From: Takakia lepidozioides
Taxonomy: Eukaryota > Plantae > Bryophyta
NCBI GenBank assembly: GCA_030704615.1
Contig: CM060733.1
Coordinates: forward strand, 39,184,001-39,248,000
DNA: 64,000 nucleotides
Direction of reading: 5' to 3'
The position numbers and the translations under genes are program-made. Shown in pieces: positions 1-64,000 of this stretch (within the stretch, counting starts at the first letter, position 1; each line of letters opens with the position of its first letter). The notes below the pieces were generated by a model. The model did no database searches, was not told where the DNA came from, and was given only the letters and a program-made list of their open reading frames with translations.

Positions 1-4
1 GTAA

Positions 5-70
5 TGACGTAGTTGTGGGTGAAGGTTCCGGAGTAGACTCTAGAGTCAGGCCTTGGAAGCATCAATAAAT
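5..70 (+). promoter_or_regulatory. Putative GST promoter: TGACG (as-1/TGA-type) motif and TATA-like AATAAATA
   Basis: TGACGTA at 5-11 and caataaatacg at ~63-73. The paralog has gacgtca and caataaatacg at ~6192-6213. TGACG sites are typical of plant GST promoters. Confidence 0.4.
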
Positions 71-211
71 ACGAACGTCCCTCGTTGCAGGTTTCACACT
101 CGGATCTTCAAGCTCTGGTCTGTGATTGTAGCCGTCTTGTTCTTGCTCTGCTCTGCTTTGCTTTGCTTCGTCAACACACATCTGTGCAGAGATCGTTGGG
201 AGAGCGCAGTG

Positions 212-1518
212 ATGGCACCTCTCAAGATATATGGCGTTGCTTTCTCTACTTGCACTGCACGTGTATTGGCCACAATCTTTGAGAAGACAGATGGGACCGA
301 CTACGTGATTGAGCCGGTGAACTTGGCAACGGGAGCTCACAAGCAGCCAGAGTTTCTTGCTCTGCAGGTATGTAGGATTTTGCTGTGGAGGGCCATTTTA
401 TGTGTGATGAAGCGGTTCTTAATTAATGCGCGACATTAGGATTCCGATCTGCTTCCCGAATCCTAATGGCCGGTTGTAATGCAGATCGATTTGCATCTCA
501 TTAGCTTCTTCTCCTATCCTGGAACGTTCTGCGGTTGTTTTCACTTGTAGTTTACTATGCCTCTGTGCCTTGTGTTGAGCGTGTGGGTTGACCATATTGA
601 GGCTGAGACTGAGTCGTATGTTCAACTATTGTGCGCAGCCGTTTGGACAGATTCCAGTTCTGCAGGATGGTGACTTCACGATCTTTGGTAAGTCCTATGA
701 ACCAAAGCTTCCATTCGGTTTTCAGAGTATACGGCGAGGTAGTCGTCTAGGGGATAGACTGAGCTGTAGGATGATGGTAAAGAACAGGGTACCCTCTCAG
801 TCGTGGAGGAGTTCGGGCTGGCTTTACTCCCAGATTCGTTGTAGAAGGTGGGTATTGGTTTTGGACGTTTGCAGGTTTTGTTGTGTGGCTTACACTCGGT
901 AATCCGCAGAATGTCATGTAGCATGTGGAAGTCATGTCTTTGCACGACTGGCTGAGTCTCGTGCTACTGAAAAGATACGGCTTAAAATGAAATTCTAAGA
1001 TTGTGAGAATCCTTGCATGATTGGCACGAGTCTTATTAAAGAATGATCGCCTCTTTGCATGATTGACAGAGTCTCGTGCCATCGCAAGATATGTTTCGGA
1101 TAAGTATGAGAGCGAGGGCACACCTTTGTTTGGGAAGACTCCTAAAGACAAGGCTCTGGTCAATCAATGGCTTGAGGTTGAAGCCCAGAATTACAACCCT
1201 CCAATCTCCACTCTTGTTTATCAGCTTGTATTTGGCCCAATGAGAGGAGCGCCAGTTGACGAGAAGGTTGTTGCGGAAAATATTACCAAGCTGGAGAAGG
1301 TTCTGGACATTTACGAAGCACACTTGGCCAAGAACAAGTACTTGGCGGGAGACTTTTTCAGTATGGCAGATCTTTCACACCTCCCCTACACTCACTATCT
1401 GGTCAACATGGCTAAGAAAGGTGAGCTGATCACCTCGAGGAAGCATGTGAATGCATGGTGGGAAGACGTTTCCTCACGCCCTGCCTGGAAGAAGGTGTTG
1501 GCCGCTGGAAAGGCTTAG
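212..1518 (+). CDS. GSTF: Phi-class glutathione S-transferase, copy 1 (exons 212-367, 639-687, 1070-1518; 217 aa)
   Basis: Spliced translation MAPLKIYGVAFSTCTARV...HKQPEFLALQ|PFGQIPVLQDGDFTIF|ESRAIARY...YLAGDFFSMADLSHLP...WWEDVSSRPAWKKV. Canonical 3-exon phi structure with GT-AG introns and a 654-nt open frame. Confidence 0.95.
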
Positions 1519-1874
1519 CTGACACACGTAAAGCATACGGTGGGAAGAAAGGGAGCATTGAAGCAGCATTTCAGTACTTCGCGCTGAAAAGGGCAGCTTC
1601 ATGATTAGGTGCCCAGTTGCTGGCTGAACACCATATCGGATTATGAGGCATTTAGCGTGGTTGTGTAACCGAGACTTTTGAGTACAATAAAACAACGGGC
1701 TCTAGTTCTTCGGCTGTGAATTCTCTCTCATGTCATGTTACTAGATGAGTAGGTAAGTCTGTCGTGTTCTTCGGGAAAGCACATTCTAAGGATGATTCCC
1801 CCTGCACTACTGCACCATCCTGGTCAACAGCCAAGCTGAAATTGCTGGTCGTTGACTGGTATTGAAGGGTAAAG

Positions 1875-2059
1875 TGGTCATCGTATCGGTTACGACAATT
1901 GCCTGTGTGCGTGTCGTCCCCATCTTCTGCAACAGACTGGTGAATGGTCATCGTATCGGTTACGACAATTGCCTGTGTGCGTGTCGTCCCCATCTTCTGC
2001 AACAGACTGGTGAATGGTCATCGTATCTGTGCGTGTCGTCCCTATCTTCTGCAACAGAC
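1875..2059. repeat. 70-bp tandem repeat, ~2.6 copies
   Basis: tggtcatcgtatc... recurs at 1875, 1945 and 2015. The third copy has an internal deletion of ~20 nt. Confidence 0.9.
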
Positions 2060-2559
2060 CTAAATCTGTCACATGTCTTGACTACAGAGCAATAAGAGAA
2101 AAACAGGATCGTACTAGAAAAAGATCGCCAGCTATTCCTCATCATCATCTACTTTTTCGTAAATCTCAAAAATCTGGAAAATTTGTAACCCTTAAACGCC
2201 CAGTGGGTGTTGCCTTTTTCACAAATTGAGACTTATGCAGTGAAAAATCAAAAAAACTTTCTGAAGCTAACAGATTCCAATAAGATTGAATGGTAGCTCG
2301 TTGTTGAGTAGTACTCTTCTGGAAAAATATAGCAGACGACATAGGTTGATGGTTCCAAAGCAAATCATGTAGAGCAATTGCTGCAATCATCTATGTTGGA
2401 GCAATCCACTGTCACAAGTAGCAACCTGCTATATTCTCACTGCCATTTCTACAACACCCCTGTATTGTAGCAATGAGTCAAATCATCAATCCAGTCCTCA
2501 AACACAATTTTTTCTGGAGTGTGATGGGAACATAAACAATGAACTCATACTCAACTAAA

Positions 2560-5500
2560 TTGCTGTGTAAATGCCTCTGTGCAATGCGTCTCTTCTCATA
2601 GTCTGTAAGATGAACACTGATCTCTTAGTGTAATGGCTGGTAGATCCTCTTTCCATTTCAGTGAAGGCTTGAAGTAAAGCATTCCTGAAGTGATTGTAAT
2701 TCTGAACTGAGTCTCCGGCTATCTCTAGCACTCTCAAACCCATGCCATGGCCAACTTCCTATGGACCCTCTGCCCTGGTTGGCTCTGTGGCTGGCTCTTG
2801 CTCTGGCACACCACTGGAGGACAAGAAATGTGGTAGCAAGCGGAGTGATGCAAGACCTGCCACTTGACTGATCCCGTTATGGTTGAGATCCAATGATACC
2901 AGCAACTGCAAAGTCTCCAAACCTGAAATGAATGCACCAGTAAGAATGACAGGTGCTCACCAGCTCAATGGCTGCTAGGGTACAGCACCTTTATAACTCT
3001 AAAGCAATAGAACAAGCAGTAAAGTCTCTTTTTGTAATGTCTGCACACTACGCAACATGGTGAAGTCAGAGACTATAGGACATTACCTTGGGTGGAATGC
3101 AAATGCTTGTTACTGAGGTCCAACCGCTGAACCCATAGGAAGCACCCACTGCATCCCACCATTGCCAGTGACAGACCCGACAACCAAAGCCAACTGGAAA
3201 CATTCACTGAACTCTCGATTTTATCCACCACTGCTGCTCTAATTTATTGATAGGTGACCGCTTCACAAGGGTAAAAATCAAGATGGAGAAACTTCAGCCG
3301 ATTCCAGGGTGACCACAAATGACATTGTGGATTCCAGGGAAGAAGTGGCAGGACCCTGAGGTGAGGAGTAGAATGGGCTATGGAGGTGGAGAACCAAGTG
3401 AGAGACACTACAGCAAGATGGAGATGAGTGGACATGTCCACCGACAATACAGAAAACCATATCCACCCCATCCATCAGAAGCAGGCTTCTTTGAGCCTAG
3501 CATGGGGTGGGTGAATCTGCCAGTGTCAGCTTAGCCCACTTGCTGCAGTGTGAAAAGCAGTAATTAGTTCCGCGTGTAGGACAATGGTGACCTTCCGTCC
3601 AATCCTGTGTATAAGAGACATGTGAGCAGGTGTTTAAGATGATTACAGGAAGAGGACTGACAGGTGAGGGAAGGATGCATGTTAGTCTGAAGAGAGAGAG
3701 AGAGAAGACTCTGGCTGAAGCCGGCGTAACCAAGAGCCACTTCACCTTATGGCTACTGCCCCCTGTTAGTCTGAAAATGGGAGCACTCATGGACCAGTCT
3801 TTATGAGAGCGGCAGGCTGGCCTCATGACTACAAACTTAGAAAATCATACTTACTGCACCCCTGTGCATTCTACCAGCCCCGGCCTCCAGCCACACTGGA
3901 TGTCATTGTAACTACGAGCGCTCTTTTCTTTGAGCCATGCCGGCAATCCGCCACTTGATTCTGTACTTGAACCAAGCTTATCTACGACCAGGTATTGACT
4001 GTGATTGACAAGTTGGCAAAGATATCATACTAGAAACAACGTGCTGGTACACCGCTACTGTATCATCATCTTCTTTAGCTATTATCTCCACAGGTTGGAG
4101 TGGTGACAAGTCACACCCTGGATATAAAAGGGCAGACATAGCCAGCACCTATGGGACATGTGGCTACAGTTGGATCCTGGACACACTGTGCAACTGATAG
4201 TTTCTGTGAAAAGAGTCGGCGTGTAAAGGAAACATTTGGTGCCATTCTCAGCAGGATAGGGAAATATTAAAGGTTTGGTGGTCTACCTACCTGTCTGGTA
4301 CAAGCTCCAGCATTTCCTGGCACACCCCAATGTGTCTCTCCAAAATCAGCTGTTTCTGAGCAGCCTCTCGGATCAGGATGGGATTGTGGACAATGACGTT
4401 GTCCCCATGCCCAATGTCATTCTGACCTTCTCTGGTTTCAGGCTTCAGACCACAATGAGACTCAGCTCCTGCCTTCTCTGCCTCTCCATCTGTTGAGAAC
4501 AGATTTTTGGATGGCCAAGCCAAACACTCTGTCCAAATCCTCAACCTCCCCACCAGCACCTTCCTCCGGCAATGACAAACATGGTGCTGCCGTGAATTAA
4601 GTGCACAGGGCCTTGCAGAGAGTGACCCTCTGGGAAGAGGATGCCTGGCACTGCAGCAACCTCTATGTTGATTTGATAGTTGACGCTGCAAGAAGAATTT
4701 TGGTGCTCATGAGCTGTTGGGACTACAATATTGGTGGCCCAGATCGAAGAACGCCCTTCAGAGAAACTGACAGCTTGGAAATGTCCCCAAACTGCGGCAA
4801 AGTGTGGACAGCAACAGTTTGGTTGTTCACCCCTGTAACTGGTTCGTTGAAACAAAGCGGTATCCCCCGGACATACAGTTTCTACTTTTTTAAGAGGAGT
4901 GCTAAAGGTAACTGCTGATTGGGATGCATCATTGGAGAGTTGGGATGGTAAGTGGGAGCCAGAGGGGGGGCAACTTCCATTAAACAACAGCCCTGCAGAG
5001 GCGACTGTCTGGCCAAGCAACCAAGAATAGGAAAACCACAAACTCAGGTCAATTGGGTCTGTAAGGAAAAAGTTAATTGCAAGCTTAAACTCATCTTCCA
5101 ATCCCTCTCCAACTGACACCACCCTGCCTGATGCATCCTTAAAAAGTTGTGGTAGAAGAGCAGCACCACACCAACAAATGAAGCTACATCAGACTGATAA
5201 CTCCGGACTCAATTCTGTGCAAAAGCAGGATTAACTTGAGCAGATTCTACTGTACATGATTTGGACGAGCTTGAAAATCATCAAACACTTTGCTGTCTTT
5301 AAAGGATGATGATTTTAGGTGGGCTACCTACGATTATGCTAGGAAGAGCAATTGCTGAGGTTCTCATTTATTTTGGCTGTTGTACACTCTATTTCTGCTT
5401 CTGCCGTGACCCCTTGTAACCTCACTGCAAATCTGGAAATTATATCAACACAACCATTGTCATAACCTTGGGAAGTAAAGGTTCTGCTTGTCCCTAAGAA

Positions 5501-5960
5501 AAAACTCCCACAACCCACATACCAGAAAGGAAGTGATAAAGTGGAAGAAGAGTAGAGTGAAAAAATGTACTGATTAACCATTCCCTATAAATGTCACCCT
5601 GGGGCAGTAGTCCCTGCAGGAAACCAACCCTCAGAGATTCCACATCGAGGTCCGACAAAAGCCTTGTGGACGGCCACGAAGCATATTGTTACAATGGGTT
5701 GACTCTTGATTTGAGAGGTCGAAATGGTAGTAAAGCACAATGTCCAGTCCAGCTAGAAACGGAGAGAAGAGAGTGCGACAAAGTCTGTGCATGTGTGCGT
5801 GCGTGTGTTTGAGAGAGAGAGAGAGAGAGAGAGAAACCTGCGATAGTCCCAACATGGAAGTTGCTGGCATCCGTTTGAGGAGCCGCTCCACACTCAAATT
5901 CGAATTGAGCCAGTAACCCATTTCCGATGGTACCACGCCCCAGATGATTTGTGAATGCTC
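2560..5960 (-). pseudogene. RGTA: Degenerate partial copy of Rab geranylgeranyltransferase alpha (exons 3-8 with introns)
   Basis: Colinear with 38669-42135 in exons, introns and 3' flank, e.g. MVSVGEGLEDEFKLAINFFLTDP, ILERHIGVCQEMLELVPDR, MGLRVLEIAGDSVQN. Contains frameshifts and deletions; exons 1-2 are absent. Confidence 0.9.
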
Positions 5961-6350
5961 TACATACCTGTCATTCACACTCTCAAATGGTCTCAGTCTC
6001 ATCAAGAGTAGCTCAGAGTCATTGGACCCATCACTCCTTTCCAAGCAATTACAAGGGCACACCCCGGGAAGTTTCATTTCGTAAGAAGATGGTTTATTTC
6101 ATATAAACTTGCTCAGTTAAGCCAAGGTAAGTACGTACATACACTCTACCCGATGGGTAGTTATATTTTGTACTGATAAGTATCGAGTCAGGACGTCACT
6201 CGCAATAAATACGATGCTCCCTCTTGGCAGATTTCACACTCAGATCCTCAAGCTCTGCGCTGTGATTGTAGCCGTCTTGTTCTTGGTTGCCGACACACAT
6301 CTGTGCAGAGATTGTGAGAAGAAGGTGTGAAGAGTCAAGAGAGCGCAGCG

Positions 6351-7640
6351 ATGGCACCTCTCAAGATGTACGGTGGTGCTAATTTCACTGGCTGTGCCCG
6401 TGTGTTGGCCACACTCTTTGAAAAGACTGAAGGGGATGACTACGTGATCGAGCCAGTGGACCTGGTAACAGGAGCTCACAGGAAGCCAGAGTTTCTTGCT
6501 CTTCAGGTCTGTAGGGTTTTGTTGTGGAGGGCCATTCATGTGTGATGTCGGATTCCTCCAAATGAGTTATGCAGATCGATCTACATCTCGTTAGCTTCTT
6601 CTCGTGACGCAATCCTACTCCGGAAGATTCTGCGGTTGTTTGACTTGTAGTTTAGTATGGCTTTGTGTTGATTGACCACCCTGAGCGTTCTCAGACGATG
6701 TTTGTCTCAGACTGAGTCGTATGCTCAACTATTGTGCGCAGCCGTTTGGACAGGTTCCAGTTGTACAGGATGGTGACTTCACGATCTTTGGTAAGTGCTA
6801 TGAACCCAAGCCTACTTCGGTTTTCAGAATAGAATTGAGGGCGATATACTGGTTTAGGGGGTAGACTGAGCTGTAGGATGATGGTAACGAACAGGGCGCC
6901 CCCTCAGTCGTCAGGGAATTCGGGGTGGATTTACTCACAGTGTCATTGTAGAAGGTGGGTATACGTTTTGGATGCATGCACGTTTTGTTGTGTGACTTGC
7001 ACTCGGTACTCTTGATATTCTTCGGGATGTCATGTATCATATAGTAGTTACCTCTTTCGCCCGAGTGGCTCAGTCTGGTGCTACCGAAAGGCTCAAAATG
7101 TCATTTACCTTGCGTCTTCGATTCTTAGAATCCTTGCATGATTGGCACGATTCGATTTCTAAGAAGGCTCGCATCTTTGCATGATTGACAGAGTCTCGTG
7201 CCATTGCAAGATACATTTCGGATAAGTATGCAAGCGAGGGCACACCTTTGTTTGGGAAGACTCTTAAAGACAAGGCCCTTGTTAACCAATGGCTTGAGGT
7301 TGAAGCACAGAACTACAACTCTCCAACCTCCACCATTGTTTATCAGATTGTATTTGGCCCATTGTATGGATCGCCTGTTGACGAGAAAGTTGTTGCGGAG
7401 AACATTTCGAAGCTGGAAAAGGTTCTGGACATTTACGAAGCACACTTGGCCAAGAGCAAGTACTTGGCGGGAGACTTTTTCAGTATGGCAGATCTTTCAC
7501 ACCTCCCTTACACTCACTATCTGGTCAACATTGCTAAGAGAGGTGATCTGATCACCTCCAGGAAGCATGTGAATGCATGGTGGGAAGATATTTCCTCCCG
7601 CCCTGCGTGGAAGAAGGTGCTCGCCATTCCCGAGTCTTAG
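6351..7640 (+). CDS. GSTF: Phi-class glutathione S-transferase, copy 2 (exons 6351-6506, 6742-6790, 7192-7640; 217 aa)
   Basis: Same exon sizes as copy 1 (156/49/449 nt), alignable introns and an open frame. N-terminus MAPLKMYGGANFTGCARV. Confidence 0.93.
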
Positions 7641-8119
7641 TAGACATAGCCCACGTGCAGAATTCAGGTGACCCCAGCCTTCCAAGAATATGTTTGTGTC
7701 AGGATCAGTTTTCAAGGAAATCCAATCTTATGGTAGGTGTGCAACTGTCCAAATTTCACCCAACATTCCAACTCAGTATGTACCAGTGTTGGACTGCTAT
7801 CAAGTTTTTTACATACCAGACTGGTCCTGGTACCAGACGTATCACAAAACTTTCATACCAGTCTGGTTTATATAATGGTGGATGTATTTTTTTCCACATG
7901 TTGGTATGAGTATGAGTAACATGACCACAATACCGGCTGGTATGCGATAGTAACTCAGGTATCATTCCACAGCCATCTTAAATTACAAGTTTATCAAATA
8001 GCAAGTATCAAGTGAAAATAAATACAATACACATAAAGAAGTAAATATACGTAAGTACGAGTATGTAGGCATATGTACACATAAATTAATATAGTACACA
8101 TACCAGAGTAAATAGGAAA

Positions 8120-8241
8120 CAGGGAAGTTCCCCTACTGTTAGCCTTCAGGCCCTGCAGTGGTTAATTTTGCCACTGATGTGACTCTTTTATTATTAATTT
8201 GATTAAAAAGGCTTCCATCCCCTTTAATTAAAAAAAAAAAA
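8120..8241 (+). mobile_element. 5'-truncated LINE 3' tail with poly(A)
   Basis: gggaagttcccc...cagtgg-N9-ccactgatgt...atttgattaaaa...cccctt...A(n) matches the 3' end of the LINE at 27895-28205. Confidence 0.6.
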
Positions 8242-9084
8242 TGAGGAAGACAGCAGCGGAGTATTGGTATTGTGGCTGGTATGAAAAAACTGATACCGGC
8301 CTGGTCTGCTCCCAAATGATACCAGATTGGTCTGGTTTGTAGTACCAGTGCATATAACCCATATATATGTCAATCCTTCACCTATATATGCCAGCAGTGG
8401 TATCTACCTTACATTGTGATAAGGTCCTTAATCCCAACAACCAATCTGGTCTTGCCACATGCGGTCAACGTGGACTTTGCAAACGTTTTTTCTAAACCCT
8501 TGGGTTTCTAGGAATTCATTAAAATCTTTAATTACAACCTAAAATGTGATATGGTGACAACCCAATTTTGGGTTTAGGGTTGTATTTAGGGTCTGGTAGT
8601 GACGAGGATTTTAATTTGCCCAGCTGAGCCAATTTTTATTTTATTTTATTTCATTTCATTTGAAAACCTGGACCCACCAATTTCAATCATAATTTGTACC
8701 AATGATATCCATTTAGAAAGTTATAGGAAAAATCTTTCTTTAGAATTTATGTTTTGACAAATATTTCAAAGTTTATTAATAACAAATGCATGGAAAACAT
8801 GCAAGCCCTACCCTACTCAACACAAGGGACTGTTACGGCATGCATAAAATTATTCATCCAAGGATATCTCAATATATGAAGCGAGACGTTTGTTTTGTTT
8901 GTTTGTTTTGTAGATTTGAGATGTACCAAACCGCGGGGCCAGCCTTGGTGCTTGGTACCGTTGGAAAGCCCTAGATGAGGAGGGGTGCACCGACTTGGTC
9001 TCATGATTTTTGGACCTGCGGTGTGGGAGATGTTGAATTTCAAGTACTTTTGGTTGCTGAAAATTCCCAAAAAATAAGAAAGTG

Positions 9085-9165
9085 GGCATTCCTTGGACAA
9101 TGGTTGGAGCCTCGACAGGAGAGATAAAAAGGGAAAGGTCTCCGGTTCAAATCTGGTCGTAGGCT
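9085..9165 (+). mobile_element. Possible tRNA-derived SINE head (Pol III A/B-box-like)
   Basis: ttggacaatggt (A-box-like) followed by aaggtctccGGTTCAAATCtgg (B-box). No convincing full cloverleaf. Confidence 0.3.
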
Positions 9166-9509
9166 CTGTGGAAAATAAATGATGAGATACGGCTAACACG
9201 AATTTCAAGTATGTAGAGATTGCACTTCAGCCTCTACATAGGCTTGGGCCTCTACACGGGAGATGCACTTGGATACATAGCGGTCCCAATATGGATGTGG
9301 CTTGATTTTATTGCAAGCGGGTGAGCCAACGGGTACGGCCCGCGAGGTACAGCCGGGGAACCCCCGCTCCGGCAGCCTCGTCGGCGAGCTGGACGCTCCA
9401 TGTCAAATCATCCTCACCCCCCTCCGACCCCTCCGCCCGTTGCCCCGCCCCCGCCCGCCCGCCCGCCCGCCCGCTGCTCCCCGTGCCCGCTCGCCCGGGA
9501 CCCCTGACC

Positions 9510-10330
9510 CCCTGGCCACGCGGCGCCCCACAACACCGCCCGATCTCCAACCACGTGGCGGCCCCCCGTTGTGGATCCCCTCACTGGGTTGATCCCCCTT
9601 CCAGTGCCGGAGTGATTCTCCAGCCATGTGGCGCTACCCTGAACCATCGATCCCCTCCCCATCCATCCAACCTCAATTAAATGGATGACGACCGGATGAA
9701 GGCCCCATGACGCGCCCATCGCGCACGTGGCGATCCTGCCGCCGTCGATCCTCTCCTCCCATCCACGGCGCGCTCCCCCGAGACGTCGCCGCTCCCCCCG
9801 ACGCGCCTTGATCCCCCTTTTGGATCGGGAGTGATCCCCCAACCCTAATCACCTGCCACGTGCGGCTCCCCTGGACCGTCGATCCCCTGCGCATCCATCC
9901 GACCTCACAAATAATGGATGTTGTGTGTCATCCGCCCCTCATCCCCCCGCCATCCTCCCGCTCCTCCCGCCGTCGATCCCCTCTTCCCATCGACGGCCCG
10001 ATCCCCCGACACGTCGTCGCCCCCCGTCCAATGCGGTGACTGATCCCCCTCCACCCATCGGACGGCACGTGGCGCTCCCCCCGCCGCCGATCCCCTCTTT
10101 CTGTCCACGGCGCGATCCCCCGACACGTCGCCGCTCCCCCTGACCTGGCTTGATCCCCACTCCGGACTCGCAGTGATCCCCCACCCCTAATCGTCTGCCA
10201 CGTGCTGCTCCCCCGAACCGTCAATCCCCTGCTCATCCATCCAACCTCAAAACAATGGATGTTCTGGGTCATCCGCCTCTCATCCCCCCGCCACTCCCGC
10301 GCAGTGGATGGACGACGGTCGGATAAAGGC
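9510..10330. repeat. GC-rich degenerate tandem repeat (about 3 units of ~240-340 bp)
   Basis: Recurrent blocks: cacgtggcg, tcgatccc, gtgatcccc, and catccatcc(a/g)acctca at ~9660, ~9893 and ~10234. Confidence 0.75.
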
Positions 10331-10439
10331 CCCATGGCACGCCCACCGCCAACTCTACCCCACGGTATGCAGGCCTTCAGAACATTATGTCTGGCACCCA
10401 TATAATCATATTGCGTGTCTCTCTTCAGGCCACAATAAC

Positions 10440-11945
10440 GTAATGACACTAGTTGTTAGAAATGTTTCAAGCCATAGCACACCACAATTGGAGCAATTGG
10501 CAAGGAGATAGGCCCATCTGAGTACTTGAACGTCCGGAAACTTGAACACCAAATGCAGATCTGTTGGGGACCAGACCACAACCCCTTAAGGAAATTCAGA
10601 GCTCAAGAGGCCACCATAATGTGATCACACTAATTGTTAGAAATGTTTCAAGCCGTAGCACACCACAATTGGAGCAATTGGCAAGAAGATAGGCCCATCT
10701 GAGTACTTGAACGTCTGGAAACTTGAACTACAAGTGCAGATTTGTTGGGGGCCAGACCACAACCCCTTAAGAAACTTCGGATCTCAGGAGGACACCATCA
10801 CGTGATCACACTAGTTGTTAGAAATATTTCAAGCCATAACACACCACAATTGGAGCAATTGGCAAGGAGATAGGTCCATCTGCGGAAACTTGAACAACAA
10901 GTGCAGATCTGTTGGGGGCCAGACCACAACCCTTTAAGGAACTTCAGAGCTCAAGAGGCCACCATAATGTGATTACACTAGTTGTTAGAAATGTTTCAAG
11001 CCATAGCACACCACAATTGGAACAATTGGCAAGGAGATAGGCCCATCTGAGTACTTGAACGTCTGGAAACTTGAACAACAAGTGCAGATCTGTTGGGGGC
11101 CAGACCACAACCCCTTAAGGAACTTCAGAGCTCAAGAGGCCACCATAATGTGATTACACTAGTTGTTAGAAATGTTTCAAGCCATAGCACACCACAATTG
11201 GAACAATTGGCAAGGAGATAGGCCCATCTGAGTACTTGAACGTCTGGAAACTTGAACAACAAGTGCAGATCTGTTGGGGGCCAGACCACAACCCCTTAAG
11301 GAACTTCAGAGCTTAGGAAGCCACCAAAACGTGATTACACTAGTTGTTAGAAATATTTCAAGCCATAGCACACCACAATTGGAGCAATTGGCAAGGAGAT
11401 AGGCCCATCTGAGTACGTGAACATCCGGAAACTTGAACAACAAGTGCAGATCTGTTGGGGGCCAGACCACAACCCCTTAATAAAATTCAGAGCTCTAGAG
11501 GCCACCATACCTTGATCACACTAGTTGTTAGAAATATTTCAAGCCATAGTACACCACAATTGGAGCAATTGGCAAGAAGAGAGATCCATTTGAGTACCTA
11601 AACGACTGGAAACTTGAACAGCAAGTACAAATCTGCTGGGGGCCAGACCACAACCCCTTAAGAACGTCCAAAGCTCTGAAGGCCACCGTATGTTGATCAT
11701 ACTTGTTGTTAGAAATGTGCCAAGCCATAGCACACCACAAATGGAGAATTGGCAAGAAGATAGGCCCATCAAAGTAGTTGAGTCTGGAAACTTGAACAAC
11801 AAGTGCATCTATACTGGGGGCCAGACCACAACCCCTTGAAAATCTTTATGGCTCTGAAGGCTAGCATATCTTCATCACCATACTTAAACCACCAAGCCAT
11901 AACACACCCAAATTGGAGAAATTGGCATGAAGATAGGGCACAACA
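10440..11945. repeat. 181-bp tandem (satellite-like) array, ~8.3 copies
   Basis: cta(g/a)ttgttagaaat anchors at 10449, 10630, 10811, 10978, 11159, 11340, 11521 and 11702. Period is 181 nt, with one 167-nt unit carrying a 14-nt deletion. Confidence 0.97.
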
Positions 11946-11949
11946 TAAT

Positions 11950-12577
11950 TGAATGTGACTCGATCTGGCTCCAACCCCTGTTGATGTGCATTTGCTCACA
12001 GGTCTCCAAAGCCTCCATCCCCCATATCCATGTTGTGCATGTCCTGCAATCATATCACTTCAGAACACCACATCTCGTTTACCCATCAAACACTTCATTT
12101 GCATCCACAGTGCTTCCACATGTGGCACACGTATCAATAAGGGTATTGTTCAGAATGACATCTGGTACTATTCCAGCCTTGATGATGTCACCATGGACCT
12201 CTTTTCCCTTCATGAATATATAAATGGTTCAGCCCTAGAATACAACTTCCTGGCAATGGTGCCCCTAAAGAATCGGCAATAGAAGACCCAAGCCTGGAGC
12301 GACCTCCTGCAGCAAAAGCATAAGAAATGAAGAGGGTATGAGCGAGATTGATGGAGAGTTGGAAAGCGCTTGGGCGTGGACTAATGAGAAGCAGACAATG
12401 TGAAAGAAAGATGGGGTAGAAAAGAGGGTGGAGAGGACGATATTGAGGGTCGTATGAGAAAGCTAGGAAGCTGTCGAGCTTCAACCCTCCTCGCATCGAT
12501 TGCGCGCATGTCTCCAAAGCTGTTGAGTTCAACCATCCCCGCATTGCTTGAGCGCAAGTGGTCTCTAAAGCTTCCAT
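11950..12577 (-). pseudogene. PLS-class PPR gene fragments
   Basis: 12201-11950 decodes, with stops and frameshifts, as EVHGDIIKAGIVPDVILNNTLIDTCATCGSTVDANEVFDG/KRDVVF*SDMIAGHAQHGYG/EALETCEQMH/QQGLEPDRVTF, a typical L-S-P motif series. EALETCAQ-like pieces also occur at ~12460-12577. Confidence 0.8.
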
Positions 12578-13369
12578 CTCGGACCCTAGCTATGCACCTG
12601 CAAATCATCCCATGACACAAACAAAGAAAAACGACCAAGTCCAAGACTCATCGTTCAACACACAACCCCGCAACCCTAAATCTATTTTGAATTATTTTGA
12701 ACTTTTATTGGATAGTACATTTTTTGTTACCCCAGTGGTTTGGGGCTCAAATCCTGCTACGTCCTTTTTATATGTGGTACGGTATGTGAATTTCACTTTA
12801 TTGTAATGAGTGCAATGTTAACTTTTATATGAAGCGGTAGTAGAAATCGGTAAAGGCAGGCCAAAATGAACTAATTAATATGACCAAATTTAAATTATGT
12901 AATGCATGTTTGGCCATATCCGGGTCATATGAAACCTCTTTGACGTAGTTTTTGGGGGGATAGCTTCAGGGCTTACAATACTACCCACCTACACCTCATT
13001 TTTGGGCTCTTGCAAAAAGTCTATAGATTTTTCCAAAGTATATTAGATTATTTATTTATTTATTTTTATAAAAAAACAAAAAAAGGAAACACCTAGGAGC
13101 TACAGCTCACAAATCAGGCTTATCTACTAGATGTGACATATACAAATTTGAATGAAATGTAAACAACTATTGTCAAGCTTGTAGTGAATTCAATTATTTG
13201 GAAATTTTATTTCTGGGAACTGGCTTAATTTATTTTCATTCTAAAATTCATCGTTGAAGTTTGGACATTGGAGAAAATGCAAATTTTGATGGTCTACGGG
13301 CACCCTCTACCTTATCAGATCAGCCCATACCTAGGTCATTAGATGGTGCCATGGCTCTAAGTAGAAAAG

Positions 13370-13957
13370 AGGTGGTTATGTTGGCTATCATATTTCAAGC
13401 TAGTTTCGTATGACCAAACATTATTCCAGTTGAGGAAAGTGCTTCAGAGAATGAATACTGTGATTCAGATTCAGAATAAAGTTGATTGTTTGGAACCATC
13501 TATTCAATAACATCATCCTACAATGATTTGGACACTTGTATGTTTTCTAAAGTGTGCCACAGGTGCACAAACCACTTAAACATTTTCATGTATCACCACA
13601 AGAGTGGTACCACTCACTAAGGTATTTTTAACCACTCACAATCTACCACCGCCCAAGTGATACCAATCATTGCGGTGTCTTTAACCACTCACTATGTACC
13701 ACTGTCCAAGTGGTACTAATCATTGAAGTATCTTTAGCCACATAACATTCTAGAACTAACATGAGATATTGAAGACCTGGCTATGTTGGCTAGCTGCATT
13801 CAAACGGCATTTGTACAACCAACCGCTATTCCAGTTAAGGAAGTGATTTAGAGGGTGACGAATATGTTTCAGATTCAGAATAAAGTTTATTGTTGGAACC
13901 ATTTATTCAATAGTATCATCCTACAATGGTCTGGACACTTTTCATGTATCACCACAA
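13370..13957. repeat. Imperfect direct duplication (~180 bp, period ~405)
   Basis: tattccagtt...cagattcagaataaagtt...catcctacaatg...ggacactt occurs at ~13423-13537 and at ~13828-13940. Confidence 0.7.
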
Positions 13958-14478
13958 CAATTTAAAAAATCGTAAGGCTCCACATCCAATGGCATGTTGT
14001 ATCGGTAGTACTCGTATCCCGTGGGCATATTGTCTTGCAACCCAAACACCTCGTAGAGACGACGATGGATTGGTCCACGACAGTCAGGGCATTGGCTAGC
14101 TCGCATGGCTGCCGATATGAGACATGTGGGGTGAAACAAATGGCCACATGAACCAAGCATATAGTCTCCCTCCGGTCCGTAAGGGTTTAGGCACATTGTG
14201 CACACCGTATCATCTATTACCCATGACGGTGGATTGCTCCGTGGCTGGCTTGTGCATGGATTGCAACTCAATCCATCCGCATCCCTATAGACCAAACCCA
14301 GTCGATACACAACCTGAACATGTCTCTCATGCTCCTCCACCGTAGCACGAGAGGCAAAGCAATTCCTGTAAGCCCTCAGGAACTGCCGTATATGTCGTCT
14401 TTCTCCTCCAGTGACAATGGGTCCAATGTCAGGCTCTCAATTGTCCTCCGTAACTGCAACCTTAAGTCCAGTAGACTT
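13942..14478 (-). pseudogene. Downstream remnant of the DNMT retroelement: pre-RT, RT and RNaseH patches fused in frame to a RING-H2 domain
   Basis: ERRHIRQFLRAYRNCFA, SRATVEEHERHV, QVVYRLGLVYRDADGLSCNP, then CTMC-x14-CGHLFHPTC-x10-CPDC (C3H2C3). Confidence 0.7.
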
Positions 14479-15111
14479 TGTCACGGACATAGCCCAGAGG
14501 AACTTACCAGGAGTAAATACCAGAAGTTATCAAGTTATCATGTTACCAAAAGTTACCACGACTTACCGTGATTTACCATGATCTACCATGATTTACCATT
14601 ACTTACCAAATTACCGGGAGTTTACCAAATTATCAAGAGTAACTTGGGAAACTACTCAGGAAGCTTCTTTTGGAGGAAACTTCTCCATCAAGATACCTCA
14701 TTTGTTTAAAGAAGCTTCTCCATCAAGAAACCTTTGTTTAATTTTGGAAACTTCTCCAGCAAGAAACCTCCATAGGGGAAGCTTCTTGGGGAAGCTTTTT
14801 AGTAGCCAGTATATATAGGAGGCGAGACTGGACACTCTTCAGTCTCGCCAACACAAGTTCAAACTACTCTTGTTCCAAGTCCAGTACTCCAATCCAGTCC
14901 AGTTTCTAGTATCTGGTATTCCAGTCCAGTTTCCAGCATTCCAGTATTCGAGTCGAGTTCCAGTATTGTACTCTTGTCCATTGTTATAAAGATCATCTTG
15001 ATTCATGTTCACCTACCATGCATTCGGCCACGCCGACCTTGACTTCTTGTCTAGTCTTGTACCTCTAGTCTGATCTCTTGTTTGTGTTCTGTCATGTTCT
15101 CGTCCTTGACA
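14479..15111 (+). repeat. 5' LTR (633 bp)
   Basis: Begins TGTCACGG and ends CCTTGACA. TATA box at ~14810-14817. The 3' half matches 20040-20305. Confidence 0.93.
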
Positions 15112-15149
15112 GTTTGGCGAGACTAAAGTTTGTTCTTTAGTTAGTTAAG

Positions 15150-16230
15150 ATGGAAGGCACATTTGCGAAAATGGTCACCACATTGCAGAGTCTTCAGCTC
15201 CAGATGCAAGAACTTCGTACATCTACCAACCAATTGCAAGCTGATCAGTCTCAAGATCTTGGCAACGCTCTCCACAATTTGCAACAACAAATTTCAGAGT
15301 TAAAAGAGTCGAACAATGGATCTTCATCCATACGAGTCCCTACTCCAACAGCTCATACTGCAACGGTTCATCTTTAACAGATTACGAAAGAACCAAAGAT
15401 TAGCATGCCCGAGAAATTTGATGGGACGAGATCAAGATTTCGCGGTTTTGTTCAACATGTACGACTGTTCCTACGACTACATCCACAACGCTATCCCGAT
15501 GAAGGTATTCAAGTGGGATTCGTGGGCACCCTTCTGTCAGGCACTGCCCTATCTTGGTTTACACCGCTATTAGAAAAAAAAATCACATTTACTATACAAT
15601 TTTGAAGCATTCATGTCCGAGTTCACTGCAACGTTTGGAAAAAATGATAGAGAAAGAGTTGCAGAAACAAAGATGTGAAATCTTCGACAAGGAGTACGTC
15701 CTGCTTCTATTTATGCTGCCAAATTTCGACAACTTGCGTGCGACCTCGACTGGAATGAGAAGAGTCTCATTAGTCAGTTTCAATGTGGACTAAAAGATGA
15801 TGTAAAAGATTTGTTGATGACAATGCCAAACGTGAGCACACTAAGTGAATTCATCATCCAAGTCATTGCATGCGATAATCGTTTGTTTGAAAGACGTAAA
15901 GAGAAGCGATCTGGATGGTCTACGACGCATCATGCCACTGATGGTCTACGACACCAAACGCAACGATCCATCAGACATCCAGTAGTGATCCTATGCAGAT
16001 TGATGCTGTCTGATTCAAGCCATTGATGTCACAAGAAAAACAAAGACGGCGCTCGAATGGATTATGTCTCTATTGCGGAGAAGAAGATCACATAGCATTA
16101 AACTGCCCCAACAAGAGAAGATTCAAAGCTCGGGGCACAACTTAAGTGTTCGATACGAGGAAATTCCTTACCGAAAAAAGATCTCTTTCTACCTCCAGAC
16201 CATGCTCCTTGCTTCACAGTTCCGGTAAAA
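15150..16230 (+). pseudogene. gag: Chromovirus gag (frameshifted)
   Basis: Coiled-coil N-terminus, retrotrans_gag-like PEKFDG...ALSWF...FRQLACDLDWNE, and a CCHC knuckle at ~16066-16107. Confidence 0.85.
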
Positions 16231-16236
16231 ATCAGA

Positions 16237-19200
16237 GTGCAAAATCGAGATATCACTGTAAAAACACTTTTGGACTCAGGAGCTTCTGCTTGTTTTATGG
16301 ACAAAAACTTTGCGAAGCAAAACAATTTAACGCTCGTAAAGAAAAAACTCTCGGCCCCCGTTGAAGTCATCGATGGACGACCATTAGCATCAGGAAATGT
16401 GGACCATGAAACTCGACCACCTGAAGTGAAGCTTAAAGATCAAGCATCACATATTGTTTTCAATGTCATCCAGTCTCTAACGAATTATGTGATCCTTGGA
16501 CTTCCCTGGTTCGTACTTCACAATCCCGACATCGACTGGCGATCGCGAAAAATTTCTACAAGACAAAAATGTAGAAATATCAAAGGTATTCAACCCCTAT
16601 TTCTTGGAGCTAGAGCTTTTATGAGAGCTACCAAAAAAGAGGCGACATTTGCATTTTATGCGACTCCGATCAAGACCACAACAGACAAAGGTACTTCAAC
16701 ATTACCCGCTCAATATCAAGATTTCAAAGATGTCTTCGAGAAGAAAAATGCAGATATATTGCCAGAACATCGACCCTATGACTATGCAATTGAGTTACAA
16801 GGAGTCCAACCACCATTCGGCCCAATTTATAACTTATCCCAGACGGAGTTGGCTGCATTACGTGAATACATTGATGAAAATTTGTCAAAGCACTTCATCC
16901 GACATTCAAAATCACCCGCGGGGGCGCCTATCTTGTTTGTGAAAAAGCAGGACGGATCATTACGCATGTGTGTCGACTATCGCGGTCTCAACAAAGTCAC
17001 AATCAAGAATCGTTATCCGTTGCCGCTGATTTCTGGGTTTCTCGACCAGCTGGGACGAGCGAAGATTTTCACCAAAATCGACTTGAGATGAGCTTATAAC
17101 CTTGTACAGATAAAAGAAGGAAACGAATGGAAAACAACTTTTCGAACAAGGTATGGACATTTTGAATACAGTGTTATGCCTTTCGATTTTACAAATGCTC
17201 CAGCAATTTTCCAACATATGATGAATGACATCTTTCGAGAATTTTGAGATGACTTTATAGTCATCTATTTGGACGACATTTTGATATTTTCTCAGAATGA
17301 AGAAGAACATGGCCACCATGTACGCCTTGTCCTTGATAAATTAAGAGAAAAATGACTATATGTCAAGTTGGAGAAATGTCTTTTCCATCAATCTGAGGTC
17401 GAATTTTTGGGCTACATTATTTTCGACAAATGCGTCTTTATGGATCAGAAGAAAATACAAACCATCATCGAGTGGATTAAACCAACTTCGGTCCGAGATG
17501 TACAATGTTTTCTGGGCTTTGCAAATTCCTATAGAATCTTCATCAATGACTACTCCAAAATTGTTGCACCATTGACACGACTCACAGGGAAGGACAAATT
17601 TGTATGGGACGAGAAGGCTGACCAGACATTTGAAAGGCTGAAGCAGGCATTTACAACGGCTCCCATACTGGTACATGCAGACCCATCTAAACCATTCTTC
17701 ATAGAAGCAGATGCATCAGACTTGCGGTACTCTCTCAATATGGTACAAATGGCCGACTCCACCCTGTTGGTTTTCGTTCTCGCAAAATTTTCGCTGCGGA
17801 GATCAATTATGGAATCCATGACAAAGAACTTCTATCGATTATCGATGCTTTTGAGGAGTGGCGACATCTATTGGAGGGAGCTAAACATCGGGTTACTGTC
17901 TACACCGATTACAAAAACCTCGAATATTTTATAAGTGCTCATGTTTTGAATCGACGTCAAGCGAGATGGAGTATGTCATTAGCAAGGTTTGATTTTGTTA
18001 TTACCTACCGTCCCGGACATCTTCAAGAAAAATCAGATGCTCTCTCTCGACGATCGTATCTTGTGCCAAGAGAAGGGATAACCAACAAAAATCCATCATC
18101 CTGAAACCAACAAATCTCCAATTGAATATGTTATCCATGTCCACCTATGATGATGCAGAGATCGTAAATGAGATTCAATAAGCACTGAAGAACGACCATT
18201 TTGCTACGACACTACGAAGTCAACTAAATCAACCTCGAGACAACCCACATATTACAAACGACTTCAAATTCAAAGATGACTTACTTTATTTCAAGGGACT
18301 TCTCTATGTACCTCCAGGACCTACACGAATTCGAATTCTTCAAACATGTCATGATCTTCCGGCTGCAGGACATTTCGGCTTCAACAAAACATTGGAGTTG
18401 GTATCCAGGGACTATTGGTGGCCGCAGATGTGGAAACTCGTGAAAGAATTTATAAAATCTTGCGACACGTGTGCTAGAGCAAAGGGACCACGACATCGAC
18501 CTTACGGCCTTCTTCAACCATTACCCATTCCCAAGGGTCTACGGTCGTCCGTGTCTATAGACTTTATTACGGACCTTCCAATTTCCAAGACCACCGATTC
18601 AATCCTTGTTATTGTAGATCATTTTACGAAGATGACACATTTCATTCCATGTAATAAGACGGTTACCGGCGAGGAAACTGCAAGACTCTTCCTCAATAAT
18701 ATCTATCGCATTCATGGACTCCCGAAGGACATCGTATCGAACCACAGTTCATATCAAATTTCTGGAGGAGATTATTTCACATATTGGATACTAAGATCAA
18801 TCTCTCTACAACTAATCATCCACAGACTGATGGTCAAACTGAACGTGTAAACCAGATTTTGGAGTAGTATCTTCGTTGTACGATAAATTATCACCAAGAT
18901 AATTGGACGGACCAGGACAGGACGACGATAGTGATGTTTGTATGTCCCGTCGAAAAAGCCACACACGATCTCCGACCTTGAACTGGGGTTGGAGTTGGCG
19001 ACGTTGATCTGCATACTCTTTGTATTGTTTTTGAGCTTCTGCGAGGTGGGATGTAAGCTCCTTGTGAATTGTAGCAAGATGAGTAGCAAGGTTTTCTATA
19101 GCAGGGCTTCCAACAGTTTTCATGTGGAAAGGGTTTGCTTGAGAATGATGACCATAATTGGAGAAAAATGGAGTTTGCTTGGTCGAAGAATATATAATGT

Positions 19201-19610
19201 TGTTGTAGGCAAACTCAGCCACGCGACCATCAAAGAAGTTGGATTATCAACGTCTGGGACCATTCAAAATTATACGACAAATAAATCCGGTCAGTTTTCA
19301 GCTTGAACTCCCACGAAGTATGCGCATCCATCCAGTATTTCATGTTTCACTATTGGAGTTGTATCATCCATCGAATATTCCAGGGAGAGTTTCCGTACCA
19401 CCTCCACCAATCGAAATCAATTAGGAAATTGAGTATGAAGTCGACGAAGTCCTAGACTCTCGCATCAAGTATAAACGTCTTGAGTATTTCGTACATTGGA
19501 AAGGCTACAACATCAACGAACGAATGTGAGAACGTTCATCTAACCTCGTCAATGCCTCTGACAAAGTCCAAGAGTTTCATCAACAATATCCAGCTAAGCC
19601 CCGAGAATGA
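16237..19610 (+). pseudogene. pol: Chromovirus pol (PR-RT-RH-IN-chromodomain) with stops and an internal inversion
   Basis: ORFs 16237-17091, 17368-17934, 17871-18104, 18392-18850 and 19239-19424 carry Ty3 pol motifs. The segment ~18930-19222 reads on the minus strand. Confidence 0.92.
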
Positions 19611-20039
19611 GACGTCACAACGATGATGTCAGCCAAGCTAGCTTCAAGGAGAAGACTCAACATTCAATGTACCTGATACACGCTAAGGAGGGAGGAACAC
19701 CACACATCAGTATATATAACTACACTTCTAACACTCTTGCATCTTGTATTGGCAGCATGGAATCACAAGAACCAGATACATTGGAGTTGTCGCTTACCCA
19801 ACTACCAGATCAGCCATTCTGACTCTCACGACCTTCAACATCACGTCGACACTCTCGAGACAATGGGCCACCAATGCGACACATACTTCCTCGTCTGGAC
19901 CCCGTACGACAGCAAGTGGAGCCTACTCGAAGTCTGATAATTCTGTTGGAGGTGAGGCTTCGGACCCAGAGGGCAACGAAATCATGTTTGAAGGCAGCTT
20001 CGAAAATTAGAATGCTCAAATTACTACGTGATCCCAAGT

Positions 20040-20305
20040 TAGGAGGCGAGACTGGACACTCTTCAGTCTCGCCAACACAAGTTCAAGCTACTCTTGTTCC
20101 AAGTCCAGTACTCCAGTCCAGTTTCCAGCATTCCAGTATCCGAGTCGAGTTCCAGTATTTTGTACTCTTGTCCATTGTTATAAATATCATCTTGATTCAT
20201 GTTCACCTACCATGCATTCGGCCACGCCGACCTTGACTTCTTGTCTAGTCTTGTACCTCTAGTCTAATATCTTGTTTGTGTTCTGTCATGTTCTCGTCCT
20301 TGACA
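20040..20305 (+). repeat. 3' LTR lacking its U3 part
   Basis: Near-identical to 14817-15111 apart from a short internal deletion. No match to 14479-14815. Confidence 0.9.
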
Positions 20306-20599
20306 GATTTAGAGGTAGATGACGCGTCCAGTGGTTGCTATGCTGCAACCTCTTGAGCAGTACTTCATGCCTGCTCAGTCAATGACAAGGCCTCATCCTG
20401 CCCCATCATCTCATCCTTGAGGACCTTCTCAACCCAAGAAGAATCCCCAACCTCATCCATCACCGCCGCCTTGGCTGCCAACTCCCTCTGAACCTCGAGC
20501 ACCTCCCACGTGTGCCATGGTTGTCTGCACCCTGTGGTCCTCACCGGCTCGTCCCCACTCACTATATTTACCGTCTCGGTAGGCAGAGAGACCATTGAG

Positions 20600-21570
20600 G
20601 GAAGTGCGCATTGCTCAGCCATAGCCAAGCTGATAATGCAGGTCAGGCAATTGAGATCCATCGCTTGCCCCAACACCTGACGACGTGATGCCTCAGAAAG
20701 AGAAGGCACCGCCGTGGTCCCAGTGAAAAAACCCATAGCCCGTTTGCACTCTTTGACATTAGGCTCCACTAACTGCTGCAACTGAGCATCCTACAGGAGG
20801 CCAGGTCCACTATCCCGAAAAGCATGCGATCCTGGGAAGCCGAGTAGTGTAGATAATGCTGCTCGTGGTTGACCCACCTTGTTGACCACTGCCAAAGGCG
20901 AACGGTCATCGTGTCTCACACGCTGAGACTTCCTCCATGTGTCCAAGATGCTATCCACTGTGAGGTGTGCTGGCCGCTGCACCTCATCAAATGCACGCTT
21001 GAGCAGTGCAGGTGACATCAAGTTAGTCCACCATAGCCATGGACGATGAGCCCGTGACCCCACTGCAGCTGCATCCAGCAACACTGCTGACCCAAGCTAC
21101 GACCGGACTTGATGCACACTGACCATCACCCTGGCCCGAGAATCGTCCACCAGTGGCACATTCTCCAAGATGTATGCTAGAGATACAGCTTGATGAAGCT
21201 GTAAGTGGGGCAAAATCTGCACCATCTCCCAAAACAGACCCGACTTCGAGTCTCGCAATCCATTGCCATGCCTGACTGATGAATACCCTTGGCAGGGCCA
21301 ACCTGCCACTACCAAATCAATGGAGCCAATCCGCTCCAAATCATTTGCCCCCAGCAACGAAATGTCTGCTGGCAAGACCTGTTGATATCCACGAACTGCA
21401 GACACCGACAACAACTCAGGGTATTGCTGTACCAATTAAGTAACATGGCGTAGGGAGACACGTCGTGCAGTCTCATCCCTCTCCACATACAGGTAACGCC
21501 GTACTTGTACACCTACCTGAAGCACAACAGTCAATCCGGTGTTGATCCCGCCAAACAAGCCCGGAAAGCA
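20600..21570 (-). pseudogene. C5 cytosine DNA methyltransferase domain (DNMT3-like) within the retroelement polyprotein
   Basis: Motif I GLFGGI; II YVERD; III ADI; IV IDLVVAGWPCQG; V SGLFWE; VI YILENV; VIII AHRPWLWWTNL; IX VKECKRAMGF; X RRQVLGQAMD. Linear motif order, interrupted only by in-frame stops. Confidence 0.9.
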
Positions 21571-22919
21571 AATGTCTTCATCTGGATACTACCACACGAT
21601 AGGTGTGGTGTCCAATGGTGACAACTGAGGTGGTCCTGGTCCAATCCCCACACTGTCCTCCTCTCCTGACGGTACAAAAGCCTCTACCCAGGTTTGTTGC
21701 ACCTGTCGATCATCAACCCGCTGCAAATCCTTGCTCGTGCCCCACAATGGAGTCTGAGCAACCATGGAAGGCAACTCCGCCATACCATGCATGTCATCCT
21801 GCTCTCCCGGAGGTGACACATCCTCTGAATGAGTGTTGTCATCCAACAACTCTCCAAGCCAAGTCACTGCAGCTGTGAATGCTGCCAGTGTCGGCATATT
21901 GCCTCGCTGGGCAACCGCAATTCCTCCTATGAACGTCACGAGGAGCTGCACATGCCGGTCGTCCCCTAACTGCCATCCAGGCCTATAGAAAGCTGACTCC
22001 TCCAAAAAATCCAGGGTGAAGCCCATGGGGTACAGTACTGCCCCACCAACCAGGACATCGTACGAGACCGCGTCTGTCACAATGGCCTTGGCTCTTATCA
22101 GTGAGCTATCTGTAGGATGATCCGGCTGTAGTTTGATAGCCAACTCACGTCGTGTCATGCCTCGAGCCTGCTCTGATCCTCCCAGAGATGTCTGTATCTG
22201 AAAAGGGCACGGCTCCATATTCGCCTCCATGAGGCCCAAGCCTGCAATAACAGCTTTGCCCAACATCAATGGCTGAGCTCCCGAGTCCAACAAGACCCGC
22301 AGTGGCCGGTACCTCTTACCTGCCGGTCCACTCAAACAGAAAATGTCATCCTGGTTGTCTAACATGACAACTCCAGGTGTCACCATGGCGCGCTCAATGG
22401 CTGGCCTAGCTGACAGCTCCATCAACTTAGCAGCTGCAGCTTGTCATGGCGCCGCCGTGGCAGTCTTGACCCTCAAATCCGAGGATCCCTCCGGCACTAC
22501 ACCTCCCACTATCTCTGCAGAAGATGAAGTAATCTCCCCACTCTCACAGAGTGTAGCTGCCAGCCTGAACATCTCAGCTGGTTTTACCCCCGACGTCGCA
22601 ATCATGGTAGCCGAGAACAATGGAGCCTGACACATAGATGTGGTTGCCCCCAGCAGCACACTAGCTGTAGCCTTGGCAGCACTAAGTAGTGTGTGCTGCC
22701 CGTGTAGTTCTTCCCAATAGCATAATAACCTCCGTCTCGGTAACAGTCGGGCGAGAACTAGGTGCCATGGATGACGTCGACACTGTCTCCGCCAATATGA
22801 ATGACTGAGGAAGCTTTGCCTGACGGCTTGCCTCCCCTCGTTGTGAATCCAACTCCACATCTGCACCTTGTGGCTAAGGAACTCGTGCTGCTCCTCGAGT
22901 CAAGGCAGCAGCAGACTTC

Positions 22920-23092
22920 ACCTGCACTAGTGGTAGTGTTGTCCCATAGTGGTAGTAGTAGTGCTGCCCTGCACTAGTGGTAGTGGTGCCCCACCCATAG
23001 TGGTGGTAGGTAGTGGCACCGCTCATTAGTGGTAGTGGTGGCCCGCACACAATGGTAGTGGCACCCCTCACTAGTGGTAGTGCTGACCCGCA
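22920..23092. repeat. Short degenerate minisatellite (ctagtggtagtg-based) in the Gag-protease linker
   Basis: ctagtggtagtg or tagtggtag repeated about 8 times. Confidence 0.6.
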
Positions 23093-25481
23093 CATGAATC
23101 CCATACCTCCCATGTCTCCTCCCTCAAGAGTAGGAGGTGGACCATCCGGCCTTGGAGCCGGTACTACCTGAGCTATGGCCATGGCAGCGAGCCTCTGCTC
23201 TAGCTGCTGAAGCCGGTTGGCCATGCCTTGGTCACCACCCTGACCTCCACGTCCCTGGTCATGTTGAGCTTGCCCTTGGCCTGCCCCTCGTGCCTAGCTA
23301 CCTCGTCCTCTCTGGGCTGCTCCACCTCGCCCCCGGCCACCATTGTTCCCTTGGAACTGGCTTGGGCGCAACTCAGGATGCAAACCATAACACTGGGCCT
23401 CTCAATGCCCGTACTTGCCACAATGCCCACACTGCAACTGTGCAGGCTGTGCCGGTGCTAAACCATTGCCTCCCTCTGGGCAATCCTTCTTGACATGGGG
23501 TCCTCCACATGTCCAACACACCACATCTGTCCGTTGTTGGCCTGCAAATTACGGAAGAGATCCATGCATCTGCTATGTTACGCAAAAACTGAGACACCCA
23601 ATCCTGCAAATAACCCATTTTGAAAGATGGTGAACAGAGATACAGAGCCCGGTGAAGTCACTCCCTATCACTTGTATAGGGCACGTGAGATAAATGAGTA
23701 TTTTGTAGGGGGGTATGTTACTTAAGGTATTTTTTACTACCCTATAATTACATAATTTTGTAATATGGTGAATTTTTGGCATGCTATTCTAATTATAATT
23801 TTTGTTTCAAATAAATATTAGACACCGTATATTAAAATAATACAATAAAAGATTTTTACAAGACAAATGAATTTATTATTTGGTTAAAATAAATTCATTT
23901 TATTCGCATCATCAGCATTCAAAGTATAAACGTTTTGCGCTCTATCGAAATCACAGTGACTGAACTAATAATTGAGTCTACATCTCACTTGTTGTCGGTA
24001 TTATCATATTTGAATTTAAATTGTCCTCTAGATTTTGAGAAGTAGTTTAATAACACCATGGTGTGGTTGGTCTATTTAGGAGATCAATAGGCTGTCGCGA
24101 TATCCCCCACCTGCTCCCTGCCTTCCTTCTCATTTTTTGAATCCTATATAGCCACCATTTTACCAGTAAGCTACATACAAATACCTATATCCTTCCGCTA
24201 AGAACATATATATATTTTTGCAAGGAGCCGGATCTCACCTTAGGTAATTTGAGGTCACCTTACAAGAGCCATATTACAGGCTGATAAATGAGACAATGCT
24301 CCTCAATATTGATAGCCCCCAAAATCGCCATTCAGATCGTCTCAAGTATCTTGCTGCAATACCCTTACCCGTGCTGATACCCCGCCTTGCCCCCATATAC
24401 CGGTCCAACACTGGTTCCAAACCCTCGATGTTCATGAGTGCATGAGATATGTTACTAAGATCAATCTGCTCCTTGGTCATAGATACTAGTTTTGGATTTG
24501 TGTGACTTTCATGACTTGTATTTGTGTGACTTAGTATTTGGTACACATCATCTGGTGTTGGAGGATTCAGCTGAAGAGTAGACTTAATTTCGAGCTAGTC
24601 TTCTGCATCGTATTGTAACATGATCGGGGTTTTTCCCAAAGGGAGTTTTATCCTTCACTCAAATTGCAGAGTAAGGTTTTCTCCCTTGGGTTTTTTCATC
24701 CCTCTCATGCGGGATGCATAGTGATATTAGGCATAGTGTAGGACTGGTGTAAGCTTCGGCTTTTATAATTTGATTAGCTCGCTGGAGCTCGCTCTTCCAG
24801 CAGGGCAGGCTTTACATATGTGGGGCCCTCGAGTCCAAAAAAATCCAGATTCCATTCTGTCAGGGGATGTAAAATGAAGGGTAGTTGGATCATTTAGTAG
24901 CAATCTACAATTGGTTCATGACTATTGGCACATGTTAACAGTAACATGATCGGCCAAGTTGTCTGCTGATGTGTGATGAGGGATTAAGGTAATCAAGGCA
25001 AATAGGGCCCACCTCCCAAAGGGGGCATAGCCGTGAGGCGAAGTGGCTCTTAGTTATGCCGGCGAGAGGATTGCGGATGTGGCGGGCGTCTATCGACGAT
25101 CGACTAATCAAGGAAACCAATCAATTGTATGCCACCTGTTGTTCTAGATTACCCTTATTTTATTATAAAAAGCTGGGTGTCAGGCCGAAAGCAAGATGAG
25201 CAGTGTGGAGTGGATGTGAATGTCATGATGCTTTTGCATGTCTTATGATTGGTCCAGCAGTTTGTGTCCTCTGGAATAGGATCCCGTCTCTCTAGCTTAG
25301 CAGGTTCTACTCGCTAACTTTTCTTTGTGTGCCCCGGCCCTGAGAGGAAAGGGGAATATCCCATGGGTAGAGAAACATGCTTTACTGTTTTGATCCCTGA
25401 TCTGCCGTTCATCCGCCATCCCACTTTCATCCATCATCCACTTAAAACCATCGTTACCCTAAAACCAACGTTATCACCACA

Positions 25482-25512
<31 letters not shown>

Positions 25513-25519
25513 GAGCTTG

Positions 25520-28205
25520 GAAGGCAGTAGCCCTTGTGGTGAAGAGACACCATAATTTACGCACGAAGAAATAATGCAATCACCAAATGTCTGGAAGTGT
25601 GTCAGTTTCAATTGCAAAGAGGGCAGGAAGGTCCCCATATGATGGCCTCATGTACAACAGTGAAGAGGAATCTGTCCTTACTGCTGCACGAAAGGGAATA
25701 GTTTATGAGGATAAAAACTGGGGTCTCACAAAGGAGAGAAAATGAACAAGTATTTTTTTGCCAAGCCGGCTCAAAGGAGATCGGCTACACTAATTCCAGC
25801 TCTTCGTGACCCTCTCTCAGGGCCGCTCACAGATAGCCCAAGGAACATGGCCTCAGTAGCTGCAGGGTATTTTCAACAGTTGTTCCAAAGGCAGGAGGAC
25901 TCTGCCCTCAAGGATCAGGCCAAAAAGACCCTTCTTCACCACATTCCATGTGCCTTATCTGACATGGATAAAGGGTCCCTGGCAGCTCCTTTCACCATGG
26001 ATGAGTTGGGTAGGGCTGTGGAGTCTATGGCTTCCTTGAAATTGTCTGGGTTGGATGGCTTACCAATTGAGTTCTTCAAAGTAATAATGTGGCAAACTAT
26101 TGGAGATGAGTTTCTATCTATAGTCAATGACATACTGGAAAAGAAACTTATGCCATCTCAACTCTGTGAAGGGCAGAAAACTCTGTATTACAAAAAGGGG
26201 GACAGGGACTGTGTGGCCAATTACCGCCTTATCACATTGCTCAATTCAACATACAAAATTGTGGCAAAAGCACTTGCAATGAGGCTGCAACCCCTGCTGC
26301 CACAGATCATTAGGATGGACCAGACTGGCCTTTTTCTGAAGGATTGTATGATACTTGACAACATCTTGTTGGCTTATGAGGCCCTGCACAAAGCTGAGAT
26401 TAATAACCAACCGCTCGCCTTCTTGATGCTGGATTTCGATAAGGCGTTCGACTCTATAGACTGGCATTTCCTTTTGAAAGCTCTGGACAAATCAGGACTC
26501 TGAGGCCCTTTCACCACCTGGGTTCATATCCTCCTGCACTCGGCCTCAAGCAGGGTAATGGTAAACGGGGTCATCTCAAAATCCTTTCCCATCTCCAGGT
26601 CTGTGCGGCAGGGAAACCCATTAGCACTGTTCCTTTTTCTGATTGCTGCAAACTCATTGGGTCATCTGCTAGATCACAGACTTGATATTCTGGGGCTCCA
26701 TTTGCCAACTCTACAACCAGAGTCAATGTATGCAAATGACACCTCTCTGCTCCTTGACAACTCCACCTGGGGTAATATTGAAAGAGCCCTGCAGGCCCTG
26801 CAGACTTTCTGCCTCGGCTCCGGTCTCAAAGTCAACTGGAGAAAGTCAGTGGACATCTTGTCAATTATGCATAGTGGGGCAGCAGTTGGTCACTACCATC
26901 CATTGGGGGGGGGGGGAAGACATTGGATTGAGGTGGTTGCAGGCTGGGGAGTCACACAAGCTGCTGGGTCATCTAATGGGTCACCACCTATCGCAGCTCC
27001 TTTAGTGAAGGAGGATGGTTATACAAATTTGTGGACAAAGGAAGACTCCCCATCCATCTGGCTCCCTCCGGAGGAGGCTTCTAGATTTTCACACAGGGTT
27101 CCTGTGCTACTTCATTCTCCAGATGCTGAGCATTCATGCAATCAGCGTGCCTACTGGATGATAACTCGCCCATGTCCACCATGAGCAAAGGTATACGACA
27201 GAGCTGGAGCCCTTATTTTGAAGGCACAGTTCTGTGTGCCAGGATAAACTGTTGAGCTTAAAATTGATTGAAGCTCGATCAATATCTAGTGGTGACGTGC
27301 TCGGCACCTACCTTCCCGACTTGCGCTTTACCTGGCAGATCACCATCCCCCCTCAATGGGAAATCCCCTGGTGAAGGTGAAGAAGCAGACTTCAATTGGC
27401 GCCAAAAAAAAACAAGAGATCACAAGTCTAGAGCTCAGCTAAAATTTTGATACCTCAAGCTCCTCGGGCAGATCTCCCTCAATCCCTGGATTGTGGCAGA
27501 TCTCTCTGAATTTCGGGGTATCAGCAACTCTCCTCCAGCATCGTCCTCCCTCAGCTCCAGGACTCTTGGCTAGGGTCGGCACTCCTTTTTTAGATCCCAA
27601 TGCTACAGTTCTGATTTCAGAGCTTTATATTGTACTCATAAGACGTTGTTTGCCGTAGCCTTGTGCCATTGACCCCGCGCCCAGTTTCAGAGCTTTATAG
27701 TACACTAGCAGCGGGATTCTTGTTCCTCCTCCCCTTACTCTCTGCACTCTGCCCCTCTATTATCCTTTGGCTTAAGCTCATAATTCTACATTCTCATGAA
27801 CGCGCCTAGGATCCCATCTTACTATCCTCATAGATCTTTGCTCTCTCTCGTCACTTCCGATCCTTTGCTTCAGTAGCTTGTGTGCTAGGGTGCGGGGGAA
27901 GTTTCCCCCATTAAGTCTTCATGGCAGTGGTTATTTTTTCCACTGATGTTGACAATCTTTTATTGGCTCTCTTGTAGAGAGAGACTTTGCGGAGAGATGC
28001 AAGTCAATGGAGAAACTGTGGTCAGAGTACCATACACCATGTCAAGGCGCTGATTGCTGTGTTGGGCTGAGTCATGCTCCCTACTCTTGCCTTCATCTTA
28101 TGTTGTTCCAAAGTAAAGCAAGAGAGCCAATTGCCGTTTGAGGCTTGTTAATTTGATTAAAAGGGGCGAGTCCGTCCCCTTTCTCTAAGAAAAAATAAAA
28201 TAAAA
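25520..28205 (+). mobile_element. 5'-truncated, decayed LINE (L1/Tx1-like RT)
   Basis: SGLDGLPIEFFK, NYRLITLLNSTYKIVAK, LDFDKAFDSIDW, SVRQGNPLA, MYANDT (degenerate YADD), SGLKVNWRKS. A-rich tail at 28189-28205. Confidence 0.9.
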
Positions 28206-28373
28206 TTACGCTCCCTTGGGGAGGCGTCTATATATATAGAGCTGAGGTGGTTGGTAAGCCCTGAACCCTAAATTTGCTACCGGCCTCTCCTCTTGCAGAG
28301 CCTACCTCTCGATTGTGTTCCACCACCTCGCAAACCGGCTGCACTGATATATCTGACAGCGCCATAAATCAGC

Positions 28374-31300
28374 ATGGCTACCAGTACGCTTCCGTTTCAT
28401 TTCTGTTCCTATCAATCTGAATCTATCATGCTGAAAATGCTGTTGTTCGTGCTACTCGTTGGCGAAGCTGACATCTGAGCACATGCATTGTTGTGTAGGG
28501 TCACAGTTTGAAAATAGCAGTGAAATTGGTGTATTTTCAAAGCTCACCAATGCTTACTGCCTGGTGGCCATTGGGGGATCAGAAAACTTCTACAGGTAAT
28601 TTTCCTGGACCTTTGCCTTATTTCGGTCCATAACATGCTCTTCTCACTGTTCTTAGCATCCTCTACCTGCTCTTGCTTTTAACTTGATGGTATTGAAAAA
28701 TTTAAACATTGCAGGTCCTTCATATGTATCCAGGAAGGTGGGGATTTTAGGATCGATTTTCTAGCATGTGATTTGGGCCCGCGGAAGCCATTTTGTGCAT
28801 TAGTATGCCATATGGACAGATACAAAGTTGGGAAGGAAGCTGATGGGAGAGAGTAGGAAGTCTGTATCGTGATACAGTGGGATCGATAATTGTTGTGATG
28901 ACAGCACATTTGAAGCAGAGCTCGCAGATGTCGTGCCTGTTGTGAAGGCGTCAATTGCTGGCACACGTGTTATAGGCCGGATGTGTGTGGGTAAGCCCAA
29001 TTGTTCCTCAAAGTTGTTTATATTTAGGACATATGTTCTTAAGATTACTGGCTACAGCATGCATGTATACTTGAGAGTAAATGAATGAGGTCAGGGGATC
29101 TTTAGACCGCAAAAGTGATGAGCTCAAGGCTTGTGTAGGGTAAGTCATTTCCTTGGATTTAAGTTTAAGATACTTTAGACCATGTATCTTTTCAGTCACT
29201 TGGGCTGCACTTGGGCAAATGCCTTGAAGTGTCCTGATTTGCAGGGAAATTTTCTGTGCCCCAGCTCAAGATCAGGTATACTTTGATGTATCCCTCAAAG
29301 TTTGGAATCATTTGACAAATCTGCATGACCTGGAAGACCTCCGCACGCAATCTCCAGCCTATTTTGGGCTATACGAGAAGACCCCTCAAAAGAAATAGAG
29401 CTAGGCTGATAGAAGTTTTTGGTGTGGAGCAGGCAACAAGAATGGTTTGCTGCTACCCAACTCTACTACTGATCAAGGTGTGCTCTTTGTTACACATCCT
29501 TATTTTGGCCTGCTCGGGTTTGAAGCTGTTAGACCTGTTGTAAAGACTAGTGTGCCTTTCCCGCCGGATGATTTTGCATTGCGTCCCAGCCCATGCCAAT
29601 GGAATATACATCTCTGTAGGATAATGAGTTATTTGGTCCACCTTGTTAAATAGTATCTGGTTGCGGGTGTGTAACAGAGCTGCTCCACATGAGGAACTGC
29701 TTGCCGGATAGTGTGGTAGTCCAAAGAGTGGACGAGCGGTTGTCTGCCCTGGGCAACTGCATCACCTGTAATGACTATGTGTCGCTCATTCATACAGATC
29801 TGGACAGGGTGGGTGTCTTGCTGCCTTGCTTTGGTAACTTTCTGAGGGCTTACTATACCATGGTCTGTCCACAATGGTCTGTTCATAACTCTCCTACACA
29901 ACTAAACTACTTAGGAGTGTAGCAAACTGTCCAGGGCACCAGGGTGTAGCTTGTGTTATGTGCTTCATTTGTGTTTCCCCTGCTTTTGGCATTTGCAGCC
30001 GGGATGTAGTGTGCTTGTTCAATTTCTAGGATTTGCAAAGGCAGAGCCCTTTTCAACGTGGTTATGGATACCTGTTCAATATGAAGTAGGGTGGGATGTC
30101 CCAGTATGCAGTTTTAGTGACACAAGGCATGCTCTGAGCTTGTTTGATCCCATGATGGACATGCATAAATAAGTGTTACTCCTGTATCCAGATAGACCAG
30201 GGAGGCTACTGCCAATTCGATGTGACTGAACAGCAACATCTAGGACAGCTGAATGAATGAGTTGCCCTGTTAGCATGTAAGGATGGTAGTGTTAGTCAAT
30301 TGCCACATTTTTTTTTGCATAGCCATACAACCTATGTACAAGACAGGCTAGTGACAAGATTGTAAGACCCACATCATGAAGAGGTTTGTCTCACAGGACT
30401 GGTGTGGGTGGATGCCACAGGAAACAGAGGAGTTGATAGCAGATGTGCTCGGTGTGGAGGTCTTCAGGCAAACAATTGCTGGCAACATCCTTGTAGGCAG
30501 CTACTGTATTTTCTCCAATCGTGGTGGTTTGGTGAGTCTATCATTTTCGTTCAGTGGTGTTGTAGGGTTACACCGCTTGGATATAGTTCTCGTTGTGGGG
30601 CCAAGACGGAGAGAAGAGTGTGCAGGCCTATGGCAGCATCACTGCAAAACAGAAGGGGAGAGGTGGGGGGGGAGTGTGCTTTGCATGGACAAATAACTGT
30701 GACATACTTTTGAGCATTCATTGAGTTCAAACCTGTGAAGATTGTCAAATTTCTTGCAAACCAGAATGGATTCCACAAAACTTGTGAAGACAACTTATGG
30801 CCTGACACCTCAATTGGACATACCAACATTGAAGATTTGGTAGTTAACTAGTTAGCTAGTTAAAAATAGTTTTCTCCTAATAATTTTCTGGTGTCGAATG
30901 GAGCTCATCTTTTTGTAGATGATGATGCAAGGGTGTAGGCAACGTCACTTTGAACTCTGAAACCGAAGATTGTCTTTCAGAGAAAATGTGAACTCCGCAA
31001 GTCTGTTGTATGTTGGATGCCCAAATTACAAAGGAAATTAGATAAGACCCCTTTTGACGTGAAAGAGTCAACTCTTTCCTGTTAGTATCAGATCCGAAGT
31101 CCAAGCCGTATAACCAATCTCATGTGGGTGAGCTAGCTTTTTTGTGAGGGAAGAGTTAAAGAATTACTGGTGAGTCTATCATTTTAAAGAATTACTATAA
31201 ACATGCTGAAAATCATCTACATGTGGAGACTGACTCAGTTCTTGCACGCATGTAATGGTTAATGAAGACTCCATTGAGGCTTTTGCTGTTGTAAAGAGGG

Positions 31301-31798
31301 CAGGTTGATGCCCATGAGGGTGGAAAGCGAGAATTTCTAAACATCAGAAAGGAGTGAAAACTCCAACCCTCCAGCAAGTGAGGTGCTTCATTTATAGAGG
31401 GTAGTTGGGGAAAAGGGAGAGAGAGAGCAACAATTTCACTCAAGTGCGCTTTGTATTGCTGCATGATAGGCTCGCTACAAATCAACATTCGCATGGAGTT
31501 GGTGGTTGACAGGTCATATGTGTGTGGTGGGTGTGAACAGGTGCATCCTCACACATCGATAGAGGACTTGGATGAGTTGTCCTCATTGTTGCAAGTGCCA
31601 TTGGTGGCAGGCACAGTCAACCGAGGAAGTGAGGTAGTAGGTGCCGGACTTGTTGTCAATGACTGGACTGCATTTTGCGGGTTGGACACCACAGCGACCG
31701 AGCTGTCAGTGATAGAGAGTGTATTTAAGCTGCGGGAAGCTCAGCCTAGTGCCATTGTCAATGACATGCGGGCTTCTCTCATTGACAGCATGTCATGA
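28374..31798 (+). CDS. EIF6: Eukaryotic translation initiation factor 6 (exons 28374-28383, 28499-28595, 28905-28990, 29433-29477, 29678-29808, 30421-30531, 31541-31798; 245 aa)
   Basis: [26 protein letters not shown]...GNKNGLLLP...[12 protein letters not shown]...[30 protein letters not shown]...SLIDSMS*. Exons sum to 738 nt and all introns are GT-AG. Confidence 0.96.
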
Positions 31799-33186
31799 CT
31801 ACCCGGCCTTTCCCATCTTATTTTGATGACAGTTGGGGTGTGCATATCCCATGATCTGCTCATTTGAGCCTGGTGCCAAACTTAGCTGGAGATACATGGC
31901 AGCTTTTAGGAGCGTGTAGGACATAAAGGGTACATCCCTGTCTCTCCTATGCTTGCCTGCCTTGTTGATGTGATGTTTTTCCCGCTTATATGTATAGCCC
32001 ATTATGTCCTACACGCTACCATCGAAAAGGGTTTATTTTCCTGCAAAATCTGCTATCTAACGGGGGATTTTGTTTAATTCAGTGGGGAGGGTCGAATGCT
32101 TGATGCCAAGAATATTCAAGCGATCAAGAAACTGACCCTTGATGCAATTACACAAGAAACCGGAGGCAGCCATCCGTAGGAATGCTGATTGAGGGGAGGT
32201 GCAGTAGCCCTGGAATTACAGAATCTTTAGTGTTGATTCTACTCATGTTATTCTGGTACCAGCATTGTGAGTCGGGCATGGATGCTGCTCTAGGGTTAAG
32301 GGTTGTCATGATATTGGTAAGGTTTGGTTGTGTATGAGGAAAGAGAATTACACTCCCCCCATGACTCTGATTCCTTGAGAGGGAGTGTCGGTGGAAATTA
32401 GCTGCTCTTAGTCTTTTTTTTGAGAATGTCATAACAACAGTAGGACCTCTGTCGTGTGTGGGCAGCACTGACATGAGACATGAGACATGGACATGAGAAA
32501 TGACATGATCAGGTAGTAGCTTATGAGAGATCTTAAAACTCGTCAGCATGCTGTCTTCATTACAATGGGAAGGTCACAACCTGGACTCTGGTAATGAAGG
32601 GGTAGAAAGGGGCCAGCCAGGGCAGCATCTGTAGATGGCAAACTGGAAGGTAATGTCACATTCCATAGACATATCATATCATACCACTACACAGGAGTTG
32701 ACCTCTGGGGCTAAGAAAGAATGATGTGTATCTTGTTGTCCAATGATGAAATCTGCATAGTGAAGCTACTGGATATTTGACTCAAAACTCCTGCACTGGC
32801 ATATAAAGGGGAGCACTGATAGCTGAACCATAAACAGGGAATCTTCAGGAGGAGGGAGAACATAAGGGAGGGGGAGAGTTGAGAAGTAAAAGGGATTTGA
32901 AGGGAGGCATATGGGTGAGATGAATGGAAAAACCATGAGATGCTTGAAAGCACCAACGTCTGAATCCTATGGCAGATCCATGATCTCGTACCAATCGCTG
33001 TGGTTCAATTGATGGGTCTGGGCAAGGCTTGAGGCCATGCTTTAGAGCAGAGCTAGGGCAAGTTTGCTTCAGGGCAGGACTTAGCTAAGTTGCAGTAAAG
33101 ACTTTACTGGTCTCTGATGATGAAATCAATTACATCCAAGTTTTCTCAAAATATTTGGACCTAATCGGGGCTCATTGTGGTTGTGT

Positions 33187-35276
33187 TCAATGGAGTCTTC
33201 ATTAACCATTACATGCGTGCAAGGACTGAGTCAGTCTCCACATGTAGATGATTTTCAGCATGTTTGTAATTCTTCAAAATGATAGACTCACCAGTAATTC
33301 TTTAACTCTTCCCTCACAAAAAGCTAGCTCACCAACTTACACCCGAATCTCCAGTGTAGATATGTCCAATTGAGGTGTCATGCCATAAGTTGTCTTCACA
33401 AGTTTGTGGAGTCCAATCTGGTTTGCAAGAAATTTGACAATCTTCACAGGTTTTGAACTCAATGAATGCTCAAAAGTATGTAACAGTTATTTGTCCATGC
33501 AAAGCACACTCCCCCCCCCCCCCTCCCTCCCCTTCTGTTTTGCAGTGATGCAAGGCCTCGGCGGTCTTTGCTACTGCCATAGGCCTGCACACTCTTCTCT
33601 CCGTCTTGGCCCCATAACGAGAAGTATATCCAAGTGGTGTAACCCTACAACACCACTGAATGAAAATGATAGAGACTCACCAAACCACCACGATTGGAGA
33701 AAACACAGTAGCTGCCTACAAGGATGTTGCCATGCCTGAAGACCTCCACACCAAGCACATCTGCTATCAGCTCCTCTGTTTCCTGTGGCATCCACCCACA
33801 CCAGTCCTGTGAGACAAACCTCTTCATGATGTGGGTCTTACAATCTTGTCACTAGCCTGTCTTGTACATAGGTTGTATGGCTATGCAAAAAAAATTGTGG
33901 CAATTGACTAACACTACCATCCTTACATCCTAACAGGGCAACTCATTCATTCAGCTGTCCTAGCTGTTGCTGTTCAGTCACATCGAATTGGCAGTAGCCT
34001 CCCTGGTCTATCTAGATACGGGAGCAACACTTATGCATGGATCATGGGATCAAACAAGCTCAGAGCATGCCTTGTGATCACTAAAACTGCATGCTGGGAC
34101 ATCCCACCCTACTTCATATTGAACAGGTATCCATAACCACGTTGAAAAGGGCTCTGCCTTTGCAAATCCTAGAAATTGAACAAGCACACTAGATCCCGGC
34201 TGCAAATGCCAAAAGCAGGGGAAACACAAATGAAGCACATAACACGAGCTACACCCTGGTGCCCTAGACAGTTTAATACACTCCTAAGTAGTTTAGTTGT
34301 GTAGGAGAGTTATGAACAGACCATTGTGGACAGACCATGGTATAGTAAGCCCTCAGAAAGTTACCAAAGCAAGGCAGCAAGACACCCACCCTGTCCAGAT
34401 CCGTATGAATGGGCGACACATAGTCATTACAGGTGATGCAGTTGCCCAGGGCAGACAACCGCTCGTCCACTCTTTGAACTACCACACTATCCGGCAAGCA
34501 GTTCCTCATGTGGAGCAGCTCTGTTACGCACCAAATACTATTTTACAAGGTGGACCATATAACTCATTATCCTACAGATACGTATATTCCATTGTCATGG
34601 GCTGGGACCCGATGCAAAATCATCCGGTGGGAAAGCAAACTAGTCTTTACAACAGATATAACAGCTTCAAAACTGAGCAGGCCAAAATAAGGATGTGTAA
34701 CAAAGAGCACACCTTGATCAGTAGTAGAGTTGGGTAGCAGCAAACCATTCTTGTTGCCTGCTCCACACCAAAAACTTCTATAAACCTAGCTCTATTTCTT
34801 TTGAGGGGTCTTCTCGTATAGCCCAAAATGGACTGGAGATTGAGTGCCGAGGTCTTCCAGGTCATGCAGATTTGTCAAATCATTCTAAACTTTGAAGGAT
34901 ACATCAAAGTATACCTGATCTTGAGCTGGGGCACAGAAAATTCCCTGCAAATCAGGACACTGCAAGGCATTTCCCTAGGTGCAGCCCAAGTGACTGAAAA
35001 GATACATGGTCTAAATTATCTTAAACTTAAATCCAAGGAAATGACTTACCCTACGCAAGCCTTGAGCTCGTGACTTTTGAGGTCTAACGATCCCCTGACT
35101 ACTCTCAAGTATACATGCTGTAGCCAGTAATCTTAAGAACATATGTCCTAAATATAAACAACTTTGAGGGACAATTGTGCTTACCCACACATCTCTGGCT
35201 TATAACACGTGTGCCAGCAATTGACGCCTTCACAACAGGCACGACATCTGCGAGCTCTGCTTCAAATGTGCTGTGC
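33187..35276 (-). pseudogene. EIF6: Inverted partial genomic copy of eIF6 (exons 3-6 plus introns and parts of intron 6)
   Basis: Reverse complement of ~28901-30835 and ~31127-31277. Has a 9-nt deletion in exon 6 (VFRHGNIL versus [11 protein letters not shown]). Lacks exons 1, 2 and 7. Confidence 0.93.
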
Positions 35277-36416
35277 TCAGGCATGTGGCTGGTGTGGAAA
35301 GTGCATCTCTATAAAGGCAGTTTCAGAAAGCAATACCCAGGGGCTAGGGCATAACGTTCTCACCAAGGTACTGAAAATAGGTTTACGAGGAAATACAGAA
35401 ACCACAAATTGTGGACAGGAGTTCAATTTTACGTTACTAAAATGTTATATTGCTACATTTACAGTCACAGTAAGATCAAATCAACAGACTTAGCATATGA
35501 CTTTTGCCACAGTATTGGAAGGTACTCACGGTATCTGACCTGGGCAGTGATGCTGGCTTGTGCATATTGCAGTAGAATGTTGTAGAGAGCTACATATGTT
35601 TATCCCCTTGTTTTCTCATCTATTGCCTGTCGGATGCTTGTTGTCCCAGTTACTTTTGGAGACTATTGCTCTTGCTTCAACCACCTTTGCCACAGCGTTG
35701 GGGTGCTCGTACTTGCTGGAGAAGCCATTTCTACTATCCGTGGAAGTGTTCATCAAGGAGACATTTAATCTCATCAATGTGCTCTGTTTCTCGAGTACGG
35801 AGGTAGGTTGTAGTTCCCTAAGGAACTCCATATTCTGCAGTAGAATGGGTCAAGTATTGTGAGTTAGTGCTTCAATCACTCATGATGTGAATTGATGGCC
35901 AATGCAGCTCTAGCCTTTTGAACTATTAAGAGGCATCCTCGTTGGACTGGAGGGAATATTGTTCAGTCTATAAGGACCAGATCCAGCTTGGCTGGAAGAG
36001 TTAGTTGTAATCTTGGGTGTCCTAACTGATGGGAAAGACAGGGATTTCAACTGGCGTCACTAATGGGCTACTAAGGAGTCACAGCTGAAAGCGCAGCTTA
36101 GATTTTGATTCTCCTTGGACTTGCACAAGTCTGCTTTGTTTTGACCACTGTGTGGTCACACAGTTGTGGTTTGCATTCAAGGACCTTGCACTAGCCATCT
36201 TGTGTGGCTGCTGCTAGTGATTTGCCCTCATGCTTTTCTCTTACTGTATCAAATATAGGTAGATAAGGTGTGCACATATGTCCTCTGGTCAGGCCTTCAA
36301 CTATATGGTGAAGAATGCATGTTTTTTGGCTTTGACATATACATGTGATCCAATAACAACAGATAGTCAGCTAGGGAAGTTTTGATTTGGATGATCCCTT
36401 CCTTGTCTGATTGCAG

Positions 36417-38040
36417 AGAAGGGACCTTCAAGCAGTAGAAATGCACAAGGCAGGTGTGGAGCTGCTTGGAGCAGCCCTCAGCTGTAACAAAATTCCTCCA
36501 GTGTACAACAAGGGTTGATCCACGACACTCCAATGGTCAGGTAGAGCCAGAGGCTCTTCAGATTGTGGCATCTGCAATACAAATTCTCCAGGAGAGGGGG
36601 ACACAATCGGCAAGGGTAGCATGGGGACAACTTCATGTTATTGGTGATAAGAACTTTGCTTTGTAAATCTTTGTTGGAGAAGCATTGTTGCTATGTTATC
36701 ACAGGCTGAAGAAGGTCGCATGTTGATTGCAACAAAGGTGCATATTCAAAGGGTCATCACGTCTTTGATCTCTCATGCTGCACAGTCATTGAAGCACGCT
36801 GCTGAGACAGGGTATCCACAATCTCCAAGCACAGTGGCAATTGCTTCTACCCAAGAGATGACAACTACAGGAAACTGTAAATTCTCTCTCCAATGCTGGA
36901 GGTGTGTCTCGCTGCTACCCCCAGCAAGCAGTTGCTGTAAGTAAAAGCATGATAGCTTGTGTCTCAAAGGTCTCGGCGCTGCAGCTTGCACCTAGCAGAC
37001 CCTGCCATGCCTCAAACAGCTCTGGCGATTCTCCATGAAGTTGTAGCACCAACGGCCTTTAGTTCTCTTCATTGCTTGCTCAACTCGGACATCAGCATCA
37101 AGTTCAAGGTTGAGCTCTTGCAAGGCATAGTGACAAATGGCGAGGACATGCCAACTGCTGAACAACTGAACTCAGGTTTTGAAGAGCAAGAACCAAATGA
37201 TATACTTCCTTGTGGGGATGAAAGAGCTCAGGAAGGAATGCTTTCAGAGCAGGCCATCTGGTGCTGTTTCTGGACCTTTTGCAGAGTTCTACGGATTATG
37301 GGGCAGTTGTTCTGTTGGAACTCGCAAAGAGGCTTGATTGGTTACTAGGAGCAGTGACAGAAGAGGGGATGTACGTCTCAATTTTACAGCTTCAAGTTTT
37401 CCCTCCAAGTAGCCCGGGTTCGTCTTTGAAGACACAATGGCAGCTGATGTATGTTTGGACATTACGAGCACTGGAGACCTATGCTGCTGTCGCTGCTTCC
37501 TCCAGTGAAGCGTGGGTTCAGATTGAGCAATTTCTCTTCCAGAATGCCCTCCACCCCTGTGCTCTCTGTGGCGAATTAGTCATGAAGCTTTGGTGCTTCA
37601 TTGCACGGCATAGTGAGCTTGCACCGATTCAAGGACACATCTCCTCGATATTTTCTCTTCTCCAGTCTCTGGCATCACAAGCTCGAGAGGTTTCACAGCA
37701 GCCACTTAAGAGACCGGCTTGGTTGGTTTGCACCGTCAGTCAAGCTGGTCCCTCTGCAATCGCCTCGCACCTATACAACCTTGCATTGCATAAGGACCGT
37801 TTTACATCCTCATTGTCAGCAAGAGTTGCGACGGCTCTTTTGGAAGGAAGTTTTTTCCTTTCGCCTTCTACCTTACAGCCTCCAGAAGCCTTCATTTATC
37901 AGCTTGTTAAAACATTGTCTAGCTGCTGGGAGACACCTTTCTCAAAGGAAGGAGAGCATAGATTGCATGGATTCAAGTCCTTTTCCTGTGAAGGAAGGTG
38001 CCATGTGGTGTTTACTTGAGCATCTTCATCAATGGTGAGT
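36417..38040 (+). pseudogene. FLIP: Frameshifted fragment of a FIGL1-interacting protein (FLIP/FIRRM/C1orf112, DUF4487-like)
   Basis: LFLDLLQSS...KRLDWLLGAVTEEGMYVSILQLQ...AWVQIEQFLFQNALHPCALCGELVMKLWCFIARH resembles plant FLIP as I recall it. Upstream pieces are split across frames and contain stops. Confidence 0.7.
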
Positions 38041-38668
38041 GCAATTGCTGATTTATTCCTCACCATTCCCCCACCTCCTGCAGATGTAGTCCCTAATTTA
38101 TTTTCTGTCTACATTGGCAAAAAAGGGTACATCCCTGTCCCTCCTAGGCTTTGCCTGCCTTGTTGATGTGATGTTTTTCCTGCTTAAATATATTGCCCAT
38201 TACTTCCTACACTACCAGGGAAGACGTTTACTTTCCTTGAAGATCCAAAGCAGATCCCGTAGAGCAGTTGTTGAAATCATCCACGCATCCACTGTTAGAT
38301 ACATTGTAAAACATCAAAGTAATCCACTGTCAAACAATACATGTCACAACTAGCAACCTGCTGTATACTCACTGCCATTTCTACACAACCCCTGTATTCG
38401 AGCAGGCTAAGAAATAAATGGACCGAACATGTTTGGACAACTCACCAAAGTAGCAAGGGTTGATGATATATAAAGATAAAGCAACAAAAGAATGAGCACA
38501 TTAATGATGCGTCAAATCATCAGTTTGATCCTCGGATACTGTATCTTCTTCACAGTTTTCTGTGGGGTGTGACGGGAACATCAAAATTGGACCCATACTC
38601 ACAAAATTTCAGTGTAAATGTCTCTGCACAATCCGTCTCTTCTCATAGATGAGATGAACATTGACCTG

Positions 38669-41600
38669 CTAGTCTAACGGCTGGTTGATCCTCTGTCCAT
38701 CCAAAAATTTCAGTGAAGGTAACGCTTGAAGTAAAGCATTGCTAAAATCATCATCATTCTGAACTGGGTTTCCGGCTATCTCTAGCACTCTCAAACCCAT
38801 CCCATGGAAGACTGCCCCAACCTCCCACGGACCCTCTGCCCTCGTTGGCTCTGCGGCAGGCTGTTGCTCTGGCACACCACTGGAGGACAAAAAATAGTTG
38901 GTCAACACTGAAGGGAATAAAGCACGGCAAGTGTCAACACCGTGGGCTCCAATTTCGTTGAAAGAAACATTGAGAGATGTGAGGAGAGGAAGCAAGCGAA
39001 GTGGTGCGAGAGCTGCCACTTGACTGATCTTGTTATGGCTGAGATCCAATGATACCAGCAACTGCAAAGTCTCCAAACCTGGATTGAATGCACCAGTAAG
39101 ATTGACAGGTGAGCCACCAGCTCAATGGCTGCTAGGGTATGGCACCTTTATAACTGCAAGCATTACAACAAGCAGTAAAGTCTCTTTTCTAATGTCTGCG
39201 CACTAGGCAACATGGCGCAGTGAGAGACTGTATGACGTTACCATGGGTGGAATGCAAATGGTTGTTACTCAGGTCCAACCGCTGAACCCATAGCAAGCGC
39301 TCACTGCATCCCACTGTTGCCAGTGACAGACCCGACAACCGTAGCCAACCAAACACATTCACTGTAGAACTCTTGATTCCATCCACAGGGTACATCCCCC
39401 ACTGCTGCTCTAATTTATTGATATTAGCCGTTACCTGCCATACAATAAGAGGTGACAGCTTCATGAGGGAAAAAATCCAGATGCAGAAACTTCGGCTGAT
39501 GTTAGGGTGACCACAAATGGTATTGTCCATTCCAGCAAAGAAGTGGCAGGACTCTGAGCCGAGGAGGAGAATGGGCTATGGAGGTGGAGAACCAATTGAG
39601 AGACACTACAGCAAGATGGAGATGAGTGGACGTGTCCACCGACAATACAGAAAACCATATTCACCTCATCCATCAGAAGCAGGCTCTGTTGAGCCCTGTA
39701 GTACTCAGCATGGGGTGGGTCAATCCGTGTGAGTTCCTCAAACAGCTTTTGGACTTCTTGTGTGCGCCTTCCACTTTGACTTTCACTATGGGCGTTGTGC
39801 AAAGAAGTGGCAGGACTCTGAGCTGAGGAGGAGAATGGGCTATGGAGGTGGAGAACCAATTGAGAGACACTACAGCAAGATGGAGATGAGTGGACGTGTC
39901 CACCGACAATACAGAAAACCATATTCACCTCATCCATCAGAAGCAGGCTCTGTTGAGCCCTGTAGTACTCAGCATGGGGTGGGTCAATCCGTGTGAGTTC
40001 CTCAAACAGCTTTTGGACTTCTTGTGTGCGCCTTCCACTTTGACTTTCACTATGGGCGTTGTGCAGTAGTAGTAATCTTGCCAATGTCAACTTAGCCCAC
40101 TTGCTGCAGTGCGAAAAAGCAGTAAATAAGTTCAGCGTGTAGGAGTGGATGGTAAAGGAAGGATGCAGGTTAGCCTGAAGAGAGAGGGAGAGAAGGCTCC
40201 GGCCGTAGCTATTATCTCCAAAGGTTGGAGTGGTGACAAGTCACACCCTGGATATAAAAGGGCAGACATAGCCAGCACCTATGGGACATGTGGCTACAAT
40301 TGAATCCTGGACACACTGTGCAACTGATAGCTTCTGTGAATAGAGTGGGTGTGGGTGTCTAAAGATAACATTTGGTGCCATTCTCAGTGGGATAGGAAAA
40401 CTATTGAAGATTTGGAGGTCTACTTACCTGTCTGGTTCAAGCTCCAGCAGTTCCTGGCACACCCCAATTTCTCTCTCCAAAATCAGCAGTTTCTGAGCAG
40501 CATCTGGGATCAGGATGGGAGTGTGGACAATGACGTTGTCCCCATGCCCAATGTCATTCTGACCTTCTCTGGTTTCAGGCTTCAGACCACAATGAGACTC
40601 AACTTCTGATGTCTCTGCCTCTCCATCTGTTGAGATCAGATTTTTGCATGGCCACACCAAACCCTCTGTCCAATCCTCAACCTCCCCACCAGCACCTTCC
40701 TCAGGCAATGACAAACATGGTGCCGCTGTGAATTCCAAGTGCACAGGGCCTTGGAGAGAACGAGCCTCTAGGGAGAGGATGCCTGGCACTGCAGCAACCT
40801 CTATGTTGATTTGATAATTGACGCCGCAAGAAGAATTCTGGTGCTCATGAGCTGTTGGGACCGCAATATTGGTGGCCCAGATCCGAGAATGCCCTTTAGA
40901 GAAGCTGACAGGTGTCCATGTGAGCTTGGAAATGTCTCCAAACTGCGGCAAAGTGTGGACAGCAACAGTTTGGTTGTTCACCCCTGTAACTGGTTCGTTG
41001 AAACAAAGAATAAGCGGTATCCCCCAGGACCATACAGTTTCTACTTTTTTGAAAGGAGTGCTAAAGGTAACTGCAGATTTGGATGCGTCATCGGAGAGTC
41101 GGAATGATAAGTGGGAGCCAGAGGGAGGCCAGCTTCCATTAAACAAAGGCCCTCCAGACGCGACTGTCTGGCCAAGCAACCAGGAATAGTAAAACCACCC
41201 ACTCTGGTCATTTGGGTCTGTAAAGAATGAGTTTATTACGAGCTTATACTCGTCTTCCAATCTCTCTCCGACTGAAACCACCCTGCCTGATGCATCCTTA
41301 AAAAGCTGTGATAGAAGTGCACTACAACACCAACAAATGAAGCTGCGTCAGACTGATACCACCACACTCGATTATGTACAACAGCAGCAGTAAACTAGCA
41401 GATTCTAATTGGACGAGCTTGAATTTCATCAAACACTTTAGAGGATGATGAGTTTATGTGGGCTACCTGCGATTATGCCAGGCAGAGTAATTGCTGAAGT
41501 TCTCATTTATTTTGGCTGTTGTAAACTGTATTTCTGCTTCTGCCGAGACCCCCTGCAACCTCCCCGCAAATCTGGGAATTATACCAACACAACACCATTG

Positions 41601-43513
41601 TCATAACCTTGGGAAAAAAAGGTTCCGCTTGACTCTCAAAAGAAAAACCCACAACCAACATGCAGAAAGGAGGAGAGAGGGAGAGAGAAAGAGAATGTAC
41701 TCATAAGACATTGTTTGCCGTAGCTTTGTGCCCATAGACCCCACTCACAGTTTGGGCAGAACAAAAGGGAAGAACTACCTTTGTGAGGGGTTCACTCAGG
41801 TAGCAGTTTTCCAGATATCCTCTAGAAAGCCCTTCACAGAAGCATCAACTTGCTGTGTGTGAGTCCTGCTGTGTGTGGTTTGCCCAACAACTAGGCCCCA
41901 AAAGGGCCTGGGATTTTGGCTCAGCTCGGAGACAGACAATTGAGGAAGAGAGAGGGAGAGAAAGAGAGAGAAACCTGCGATAGTTCCAACCCTGGAAGTT
42001 CCTGGCATCCACTTTGAGGAGCTGCTTCAAGAGCACAAACTCAAAGTCCAGAGGGGAAAGACCCAAGCCAATGACCCATTTCCGATGGTACCACGCACCA
42101 TATGATTTGGGGTTCACATTCAATGCTCTTAACACCTGCCCTTCACACCCTCAAACTGAACTTCATCAAGCAAATTCCGCAAATCTCTGTACATCAAAAA
42201 AGAGGTGGGACACCTGATATTGGTGAACTTGTCGCTGAATTCTGGACTACACAAATCTCAAACTTCTAAAATGAGTTTGATTAAAACCTGCCAAGAAACG
42301 CAAACTGAGTCTGGAACTAAACTTCCAATAGTGATGAGAACATTTGTTCATGTCAACAATAAATCCATAGCAAATCCTTGGTCATTGCAGGCTGGTTGGG
42401 AGGGTTGAAATACCAAGTCAAGCTCCACTTGAGCAATACATTTGCGAGCGTCCTCATTGGACTCCACTGCCAGAAGATGTTGGACAGCACGCTTTCGATA
42501 GTTCCAAGCTGTGTAGAACTCAGGGTTCAGCTCTAGTAACCGCGCATTTTGCCTCAATGCTTCCTTTGTATAGCTGCCCAGAGATCACCAAGTGTGAAAG
42601 TGGGGAGGAGGGGGAGAGATCTTGGCTGTGACCTAGTTTTGAGGATACAGTCGCAGCAAGATACACAACCTCTTACAACATTTCATGGAGGTCAAACCCA
42701 CCAGGTATAAACTAAGCCCAAAGTAGTAATTGGCCTTGCCCACAGCAGAAGTTGAATTTACTCCCTGGCAATTGTGTATCTAACAACTTGGTTTGGCTTT
42801 ATTTGGCATGAGAAGTCATGCCTTCTCATGCCCCTTGTGGGAATGCATAGTTCCAAACTTACGAAGTTACTGCACTGGCCATTTGAGCTTTCAGAACTTT
42901 TGCAAACTGGCAATATTTTACCCTTATTTCGCCAAGAAACTAAGTAGTACCCAGCAGAAATAATCGTTTGGTGGGAGCCTCTGGTTCTAATTTGGAGACC
43001 TCCTTTGCCCCAAACTCTTGCCATGATGGATTCATCAATCCATAAGGCACCTTGAGCTGCTGGGGTATGGGTGCAATTATGGACTTGGAAGAGATCAGAT
43101 TCACAGGGTCATTTGATGAGGTTCAACCGCAGGGACAGTGCTCACATATATACATTAAGTCTTTTCAAGTATACAATTATAGTAAGAAAGAGCTTTTCAA
43201 GTCGCTCTTCTTATCTTTCTGCATAAGATTTCTAGGTCCAGCTCCATCACGATTGTTTTCAACTGCCTGGGTAGAAGCTCAGAGTAGATTCGTGCCGTGC
43301 TTAGACTGTAGATTTTTAAGAAATTAACCTACCAAGCGTGCTCCTAATAAGCTTGTGTGTGTGTGTGTGCGTGTGCGTGTGTGAGAGAGAGTACCAGCAG
43401 ATATGATGGTTATGGAGAACGACGGGTTGAAGGGATTGAAGCTCCGCGACTTTGGCCTGCCTCTTCTTTTCTGCTGGAGGATCTCCGGCACTCTGACGAG
43501 GTATTCCATGCAT
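38669..43513 (-). CDS. RGTA1: Rab geranylgeranyltransferase (GGTase II) alpha subunit (exons 43395-43513, 42414-42573, 41975-42135, 41467-41571, 40428-41321, 39929-40103, 39242-39434, 38669-39078; 738 aa)
   Basis: MHG start; PPTA repeats NPEFYTAWNYRK, NPKSYGAWYHRKW, DARNFQGWNYRR, NFSNYSAWHNRS and TDPNDQSGWFY; C-terminal LRRs LDLSNNHL, LDLSHNKI, LPSLKFLDG. Exons sum to 2217 nt. Confidence 0.95.
39535..40064. repeat. 264-bp near-perfect tandem duplication spanning the RGTA exon 6/intron 6 junction
   Basis: 39535-39798 matches 39799-40062 with one visible mismatch. GCA microhomology at the junction. Confidence 0.95.
41695..41935 (-). repeat. ~235-bp dispersed intronic element, copy in RGTA intron 3
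   Basis: Homologous to 46010-46243 (+). Its end is also present at 27631-27690. Confidence 0.75.
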
Positions 43514-44140
43514 CGTCCCAAACAACCAACCGGTAGGCTCTGATAAGTCTGATTACACCACTCGCGCACCAAGCAAACTCTGGAAGAAGTGAAACAAAAA
43601 TGGATCCCACCGTTTTTCTTGAAAGATATTAAAAAATCTCGTGACCCAGCGAGCTATCGTCCCATCCTCAATCGCATGTCAATCAAAATTCCTTAACCAT
43701 AAACACAAGCAAAGAGCGCGAGGCAAGCAGAGAGCGAGAGCGCGCGCGAGAGAGAGAGAGAGATGCAACGGATGAATGAAGGCTTTGGCAACCTCATGCG
43801 CTCCAAACCTCATTCATCACCTTTCTGCTATCTTATTTTGGCTAAACATGATTTTCTGGCTAAATGTACTTACGTTTCACTCATAATTAAATGGCTAAAC
43901 CGGCTCATCGTCTTCCTCGTATCGCAAGAGAGAGACAGAGAGACAGAGAGGAGCGTAAGAGAGTGGGATGCGATCCGACATTCGAGCACGACATTAGGTG
44001 TAGGTCTTGTTGCATGCGTGCTTGTGTGTGTTTGATTCATATAAGATCCTCTTAATCGTATTTTCATCTCAACAGTATTGCATTTTTGGAGGCACAATCA
44101 AAGAAGGAGCAGTGGACGAAGCAAGGTGCCTGCACACGCA

Positions 44141-46919
44141 ATGGTGATGAATCCCCGTGACTGGTGGACACAGAAAAGGAAACTAATTGCATCACATCGG
44201 GAACCTTCCTTCATGATACCGTCCGTGGTTGAGACCAAGGACTCACCGGAAGCCAGCAAAGAGAAATTAAACGCCCCAGCTGAAGCTAGGCTTCGGCATG
44301 CCAGACGTTGCACAGACGGTGTTCATTACCTACTTATTCTCTGTGTTTTTAAACTAGTAGCTTGATCTTTTTCTGAATATCACATGGAAACCGTTACTCC
44401 CTCCTTTGTTTGTCGAGTTATCTATAATTCTTATGAGCAATGTGCCCTAGTGAGTATGGAGTCTGCTCGCTCACTTGAATATCTAGCGGCGTGCAATGTG
44501 TGGATGTTGTCCTAGCATTTTAAGCTGGGAACTAACGAACGTGACAATAGTTTACTTGTGTAAGCGTCAACCTTGACTGTCTTACTAAAACATGTGGAGA
44601 CTCGGGAAAGGAAATACGGTGACAACCAAGCCACCAACTTCGGTGTGGGGCTCTTTTGGTTCGTGTTGCCAGAGTACCTTCAATCCGATAAGAGGGGAGC
44701 AATTTATCCTTTTGGGAGACGAATTTTAGCAACCTTATCGACTTTAGACCTCTTTTCATTCCTCGACTTCCTTTATGATGGGTGTATTCCTAGTCTCAGG
44801 ACTGGAAAGCACCCATGTACCTCAAACTTGCAGCCTACCACATTCGATTCTGAGTTAACTGATTATAACAGTAGAAAGTAACGTCTGGCATTCATATATC
44901 TCTATAGTGAAGCCCTTGCCGCTAGTTATTCTAATGCATGCTGCGCATGGAGCTTCACATCCAACATTGTCACGGGAACACTTGGTTATAGCCATGTATC
45001 CGGCAGCTTGAACCTTTCTACATGACTCAACCTTGACTTCAGTTTCACCTTCATGTGTTTAGCTGCACACTTGCCAGTTGGGATTGACTGGGAGGATTTT
45101 GTTGTGATATTGGTCTTGAGTAGACACTTTCGCATTTTGTGATATGTATGTTTCCCAAGATGAGAGAAGCTGCATGCACACACAGTAGTTTGGCCCTCCC
45201 CAGAACTTAATTGTTTGAATAGAACAGGTTCTTATCAGTGGCTTCTATTTCTGGATGAAGAGATTGCAATGATTGATCTCAAAATCCACTCATTAACCTC
45301 CCTCTCATATGCTCATGATATTTGCTCATTTTAGATTAGTGCTGTTGGATCTTGTTCTCTTGTATTTCGATCAGAGCACAATCACTAGGCAACATGACTT
45401 CAGGAAAGTAACACACAAGGCTTATAGATAAGGGTTGATAACACTGAGAAACTGGCTCTGAGGGTACTGTTGTTTGTGATGCAGAAGGAGTGAGGGCAGG
45501 TGTGAAGGCTGCTGCTATTGCAGCTGTTTCTACTGCTATTCCCACGGTGAGTCTTTCCTTCCATCTTTGTTGTGGACAAAGACTGATGTCACTGCATTCA
45601 GAAGCTGGAATTCCGCGGTGTCTTATTTCAGTGTATGTACTGAAAAATCTTAGTTGTATAATGACGTGTTTTAGGAAGTAAAGAGTAAAAAGAATCTCAC
45701 CAGAAGAACAGACCGACAGATGGCAGATCCTCATTCCTCTGAGGGATGTTGAACCAGCCAGGCCACTGACGATATCCGTGGGACCGAAAATGTATACTAA
45801 TTATCGTCCTGTTGGGTCACTAGCCACCAGGTACTAACCCTCATGAAACTCTGTGCAGCATTCCTCCTCCCAAGGCATCTCTCTCTCTCTCTCTCTCTCA
45901 GACAACATCCATTTTCTGATACATTCTCTGGGGTATTCTCACCAGAGAGTGACCCTCTTCAGGAACATGAAGGACATGGTTCCTGCACCTGAGTTAACCG
46001 ACTTCCAAAATCTCCAGGCTGAGCCAAAAGCCCTGGCCGTTTGGGGTCTAACATTTGGGCTGCTCACACACAGCAGATTGATGCTTGTGTGAAGGGCTTT
46101 TTACAGGATCCTGATATCAAGGTAAATCTCACTACTGGAGCAAGCCCCTCACAAACGTAGTGTCTATTCCCTGTGTTTCCGTCCAAACTGGGGGCAGGGT
46201 CCATAGCCACAAGGCTATGGAAAATGAAGTCTTATGAGTACATTCTCTCTCCCTCCCAAGCTCCTTTCGCATTGAGAAGTATCAACTGGTCCTGATCCAA
46301 GATTGAGATGAGAATGTTAATTGCAAATGGTCTGTGGTTACATGGTTGCACTGGCAATGAATTTGTGAAACCAGCTTGTCGCTGTACGCACTATTCCATG
46401 GGTGAAAAACAACTTGAATTATACTGGGCAAGCCCTCATCATAAGTGCAGGTATTCTCTCTGTCAACTCTGTGTGTGTGTGTGTGTGTGCGTGCTCCCTT
46501 TTGTTCTGCCCAAACTGGGGTCTATGGTCACATAAACCATGTCTCACTATTTCTATTTCATTTCATATCTGTTTCATATCATGTCTCACTGTTTAACTGG
46601 TGTGTGTGTGTGTGTGTGTGCTCCCTTTTGTTCTGCCCAAACTGAGGTCTATGTACACATAAACTTCATATCATGTCTCACTGTTTCACTGGTGGGTTGT
46701 CTCACTATTTGCTATGAAACAGGTATGAAATGAGGACCCTACGTACGTACATTAGCTCATTTCCATCTTCAATGTCTCAATCAATTAAGTTGTGTTGTTT
46801 TGGAAATTGCAGCATCAATTGCTTCCTACTTCATTGTGGCAGAGCAGACCATCATGGAGTGTTCTCGCAATGTCTCATACGCCAATATTGAAAGTGATCG
46901 CGCTGCTGCAAGGTCTTGA
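44141..46919 (+). CDS. ENOD93: Early nodulin 93 family protein (exons 44141-44318, 45485-45546, 46375-46450, 46813-46919; 140 aa)
   Basis: ARRCTD|EGVRAGVKAAAIAAVSTAIPT|LVAVRTIPWVKNNLNYTGQALIISA|ASIASYFIVAEQTIMECSRN. GT-AG introns and a 423-nt open frame. Confidence 0.88.
46010..46243 (+). repeat. ~235-bp dispersed intronic element, copy in ENOD93 intron 2
   Basis: ctgagccaaaa...cacacacagca...gatgct...tgtgaagggcttt...cccctcacaaa...ccaaactg...gtcttatgagtacattc is shared with the RGTA intron 3 copy. Confidence 0.75.
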
Positions 46920-48990
46920 TTTTATTTCTCGGCCACCCTTCCCCCGCCCCCTTTCCCGGTCTTCAGTGTACAGAGCTGTACCCTCAACGGTTTGTGTACT
47001 CGGCAATAAGTTGTCTTTGTTTGCTTGGTTACCACCAATAGGGAACTATATACTACTCTACACCACATTATTAAGTGTGATCACTACTAGTTTCAAACAG
47101 CAGCTTCCCTGAGTAGACTCTTGCCTTCTTGCTTGTCTAGGCAGGTGGCCAGAAGGCACAAGTAGGTGTCTCTCAGAGAACCAGGAATGTAAAGTGGCTG
47201 TCAAAGGTGTGATGCAGCCAGGTTTTGAAATAAGTATGCTGCAGAATCTGGATGTTTGTGGTATATCCGCTACTGTTGTTTGATGTCCCGTCAGCTGTCA
47301 CATGCAGCACCCTTGCTGAAGTGTGAATGGATTTTCTTGGGGAGCTGTCTAGCATATCTTGTAGCTTGAGAGTGACAGATAAAGTAGCTGGAACCAACAT
47401 GTTGAAATTTGGGGGTGTTGAATGTCTTCTTTGTTAAGTAGTTGGTGACTGGTTTAGGATGTACATACTGAATTAGTGAGACATGGTTGGCCGAGAACAT
47501 GGAAATTTGAAGGATCTTCCGAATTAGGCCATCATATACTTTTGATGGACGTTGCAACCCTTGGGATGCATTCCATGTATCCTAACTTAAAAATGCTCAG
47601 ACTTCACACGAGTGAGAACTTGGATGCTGTCCTGGGAAGTGTTATCATCCATCCACAATCACTGCTTGGCCTTGGCAGCTTGGATATAATCTAACGAAAA
47701 AATTGAACACACATTAGCACTGCCTCATGAATTTAGGCCCCTAAAGTTACATGTATTTGCAAATATTAGGTTTTGTTGATGGCAGTTGTAAAGATCCTCG
47801 CATCAATTGTGGGTCCTTGTCCCAGATGTGCTACCTAATGCTGCTCTTCAACAATGTACACATCAACATTCCTCCTGGTTTTGCAGGCATAAATGTGAGC
47901 AAGCAGCAAAGAGAGATCTCTCGCAAAGACCTGTTGCATTGCACCAGAGAGCCACCGGGCCTCTTTTCTTAGAATACAAATGTAACACAATGTCAATCTC
48001 TTTCCAGAGATTCAACAGTTGACTTGCCACCTTCCTCATCACTTATCGTGGATGCCGAGACACAATTCACACGGTATATATAAAAGCTTGAACCCTACGT
48101 GACCAAACTAAGCGTCATCATTTCCGTAACTAGTCCTATCCTTCTCGGCATCAACAAGAACTTCTTCAGCCTCCAAATCTATTCTAGTCAAAGATGTGAC
48201 TTCTACCCATTAACCCTTTCATGAAAAGCCAAGCGACTACTCTAATCACTGCCTTTGCTCGTCTATCATTTACCAAAACTCTCCTACATAGTGTAACTCG
48301 GACCTGGGAAATTCACCGTGTACAAAACGAGGGCTCCAACGAACAAAGAATGGTACAAAAAAAATCATTGAGATTGCTAAAGTCCGAAAGCCCCACTCAT
48401 CGCACAAAAAGAATGGCCCGCAATATATTCCCCCACAAAAATACGGGGTCCTCTTCACCTACTATGTCCCTATTAGAGTGCACAGCTAACGCCTTCTGCG
48501 TGCACAACAGGCCACTGTCAGACCCCACTTAGTACCCCATATGAACATTTTATCTATATCAACAAAGCATAAACAGCAGGTGCTACATTGGCTGGAGTCC
48601 TCAGTGCATCCACGAACCATAATAGGGTAGGCACTTTCTAACAACAACTAACTTTCTCCTGCCTAGTTTCTTTTGCTCAAAAGAGACTGGCGCTAGCCTC
48701 CGGCATTGGCCTTTCCTGAATCCATAATTCGAGTCCATGACCAGCTCCACTGTAGCCTAGTTGCCTCTCTATGGTGCTATATGGTGGAGGGGTTTGATAT
48801 GCTCAACTCATAAAAATGCAGTGTCAACAGAACTGACATAGATAGGGCCACAAAAAAAGGAAGAACAGGGCCCAATCACACGTAGTAAAGAAGAGATCGT
48901 TAGGGTTAAGTAAAAGAGCATGACCTCTCACTAGGAAAAGACTCTTGATAGTAGAGATCTATTTCTCCCCACTCAGCCAGCTAAACTAGG

Positions 48991-51900
48991 CTATTGGAGT
49001 TGCAGATGTATGATGTACCGTTTCGGTCGACCACGCTCCTCATCGACGTAATCCATTGCCAAGGCGCCAGAATCGGTGTAGACCACATCTTGCTGTCCCC
49101 GCAACTCCATCTCGGCCTGCTTACACCACGTGGGTGTACAAGAGCTTCTGCCACCAATGTGAGCACCTTTGGTCTACCTACCCCCTTTGATCTCCTTCAC
49201 CACTTCACTACGCGTGCCATCATATATCTTCAAAAAGAGACACAGAAAGAGAGACTGATGTACTCAGTGACTGCTTCCTATGAAGCTTTGCTGTAACTAA
49301 GGGCAGTTCTGACCCCAGAAACTACTGACCACCCCAGAACCAGTCGTGGGGTCTAAACTAACCAGACTCCACCCGACATTACCATAAGACCTGCCAGCAA
49401 ACATGTGAACCAGTGGTGATTTGAATGGCTCTCATCATACTAGAAAAAGTGATGATGAATCTTAATGCTGAGCTTGCAATGCCCGTCAAAGTGGAGTGAG
49501 GGAAAGGAAATGTAGCAAAATGTACGCAGACATGTGTCACAATGAAAAGATTTAAGCACAGGACCCCCCCCCCCCCCACCACCCCTACAGTCCACCCTGG
49601 ATAAATGTTCCCCCTACAAGTGTTCAACTGCCATATAAGTTGGGAATTCTACTCCATTACATTGTACACTAAGTATGGTTGAAAAATCTACCAACCTCTT
49701 CACTATATTTCCCTGCCTAATTCTCACTTGCCTGGCATACTCCATATACATGGAAAAGACAACAGGTTATTAAGTGTCCACCACAACCCACATTATGAAC
49801 TGTTGCAGGTGAAAGATGGGACTTTGTAAGGGGATTGGTAGGTCCTCAATGGCGATACATTAACTGCTGAAATGTTAGGAAAATTTTACCCTCTTCACTA
49901 ATTTGCCTTGCATAATCGTTAATTGCTTAGAATACTCCATACATGTAAAAGATATGACATCTTGTAGTGTCAATCACCACCCGCATTATGAAGCTACTGC
50001 AGATGAAATTTGGCATTTGTAGGGTAATTGGTAGGTCCTCAAGTGGCTTTGGGTGTTGCGGAGGATGAAGAGCAGGTGGCTACAACCATGTCCACCCCTG
50101 TAGCATTCAAAGATAGCCATAGATACTACTCGTGAGTGTCTTGTGCAACGACCTAATGAAGCCATCAAGCTCATAAAAACAGTGGCATCAGTGGAGAAGG
50201 TGATCAATATACACACTAGAGATCAAACAAGGCTAGATTCTCACTTTTGGCCCTCTAGTGATCTGTGGATCAAGAAGAGACTGGATACCTAAGAAGAATT
50301 TTTATAGCTTATTTTTTAACCTGCCAAAATCTTACATGTGAGTGTTAACTTTTTATATGTTTAAATGCTAGCTATTTCCTACTCCAGATAACATTTAACC
50401 AAGGTGGACTGGTGGACTGGTTTAGTTTTGCTATCTATGACTATGAACAATATTACCACGGCACTGCAGCTCCATGGGCAGAGATCTAGTTCAAATCATT
50501 AGATTGAAGACTTTGAACCCAAAAACTTAGCTCCATTGACCTTTAGTAGGTTGGGCAGAAACCCTTCCTCTAATCATTAGCAAACAACCACAAGCTGTGT
50601 TGTTTAAGGGAGATGAAGGCCCAAGGCCATGAAGTGCAATACATGTGATGTTACAGAAATTGCGAGATCTCACTTACCTTGATGGATTTGCGCATCTCTT
50701 CTGCTCTGTCCTCAACCTCCTTCTTGTGGCGTCGGTCAAGCTCGCTCATACTGTCAGCCCACTTGATTTTCTCTTGTATTGTCAGCAACAAATTATCCGA
50801 GTTCCCCAGCCTGCACTTACATACACAAACCTTCAAATTTCGTCCAACGTGACGATTACGCCAAATAGGCTGCTGCAGATGAAGTTCATTAACATGCTAC
50901 TCCTGAGTGGCAACTCCCAGAGTAACACAAAATAACCAACATGTTTAAACTAAAGGATGCTCAATGTCTTTCAAAGGTTCATGGTGGTATCGCTGAGATA
51001 CAGCACCTAATGCAAAAGCTGTAGGGCAATGAGGATATTGTCATATTTGCTACAAAAGACCTCCAACAACTAGAACCTTGAGTGTTTCTGCAGCTCAAGA
51101 AGTTGCAATTTCTTCTAGGGAATCTTATTGTAGTAAAGTCTGCAACAAGATCCAAGTGCAAAAACTTGGTATGTTCGGTGTTAGAGTGCTCATCAAACCA
51201 CGCCTCCACCATGCCAGTTTCATTCATGAATACTGTGGATAGGAATACGTGTCACACAAAAGAATGGGTCCAAAAACAAGCATGCGATTTGGCAGGACGC
51301 ACAGCAACGATGCTGTTAACTCGAGCATGACATCAACTTGGGTTTTAGTAATGAACACAGAACTATTTTACTTTTAATGCCCGACTGCAGGAGAGGGCCT
51401 GTTACCAGGTGGCCAGAGTCTGGATCATGTTGTCAAGCTGCCCAGGTCTCAAGTCCCTCCCTGCTGCAAATTGCACCTATTTCCAACCAGGAGTAACAAC
51501 ACCCATTTGAGCAAACTCTGGAACTCCGCTGACTATGAAACACGAGCTCACGACCTGTGTGCCCCAACTTAACATATGTCCAGACAGAGAGAAAGAGGGG
51601 GAGTACTAACAGTTCCGTAATGTGCAATGTACTGCTGTGTATGGTTTCGGTGGACCCTTCCTGACCCATCAGTTTCCAGGATTTCACTATGCCGGGAATG
51701 AAGAGAGAACATTTGCAAATCTATGTATGGCCTTATTATCCTTGTGGCAGCATTTGTTCATTTCTTGAATAAAAGTTATGTGCATCTCAGGCGCAAAAGC
51801 AGGCATGAGAGAAGGCATGAGATTCACCTCAAAACAACGGCGCCGCTGATCCAACTTCCCCCTTACGATACCCTAATTAGCACCAACCCCCACAGCTTAA

Positions 51901-54726
51901 ATAATCAGACCTTGCTGCATCCCAACAAGGTAACATGACAAAGTGGTGCCTCAAAAAAGACACCCTGCATAACTCTACTCTTAGGCTGCTTATATTGGAG
52001 CTGAAGTCACCATCAAGTGAGAATCATTTTGGAGTTCCACAAAATTTGAAAGGCAAGTTTTTAGATGAAGCAACAATTACACTGTACACCCAGCAAACGA
52101 AAAGAACGGCCACTGCACACCAAGACTCCGTTGACAGACCAGGCTAATCTTTTAAATGGAATTTAAATTATCTTGAAATTGAGTGGGTGACCATGTCCAA
52201 CAAATGTAGACTGAACAATGTCTGGGAAAGCACAAACAAAATATGGACGGTACAGGATGGATATGATTGCATACAGAGTACATGCAGTCATTGATGAGAA
52301 GGTCTTCAAGCTCCCGCACATTGGAAATGTCCAATTGTTGCATCAACACATCATATGGCAACACCTGAGAGTCCAAAGACAGAGGACATAACAAGGACTT
52401 AAGTTTATTAGTGCAGGTGGAGTGTACAATTTGATAACTCAAATAGGCTTTTTAAGTGTGGAAAAGGAACTGATTGAAATGTTAATATGGCTGGTTTTTC
52501 CAGTCCAGGAACATCGATTCTTTTAACAAATTAGAATTTCCCATAGTTTCCTGACACTGGACAAAGTATATATCTAGTTGTAACTGCTAGTTGGCTGTTA
52601 ATGACTCATCAGCTGACAACAGATGCATTCTGTGAAGACTTCCTTAATTAGGTTTGTATATGCTGATAGGTGTAATACAAGTTAACTACTGCAGGCAATA
52701 AATTGCCATGTGGGCCCAGCTGTGCTCTTGCAAGACTCTTCGGACCCTGGAAACAAGCTGTCCAATGGACTGCAAACAGATGACACAGAGAAAGGTGACA
52801 GCAGAGCAAACCTTAGCAGTTTCAGCCAGCGTCATGACTGTTAGTTGCTTAAGCTTCAGCTCTTGTTGTGGCTGCAGCACTGGTAGCAGCTGTGCATTAT
52901 CTGCAGCAAACGAGCTGCGTTGAGAATCCCCCAATATAGTTTGTTCCAAAACTAGAAGTGATATTGAGCTTGAAAGATAAGTACTGACACTAAATATAGC
53001 TCACAAACATTTGTTGATGATAAGCAGTTTAAGCAGTCTATGCATCACTCTTACAGATATTGACACAAAAGTTGAAGCAGTGAGCTTCTGGTGTGTCAGT
53101 CTCTTGTCCTAACACACATCCTCACACAAATATGCCTCAGTAGGACCTCTGATGCTGCTCTGTTCAAGGAAGAGATGTGCCGGACTTCTTGGTACAAGCA
53201 CATGTTGTAGATGGAGCAAACCTAAGGATCTAAATAAATCCCTTCTATCCCTTTTCGCAGGCTTCCTCCCCTCCAAAAACCCCTTTTCCAAGATCACAGG
53301 TTCAATGGCTACAAGGCCATTGCAACAGAATATTTTGGTCTCTTCCAGCAGAACAGCTAAAAGCATCGAAAACAAGAGGTAAGGCAAAAACCTACTTTTA
53401 AAATCTGACCAGGTGCCATGTGTGAAAAGGCGAAGTAGATCCAGAGCCCCTGAGTGCTCCGTTCCTTTCAGCTGTCCTTACAATTAAGGCAGTCATTAGT
53501 GCTCTGATGCATAGAGAAAACTATAATAACATAAATAATAACCAGAGTTTTGGTTTCTCATTCCGCAGGTCAAGAACCAACCACTGCCTCCACTTTGACC
53601 TTGAGTGTTCAACAGTTCACAGTCGATACAAAAGGGTGGAAGATTTTGAGCTGCCTGCCTACAGCCTGCCTCTATCATCACAGTATTTGATGGAGGCAAG
53701 CTTTCTGTTTGATTCAGCAGCATTTTATTGCAGAACTCTGCATAAAGGGTCCACAATCAAAACATATGTGTCCACCTCTTTGCTTAGGAACCAAAACTGG
53801 ATGGTTTTAGTTCCCCCCTAATCCTGAAAGCCTGCAGTCAATTGTTTTGTCCAAAGAGGCAGACATCTGTCAGCACCCTATTCATCTGATGCATAGGTTA
53901 AAGGGTGAGCTAGAATAGTGACTACCACCCAAATTAGGGTCTGCCTACCACATCTGAAGGCCAGCCAGAGGAAGATTTGAATACAGGGATTCTTAATAGC
54001 ACAGCTACTATTATTTCCGGCTAATTTTGAGCCAAAACAACTCAAGGCGTCTCCACAGTATTGGAGACCAAATCGGATAAATCGAGATTCGTAGATCTGA
54101 TGACCAACAGTCGCTACCAAATTATAATGTCAGTAGGTTTTGGTGTTGGATAATAAACATGGCAGATACCGCAAAACTTGAAACACTACATACCAGTCAG
54201 ATACATGTGTAACCTAGAATGCAAAATGCTAGGGCACGTTCCCCTAGTCTGTAAGATTCAAATATCGAACACGCATTAATATGGTGTGGAGCTTATGAGA
54301 AAATGCCGACAGAAGATTACCAAAATCTAGGAAATATGCTCATCGGGAACTGATCCCTTTTGGAGGTGGTCCAATCACTGAGAAACTCAATTCAAAAGAG
54401 CAAACGGAGCAACATCGATCACACCTCAAACTGATCGGTTCATGTAACAGAGGCATGGAAAAACAGACCACTGCCCTCGGTGATGTGGATAACATAGAGA
54501 ACAATTACACAAGCCAACCGAAAACATCGATAAACACCTTAAACTCATCAGGTCACAGATCACCAACCTCAGTTATGTGCGGAAGAGAGAGAAGCTCAGA
54601 AAAAGCGAACAGCGATGGATGCGATGTTGCATGCGTTATGAGTTCCGCTGCCGCCCGTCCCCTCGCACTCCGTGCCAGCACCACAAACTGCTCCACCAGA
54701 TCTGCCTGCTTCTGCTCGACCTCCAT
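48991..54726 (-). CDS. CSN7: COP9 signalosome subunit 7 (exons 54568-54726, 53396-53471, 52812-52900, 52275-52364, 51828-51872, 51406-51476, 50678-50810, 49116 to ~48991; 3' end uncertain)
   Basis: MEVEQKQADLVEQFV...HPSLFAFSELL|...LLRLFTHGTWSDF|...LKLKQLTVMTLAE|VLPYDVLMQQLDISNVRELEDLLINDCMY|GIVRGKLDQRRRCFE|VQFAAGRDLRPGQL...MDYVDEERGRPKR. Confidence 0.92.
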
Positions 54727-55180
54727 CTCTCTCCCCCCCTCCCCCTCCTTCCACTCTCTCCCGCACTCCCAACAAATTTTCAGAGAAGCCTACTTTCAAG
54801 CGTCCCCTTCACACCTCCAAAAACTACTGTGTGGCACCTCCCTCCACCCTCTCTCTCGCTCCCTCCCGCACTTTCTTCCTCCCGATTCTGGAGGAAGGGT
54901 GTTTGAAGCTGCGTCTGCACAAAACCCTAGCTCCAGAAACGCCCGTCACACTCCCCAGGCTTGCCTGCCCTTCAAACCCTAAAATTATTAAGTTTGAAGC
55001 TAGTTCATGAGCGGATGAAAAACATTCCTATCCCCCTATTTTTAGAGTCTAGCTCAATACTAGAGAATATAAATAATATACGCTTAATAAATAACTGCCT
55101 GTTCACAGAAAGCTTCATTCATCGATCGCGTGGACGAAAGAGGAGCCACTTGTCAGGAAGCCAAAATGCATGGAATCTCG

Positions 55181-55436
55181 ACACGTGGCATGGCACAGCG
55201 CGCCCAAGTGTGTGGAGCGCTCGACGTGGCTGGAATACCCAGAAGCCCACTGAGCGTTCGATGCATGCATGCGCGGATGGAGCCGTTAAAGGTCTCGGAT
55301 CCGTCCTCGACTGCAGTCGCACTAGTTTGCTGATCTTGGTGGTGGAGGCCCAGAATTGACGCTCTACAGGGGGTGTTGTTGGCCGTGTGGTAGTCTAGTG
55401 CGAATCAGAAGCGAAGCATTCGGAATTCTTATAATC
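55181..55436 (+). promoter_or_regulatory. ABRE/G-box pair, RY repeat and TATA upstream of the HSD gene
   Basis: ACACGTGGC at 55181, ACGTGGC at 55224, CATGCATG at 55264 and TTATAA at ~55429. Confidence 0.55.
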
Positions 55437-55483
55437 TCGCTTGCATTCAGGATCTGAATTGGAGGTGGAGAGAACTTGTTGAA

Positions 55484-57980
55484 ATGGTGGATCTAGTGCA
55501 AACCTTTCTGGACGTTGTGGTACCTCCAACAGGTACGTTTTCAGATCTGCACTAATAATAAGAAGGTAAGAATGTGTCTGCAAGTTTGAATGTACAATTT
55601 TCCGTGTCCAGTGACATCATCTGCTTGCAAGTCATACTGAGCTAATTTCTACAGGCCATGTCCCTCAGGGTCAATGCGAGAAAGGCCGGGCGGTAAACTC
55701 TGTGATGAAGTATCGTTGTGCACCTGCAGTCATGTGGATACTGACTGTTATGCCAAGCAAACTGACGTATTTTGGTTGTGAATGCGATCCAGCGGTACTG
55801 TCCCTCGCACTTGTATGGCCGGTGCTAGCTTTCGTTGTGCACCTGCAGTCATGTGGATACTGATCTGACTGTTATGCCAAGCAAACTGACGTATTTTTGG
55901 TTGTGAATGCGATCCAGCGGTACTGTTCCTCGCACTCGTATGGCCGGTGCTAGCTTTCTTCAAGGCGACCAAATGGTTTTCAACATTATTTTTCCATGAA
56001 GATGTTCGCGGTAAGGTGGTTCTCATCACAGGTGCATCTTCCGGAATTGGCGAGGTATGTCGCTCTTCCTCTCGAGCATGTTAATTGGAAGCTGCTAGAC
56101 TTTGAGGAACGGGAAAGAAACCGACATCGTCAACTAAGGACTGTTTAATTTGTTTGCTTCATGGCAGCATATGGTCTATGAGTACGCAAAGAGAGGAGCC
56201 CGTTTGGTGCTGGTGGCACGCAGAGAAAAGCTCTTGAGCGATGTTGGTAACCGAGCATTAGCTAAGGGTGCCGCTGATGTGCGCACCATCGTCGCTGATG
56301 TTTCGCACGAGGACCAATGCAAGCGATTTGTTGAGGAGACGATCAACACCTACGGCCGCTGTATGTTCCTTGCCCATACCTCGCTCGCTCCTGCTCTCGC
56401 CGTGTTGCTGGAAAACCGTTCAAAGAGCTAGTCGCAGATTGGAGAGAAATTTGGGAGAGTTTGTATATATCTAGGTAGGAGTAGACCTGTGGATTTCTTA
56501 AGATGCTCAGAAGGCGTGTGGACAGTTTGCTTGATAGGCATCGCATTGTATATATGTGATCCGAGATGTGATCCACCCATTGAATGATCTTGAGTCTTTT
56601 ATTCTGCGGAATGACGTGAGAGTTTGTTCGTGATCCTGTGGGGTTCAAAGAGTGATATACTGGAGATTTGATTTGTGGGGATCATGGGATGATTGATTCC
56701 ACTGGGGGAATGCAGTGGACCATCTGGTGAACAATGCAGGCGTTGCACACAGCTATTTATTCGAAGAGGCGAAGGACACATCTGGCATGAGGACCGTGAT
56801 GGTACAGTTATCCTCTTCCTTCTAAACCATATTACGATAGCACCATCTTACAGGCGTATTCTCTCATGTGTTATTTCTCTGGTTTGAGAGTATGTTGCTC
56901 AAAATTGCCTTGGTTGTGTCAGTAACCAAGTGGAGATCTCTGCAGGATATTACATTCTGGGGAGAATTGTACCCAACCTACTATGCTCTGCCACACCTAA
57001 GGCGCAGCAGAGGGAAAATCATGACAACAGCCTCTGTTGTCAGCTACATACCATACCCGAGGCAAAGTATCTACAATGTAAGTTGTCACACTCCATGCAT
57101 TCCCCCTGCTGCAGGTTGTAATATCAAGTCAGTCCCCAGACAAGTTGAAACCGTTGCCCAGTGTCATTCAGAAAACGTATCATCTACATCTAGCTACAGT
57201 GTCCCACTCTGAAGTGTAGGAGCTGAGCAACTCACACCTTGTATATACAGCTCCACAATTAGCACCCGTTCAAGCGAGGCAGTACATATGGTTTTACAAT
57301 GTGTGCAAACATTTCGTATCCTAACAGTGATGTTGTATGGTGTACAGTCTGCAAAGGCAGCTGTCGTCCAATTCTATGATACACTAAGAGTGGAACTTGG
57401 CAATGCGGTCGGCATAACAATTGTATTTCCTGGCTGGATTGAGAGCGAGATGACTAAGGGAAAATTCGTGACAGATCGTGGAGAATTGAAAGTTGACCCA
57501 GAGCAGCGCGATGTAAGGATGACTACAGTTTTTGTTGATCTCTTTCAACTCGCTGTCTCTGGATTATTGATTTTGTACTATTCTTGTGGTTTCCTATGTC
57601 CCAATTAGAAAGCAGGAATCTTCCAACGCCGCTTATAATTGCCGATTCTATTCCACTGAAATTGAAGAAGGTGGTATCGTGTTGAATAACTGCCGATTGC
57701 GCTGATGCAGTTGCATGTAGGGCCATTTCCAATAGCATATGCAGAAGAATGCGCCAAAGCTGCTGTGTCGGGCACGATTCGGGGCAAGCGCTATGTGCAG
57801 TATCCAATGTGGTACTCAGTGTTCCTGTTGTATCGTCTGCTTGCCCCAGAGATGATGGATTGGCCCGCCTACCTCTTCTATGTTGGGCCTCAGCCTAAGA
57901 AACCATTGAGCAAAAAAGTGATGGAGGTTACGAAAGCTGAGCGGGTCTTGTATCCCTCGAGCGTTCAGAAGACTGAGTGA
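55484..57980 (+). CDS. HSD: 11-beta-hydroxysteroid dehydrogenase-like SDR / steroleosin (exons 55484-55532, 55918-56054, 56168-56360, 56716-56801, 56946-57077, 57348-57512, 57711-57980; 343 aa)
   Basis: Hydrophobic anchor MVDLVQTFLDVVVPPTAVLFLALVWP, GKVVLITGASSGIGE, LDHLVNNAG, catalytic YNSAK, PGWIESEMTKGKF. Exons sum to 1032 nt. Confidence 0.9.
55713..55957. repeat. ~120-125-bp tandem duplication across the HSD intron 1/exon 2 boundary
   Basis: tcgttgtgcacctgcagtc...gatccagcggtactg...ggtgctagcttt occurs twice. Confidence 0.93.
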
Positions 57981-59409
57981 GTAGAAACAGACAAATAGAT
58001 TGAAGCTACAAGTTTTGTAAATACCAGGTGTGTGGGAAACTCTCAAAATTCCCTACAGCATTTTGCCAGTGTTGTCCCTGGGGTTAGTCTGTCATTAAAT
58101 GGGGATGGGTTTTTTGTTATGTTAGCAATAGATACGCACTCCAGTTACAGTTTTGAAGTGATGACATGGTCATGCTCAAATCTCCCTGTGATATACAGTG
58201 GGGAGAATGGTGTGGGCAGCTTGTGACCAGAGGATTATAGTGAACATATCAGCTAGAGGATAGAAGGTAGAGGGGGTACAGTCTGCCCTTGATAAATGTT
58301 ACCTCTATAAACGATAAACTACCATAAATGTGAAGAAAATTTTACTCCCTTCCTTCCTCCCTCCCTTTCCGCACCTTAGTATTATTCTCTACAATTGTAG
58401 GTCCCAATTGTCAAGTGTTCGGTGCTCCTTCAATGAATCTAAAGGCTAATCCTGTTGCAACTGCCATCTTTTGTTTCCAAGATGTGGTCAGTAGTATTTG
58501 TGTCCTTGCATCTTCATTGAACTGGTAGTACCTCAAATACTACATGGAAACTAGTTGTGCAATTACTTGGAACCCTGCCTCCAACCACCCAAGCGAAGGA
58601 GGGGATGTAAGTATACAACTCTCCCTGTCTTATATTGGTGTGGTACTAAACTCACACAGGCTACATAATTCGGTCAAAATCAAAAGTGGTAAAAAAAATG
58701 GAAGTGATGAAACTGAGTTCACCTGTCTGGCTGTACTAACTAAAAGCACTGTTTACTAGATGCCAATGACTTGCTTGTTCGGGTAAGCACAGGTTAAAAG
58801 TAGACTTATAATTTTCTACTCACTGTCACAGAGTCAGGTATCAAAGAGTGAAGACCATCTAAACCCTATACACTGAGAAAATGAGTAACCTTAACATAGC
58901 CATCATGTGGGGAAAATTTTCAAACTCCTGCACTAAGTTTTGATCCAAATGTAAAACACTCACCTGAAGAGTGCTTCATCATCGACAATCCATGCAACCG
59001 TGACACAAATCATAGAAGGGACATGAGCCTTGCTGACCATGACCTCCCAATCTGACCATTGTGCAAACTAACTTGACCTTTTTGCTGATTATTTCTAAAA
59101 CCAGTAGTTCAAAACAATCTCAGCTATAACAACAGTCTGGAAACTACTCCTACGAACTTTAAACCTCCAGGGAAGATACATTCAACACATGGCAGATGCA
59201 TTCCCATGAGTCACACAGTTAGCAACTTCAAACTTGTAAAGCACCACATGTAATGCTCTAAACCACTCTTAGCCTGCTAGTGTAAGCATATCTGCATGAC
59301 TGAGGATTTAGATCTACGTCAAAAAACTCAACTGCAAGCCTCCAGATATATCCATAAAGACTACATCTTAAGCTCATTTGTCAATATGCCAGAAAGGCGA
59401 AAAACTCAC

Positions 59410-59660
59410 TCAAGAAAGTAGTTGGATTCATGACCATAGGGACCCTCCACAGCCATCTGCAGAGCAAACGGGCAGGGTGCTGGTTTCACTGCAGCAGTTA
59501 CTGCATGTTTCAGCTTGTCGCTCCATTCCCCAAGAGGTTTCACCAACAACTTCAGTTGGTCATCGCCGTAAGGGCTGGAGGACACTGAAGGGATGCCACT
59601 GCAGTGATGGAATTCCTGGGACATTAAGGAAAACAAAGCTCAAGGCATGATACTTCATAC
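59410..59660 (-). pseudogene. FRO: Isolated, frameshifted exon of a ferric reduction oxidase (FRO) / NOX-family gene
   Basis: GMKYHALSFVFLNVPGIPSLQWHPFSV then a frameshift to SSPYGDDQLKLLVKPLGEWSDKL...VEGPYGHESNYFL. Flanked by AG and GT. Confidence 0.8.
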
Positions 59661-61724
59661 CTGAAACAATGAGAAACCAGGCTCAGTTCATTTTTCTCAG
59701 CATTTTTGGGTCATCAATCAAGGACATCCTGTGATGTTGCTTCTGTGTGAACAGAAGTCAAGTAGCACTCACAAAACACTTCAAACAGGTAATTAAGACA
59801 AAAGCCCACACAGCCATGCCACACCAACACAGGTCCTCTTAAAGTCCTACTGTGACTGCTTGATAAACTTTCTGCGGTCTATTATGTGTGGGTGTGTATG
59901 GGAAAGGCAGGTGGAGTAACAACACTTTATTTCCAATCGCCTTGAGGCTATAGCCCCACCCCTTTGTTTTAGTGGAGCAGAAAGAGCGGGAAGAGAGAGG
60001 AAGGGACCATGGGAGAAGAGGAGAATGGGGCCACCACGTGGGGCGGAAGGCTTGTAGTCCTGCCTACACGAAAGGGCCAAGGACTTATCATTTCAGAATT
60101 TTTATGACATTTTCCATCCAGTAATTGGACCCTCCTTTCAGATATGTTCACAGAAATCCTGTAGCATTGCATCAGGATTTAAGTGCTATTTGCACAGAGA
60201 AGGCCCGTGAATTCCCTTTTTCTGAGCTCATTTAACCTACTGTATAGTTGACAACCAACTCTTGGTTGGACAAAGAGAGAGAGAGAGAGAGAGAGCAGCC
60301 AAGACTGAGGCGGGAATACAATCTTTCTCACTTGTTGGCTTGGCCAGTGCCAGAGGTTGCCTTAAGAGTACATATCTTACCTATCCATTTATAACCATTG
60401 ACATCTCCAACCAGTTTGTCCAGTGTTTCCCATGTCTCTTGCCAGTTGCCCAAAGAACTTGTCCCACTTCGAGTTGTTTCCTTTGGTTAGTCAGCCTGAG
60501 AAGTTGAAAGTGCCCAGCCGCAAGCCAGCCCTTTGCATGTAAATTGTTTGTCGTCTAGGTAGCCTATGGTTGCTCCTGGACGGCCGTTCTCCAAAGGGGG
60601 GACAATTACCCCGTGTGTAGATTTTGCTCGTCTTGTGTAAACTTTCAGGATTGACAAACCCTTCAGAGTACCAAATCCTTCAGTTGCGTTCAGGCCTCGC
60701 ACAATTAAGGGCATATTGTCTATCTGGCTACTTGGAATCAACCTCATCCAGAGCATCAAAATGGTTAGAAACATCAAGTTGAAGTCCCTGCCCTTGGTTG
60801 TCTTCCTAGGGCGCCTCATTGAATCACCATTGTCAAGTCTCAAGAAAGAACCATTAGCCAAATAATCCAAGCAAAAGCTGGAGCATGTAGTTTTAAAGGA
60901 CACATCGTCCATTCTGGGATTCACCCCAAAACTACACATGAAGCCCTAGATTTGGCATGAGTAACCAATTCCCAGGAATCACCATTGGGGAGTGTTGTTA
61001 TTGACAAGAGGTAATGTATTGGTATATTTTGCAGGCTATAAGTTTAAGCACAAGGACCAACCTTAGCCCAAGTGCCGAGTATGCTAGACAGAGCATACGA
61101 CTGCCCAATTTGAAAGAAGGGGCTGCCCCCAAGCAGTTGGGGTCCGCTTGTTACCATTCAAAGATCACCACTCCAAAGGAGCTGCAGGGAATGGCCCGCG
61201 TAGGCATATTCTAAAGAGGGAAAGGCCCCAAACTCTCCAACTAAATCCAATGCACTACCTTACCTGAAGCAAAGCTCTTCAGGTCAAAACAAACAAAGAC
61301 ACGAGGTCACAGGGCCAACATTTAGTCACAGAGACATTTATGTACTCCCGTATCAAGTCCACCCAATGGCAATAGGAAGACTCCGGCCAAAGCCGGGATA
61401 ACTTAGAGCCACTTTGCCTTGCGGCTACCCGACAGATTTGCTGTTTGAATATTTGCACTTGCCTGAAACAGTATCCTGAGAAAAGAAGACGTGTGGGTAA
61501 GTTACAAGATGAACTCACAACAGAGATCCCATGCAAGGGAATGAACATTTCTCAAGGCTGCTAAAAACAATGCCTCAACCTAAATCTATTGGCCTGCTAG
61601 ATAAGCTCCACTCTACTTATGAAGGTAGTCTCTCTCAGTCAGATGAGCTCAGTACACACCAAGTTTACCCGCATGCCAGGTGCAAACAAACAATGACCAG
61701 CCTGAAGATAAATTAACTGAAAGA

Positions 61725-64000
61725 CTAAACTCCACTGTCCTTGTCATCAGTGGGTATCAGGGGGTCTGTAAATGACCCAGGTGAGTCAGAACTGTAAATG
61801 TGACCCATCTTGGAACACTTTGTTTCGAGGTAGCGCTGATTCTCTTTGGTGATTGGAGATAGGACAGGGACTCGACCATTTACAGCCAAGCCATAGCCCT
61901 TGAGCCCCATATATTTGGACGGACTGTTGGTCATTAAACTCATAGTGCGCACCCCTACATCTCGCAATATCTGCATCATGAATGCCCCACCCATACACTG
62001 AAGCCTTGTAAGCATCACAATTCTTTGTCAACATGAGTGTCCCTGATGTTCCTCTCATGAATCGCCCTAGCTTTAGTTGCCTGCAGCAATACATGTGAGA
62101 TGCTCGAATTCAAAACGTATTCAATGTGCAATTAACACCAGGAGATGTCTCTCACACAAGGATACAGCCAGCACAGCACAATCAGTACATCAACACACTC
62201 CAAAAGCTAACTCTTCTCCGCCCTTCTCCCTCTGTCTCACTACCAATGGCAGCATGATACCTGAGCACCAATCCCATATTCTCTGGAGTCGATTGGAAGG
62301 CCAAGTTCCACATTTGCCTCCACAGTGTCACGGCCTGCATCTTGCAAGTTGTAAGCTCGGAGCTTGTGTCCAAGACCAATGCCACGACCTTCATGGCCGC
62401 GCAAGTAGACTAGAACTCCTCTCCCCACTTTGTCAATATGGGCCATTGCTTGAGCGAGCTGGCTGCCACAGTCACAGCGTGCGGAGCCAAAAATATCGCC
62501 GGTCAGACACTCTGAGTGTACTCTGACCAACACGTCCAGCCCATTGCCAATGTCGCCCTGTAAGAATCCATGTGTAGCATTGAGTGCCCCTATTCTACAT
62601 CACCAACCATGACAAATGCTCCTTGATTCTCAATTTAACTTCAAACTCTTAAAGACAGGTTGCATTTGAAAGATTGAGGATGGCGTGCTTCAGATTCTTA
62701 CTCAGAAAGTGGGCTTGAGTTCTTGAGCTAATCTTTGTACTGCGTACAGTACAATAATCAAGGATAGCCACGGCTCTGTGACCACCTCACAAAGTGTGTA
62801 AGTGGGATTACATTTGGCTGAATAAATTGATATCAAGATATGATTGGAGCCCTGCTAGGCAGATTGTGCTAGTTAAGTCCAGGGAGGGGAAGGCCACTGA
62901 TAGCCCCACAAGGAAGTAGGGGGCTACGTGAATCAGATACCACACTAACATAAGGCATCGAACAAGAGTGAGCAGAAGAAGAATAAATACCTTAACCATG
63001 GCAATGTGTTCCATGCCATCAAGCTGTGAAACGTAGCTGTAGGCCTTGAAGGTGCCCCATTTTGTAGGCAGGCGTGCCACCGCTGTTCGATCTACTAGCT
63101 TCTCCCTTTTCCACTTATATCTGTGGCATAGTGAGACACATTTAGTGAATTCCCAGAAAGACACTTTTAGACTACCTCCTAAAGATATGTGGGCAGGTAG
63201 TCTCCAACTACTACAGGGAGACAGGAAACAAAAGAAAAGAATGGTATAACGTGCACAAGGGAACCCAAGGGGCGATTTAACAAAATAAAAATGAAAGTAA
63301 ATGTGAATGTGTTGCCGAAGCAACCGTAACTTATGTTCTCACTTGACCCCGAAGGACTACTGCCTTCCGGTGGGAAGGTGGACACCCTTATGACATCCAA
63401 GACACCAGTGAGGCGGCTTGAAAATAGAAAGAAAGACCAAGGAGGGCGGGGGGGCTTTTGTGTCTGTTGGAATTGATAGAGTAAGAGTTTGATCAGAAGC
63501 CTTTGCCTGCTTTAGTCTTGTGGCAGACACCCCAGGTCTGATTCGCCAGGGCAGGAGGAGAATAGAATATCAGCAGTGCTATTGAAGAAGGCTTGCTCCA
63601 GTAGTAAGACTAACTATGGAGTTGGTTTTAAGCAGAAATTCTCACCATAGAATGAACTTGATGCAAGTAATCCCCCAGCGTTCAGACCCAGGTAGGGCAA
63701 AAAAATCTTGCAGTTCTGAAACTTAGCAAGAAGTGGCATACCGTTCCATGCTTTCCAAGAGGGTCCCTCCTTCAGAAGAGTACCCATTACAATGCAAGAG
63801 AGGGAGGGATGCCAGAATCACCTGACAAGGTCAGCAATGGAGATAAGAGGAAGATTGTGGGTTTTGGCAAACTTTCGTAGCTGAGGCAGCCGTGACATGG
63901 AGCCATCCTCTTCATTTACAAGCTCACACAATACCCCGACTGGTGGCAACCCAGCCATTGTGGCTAGGTCCACCGATGCTTCTGTGTGTCCAGCCCTTTT
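61725..64000 (-). CDS. RIBA: 3' part of bifunctional DHBP synthase / GTP cyclohydrolase II (exons 63822->64000, 62991-63120, 62261-62557, 61725-61970)
   Basis: [11 protein letters not shown]...[65 protein letters not shown]|ILRDVGV, YLETK..KMGH. The gene continues beyond the window. Confidence 0.93.

Follow-up and report, generated by a model that had tools for sequence, protein, structure and literature searches.

KnitGypsy-Dnmt3 of Klebsormidium nitens carries a DNA methyltransferase (DNMT) that is placed in its Pol open reading frame (ORF) (de Mendoza et al. 2018, PMC5890265). According to the legend of Fig. 4 in that paper, elements of this type have DIRS-like terminal repeats, and the word RING does not occur in its main text. 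In the passages of two other papers that deal with stop codons (PMC4132726, PMC3441728), UAG-CARYYA is given as a readthrough motif of the tobacco mosaic virus type, and leaky gag-pol stops are recorded in LTR retrotransposons. PMC2864245 names Tcn1 as a chromovirus clade of seed-free plants.

The window analysed here, a 64,000-nucleotide stretch of Takakia lepidozioides (Bryophyta; contig CM060733.1), holds a DNMT-bearing Gypsy element that is interrupted by a chromovirus at 14479 to 20305. The original prediction was that excising the chromovirus restores one frame running from the DNMT, through remnants of reverse transcriptase (RT) and RNase H, into a RING-H2 finger. In our assessment the locus is probably a dead mosaic, in which a deleted DNMT-Gypsy copy abuts a scrap of a RING gene, likely a hAT accessory gene, and is split by the chromovirus; the RING frame is likely due to chance, and the locus likely never made a functional protein.

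The Nested Chromovirus

The nested element is a Ty3/Gypsy element on the forward strand, and is itself decayed. It codes for gag, protease, RT, RNase H, integrase and a chromodomain in the order Gag-PR-RT-RH-INT, with the chromodomain C-terminal (near 19425–19526). Its 5′ LTR spans 14479–15111, and of the 3′ LTR only the last ~270 bp are left (20040–20305). The element has TG..CA ends and is flanked by a 5-bp target-site duplication, the left copy of which (14474–14478) matches the right copy (20306–20310) in four of five bases. In its domain order, chromodomain, ends and target duplication, it is a chromovirus.

Together with one copy of the duplication, the element amounts to 5832 bp, or 1944 codons, and for this reason the two sides, translated separately, are in one frame. 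Three of four sequencing runs (X1, X4 and X6) have contigs with the empty site; these join 14472 to 20309 through four intervening letters and so skip 5832 net. Excision of the chromovirus and one duplication copy does, as predicted, restore a single phase.

Architecture of the DNMT-Bearing Copy

The interrupted copy is coded on the reverse strand and begins with a Gag zinc-knuckle remnant (23177–23557; tblastn to aa 290–415 of the family polyprotein P0006). Residues 1–300 of P0006 gave only noise matches against the window (E > 0.6); the copy lacks its 5′ end along with roughly the first 290 aa of Gag, and contig depth drops past 23648. A pre-protease region and aspartic protease with an LLDSG motif (21943–22677) share 44–55% identity with family polyproteins, and the Pfam gag-asp_proteas match there is weak (E 0.027). 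Next is the C5 cytosine methyltransferase domain (20611–21624), which matches PF00145 (E 7e-11 over 21100–21435) and 28 relatives (39–66% identity). PCQ and ENV motifs are present, and it is interrupted by four stops (21591, 21438, 21099 and 20793).

Three patches, also on the reverse strand, lie on the other side of the chromovirus. The pre-RT linker (14352–14473) is similar to P0027 and P0002, its patch 14448–14353 being 62.5% identical to aa 1150–1181 of the former and 57% identical to the latter. A 36-bp remnant of RT from directly after the catalytic motif (14313–14348) is followed by the C-terminal end of RNase H (14244–14318), recognized by contig ends and by 49% identity to aa 1096–1132 of P0002 (aligned over 14331–14221). 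An intronless C5 DNMT is thus collinear with what remains of protease, RT and RNase H in a Gypsy-type Gag/Pol coding region. The copy is without integrase and without either end, and no LTR or TIR linking its 5′ and 3′ flanks was found. Both flanks of the mosaic are AT-rich and moderately repeated. A non-coding repeat with a period of ~400 bp occupies 13367–13957; its copies at 13367–13537 and 13772–13940 are 78% alike, and contigs jump back 380–381 bases at 13940.

Polyproteins of Marchantia polymorpha and Sphagnum troendelagicum (P0002–P0027, annotated as hypothetical) have the same order of Gag knuckle, protease, DNMT, linker, RT and RNase H. After RNase H they continue with sequence of their own and no RING (0 of 28), whereas the window runs into a RING; P0019, for example, passes from the end of RNase H into an integrase-like stretch, recognized by eye. 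Viral contigs scanned for the family with P0016 gave no match. The likeness to KnitGypsy-Dnmt3, as that element is described in the source cited, lies in a C5 DNMT that is free of introns and sits inside Gypsy-type coding sequence, and in the streptophyte host. In contrast, the window's copy is dead, deleted and devoid of integrase and ends, and its host is a seed-free land plant. A conserved, likely read-through stop parts its DNMT from RT, whereas the DNMT of KnitGypsy-Dnmt3 lies inside the Pol ORF.

A Candidate Readthrough Stop

This stop opens the sequence TAG CAA CCA (20332–20340, reverse strand), which has the UAG-CARYYA context and stands at the conserved ORF end of the DNMT-Gypsy family. 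Five family proteins (P0006, P0011, P0012, P0016 and P0023) terminate 95–98 aa past QAMDL, at the position aligned with the stop at 20340. The context is shared by 21 of the 5728 stop triplets in the window, and was observed in the window's copy alone. To judge by sequence, TAG CAA CCA is likely a programmed readthrough site between DNMT and RT. It resembles the tobacco mosaic virus-type and leaky gag-pol stops, as characterized in the passages noted above, in its stop plus CAA CCA and in having Pol domains onward in the same frame. It differs in its place, which is behind protease and DNMT and not behind Gag.

Shared Phase and Deletion Junctions

Of the predicted single frame from DNMT to RING, the shared phase stands, but the frame is not open. 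Seven stops interrupt it, namely the four in the DNMT and those at 20367, 20340 and 14439, the last of which, in the linker, is not common to most family contigs. The ORF at 13942–14340, which ends in the RING, starts at GTG, and its first ATG (14196) comes only after the first RING cysteine (14202).

The assignment of the three patches to the pre-RT linker, RT after YxDD and the RNase H C-terminus was upheld by similarity to P0027 and P0002 and, for RT, by a contig of X9. Between 14348 and 14352, a gap of 3 letters in the window, this contig has 570, and the middle patch is therefore RT. The net loss in this first deletion is 567 bp, or 189 codons, and loose contig ends lie at 14348 in at least 24 X1 contigs and at 14352 in at least 43. 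The second deletion lies on the other side of the RT remnant, which overlaps the RNase H remnant by 6 bp of microhomology (14313–14318). The frame was kept because the codon phase of these 6 bp is identical on either side. Loose ends occur at 14313 in X6 and X9, and also at 14318 and 14244. Contigs of other copies confirm two frame-preserving deletions in RT and RNase H, and this part of the prediction is supported.

Family contigs, among those listed, depart from the window at each of the junctions 14244, 14348/14352 and 14313/14318, and none spans any of these with at least 31 letters on each side; a minority subfamily that bridges 14244 may still lie among the further 80 loose ends and 1654 pieces beyond that list. 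X1 is without a positive control for the junction at 14244, since the window's own allele seems to be absent there: all depth at 14007 and 14058 carries another letter.

The RING-H2 Fragment and Its Relatives

The RING lies at 14080–14202, within a 287-bp fragment of a foreign, multi-copy gene (13958–14244, reverse strand). It is a canonical C3H2C3 RING-H2 finger with all eight zinc ligands (spacing 2-14-1-2-2-10-2) and a PF13639 match at E 2e-8 (34.7 bits against a cut-off of 27.3). The ligands are thus as intact as had been claimed, but the gene is not: the fragment is bounded by two more junctions, 14244 and 13958, and corresponds solely to aa 722–811 of the 1077-aa relative P0029. Its frame ends five codons past the fourth junction, inside the non-coding repeat. 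Matches to the RING family span at most ~14244–13960, apart from two low-identity alignments that extend upstream of this; of the 163 RING-search proteins, none matched the sequence upstream of 14244 (best E 0.46).

At least 18 X1 contigs part from the window at 14244 and go on in the manner of the Marchantia relatives P0002, P0008 and P0019 (compared by eye), while RING-bearing contigs of X1 and X6 run into different upstream DNA. One X6 record, for example, matches only 14135–14244 and has 741 other letters upstream. At the opposite boundary, another X6 record matches only 13958–14072 and carries on past 13958 with 414 other letters. Summed contig depth, which is not a copy number, falls about tenfold or more across 14244, from 260,781–781,033 over 14242–14470 to 10,486–25,752 over 13963–14241 in X1, and from 174–704 to 15–37 over the same spans in X6. 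Contigs of X9 and X10, guessed to be RNA, leave the RING uncovered, which has no bearing on expression.

Both these exits at 14244 and the proteins contradict the reading in which the DNMT family carries the RING as a module here. The co-occurrence proposed as a check was found in none of the 28 family proteins, other copies continuing toward the usual post-RNase H sequence. From the other side, none of the 163 RING-search proteins had DNMT, RT, RNase H or integrase similarity by blastp, nor did any of the 41 scanned by Pfam.

The RING relatives are proteins of 570–1185 aa, and 21 of the 52 family-like ones have at least 500 aa. The best share 44–58% identity across the RING and ~40 residues after it. 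Compared with P0029 and the protein of locus L002, the window has ~95 of 650–1185 residues and lacks the N-terminal domain, a coiled-coil region predicted by eye and the C-terminal domain. At L002, the only one of four RING loci with long flanks (4.8 kb upstream and 5.2 kb downstream), a 1185-aa RING ORF stands head-to-head with an intact DUF659 and Dimer_Tnp_hAT transposase, with CGGACG arrays around both. This locus begins within its left motif array, and its left end thus seems to lie beyond the contig. L003 shows these arrays as well, together with an upstream block that is 69% alike, and is too short to show a transposase. The RING match of L004 is generic and weak (E 2e-6), and it was not counted as a family member. 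The RING-H2 gene is thus likely an accessory gene carried by hAT transposons, a link drawn from one long-flank locus and one arrays-only locus of the four, none tied to the organism of the window. The window itself differs from L002 in having no hAT sequence (no tblastn match to the transposase at E < 1) and no comparable motif array.

Further searches were negative within their scope. Viral contigs scanned for the RING family gave 33 pattern matches, none confirmed, and a word-index search with the 95-aa RING piece gave five candidates and no match. Against a protein atlas, the N-terminal domain of P0029 had no usable match, and aa 800–1050 of L002 met just generic RING clusters (scores under 0.9). 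A literature search found no paper describing a RING-H2 accessory gene of hAT transposons.

Origin of the Chimeric Frame

Plant Gypsy elements can have extra 3′ ORFs, and the RING could have been an accessory gene after integrase in some DNMT-Gypsy copies, moved to the end of RNase H by an internal deletion. Its strand and order are as expected, and a multi-copy RING whose summed depth is about one tenth of the family's or lower would suit a subfamily. This origin is nevertheless unlikely, given that none of the four RING loci has an RT or DNMT match, that the sole long-flank locus has a hAT transposase, and that no second LTR-like repeat connects the flanks. It is very improbable that a capture-prone element of the Helitron or Pack type, ending in the AT-rich repeated flanks, collected the pieces. 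While pieces of several repeats do share one orientation between moderately repeated flanks, the six candidate hairpin-CTRR ends in the window all fall outside 11.9–13.6 kb and 23.5–25.7 kb, and no terminal repeats occur between the flanks.

Alternatively, the RING may have been taken up in frame by a deleted, non-autonomous derivative that produced a Gag-PR-DNMT-(readthrough)-RING protein and was copied as a subfamily before this copy decayed. Two findings speak here against chance: three successive junctions keep frame (a chance of 1 in 27 for independent, unselected junctions), and the RING keeps eight of eight ligands while the DNMT has four stops. The RING also lies downstream of the likely readthrough stop. 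Against this, no contig listed bridges a junction, microhomology accounts for one of the in-frame deletions, and the 5′ end and N-terminal Gag are absent. No fused protein occurred among the 28 DNMT-family, 163 RING-search and 1070 long candidate proteins (1886–5000 aa), the last in a weak search by alignment. Such a subfamily is quite improbable, and equally so is its fuller version, in which the RING came in frame from a hAT accessory gene, downstream of a programmed readthrough stop, and a low-level Gag-protease-DNMT-RING protein paired DNA methylation with ubiquitin ligase activity while the derivative spread non-autonomously. As anatomy, the suggested fusion of a deleted derivative with a foreign RING is correct, but there was no sign of its having been translated or multiplied. 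The fusion was to count as chance if the RING occurred elsewhere only in an unrelated repeat or host gene and the junction were unique to the locus; about half of this was found, the RING lying elsewhere in an unrelated repeat without DNMT, RT or integrase.

The dead mosaic could have arisen as follows. A Gypsy copy and a RING-carrying element would have been brought together, probably by insertion of one in or beside the other. An illegitimate-recombination deletion may then have taken the 567 bp of RT, followed by loss of the RT-RNase H span at the 6-bp microhomology, of the span from the end of RNase H to the middle of the RING gene, and of the last ~265 codons of that gene. The chromovirus would have inserted into the linker, and point mutations would have added stops. 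The relative order of deletions, insertion and point mutations is a proposal only.

Implications

If the locus is such a mosaic, the fusion of DNMT and RING merely came about as repeats decayed and carries little weight, and the locus is a clear example of how deletions can yield a tempting in-frame chimera. The readthrough stop and the hAT-borne RING gene look like more promising leads. A leaky stop between DNMT and RT, if real, would bring the methyltransferase to Gag-like levels and hold RT-integrase to a fraction of these, and such a level would fit packaging of the DNMT in particles, where it might methylate new cDNA. Likewise, a hAT-borne RING-H2 gene of seed-free plants, if true, would be a candidate transposon-encoded ubiquitin ligase directed against host silencing.

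Outer and Nested Retrotransposons

The outer element is a decayed, DNMT-bearing Gypsy copy whose Gag knuckle, protease and C5 methyltransferase lie on the minus strand of the window; its 5′ end and the N-terminal ~290 aa of Gag are missing. A 112-aa piece of the DNMT, used as a query, yielded 390 candidates, of which 28 proteins passed E ≤ 1e-8 (39–66% identity). The closest named relatives are from Marchantia and Sphagnum, which makes a seed-free land plant the probable host. The element matches in kind the one described as KnitGypsy-Dnmt3 in Klebsormidium (PMC5890265); a Dnmt3 placement of its own methyltransferase would be presumptive.

The outer element is split by a plus-strand chromovirus at 14479–20305, which has TG and CA as its terminal bases and is flanked by a 5-bp target duplication with four of five bases identical. 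Pfam domains follow the Gypsy order (Gag, protease, RT, RNase H, integrase zinc finger, SH3 and chromodomain pieces), and the coding region contains stops and frame changes. The last ~270 bp of the 3′ LTR are left and the first ~340 bp are absent; the remnant differs from the 633-bp 5′ LTR by five substitutions and two indels. Within 19600–20305, the ~430 bp that separate the chromodomain stop from this remnant have no assignment. In addition, contigs from all four runs connect 18913–18937 on one strand with 19221–19224 on the other, a pattern suggestive of a ~290-bp inversion within the integrase of this chromovirus copy.

Together with one copy of the duplication, the nested element measures 5832 bp, a multiple of three, and the two sides, translated separately, are thus in a common frame. 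Contigs from three of four runs (X1, X4 and X6, where X1, X2 and X4 represent one sample) connect 14472 with 20309, skipping a net 5832; other copies therefore have an empty site. The original prediction was of a single frame leading from the DNMT to the RING once the chromovirus was excised. The prediction largely holds for the phase; the frame is not open, with seven stops between protease and RING (21591, 21438, 21099, 20793, 20367, 20340 and 14439). At the 14439 codon, 726,010 of 727,002 of the X1 depth is unlike the window, so the stop there reflects decay of this copy.

Other Repeats and Host Genes

The window is repeat-rich, with host genes that include GST, eIF-6 and GTP cyclohydrolase II; gene pieces lie at 37222–38019 (DUF4487), 56841–57608 (short-chain dehydrogenase) and 61725–63338 (GTP cyclohydrolase II). 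Glutathione S-transferase duplicates at 63–1503 and 6203–7625 are 79% alike. An inverted repeat of ~2 kb (28901–30859 and 33324–35274; 92% alike) surrounds a 2.5-kb center, and eIF-6 exons (30355–30693 and 31382–31795) lie in and beside its left arm. The copies of a duplicated segment (2503–5987 and 38551–42155) are 73–87% alike and 36 kb apart, and the right copy encodes prenyltransferase alpha repeats and LRRs. Tandem arrangements include about eight 181-bp units at 10421–11937, an exact 264-bp duplication at 39535–40062, and a non-coding repeat with a period of ~400 bp at 13367–13957, which contigs place in a tandem array elsewhere. A plus-strand reverse transcriptase remnant at 25715–27184, split by one stop, could conceivably be LINE-like.

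The Stop Between DNMT and RT

The stop at 20340 is followed by a particular context, reading TAG CAA CCA on the minus strand (20332–20340). Of 14 family proteins bearing QAMDL, five (P0006, P0011, P0012, P0016 and P0023) end 95–98 residues past it, in alignment with this TAG, three of them being non-independent Marchantia near-relatives. Among the other nine gene models, some bypass the region and others are more distant or shorter. According to PMC4132726 and PMC3441728, a CARYYA context after a stop promotes readthrough, and only 21 of the window's 5728 stop triplets share this context. Programmed readthrough from DNMT to RT at this TAG seems rather likely from the sequence, with the CARYYA context known from this one copy.

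Remnants of the Linker, RT and RNase H

Three patches between DNMT and RING had been read as remnants of the linker, RT and RNase H, and this reading was borne out. The linker patch shares 62.5% and 57% identity with the related polyproteins P0027 and P0002, respectively, and the RNase H end patch 49% with P0002. Between 14348 and 14352, one X9 contig has 570 letters vs. three in the window, so that this copy is 189 codons short on balance. At 14352, 43 X1 contigs depart from the window, and at 14348, 24 do so. A second deletion is marked by loose contig ends at 14313 in both X6 and X9, and in X6 also at 14318. These ends indicate that the remnants of RT and RNase H share 6 bp, which both read in one codon phase. 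Microhomology of this kind is typical of illegitimate recombination, and its shared phase accounts for the frame being kept.

Origin of the RING

The RING-H2 finger retains all eight ligands. In the final open stretch no ATG occurs before 14196, downstream of the first RING cysteine (14202). An HMMER search over 1.84 billion representatives returned 373 matches at E ≤ 0.001, 60 of them at E ≤ 1e-10. The best, P0029 (1077 aa), aligned solely through residues 722–811, at window positions 14229–13960 (58% identity).

One of two earlier proposals was that the RING is a module of the DNMT family, and the evidence at this locus runs the other way. At 14244, 18 X1 contigs depart from the window, and by eye their continuation resembles Marchantia proteins past the equivalent residues. 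Matches of RING-bearing records (X1 record 5 and X6 record 14, the latter with 741 other letters upstream) end at 14244 as well, and the match of X6 record 10 ends at 13958, past which it carries 414 other letters. Summed depth, which is not a copy number, falls across 14244 from at least 260,781 to 10,486–25,752 on the RING side in X1, and from at least 174 to 15–37 in X6. The RING is thus a 287-bp fragment of a different repeat, truncated on either side. Two points weigh against this reading: the records listed, in which no contig bridges 14244, leave a further 1654 pieces and 80 loose ends aside, and the window's own allele is apparently missing from X1, so the junction may recur in other copies.

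Protein searches agree. At a threshold of E ≤ 0.01, none of 163 proteins (the best 150 of the 373 matches plus 13 cluster members) matched the family Pol/DNMT, the nested RT, RNase H, integrase or a hAT transposase. Pfam, applied to 41 of the 150, detected RING families and nothing else, and the 1070 candidates of fused-polyprotein size (1886–5000 aa) included no RING match, which is weak evidence. A RING in DNMT retrotransposons was not found in the literature searched, which omits most subscription papers and Repbase, and the word is absent from the available main text of PMC5890265, PMC12344493 and bioRxiv 10.64898/2026.05.21.726589; passages of bioRxiv 10.1101/363937 likewise offered no relevant content. 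Against a chance fusion, three in-frame junctions would arise in 1 of 27 cases if independent, a figure to be read knowing that the locus was picked for its in-frame property and that microhomology explains one junction. Overall, the RING is judged to come from outside the DNMT family at this position. The locus reads as a dead mosaic in which the two were quite probably joined by chance.

The RING Family and hAT Transposons

The family pattern was fitted by 52 of the 163 proteins, 21 of them ≥500 aa. Members of the RING-H2 family carry no Pfam names besides RING, and ten protein clusters that were consulted all lacked informative names. A metagenome scan produced 37 pattern matches and four loci, none with RT or DNMT similarity. 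The sole long locus, L002, encodes an intact 1185-aa RING-H2 ORF (4819–8373, plus strand), head-to-head with an intact 1040-aa transposase (DUF659, E 1e-32; Dimer_Tnp_hAT, E 4e-10). CGGACG arrays, within which both genes lie, occur in L002 at 1–300 and 4061–4470 and, inverted, at 8701–8860 and 11201–11480. A second locus, L003, has these same arrays (1–340) and a block upstream of its RING ORF that is 69% alike.

L002 may instead consist of two adjacent elements with the CGGACG motif in common, rather than one hAT with an accessory gene. It is the one full locus, perhaps from an organism other than that of the window, where no hAT sequence was found; nor was a hAT-borne RING gene reported in the same literature. 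The preferred and rather likely reading is that the RING family is an accessory gene of hAT transposons.

Follow-up and report, generated by a model that had tools for sequence, protein, structure and literature searches.

A decayed Ty3/Gypsy retrotransposon with a DNMT3-like methyltransferase in Takakia lepidozioides, and an in-frame stop conserved in its family between methyltransferase and reverse transcriptase

The window, i.e., the whole stretch of 64,000 nucleotides of the T. lepidozioides contig CM060733.1 analysed here (positions 39,184,001 to 39,248,000), contains a copy of a Ty3/Gypsy family which carries a DNMT3-like cytosine methyltransferase (DNMT); the copy is decayed, interrupted by a nested element and partly deleted internally. 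The features of this copy were delimited largely by comparison with two whole elements, L002 (decayed) and L006 (intact), both of the order Gag-protease (PR)-DNMT-reverse transcriptase (RT)-RNase H (RH)-integrase (IN)-PHD, and with P0426, an open Gag-PR-DNMT protein of 1329 aa. The features and the evidence for each are as follows.

23177..23560, minus strand: gag remnant (3' part) bearing two CCHC knuckles and a Gly/Arg-rich tract (alignment to P0426)
23480-23518, minus strand: CCHC knuckle CWTCGGPHVKKDC (motif map)
about 23390-23431, minus strand: second CCHC knuckle with a stop inside, CGHCGKYGH at 23405-23431 (motif map)
22411..23176, minus strand: Gag-protease linker with frame switches (tblastn with P0426)
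21900..22410, minus strand: retropepsin-type aspartic protease, LLDSGA at 22276-22293 (PF13975; comparison with L002 and L006)
20614..21600, minus strand: DNMT3-like C5 cytosine methyltransferase, motifs I-X in linear order (PF00145; PDB sequence matches; L002 model)
21544-21558, minus strand: methyltransferase motif LFGGI (motif map)
21286-21303, minus strand: GWPCQG (motif map)
21154-21168, minus strand: LENVP (motif map)
21037-21051, minus strand: AHRPW (motif map)
20728-20751, minus strand: ECKRAMGF (motif map)
20656-20685, minus strand: RRQVLGQAMD (motif map)
20332..20340, minus strand: conserved in-frame stop, TAG CAA CCA, end of the Gag-PR-DNMT product (same site in L002 and L006)
14479..20305, plus strand: separate, decayed Ty3/Gypsy element nested in the DNMT element (LTR pair, Pfam domains, target-site duplication)
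14221..14478, minus strand: RT and RNase H remnants, continuing the DNMT element in frame (tblastn with L002/L006 RT-RH proteins)
13942..14205, minus strand: RING-H2 finger (14077-14205), a possible part of the element, same frame, directly after the RNase H remnant (PF13639, E value 2e-8, above cut-off)

All of the motifs named in a first-pass annotation of this DNA were found on the minus strand, with the methyltransferase motifs in linear order. The five open reading frames it had assigned to one frame do share it, apart from the first part of that at 22444-22866, which is off-frame. Both of the Gag knuckles it had reported are present, in a frame which differs from that of PR-DNMT, and no zf-CCHC model matched in the profile search of the window, though the knuckle region aligns with the intact relative P0426 (40% identity over 130 aa; pairwise E value 3e-20) and is also recovered in the tblastn map. 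Residues 485-542 of P0426 align to 22930-22757 in the knuckle frame and residues 566 onward from 22662 in the PR-DNMT frame, which places the frame switches near 23177-22930 and 22757-22662. The proposed retropepsin is upheld by LLDSGA and by the alignment of the region to P0426, but not by the profile, the PF13975 match (E value 0.007) being below cut-off; the region shares 59% identity with that of L002. The window copy has neither the upstream part of gag nor the 5' repeat, and no 3' end of it was located. In contigs from public runs, read depth drops approximately 100-fold past 23740 and a loose contig end lies at 23572. The window copy, which has stops and frameshifts, is truncated at its 5' side and is interrupted by a chromovirus at 14479-20305, cannot produce a working enzyme.

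A profile search of the methyltransferase region, translated with the stops written as X, gave the PF00145 match that the annotation had anticipated (39.7 bits, E value 5e-10; cut-off 22), and no match to DUF3444. All 29 of the 29 PDB sequence matches to the domain are DNMT3A/B/C. The compact linear layout by which the annotation had set the enzyme apart from DRM, MET1 and CMT is present; the linear DNMT3 genes that seed-free plants themselves possess had been omitted from that comparison. For the L002 domain, the structural model (pLDDT 93) has DNMT3A as its best Foldseek match (E value 2e-20), the Foldseek matches listed all being DNMT3A/B/C; the predicted fold is that of a complete DNMT3-type catalytic domain, closest to DNMT3A/B. 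In the window copy the domain is interrupted by four stops and its catalytic residues are not intact, the second Arg of motif VIII (Arg in 75/81 aligned sequences) being Trp; they are intact in L006 and P0426, and the catalytic Cys and Glu are kept in 75/81 and 76/81 aligned sequences, respectively. Purifying selection acts on the DNMT of the element family: between the window and L002, dN is 0.25 and dS about 2.8 (saturated), and identity at the three codon positions is 0.70/0.82/0.46.

The region between 14479 and 20305 does not belong to the DNMT element. Its plus-strand RT-RH-IN (16102-18850) was considered as the pol of that element and rejected, as it lies on the opposite strand with its own LTRs and its own target-site duplication (GACTT 14474-14478 / GATTT 20306-20310). 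Pfam domains for PR, RT, RH and the IN zinc domain were recognized in it, its C-terminus is chromodomain-like as read by eye, and the empty site is seen in public contigs which join 14472 to 20309. No RT occurs within 20306-23560, the interval in which the first-pass annotation had placed its element; RT remnants lie only beyond the insertion. They comprise an RT leader up to 14353, a piece from after the RT catalytic motif at 14308-14348 and the end of RNase H at about 14221-14310, and loose ends of public contigs at 14352, 14348 and 14313 extend into RT sequence. Deletion has removed the larger part of RT and RH, no integrase is left, and the PR followed by RT/RH remnants preserves the Ty3/Gypsy order. 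That the window copy is a nested and deleted relic had been overlooked by the annotation. The RING piece which follows is multi-copy in run X1, at a depth far below that of the DNMT. The window also contains glutathione S-transferase (GST) genes, with best named matches in Adiantum (76%) and Ceratopteris (73%). A fern host, which these matches might suggest, was not accepted, as a GST tree places the genes among seed-free plants in general without joining them to any one lineage.

The element family is highly repeated. Summed depth in run X1 is 4.3e5-9.7e5 across the element and 50-72 on unique flank contigs, contig depth of this run not being equal to copy number. It has close relatives in the moss Sphagnum and in the liverworts Marchantia, Riccia and Calypogeia, and the PR-DNMT fusion was found in Sphagnum, three liverwort genera, Closterium and further contigs. 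In a DNMT tree for which phage enzymes alone served as root, built from element and other rows but no host DNMT3, DRM or DNMT1 (reduced from 249 to 125, 85 and finally 59 by removal of short, redundant and long-branch rows), the window DNMT falls in a clade (support 100/99) of 19 rows together with every named moss and liverwort copy in the tree. The suggestion that the lineage had persisted into embryophytes holds. The linkage of protease to methyltransferase also recurs, other copies (P0426 and L006) joining the two in one open reading frame with RT-RH-IN downstream. L006 consists of a single 6.6-kb frame with one stop, giving Gag-PR-DNMT and RT-RH-IN-PHD, and its protein matches PF13650 (protease) at an E value of 8e-4; both L006 and L002 have the order PR-RT-RH-IN with an rve integrase and an H2C2 zinc domain.

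In L002, the order from Gag to PHD is enclosed by direct repeats (307 nt, 94% alike, beginning with TG and running into the contig end), and the L006 contig is a collapsed circle. Both elements have a G-run, followed after 112-120 nt by the palindrome GACAGCTGTC, where the L002 repeat starts. The L002 5' end lacks the B part, and the arrangement would fit a B-A junction of DIRS-like split repeats (A-coding-B-A-B). The window lacks the junction palindrome, its 2 two-mismatch matches comparing with 1.4 expected. A cyanobacterial origin of L006 appears untenable and was rejected, the 9-kb contig being a complete retrotransposon and the sole match in that assembly. In the genome-contig search, five of the six matches were distant bacterial enzymes. 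Viral contigs yielded one distant phage-type DNMT (28%) and no match to P0426; of the 19 matches to the repeat-junction motif in them, none encodes a related protein.

The position of the methyltransferase between protease and RT, as given in the annotation, is the same in L002 and L006, but a conserved stop splits DNMT from RT, and the enzyme, rather than being an ordinary Pol domain, sits on the Gag side of that stop. This conserved in-frame stop is new here. At the same position the contexts are TAG-CAA-TCA in L006, TAA-CAA-CCC in L002 and, as above, TAG-CAA-CCA in the window. CAA thus follows the stop in all three, and the TMV-type readthrough context CAR-YYA is exact in two (window and L006), three homologous DNA elements not being fully independent; L002 departs from the consensus, with 5/6 bases. 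In-frame positions match CAR-YYA by background in 8/2207, 5/1541 and 5/852 cases (about 0.3-0.6%), and CARYY follows none of the 16 other stops of the window and L002. In L006 the homologous stop is the sole stop in the first 6.6 kb of the frame, and P0426 terminates at the homologous site. RT continues in frame directly after the stop in 3/3 elements, with no stop-filled spacer, and no Met after the stop is conserved in the elements compared. Of 26 predicted proteins at least 70% identical to the L002 domain, 10 terminate at the stop site, 15 terminate before it or at some other place and one gene model skips it, in a census taken mostly from a length-limited search (180-576 aa) that is biased against run-on proteins. 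No stop separates DNMT from RT in P0128, which shares 44% identity with the window domain. The conservation of the stop in all three elements with its CAR-YYA context suggests that the DNMT is likely made at the level of Gag and packaged, and that RT-RH-IN-PHD is likely made by stop readthrough.

Retrotransposon-borne DNMT3 has earlier been reported from a charophyte alga and from dinoflagellates (PMC5890265). The Ty3/Gypsy polyprotein of KnitGypsy-Dnmt3 of Klebsormidium nitens includes a DNMT3-type domain that is intronless, non-rearranged and subject to purifying selection; its authors place DNMT and RT in one ORF and describe it as present in fewer copies than the elements of Symbiodinium (de Mendoza et al. 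2018, PMC5890265). The window family is of this kind in having an intronless DNMT3-like domain inside the Gypsy coding region; it differs, relative to that published description, in its land-plant hosts, the stop between DNMT and RT, the C-terminal PHD and an apparently high repetition. Because DNMT and RT lie in the same frame with a conserved stop between them in 3/3 elements, the family is a variant rather than a plain member of the kind so described. P0004-P0007 and P0481, which have Gag-PR-DNMT-RT-RH-IN without a stop and show about 34-38% identity in the DNMT, are probably close to KnitGypsy-Dnmt3; their RTs are sister to those of L002 and L006, and in the RT tree L002 and L006 join the algal-type PR-DNMT-RT elements (support 99/92). 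SymbioDIRS-Dnmt3 elements also carry a cytosine methyltransferase, but as DIRS elements they use a tyrosine recombinase (PMC5890265). EpiLTRs likewise carry cytosine methyltransferases, differing by a DNMT4-related enzyme, a DAM and a chromodomain (bioRxiv 10.64898/2026.05.21.726589). Polyproteins split by an in-frame stop are known from TMV, MuLV, SIRE1 and Tca2, where the stop lies at gag/pol or pol/env, whereas here it follows Gag-PR-DNMT and precedes RT; in TMV, CAR-YYA by itself directs readthrough (PMC2194720). In the freely readable text of the literature searched, no land-plant report of a retrotransposon-borne DNMT3 was found.

On balance, we consider it rather probable that this is a repeated family of seed-free plants whose stop is likely read through and whose DNMT would be packaged at the level of Gag and would likely methylate new cDNA. 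Intact members encode Gag, protease and DNMT3-like methyltransferase, then a stop, then RT, RNase H, integrase and PHD. Ribosomes would read through the stop at a few percent, the protease of the element would release the DNMT, and the enzyme, packaged in the particle, would be catalytically active with the cDNA as substrate, while the PHD may guide integration. A likely benefit would be that inserted cDNA is pre-methylated like host chromatin and escapes detection or editing; alternatively, the element may temper its own activity, both benefits having been suggested for the algal elements (PMC5890265). A wider version we offer tentatively, with more doubt than assent: a hitherto undescribed Gypsy lineage of mosses, liverworts and possibly ferns or lycophytes in which TMV-type readthrough would put an active DNMT3 into the particles at capsid stoichiometry and cDNA would be methylated before PHD-guided insertion, the many copies forming a mobile second source of de novo methylation in genomes of seed-free plants.

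Other readings share parts of this evidence. The DNMT might have been kept for binding, with RNA or host chromatin bound or methylated, or as a structural component of the particle. This is unlikely, though it would fit an amount at Gag level far in excess of the enzyme needed for one cDNA, the report that the Klebsormidium domain was inactive in yeast, called inconclusive by its authors (PMC5890265), and the lack of a self-methylation signal in the CpG observed/expected ratios of the window (0.49), L002 (0.59) and L006 (0.78; host-gene region, 0.36), CpG depletion being uninformative. Retention of the catalytic Cys, Glu and both motif VIII Arg, each in 75-76 of 81 sequences, the complete catalytic fold predicted for L002 and the de novo CG methylation by related SymbioDIRS-Dnmt3 enzymes in yeast (PMC5890265) all argue against it. 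It is quite unlikely that, in the same family and with the same stop, RT-RH-IN-PHD is obtained by splicing or from an internal promoter, the CAA context being incidental. Ogre elements do splice across a stop. DNMT and RT are directly joined, with no linker between them, in a gene model from Riccia (P0386), such models often inventing introns, and the gag-pol stop of Candida Tca2 was not read through in yeast (PMC2194720); against this stand the directly continuing RT frame, the absence of a conserved Met and the two exact CAR-YYA contexts out of three relative to their background frequency.

That the window merely records the one-off capture or retrocopy of a host DNMT3 in a dead element is scarcely credible and already contradicted. 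The window copy is indeed broken, and linear host DNMT3 genes do exist in seed-free plants (PMC6453930). The host enzymes of non-flowering streptophytes (e.g., PpDNMT3a/b) share a linear DNMT3-type catalytic domain with the window DNMT, which differs from them in being without their C-terminal DUF3444 (Yaari et al. 2019, PMC6453930), fused to Gag and protease, and highly repeated instead of single-copy. Moreover, the same PR-DNMT fusion recurs in Sphagnum, the liverworts, Closterium and other contigs, and intact elements exist.

Fragments of such elements carry the names of host DNA methyltransferases in annotation (e.g., the UniRef name of Sphagnum P0315) and inflate the number of DNMTs counted. 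Because of the conserved stop, intact copies also appear broken to annotation pipelines. The same stop implies that the methyltransferase is made in large excess over RT and integrase, an excess difficult to reconcile with a passenger domain. With copies in Marchantia and Sphagnum, the system is now available in plants with genetics and methylomes, in which self-methylation of the cDNA can be tested.

The DNMT-carrying retroelement in the window, a minus-strand Ty3/Gypsy copy, is real, and all the motifs named in the first-pass annotation were found at their positions on that strand. PF00145 matches 20614–21600, read with X at stops, at 39.7 bits (E value 5e-10), and 29 of 29 PDB sequence matches are DNMT3A/B/C. 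The five ORFs assigned to one minus-strand frame do share it, but the Gag knuckles lie in a frame other than that of the protease (PR) and DNMT. In the Pfam scan the protease scored under the cut-off and no model matched the CCHC knuckles; both regions can be aligned to an intact relative. This copy is dead. Its PR-DNMT frame contains six decay stops, with further stops in gag, there are frame switches, the 5' end is missing, and the second Arg of motif VIII, present in 75 of 81 aligned sequences, is replaced by Trp. The family is highly repeated, and no more than that is taken from depth: public run X1, which shows 0 differences from the unique flank over 1466 bases, has a summed depth, not a copy number, of 4.3e5–9.7e5 across the element vs 50–72 for the flank contigs.

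Features of the window
~100–7640, plus: two tandem phi-type GST genes
~2800–5900 and 38700–42150, minus: prenyltransferase alpha-subunit gene, two copies 36 kb apart (PF01239, weak match), the first apparently decayed
10427–11937: tandem array of ~181-bp units, 8–9 copies
~12000–12250, minus: fragment presumably resembling a PPR repeat
13942–14205, minus: RING-H2 finger, in frame, past two internal RT/RH deletions
to 14478, minus: RT leader, short RT piece, RNase H end and RING-H2 finger, in that order and in the same frame
14479–20305, plus: separate Ty3/Gypsy-type element, own LTR pair, 5-bp target duplication GACTT/GATTT
20340–20332, minus: stop context TAG CAA CCA
25715–27184, plus: decayed LINE-type reverse transcriptase (PF00078), low depth in public runs
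28896–35279: inverted duplication of a 2.4-kb region, 84–98% alike, spacer ~1.9 kb

The RT-RH-IN sequence at 16102–18850 was considered as the pol of the DNMT element and rejected, as it belongs to the plus-strand element at 14479–20305, which we take to be a chromovirus. Public contigs contain the empty site of this nested element (14472 joined to 20309), and the DNMT element picks up again at 14478 with its frame unchanged. Public contigs departing from the window at 14352, 14348 and 14313 run into the RT sequence of other copies; the RT loss is therefore a deletion particular to the window copy. The RING-H2 region is multi-copy in X1 (depth 19010 at 14058, well under the DNMT depth) and is possibly a non-autonomous Gag-PR-DNMT-RING subfamily, or else a separate repeat. 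Within the nested element, a small inversion was seen in the integrase C-terminus (~18913–19221), where public contigs have opposite-strand joints.

The flanking phi-type GST has its best named matches in ferns (76%, 73%), followed by Sphagnum (71%), and in the GST tree it falls among seed-free land plants, whose lineages are not separated there. These matches and the tree place the window in a land plant; a fern is no more than a lead.

The family extends beyond the window, with matches in named mosses and liverworts. Proteins of Calypogeia fissa, Marchantia polymorpha, M. paleacea, Riccia sorocarpa and Sphagnum species are ~55–65% identical, and several of these relatives carry both protease and methyltransferase. 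P0426, a relative protein, is an open Gag-PR-DNMT of 1329 aa. L002, an entire but decayed element with direct repeats at both sides, falls within Sphagnum copies in the DNMT tree; helicase/Rep-like frames, Helitron-like by eye, flank it at 3496–5767 (minus), and it has apparently inserted in them. L006 is intact, a single frame with a single stop, encoding Gag-PR-DNMT and then RT-RH-IN-PHD. It is a 9.3-kb contig (G001 contig 201) within a GTDB cyanobacterial assembly, of which it is most likely a eukaryotic contaminant. Both elements share the motif CACGACAGCTGTCA (L002 14624–14637, L006 7048–7061), ~115 nt past a G-run in non-coding DNA that can otherwise hardly be aligned; the site may be where the end of one split terminal repeat meets the start of the next.

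The DNMT tree (59 rows) groups the window with every named moss and liverwort row in a clade of 19 rows (100/99), within which the named bryophyte copies are its sister group; L006 enters at a wider 96/92 clade. The RT tree puts L002 and L006 in a sister position to a single-ORF PR-DNMT-RT group (99/92). More distant relatives include Closterium P0061 and unnamed one-ORF Gag-PR-DNMT-RT-RH-IN proteins. A different order, RT-RH-DNMT-IN-PHD, occurs in 37 of 303 proteins examined (P0008–P0013, P0050, P0052 and others), a chlorophyte group with Scenedesmus sp. PABB004 as one named source; it forms its own clade in both trees, and no mention of such chlorophyte elements was found in the literature sections covered. 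As both trees are without host DNMT3, they do not fix the origin of the domain, nor do they separate vertical descent from transfer. Host DNMT3s of non-flowering plants carry an additional DUF3444, according to the sections available of PMC6453930, whereas the Pfam scan found none in the window DNMT. A single capture of a host DNMT3 is highly improbable.

The window family is probably a relative of KnitGypsy-Dnmt3, the Gypsy element of the alga Klebsormidium nitens, and works like it, although it differs in host range, conserved stop and PHD. The first-pass annotation knew of no described land-plant family, and the search of openly accessible text found none. The accessible portions of PMC5890265, bioRxiv 2026.05.21.726589, PMC12344493, PMC11982613, PMC6317226, PMC2194720, PMC6453930, PMC10952607, PMC9516144 and PMC13398078 name no land-plant copies; "streptophytes" is the wording of two later papers, which in the parts available cite or echo the 2018 work (PMC5890265).

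The methyltransferase had been described as a polyprotein domain between protease and RT. This order stands, but reading into RT is interrupted by a conserved in-frame stop, ~100–116 codons past motif X in all three DNA elements. The stop in the window is followed by CAA CCA; the corresponding contexts are TAA CAA CCC in L002 and TAG CAA TCA in L006, where it is the sole stop. The TMV readthrough consensus is CAR-YYA 3' of the stop (PMC2194720, sections available). Counted in frame over the coding regions of the elements, this context is found at 8/2207, 5/1541 and 5/852 positions, and after other stops at 0/16. Among 26 predicted proteins at least 70% identical to the L002 domain, 10 stop at the site, 15 earlier or elsewhere, and it is bypassed in one gene model. 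With the threshold lowered to 44% identity (79 proteins), only P0128 continues into RT; the census is biased by a search limited by length. Neither the long-protein search nor the length-unlimited one returned close run-on DNMT-RT proteins. Algal-type single-ORF proteins are without this stop, and the available text on the Klebsormidium element places DNMT and RT in one ORF (PMC5890265).

The predicted fold of the domain, like the architecture, the stop with its context and the selection, is established by the analysis. The L002 model (pLDDT 93, pTM 0.92) has DNMT3A as its top PDB matches (E value 2e-20, TM 0.70/0.82). Each catalytic residue (Cys, Glu and two Arg) is conserved in 75–76 of 81 sequences, and between window and L002 dN is 0.25 and dS ~2.8, saturated. 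Because these residues are conserved and dN is well under dS, the family has retained a catalytic DNMT3-type domain under selection. A role that is non-catalytic, or aimed at RNA or the host, is rather unlikely. Ogre elements use splicing, and some route past the conserved stop other than readthrough is a still weaker prospect.

Stop readthrough, protease release and a Gag-level DNMT that methylates cDNA before integration are, taken as a whole, the reading we moderately favor. Against it, in the sections available, no activity of the Klebsormidium domain was seen in yeast (PMC5890265), and yeast showed no readthrough at the stop of Tca2 (PMC2194720); CpG content in the window, L002 and L006 is uninformative on self-methylation. 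The steps of the favored mechanism are drawn from established retroelement biology. Most ribosomes would end after Gag-PR-DNMT, and a few would read through and add RT-RH-IN-PHD; the element protease would then release the domains inside the particle. The DNMT would thus be present at about the level of Gag where cDNA is synthesized, and may methylate that cDNA prior to integration.
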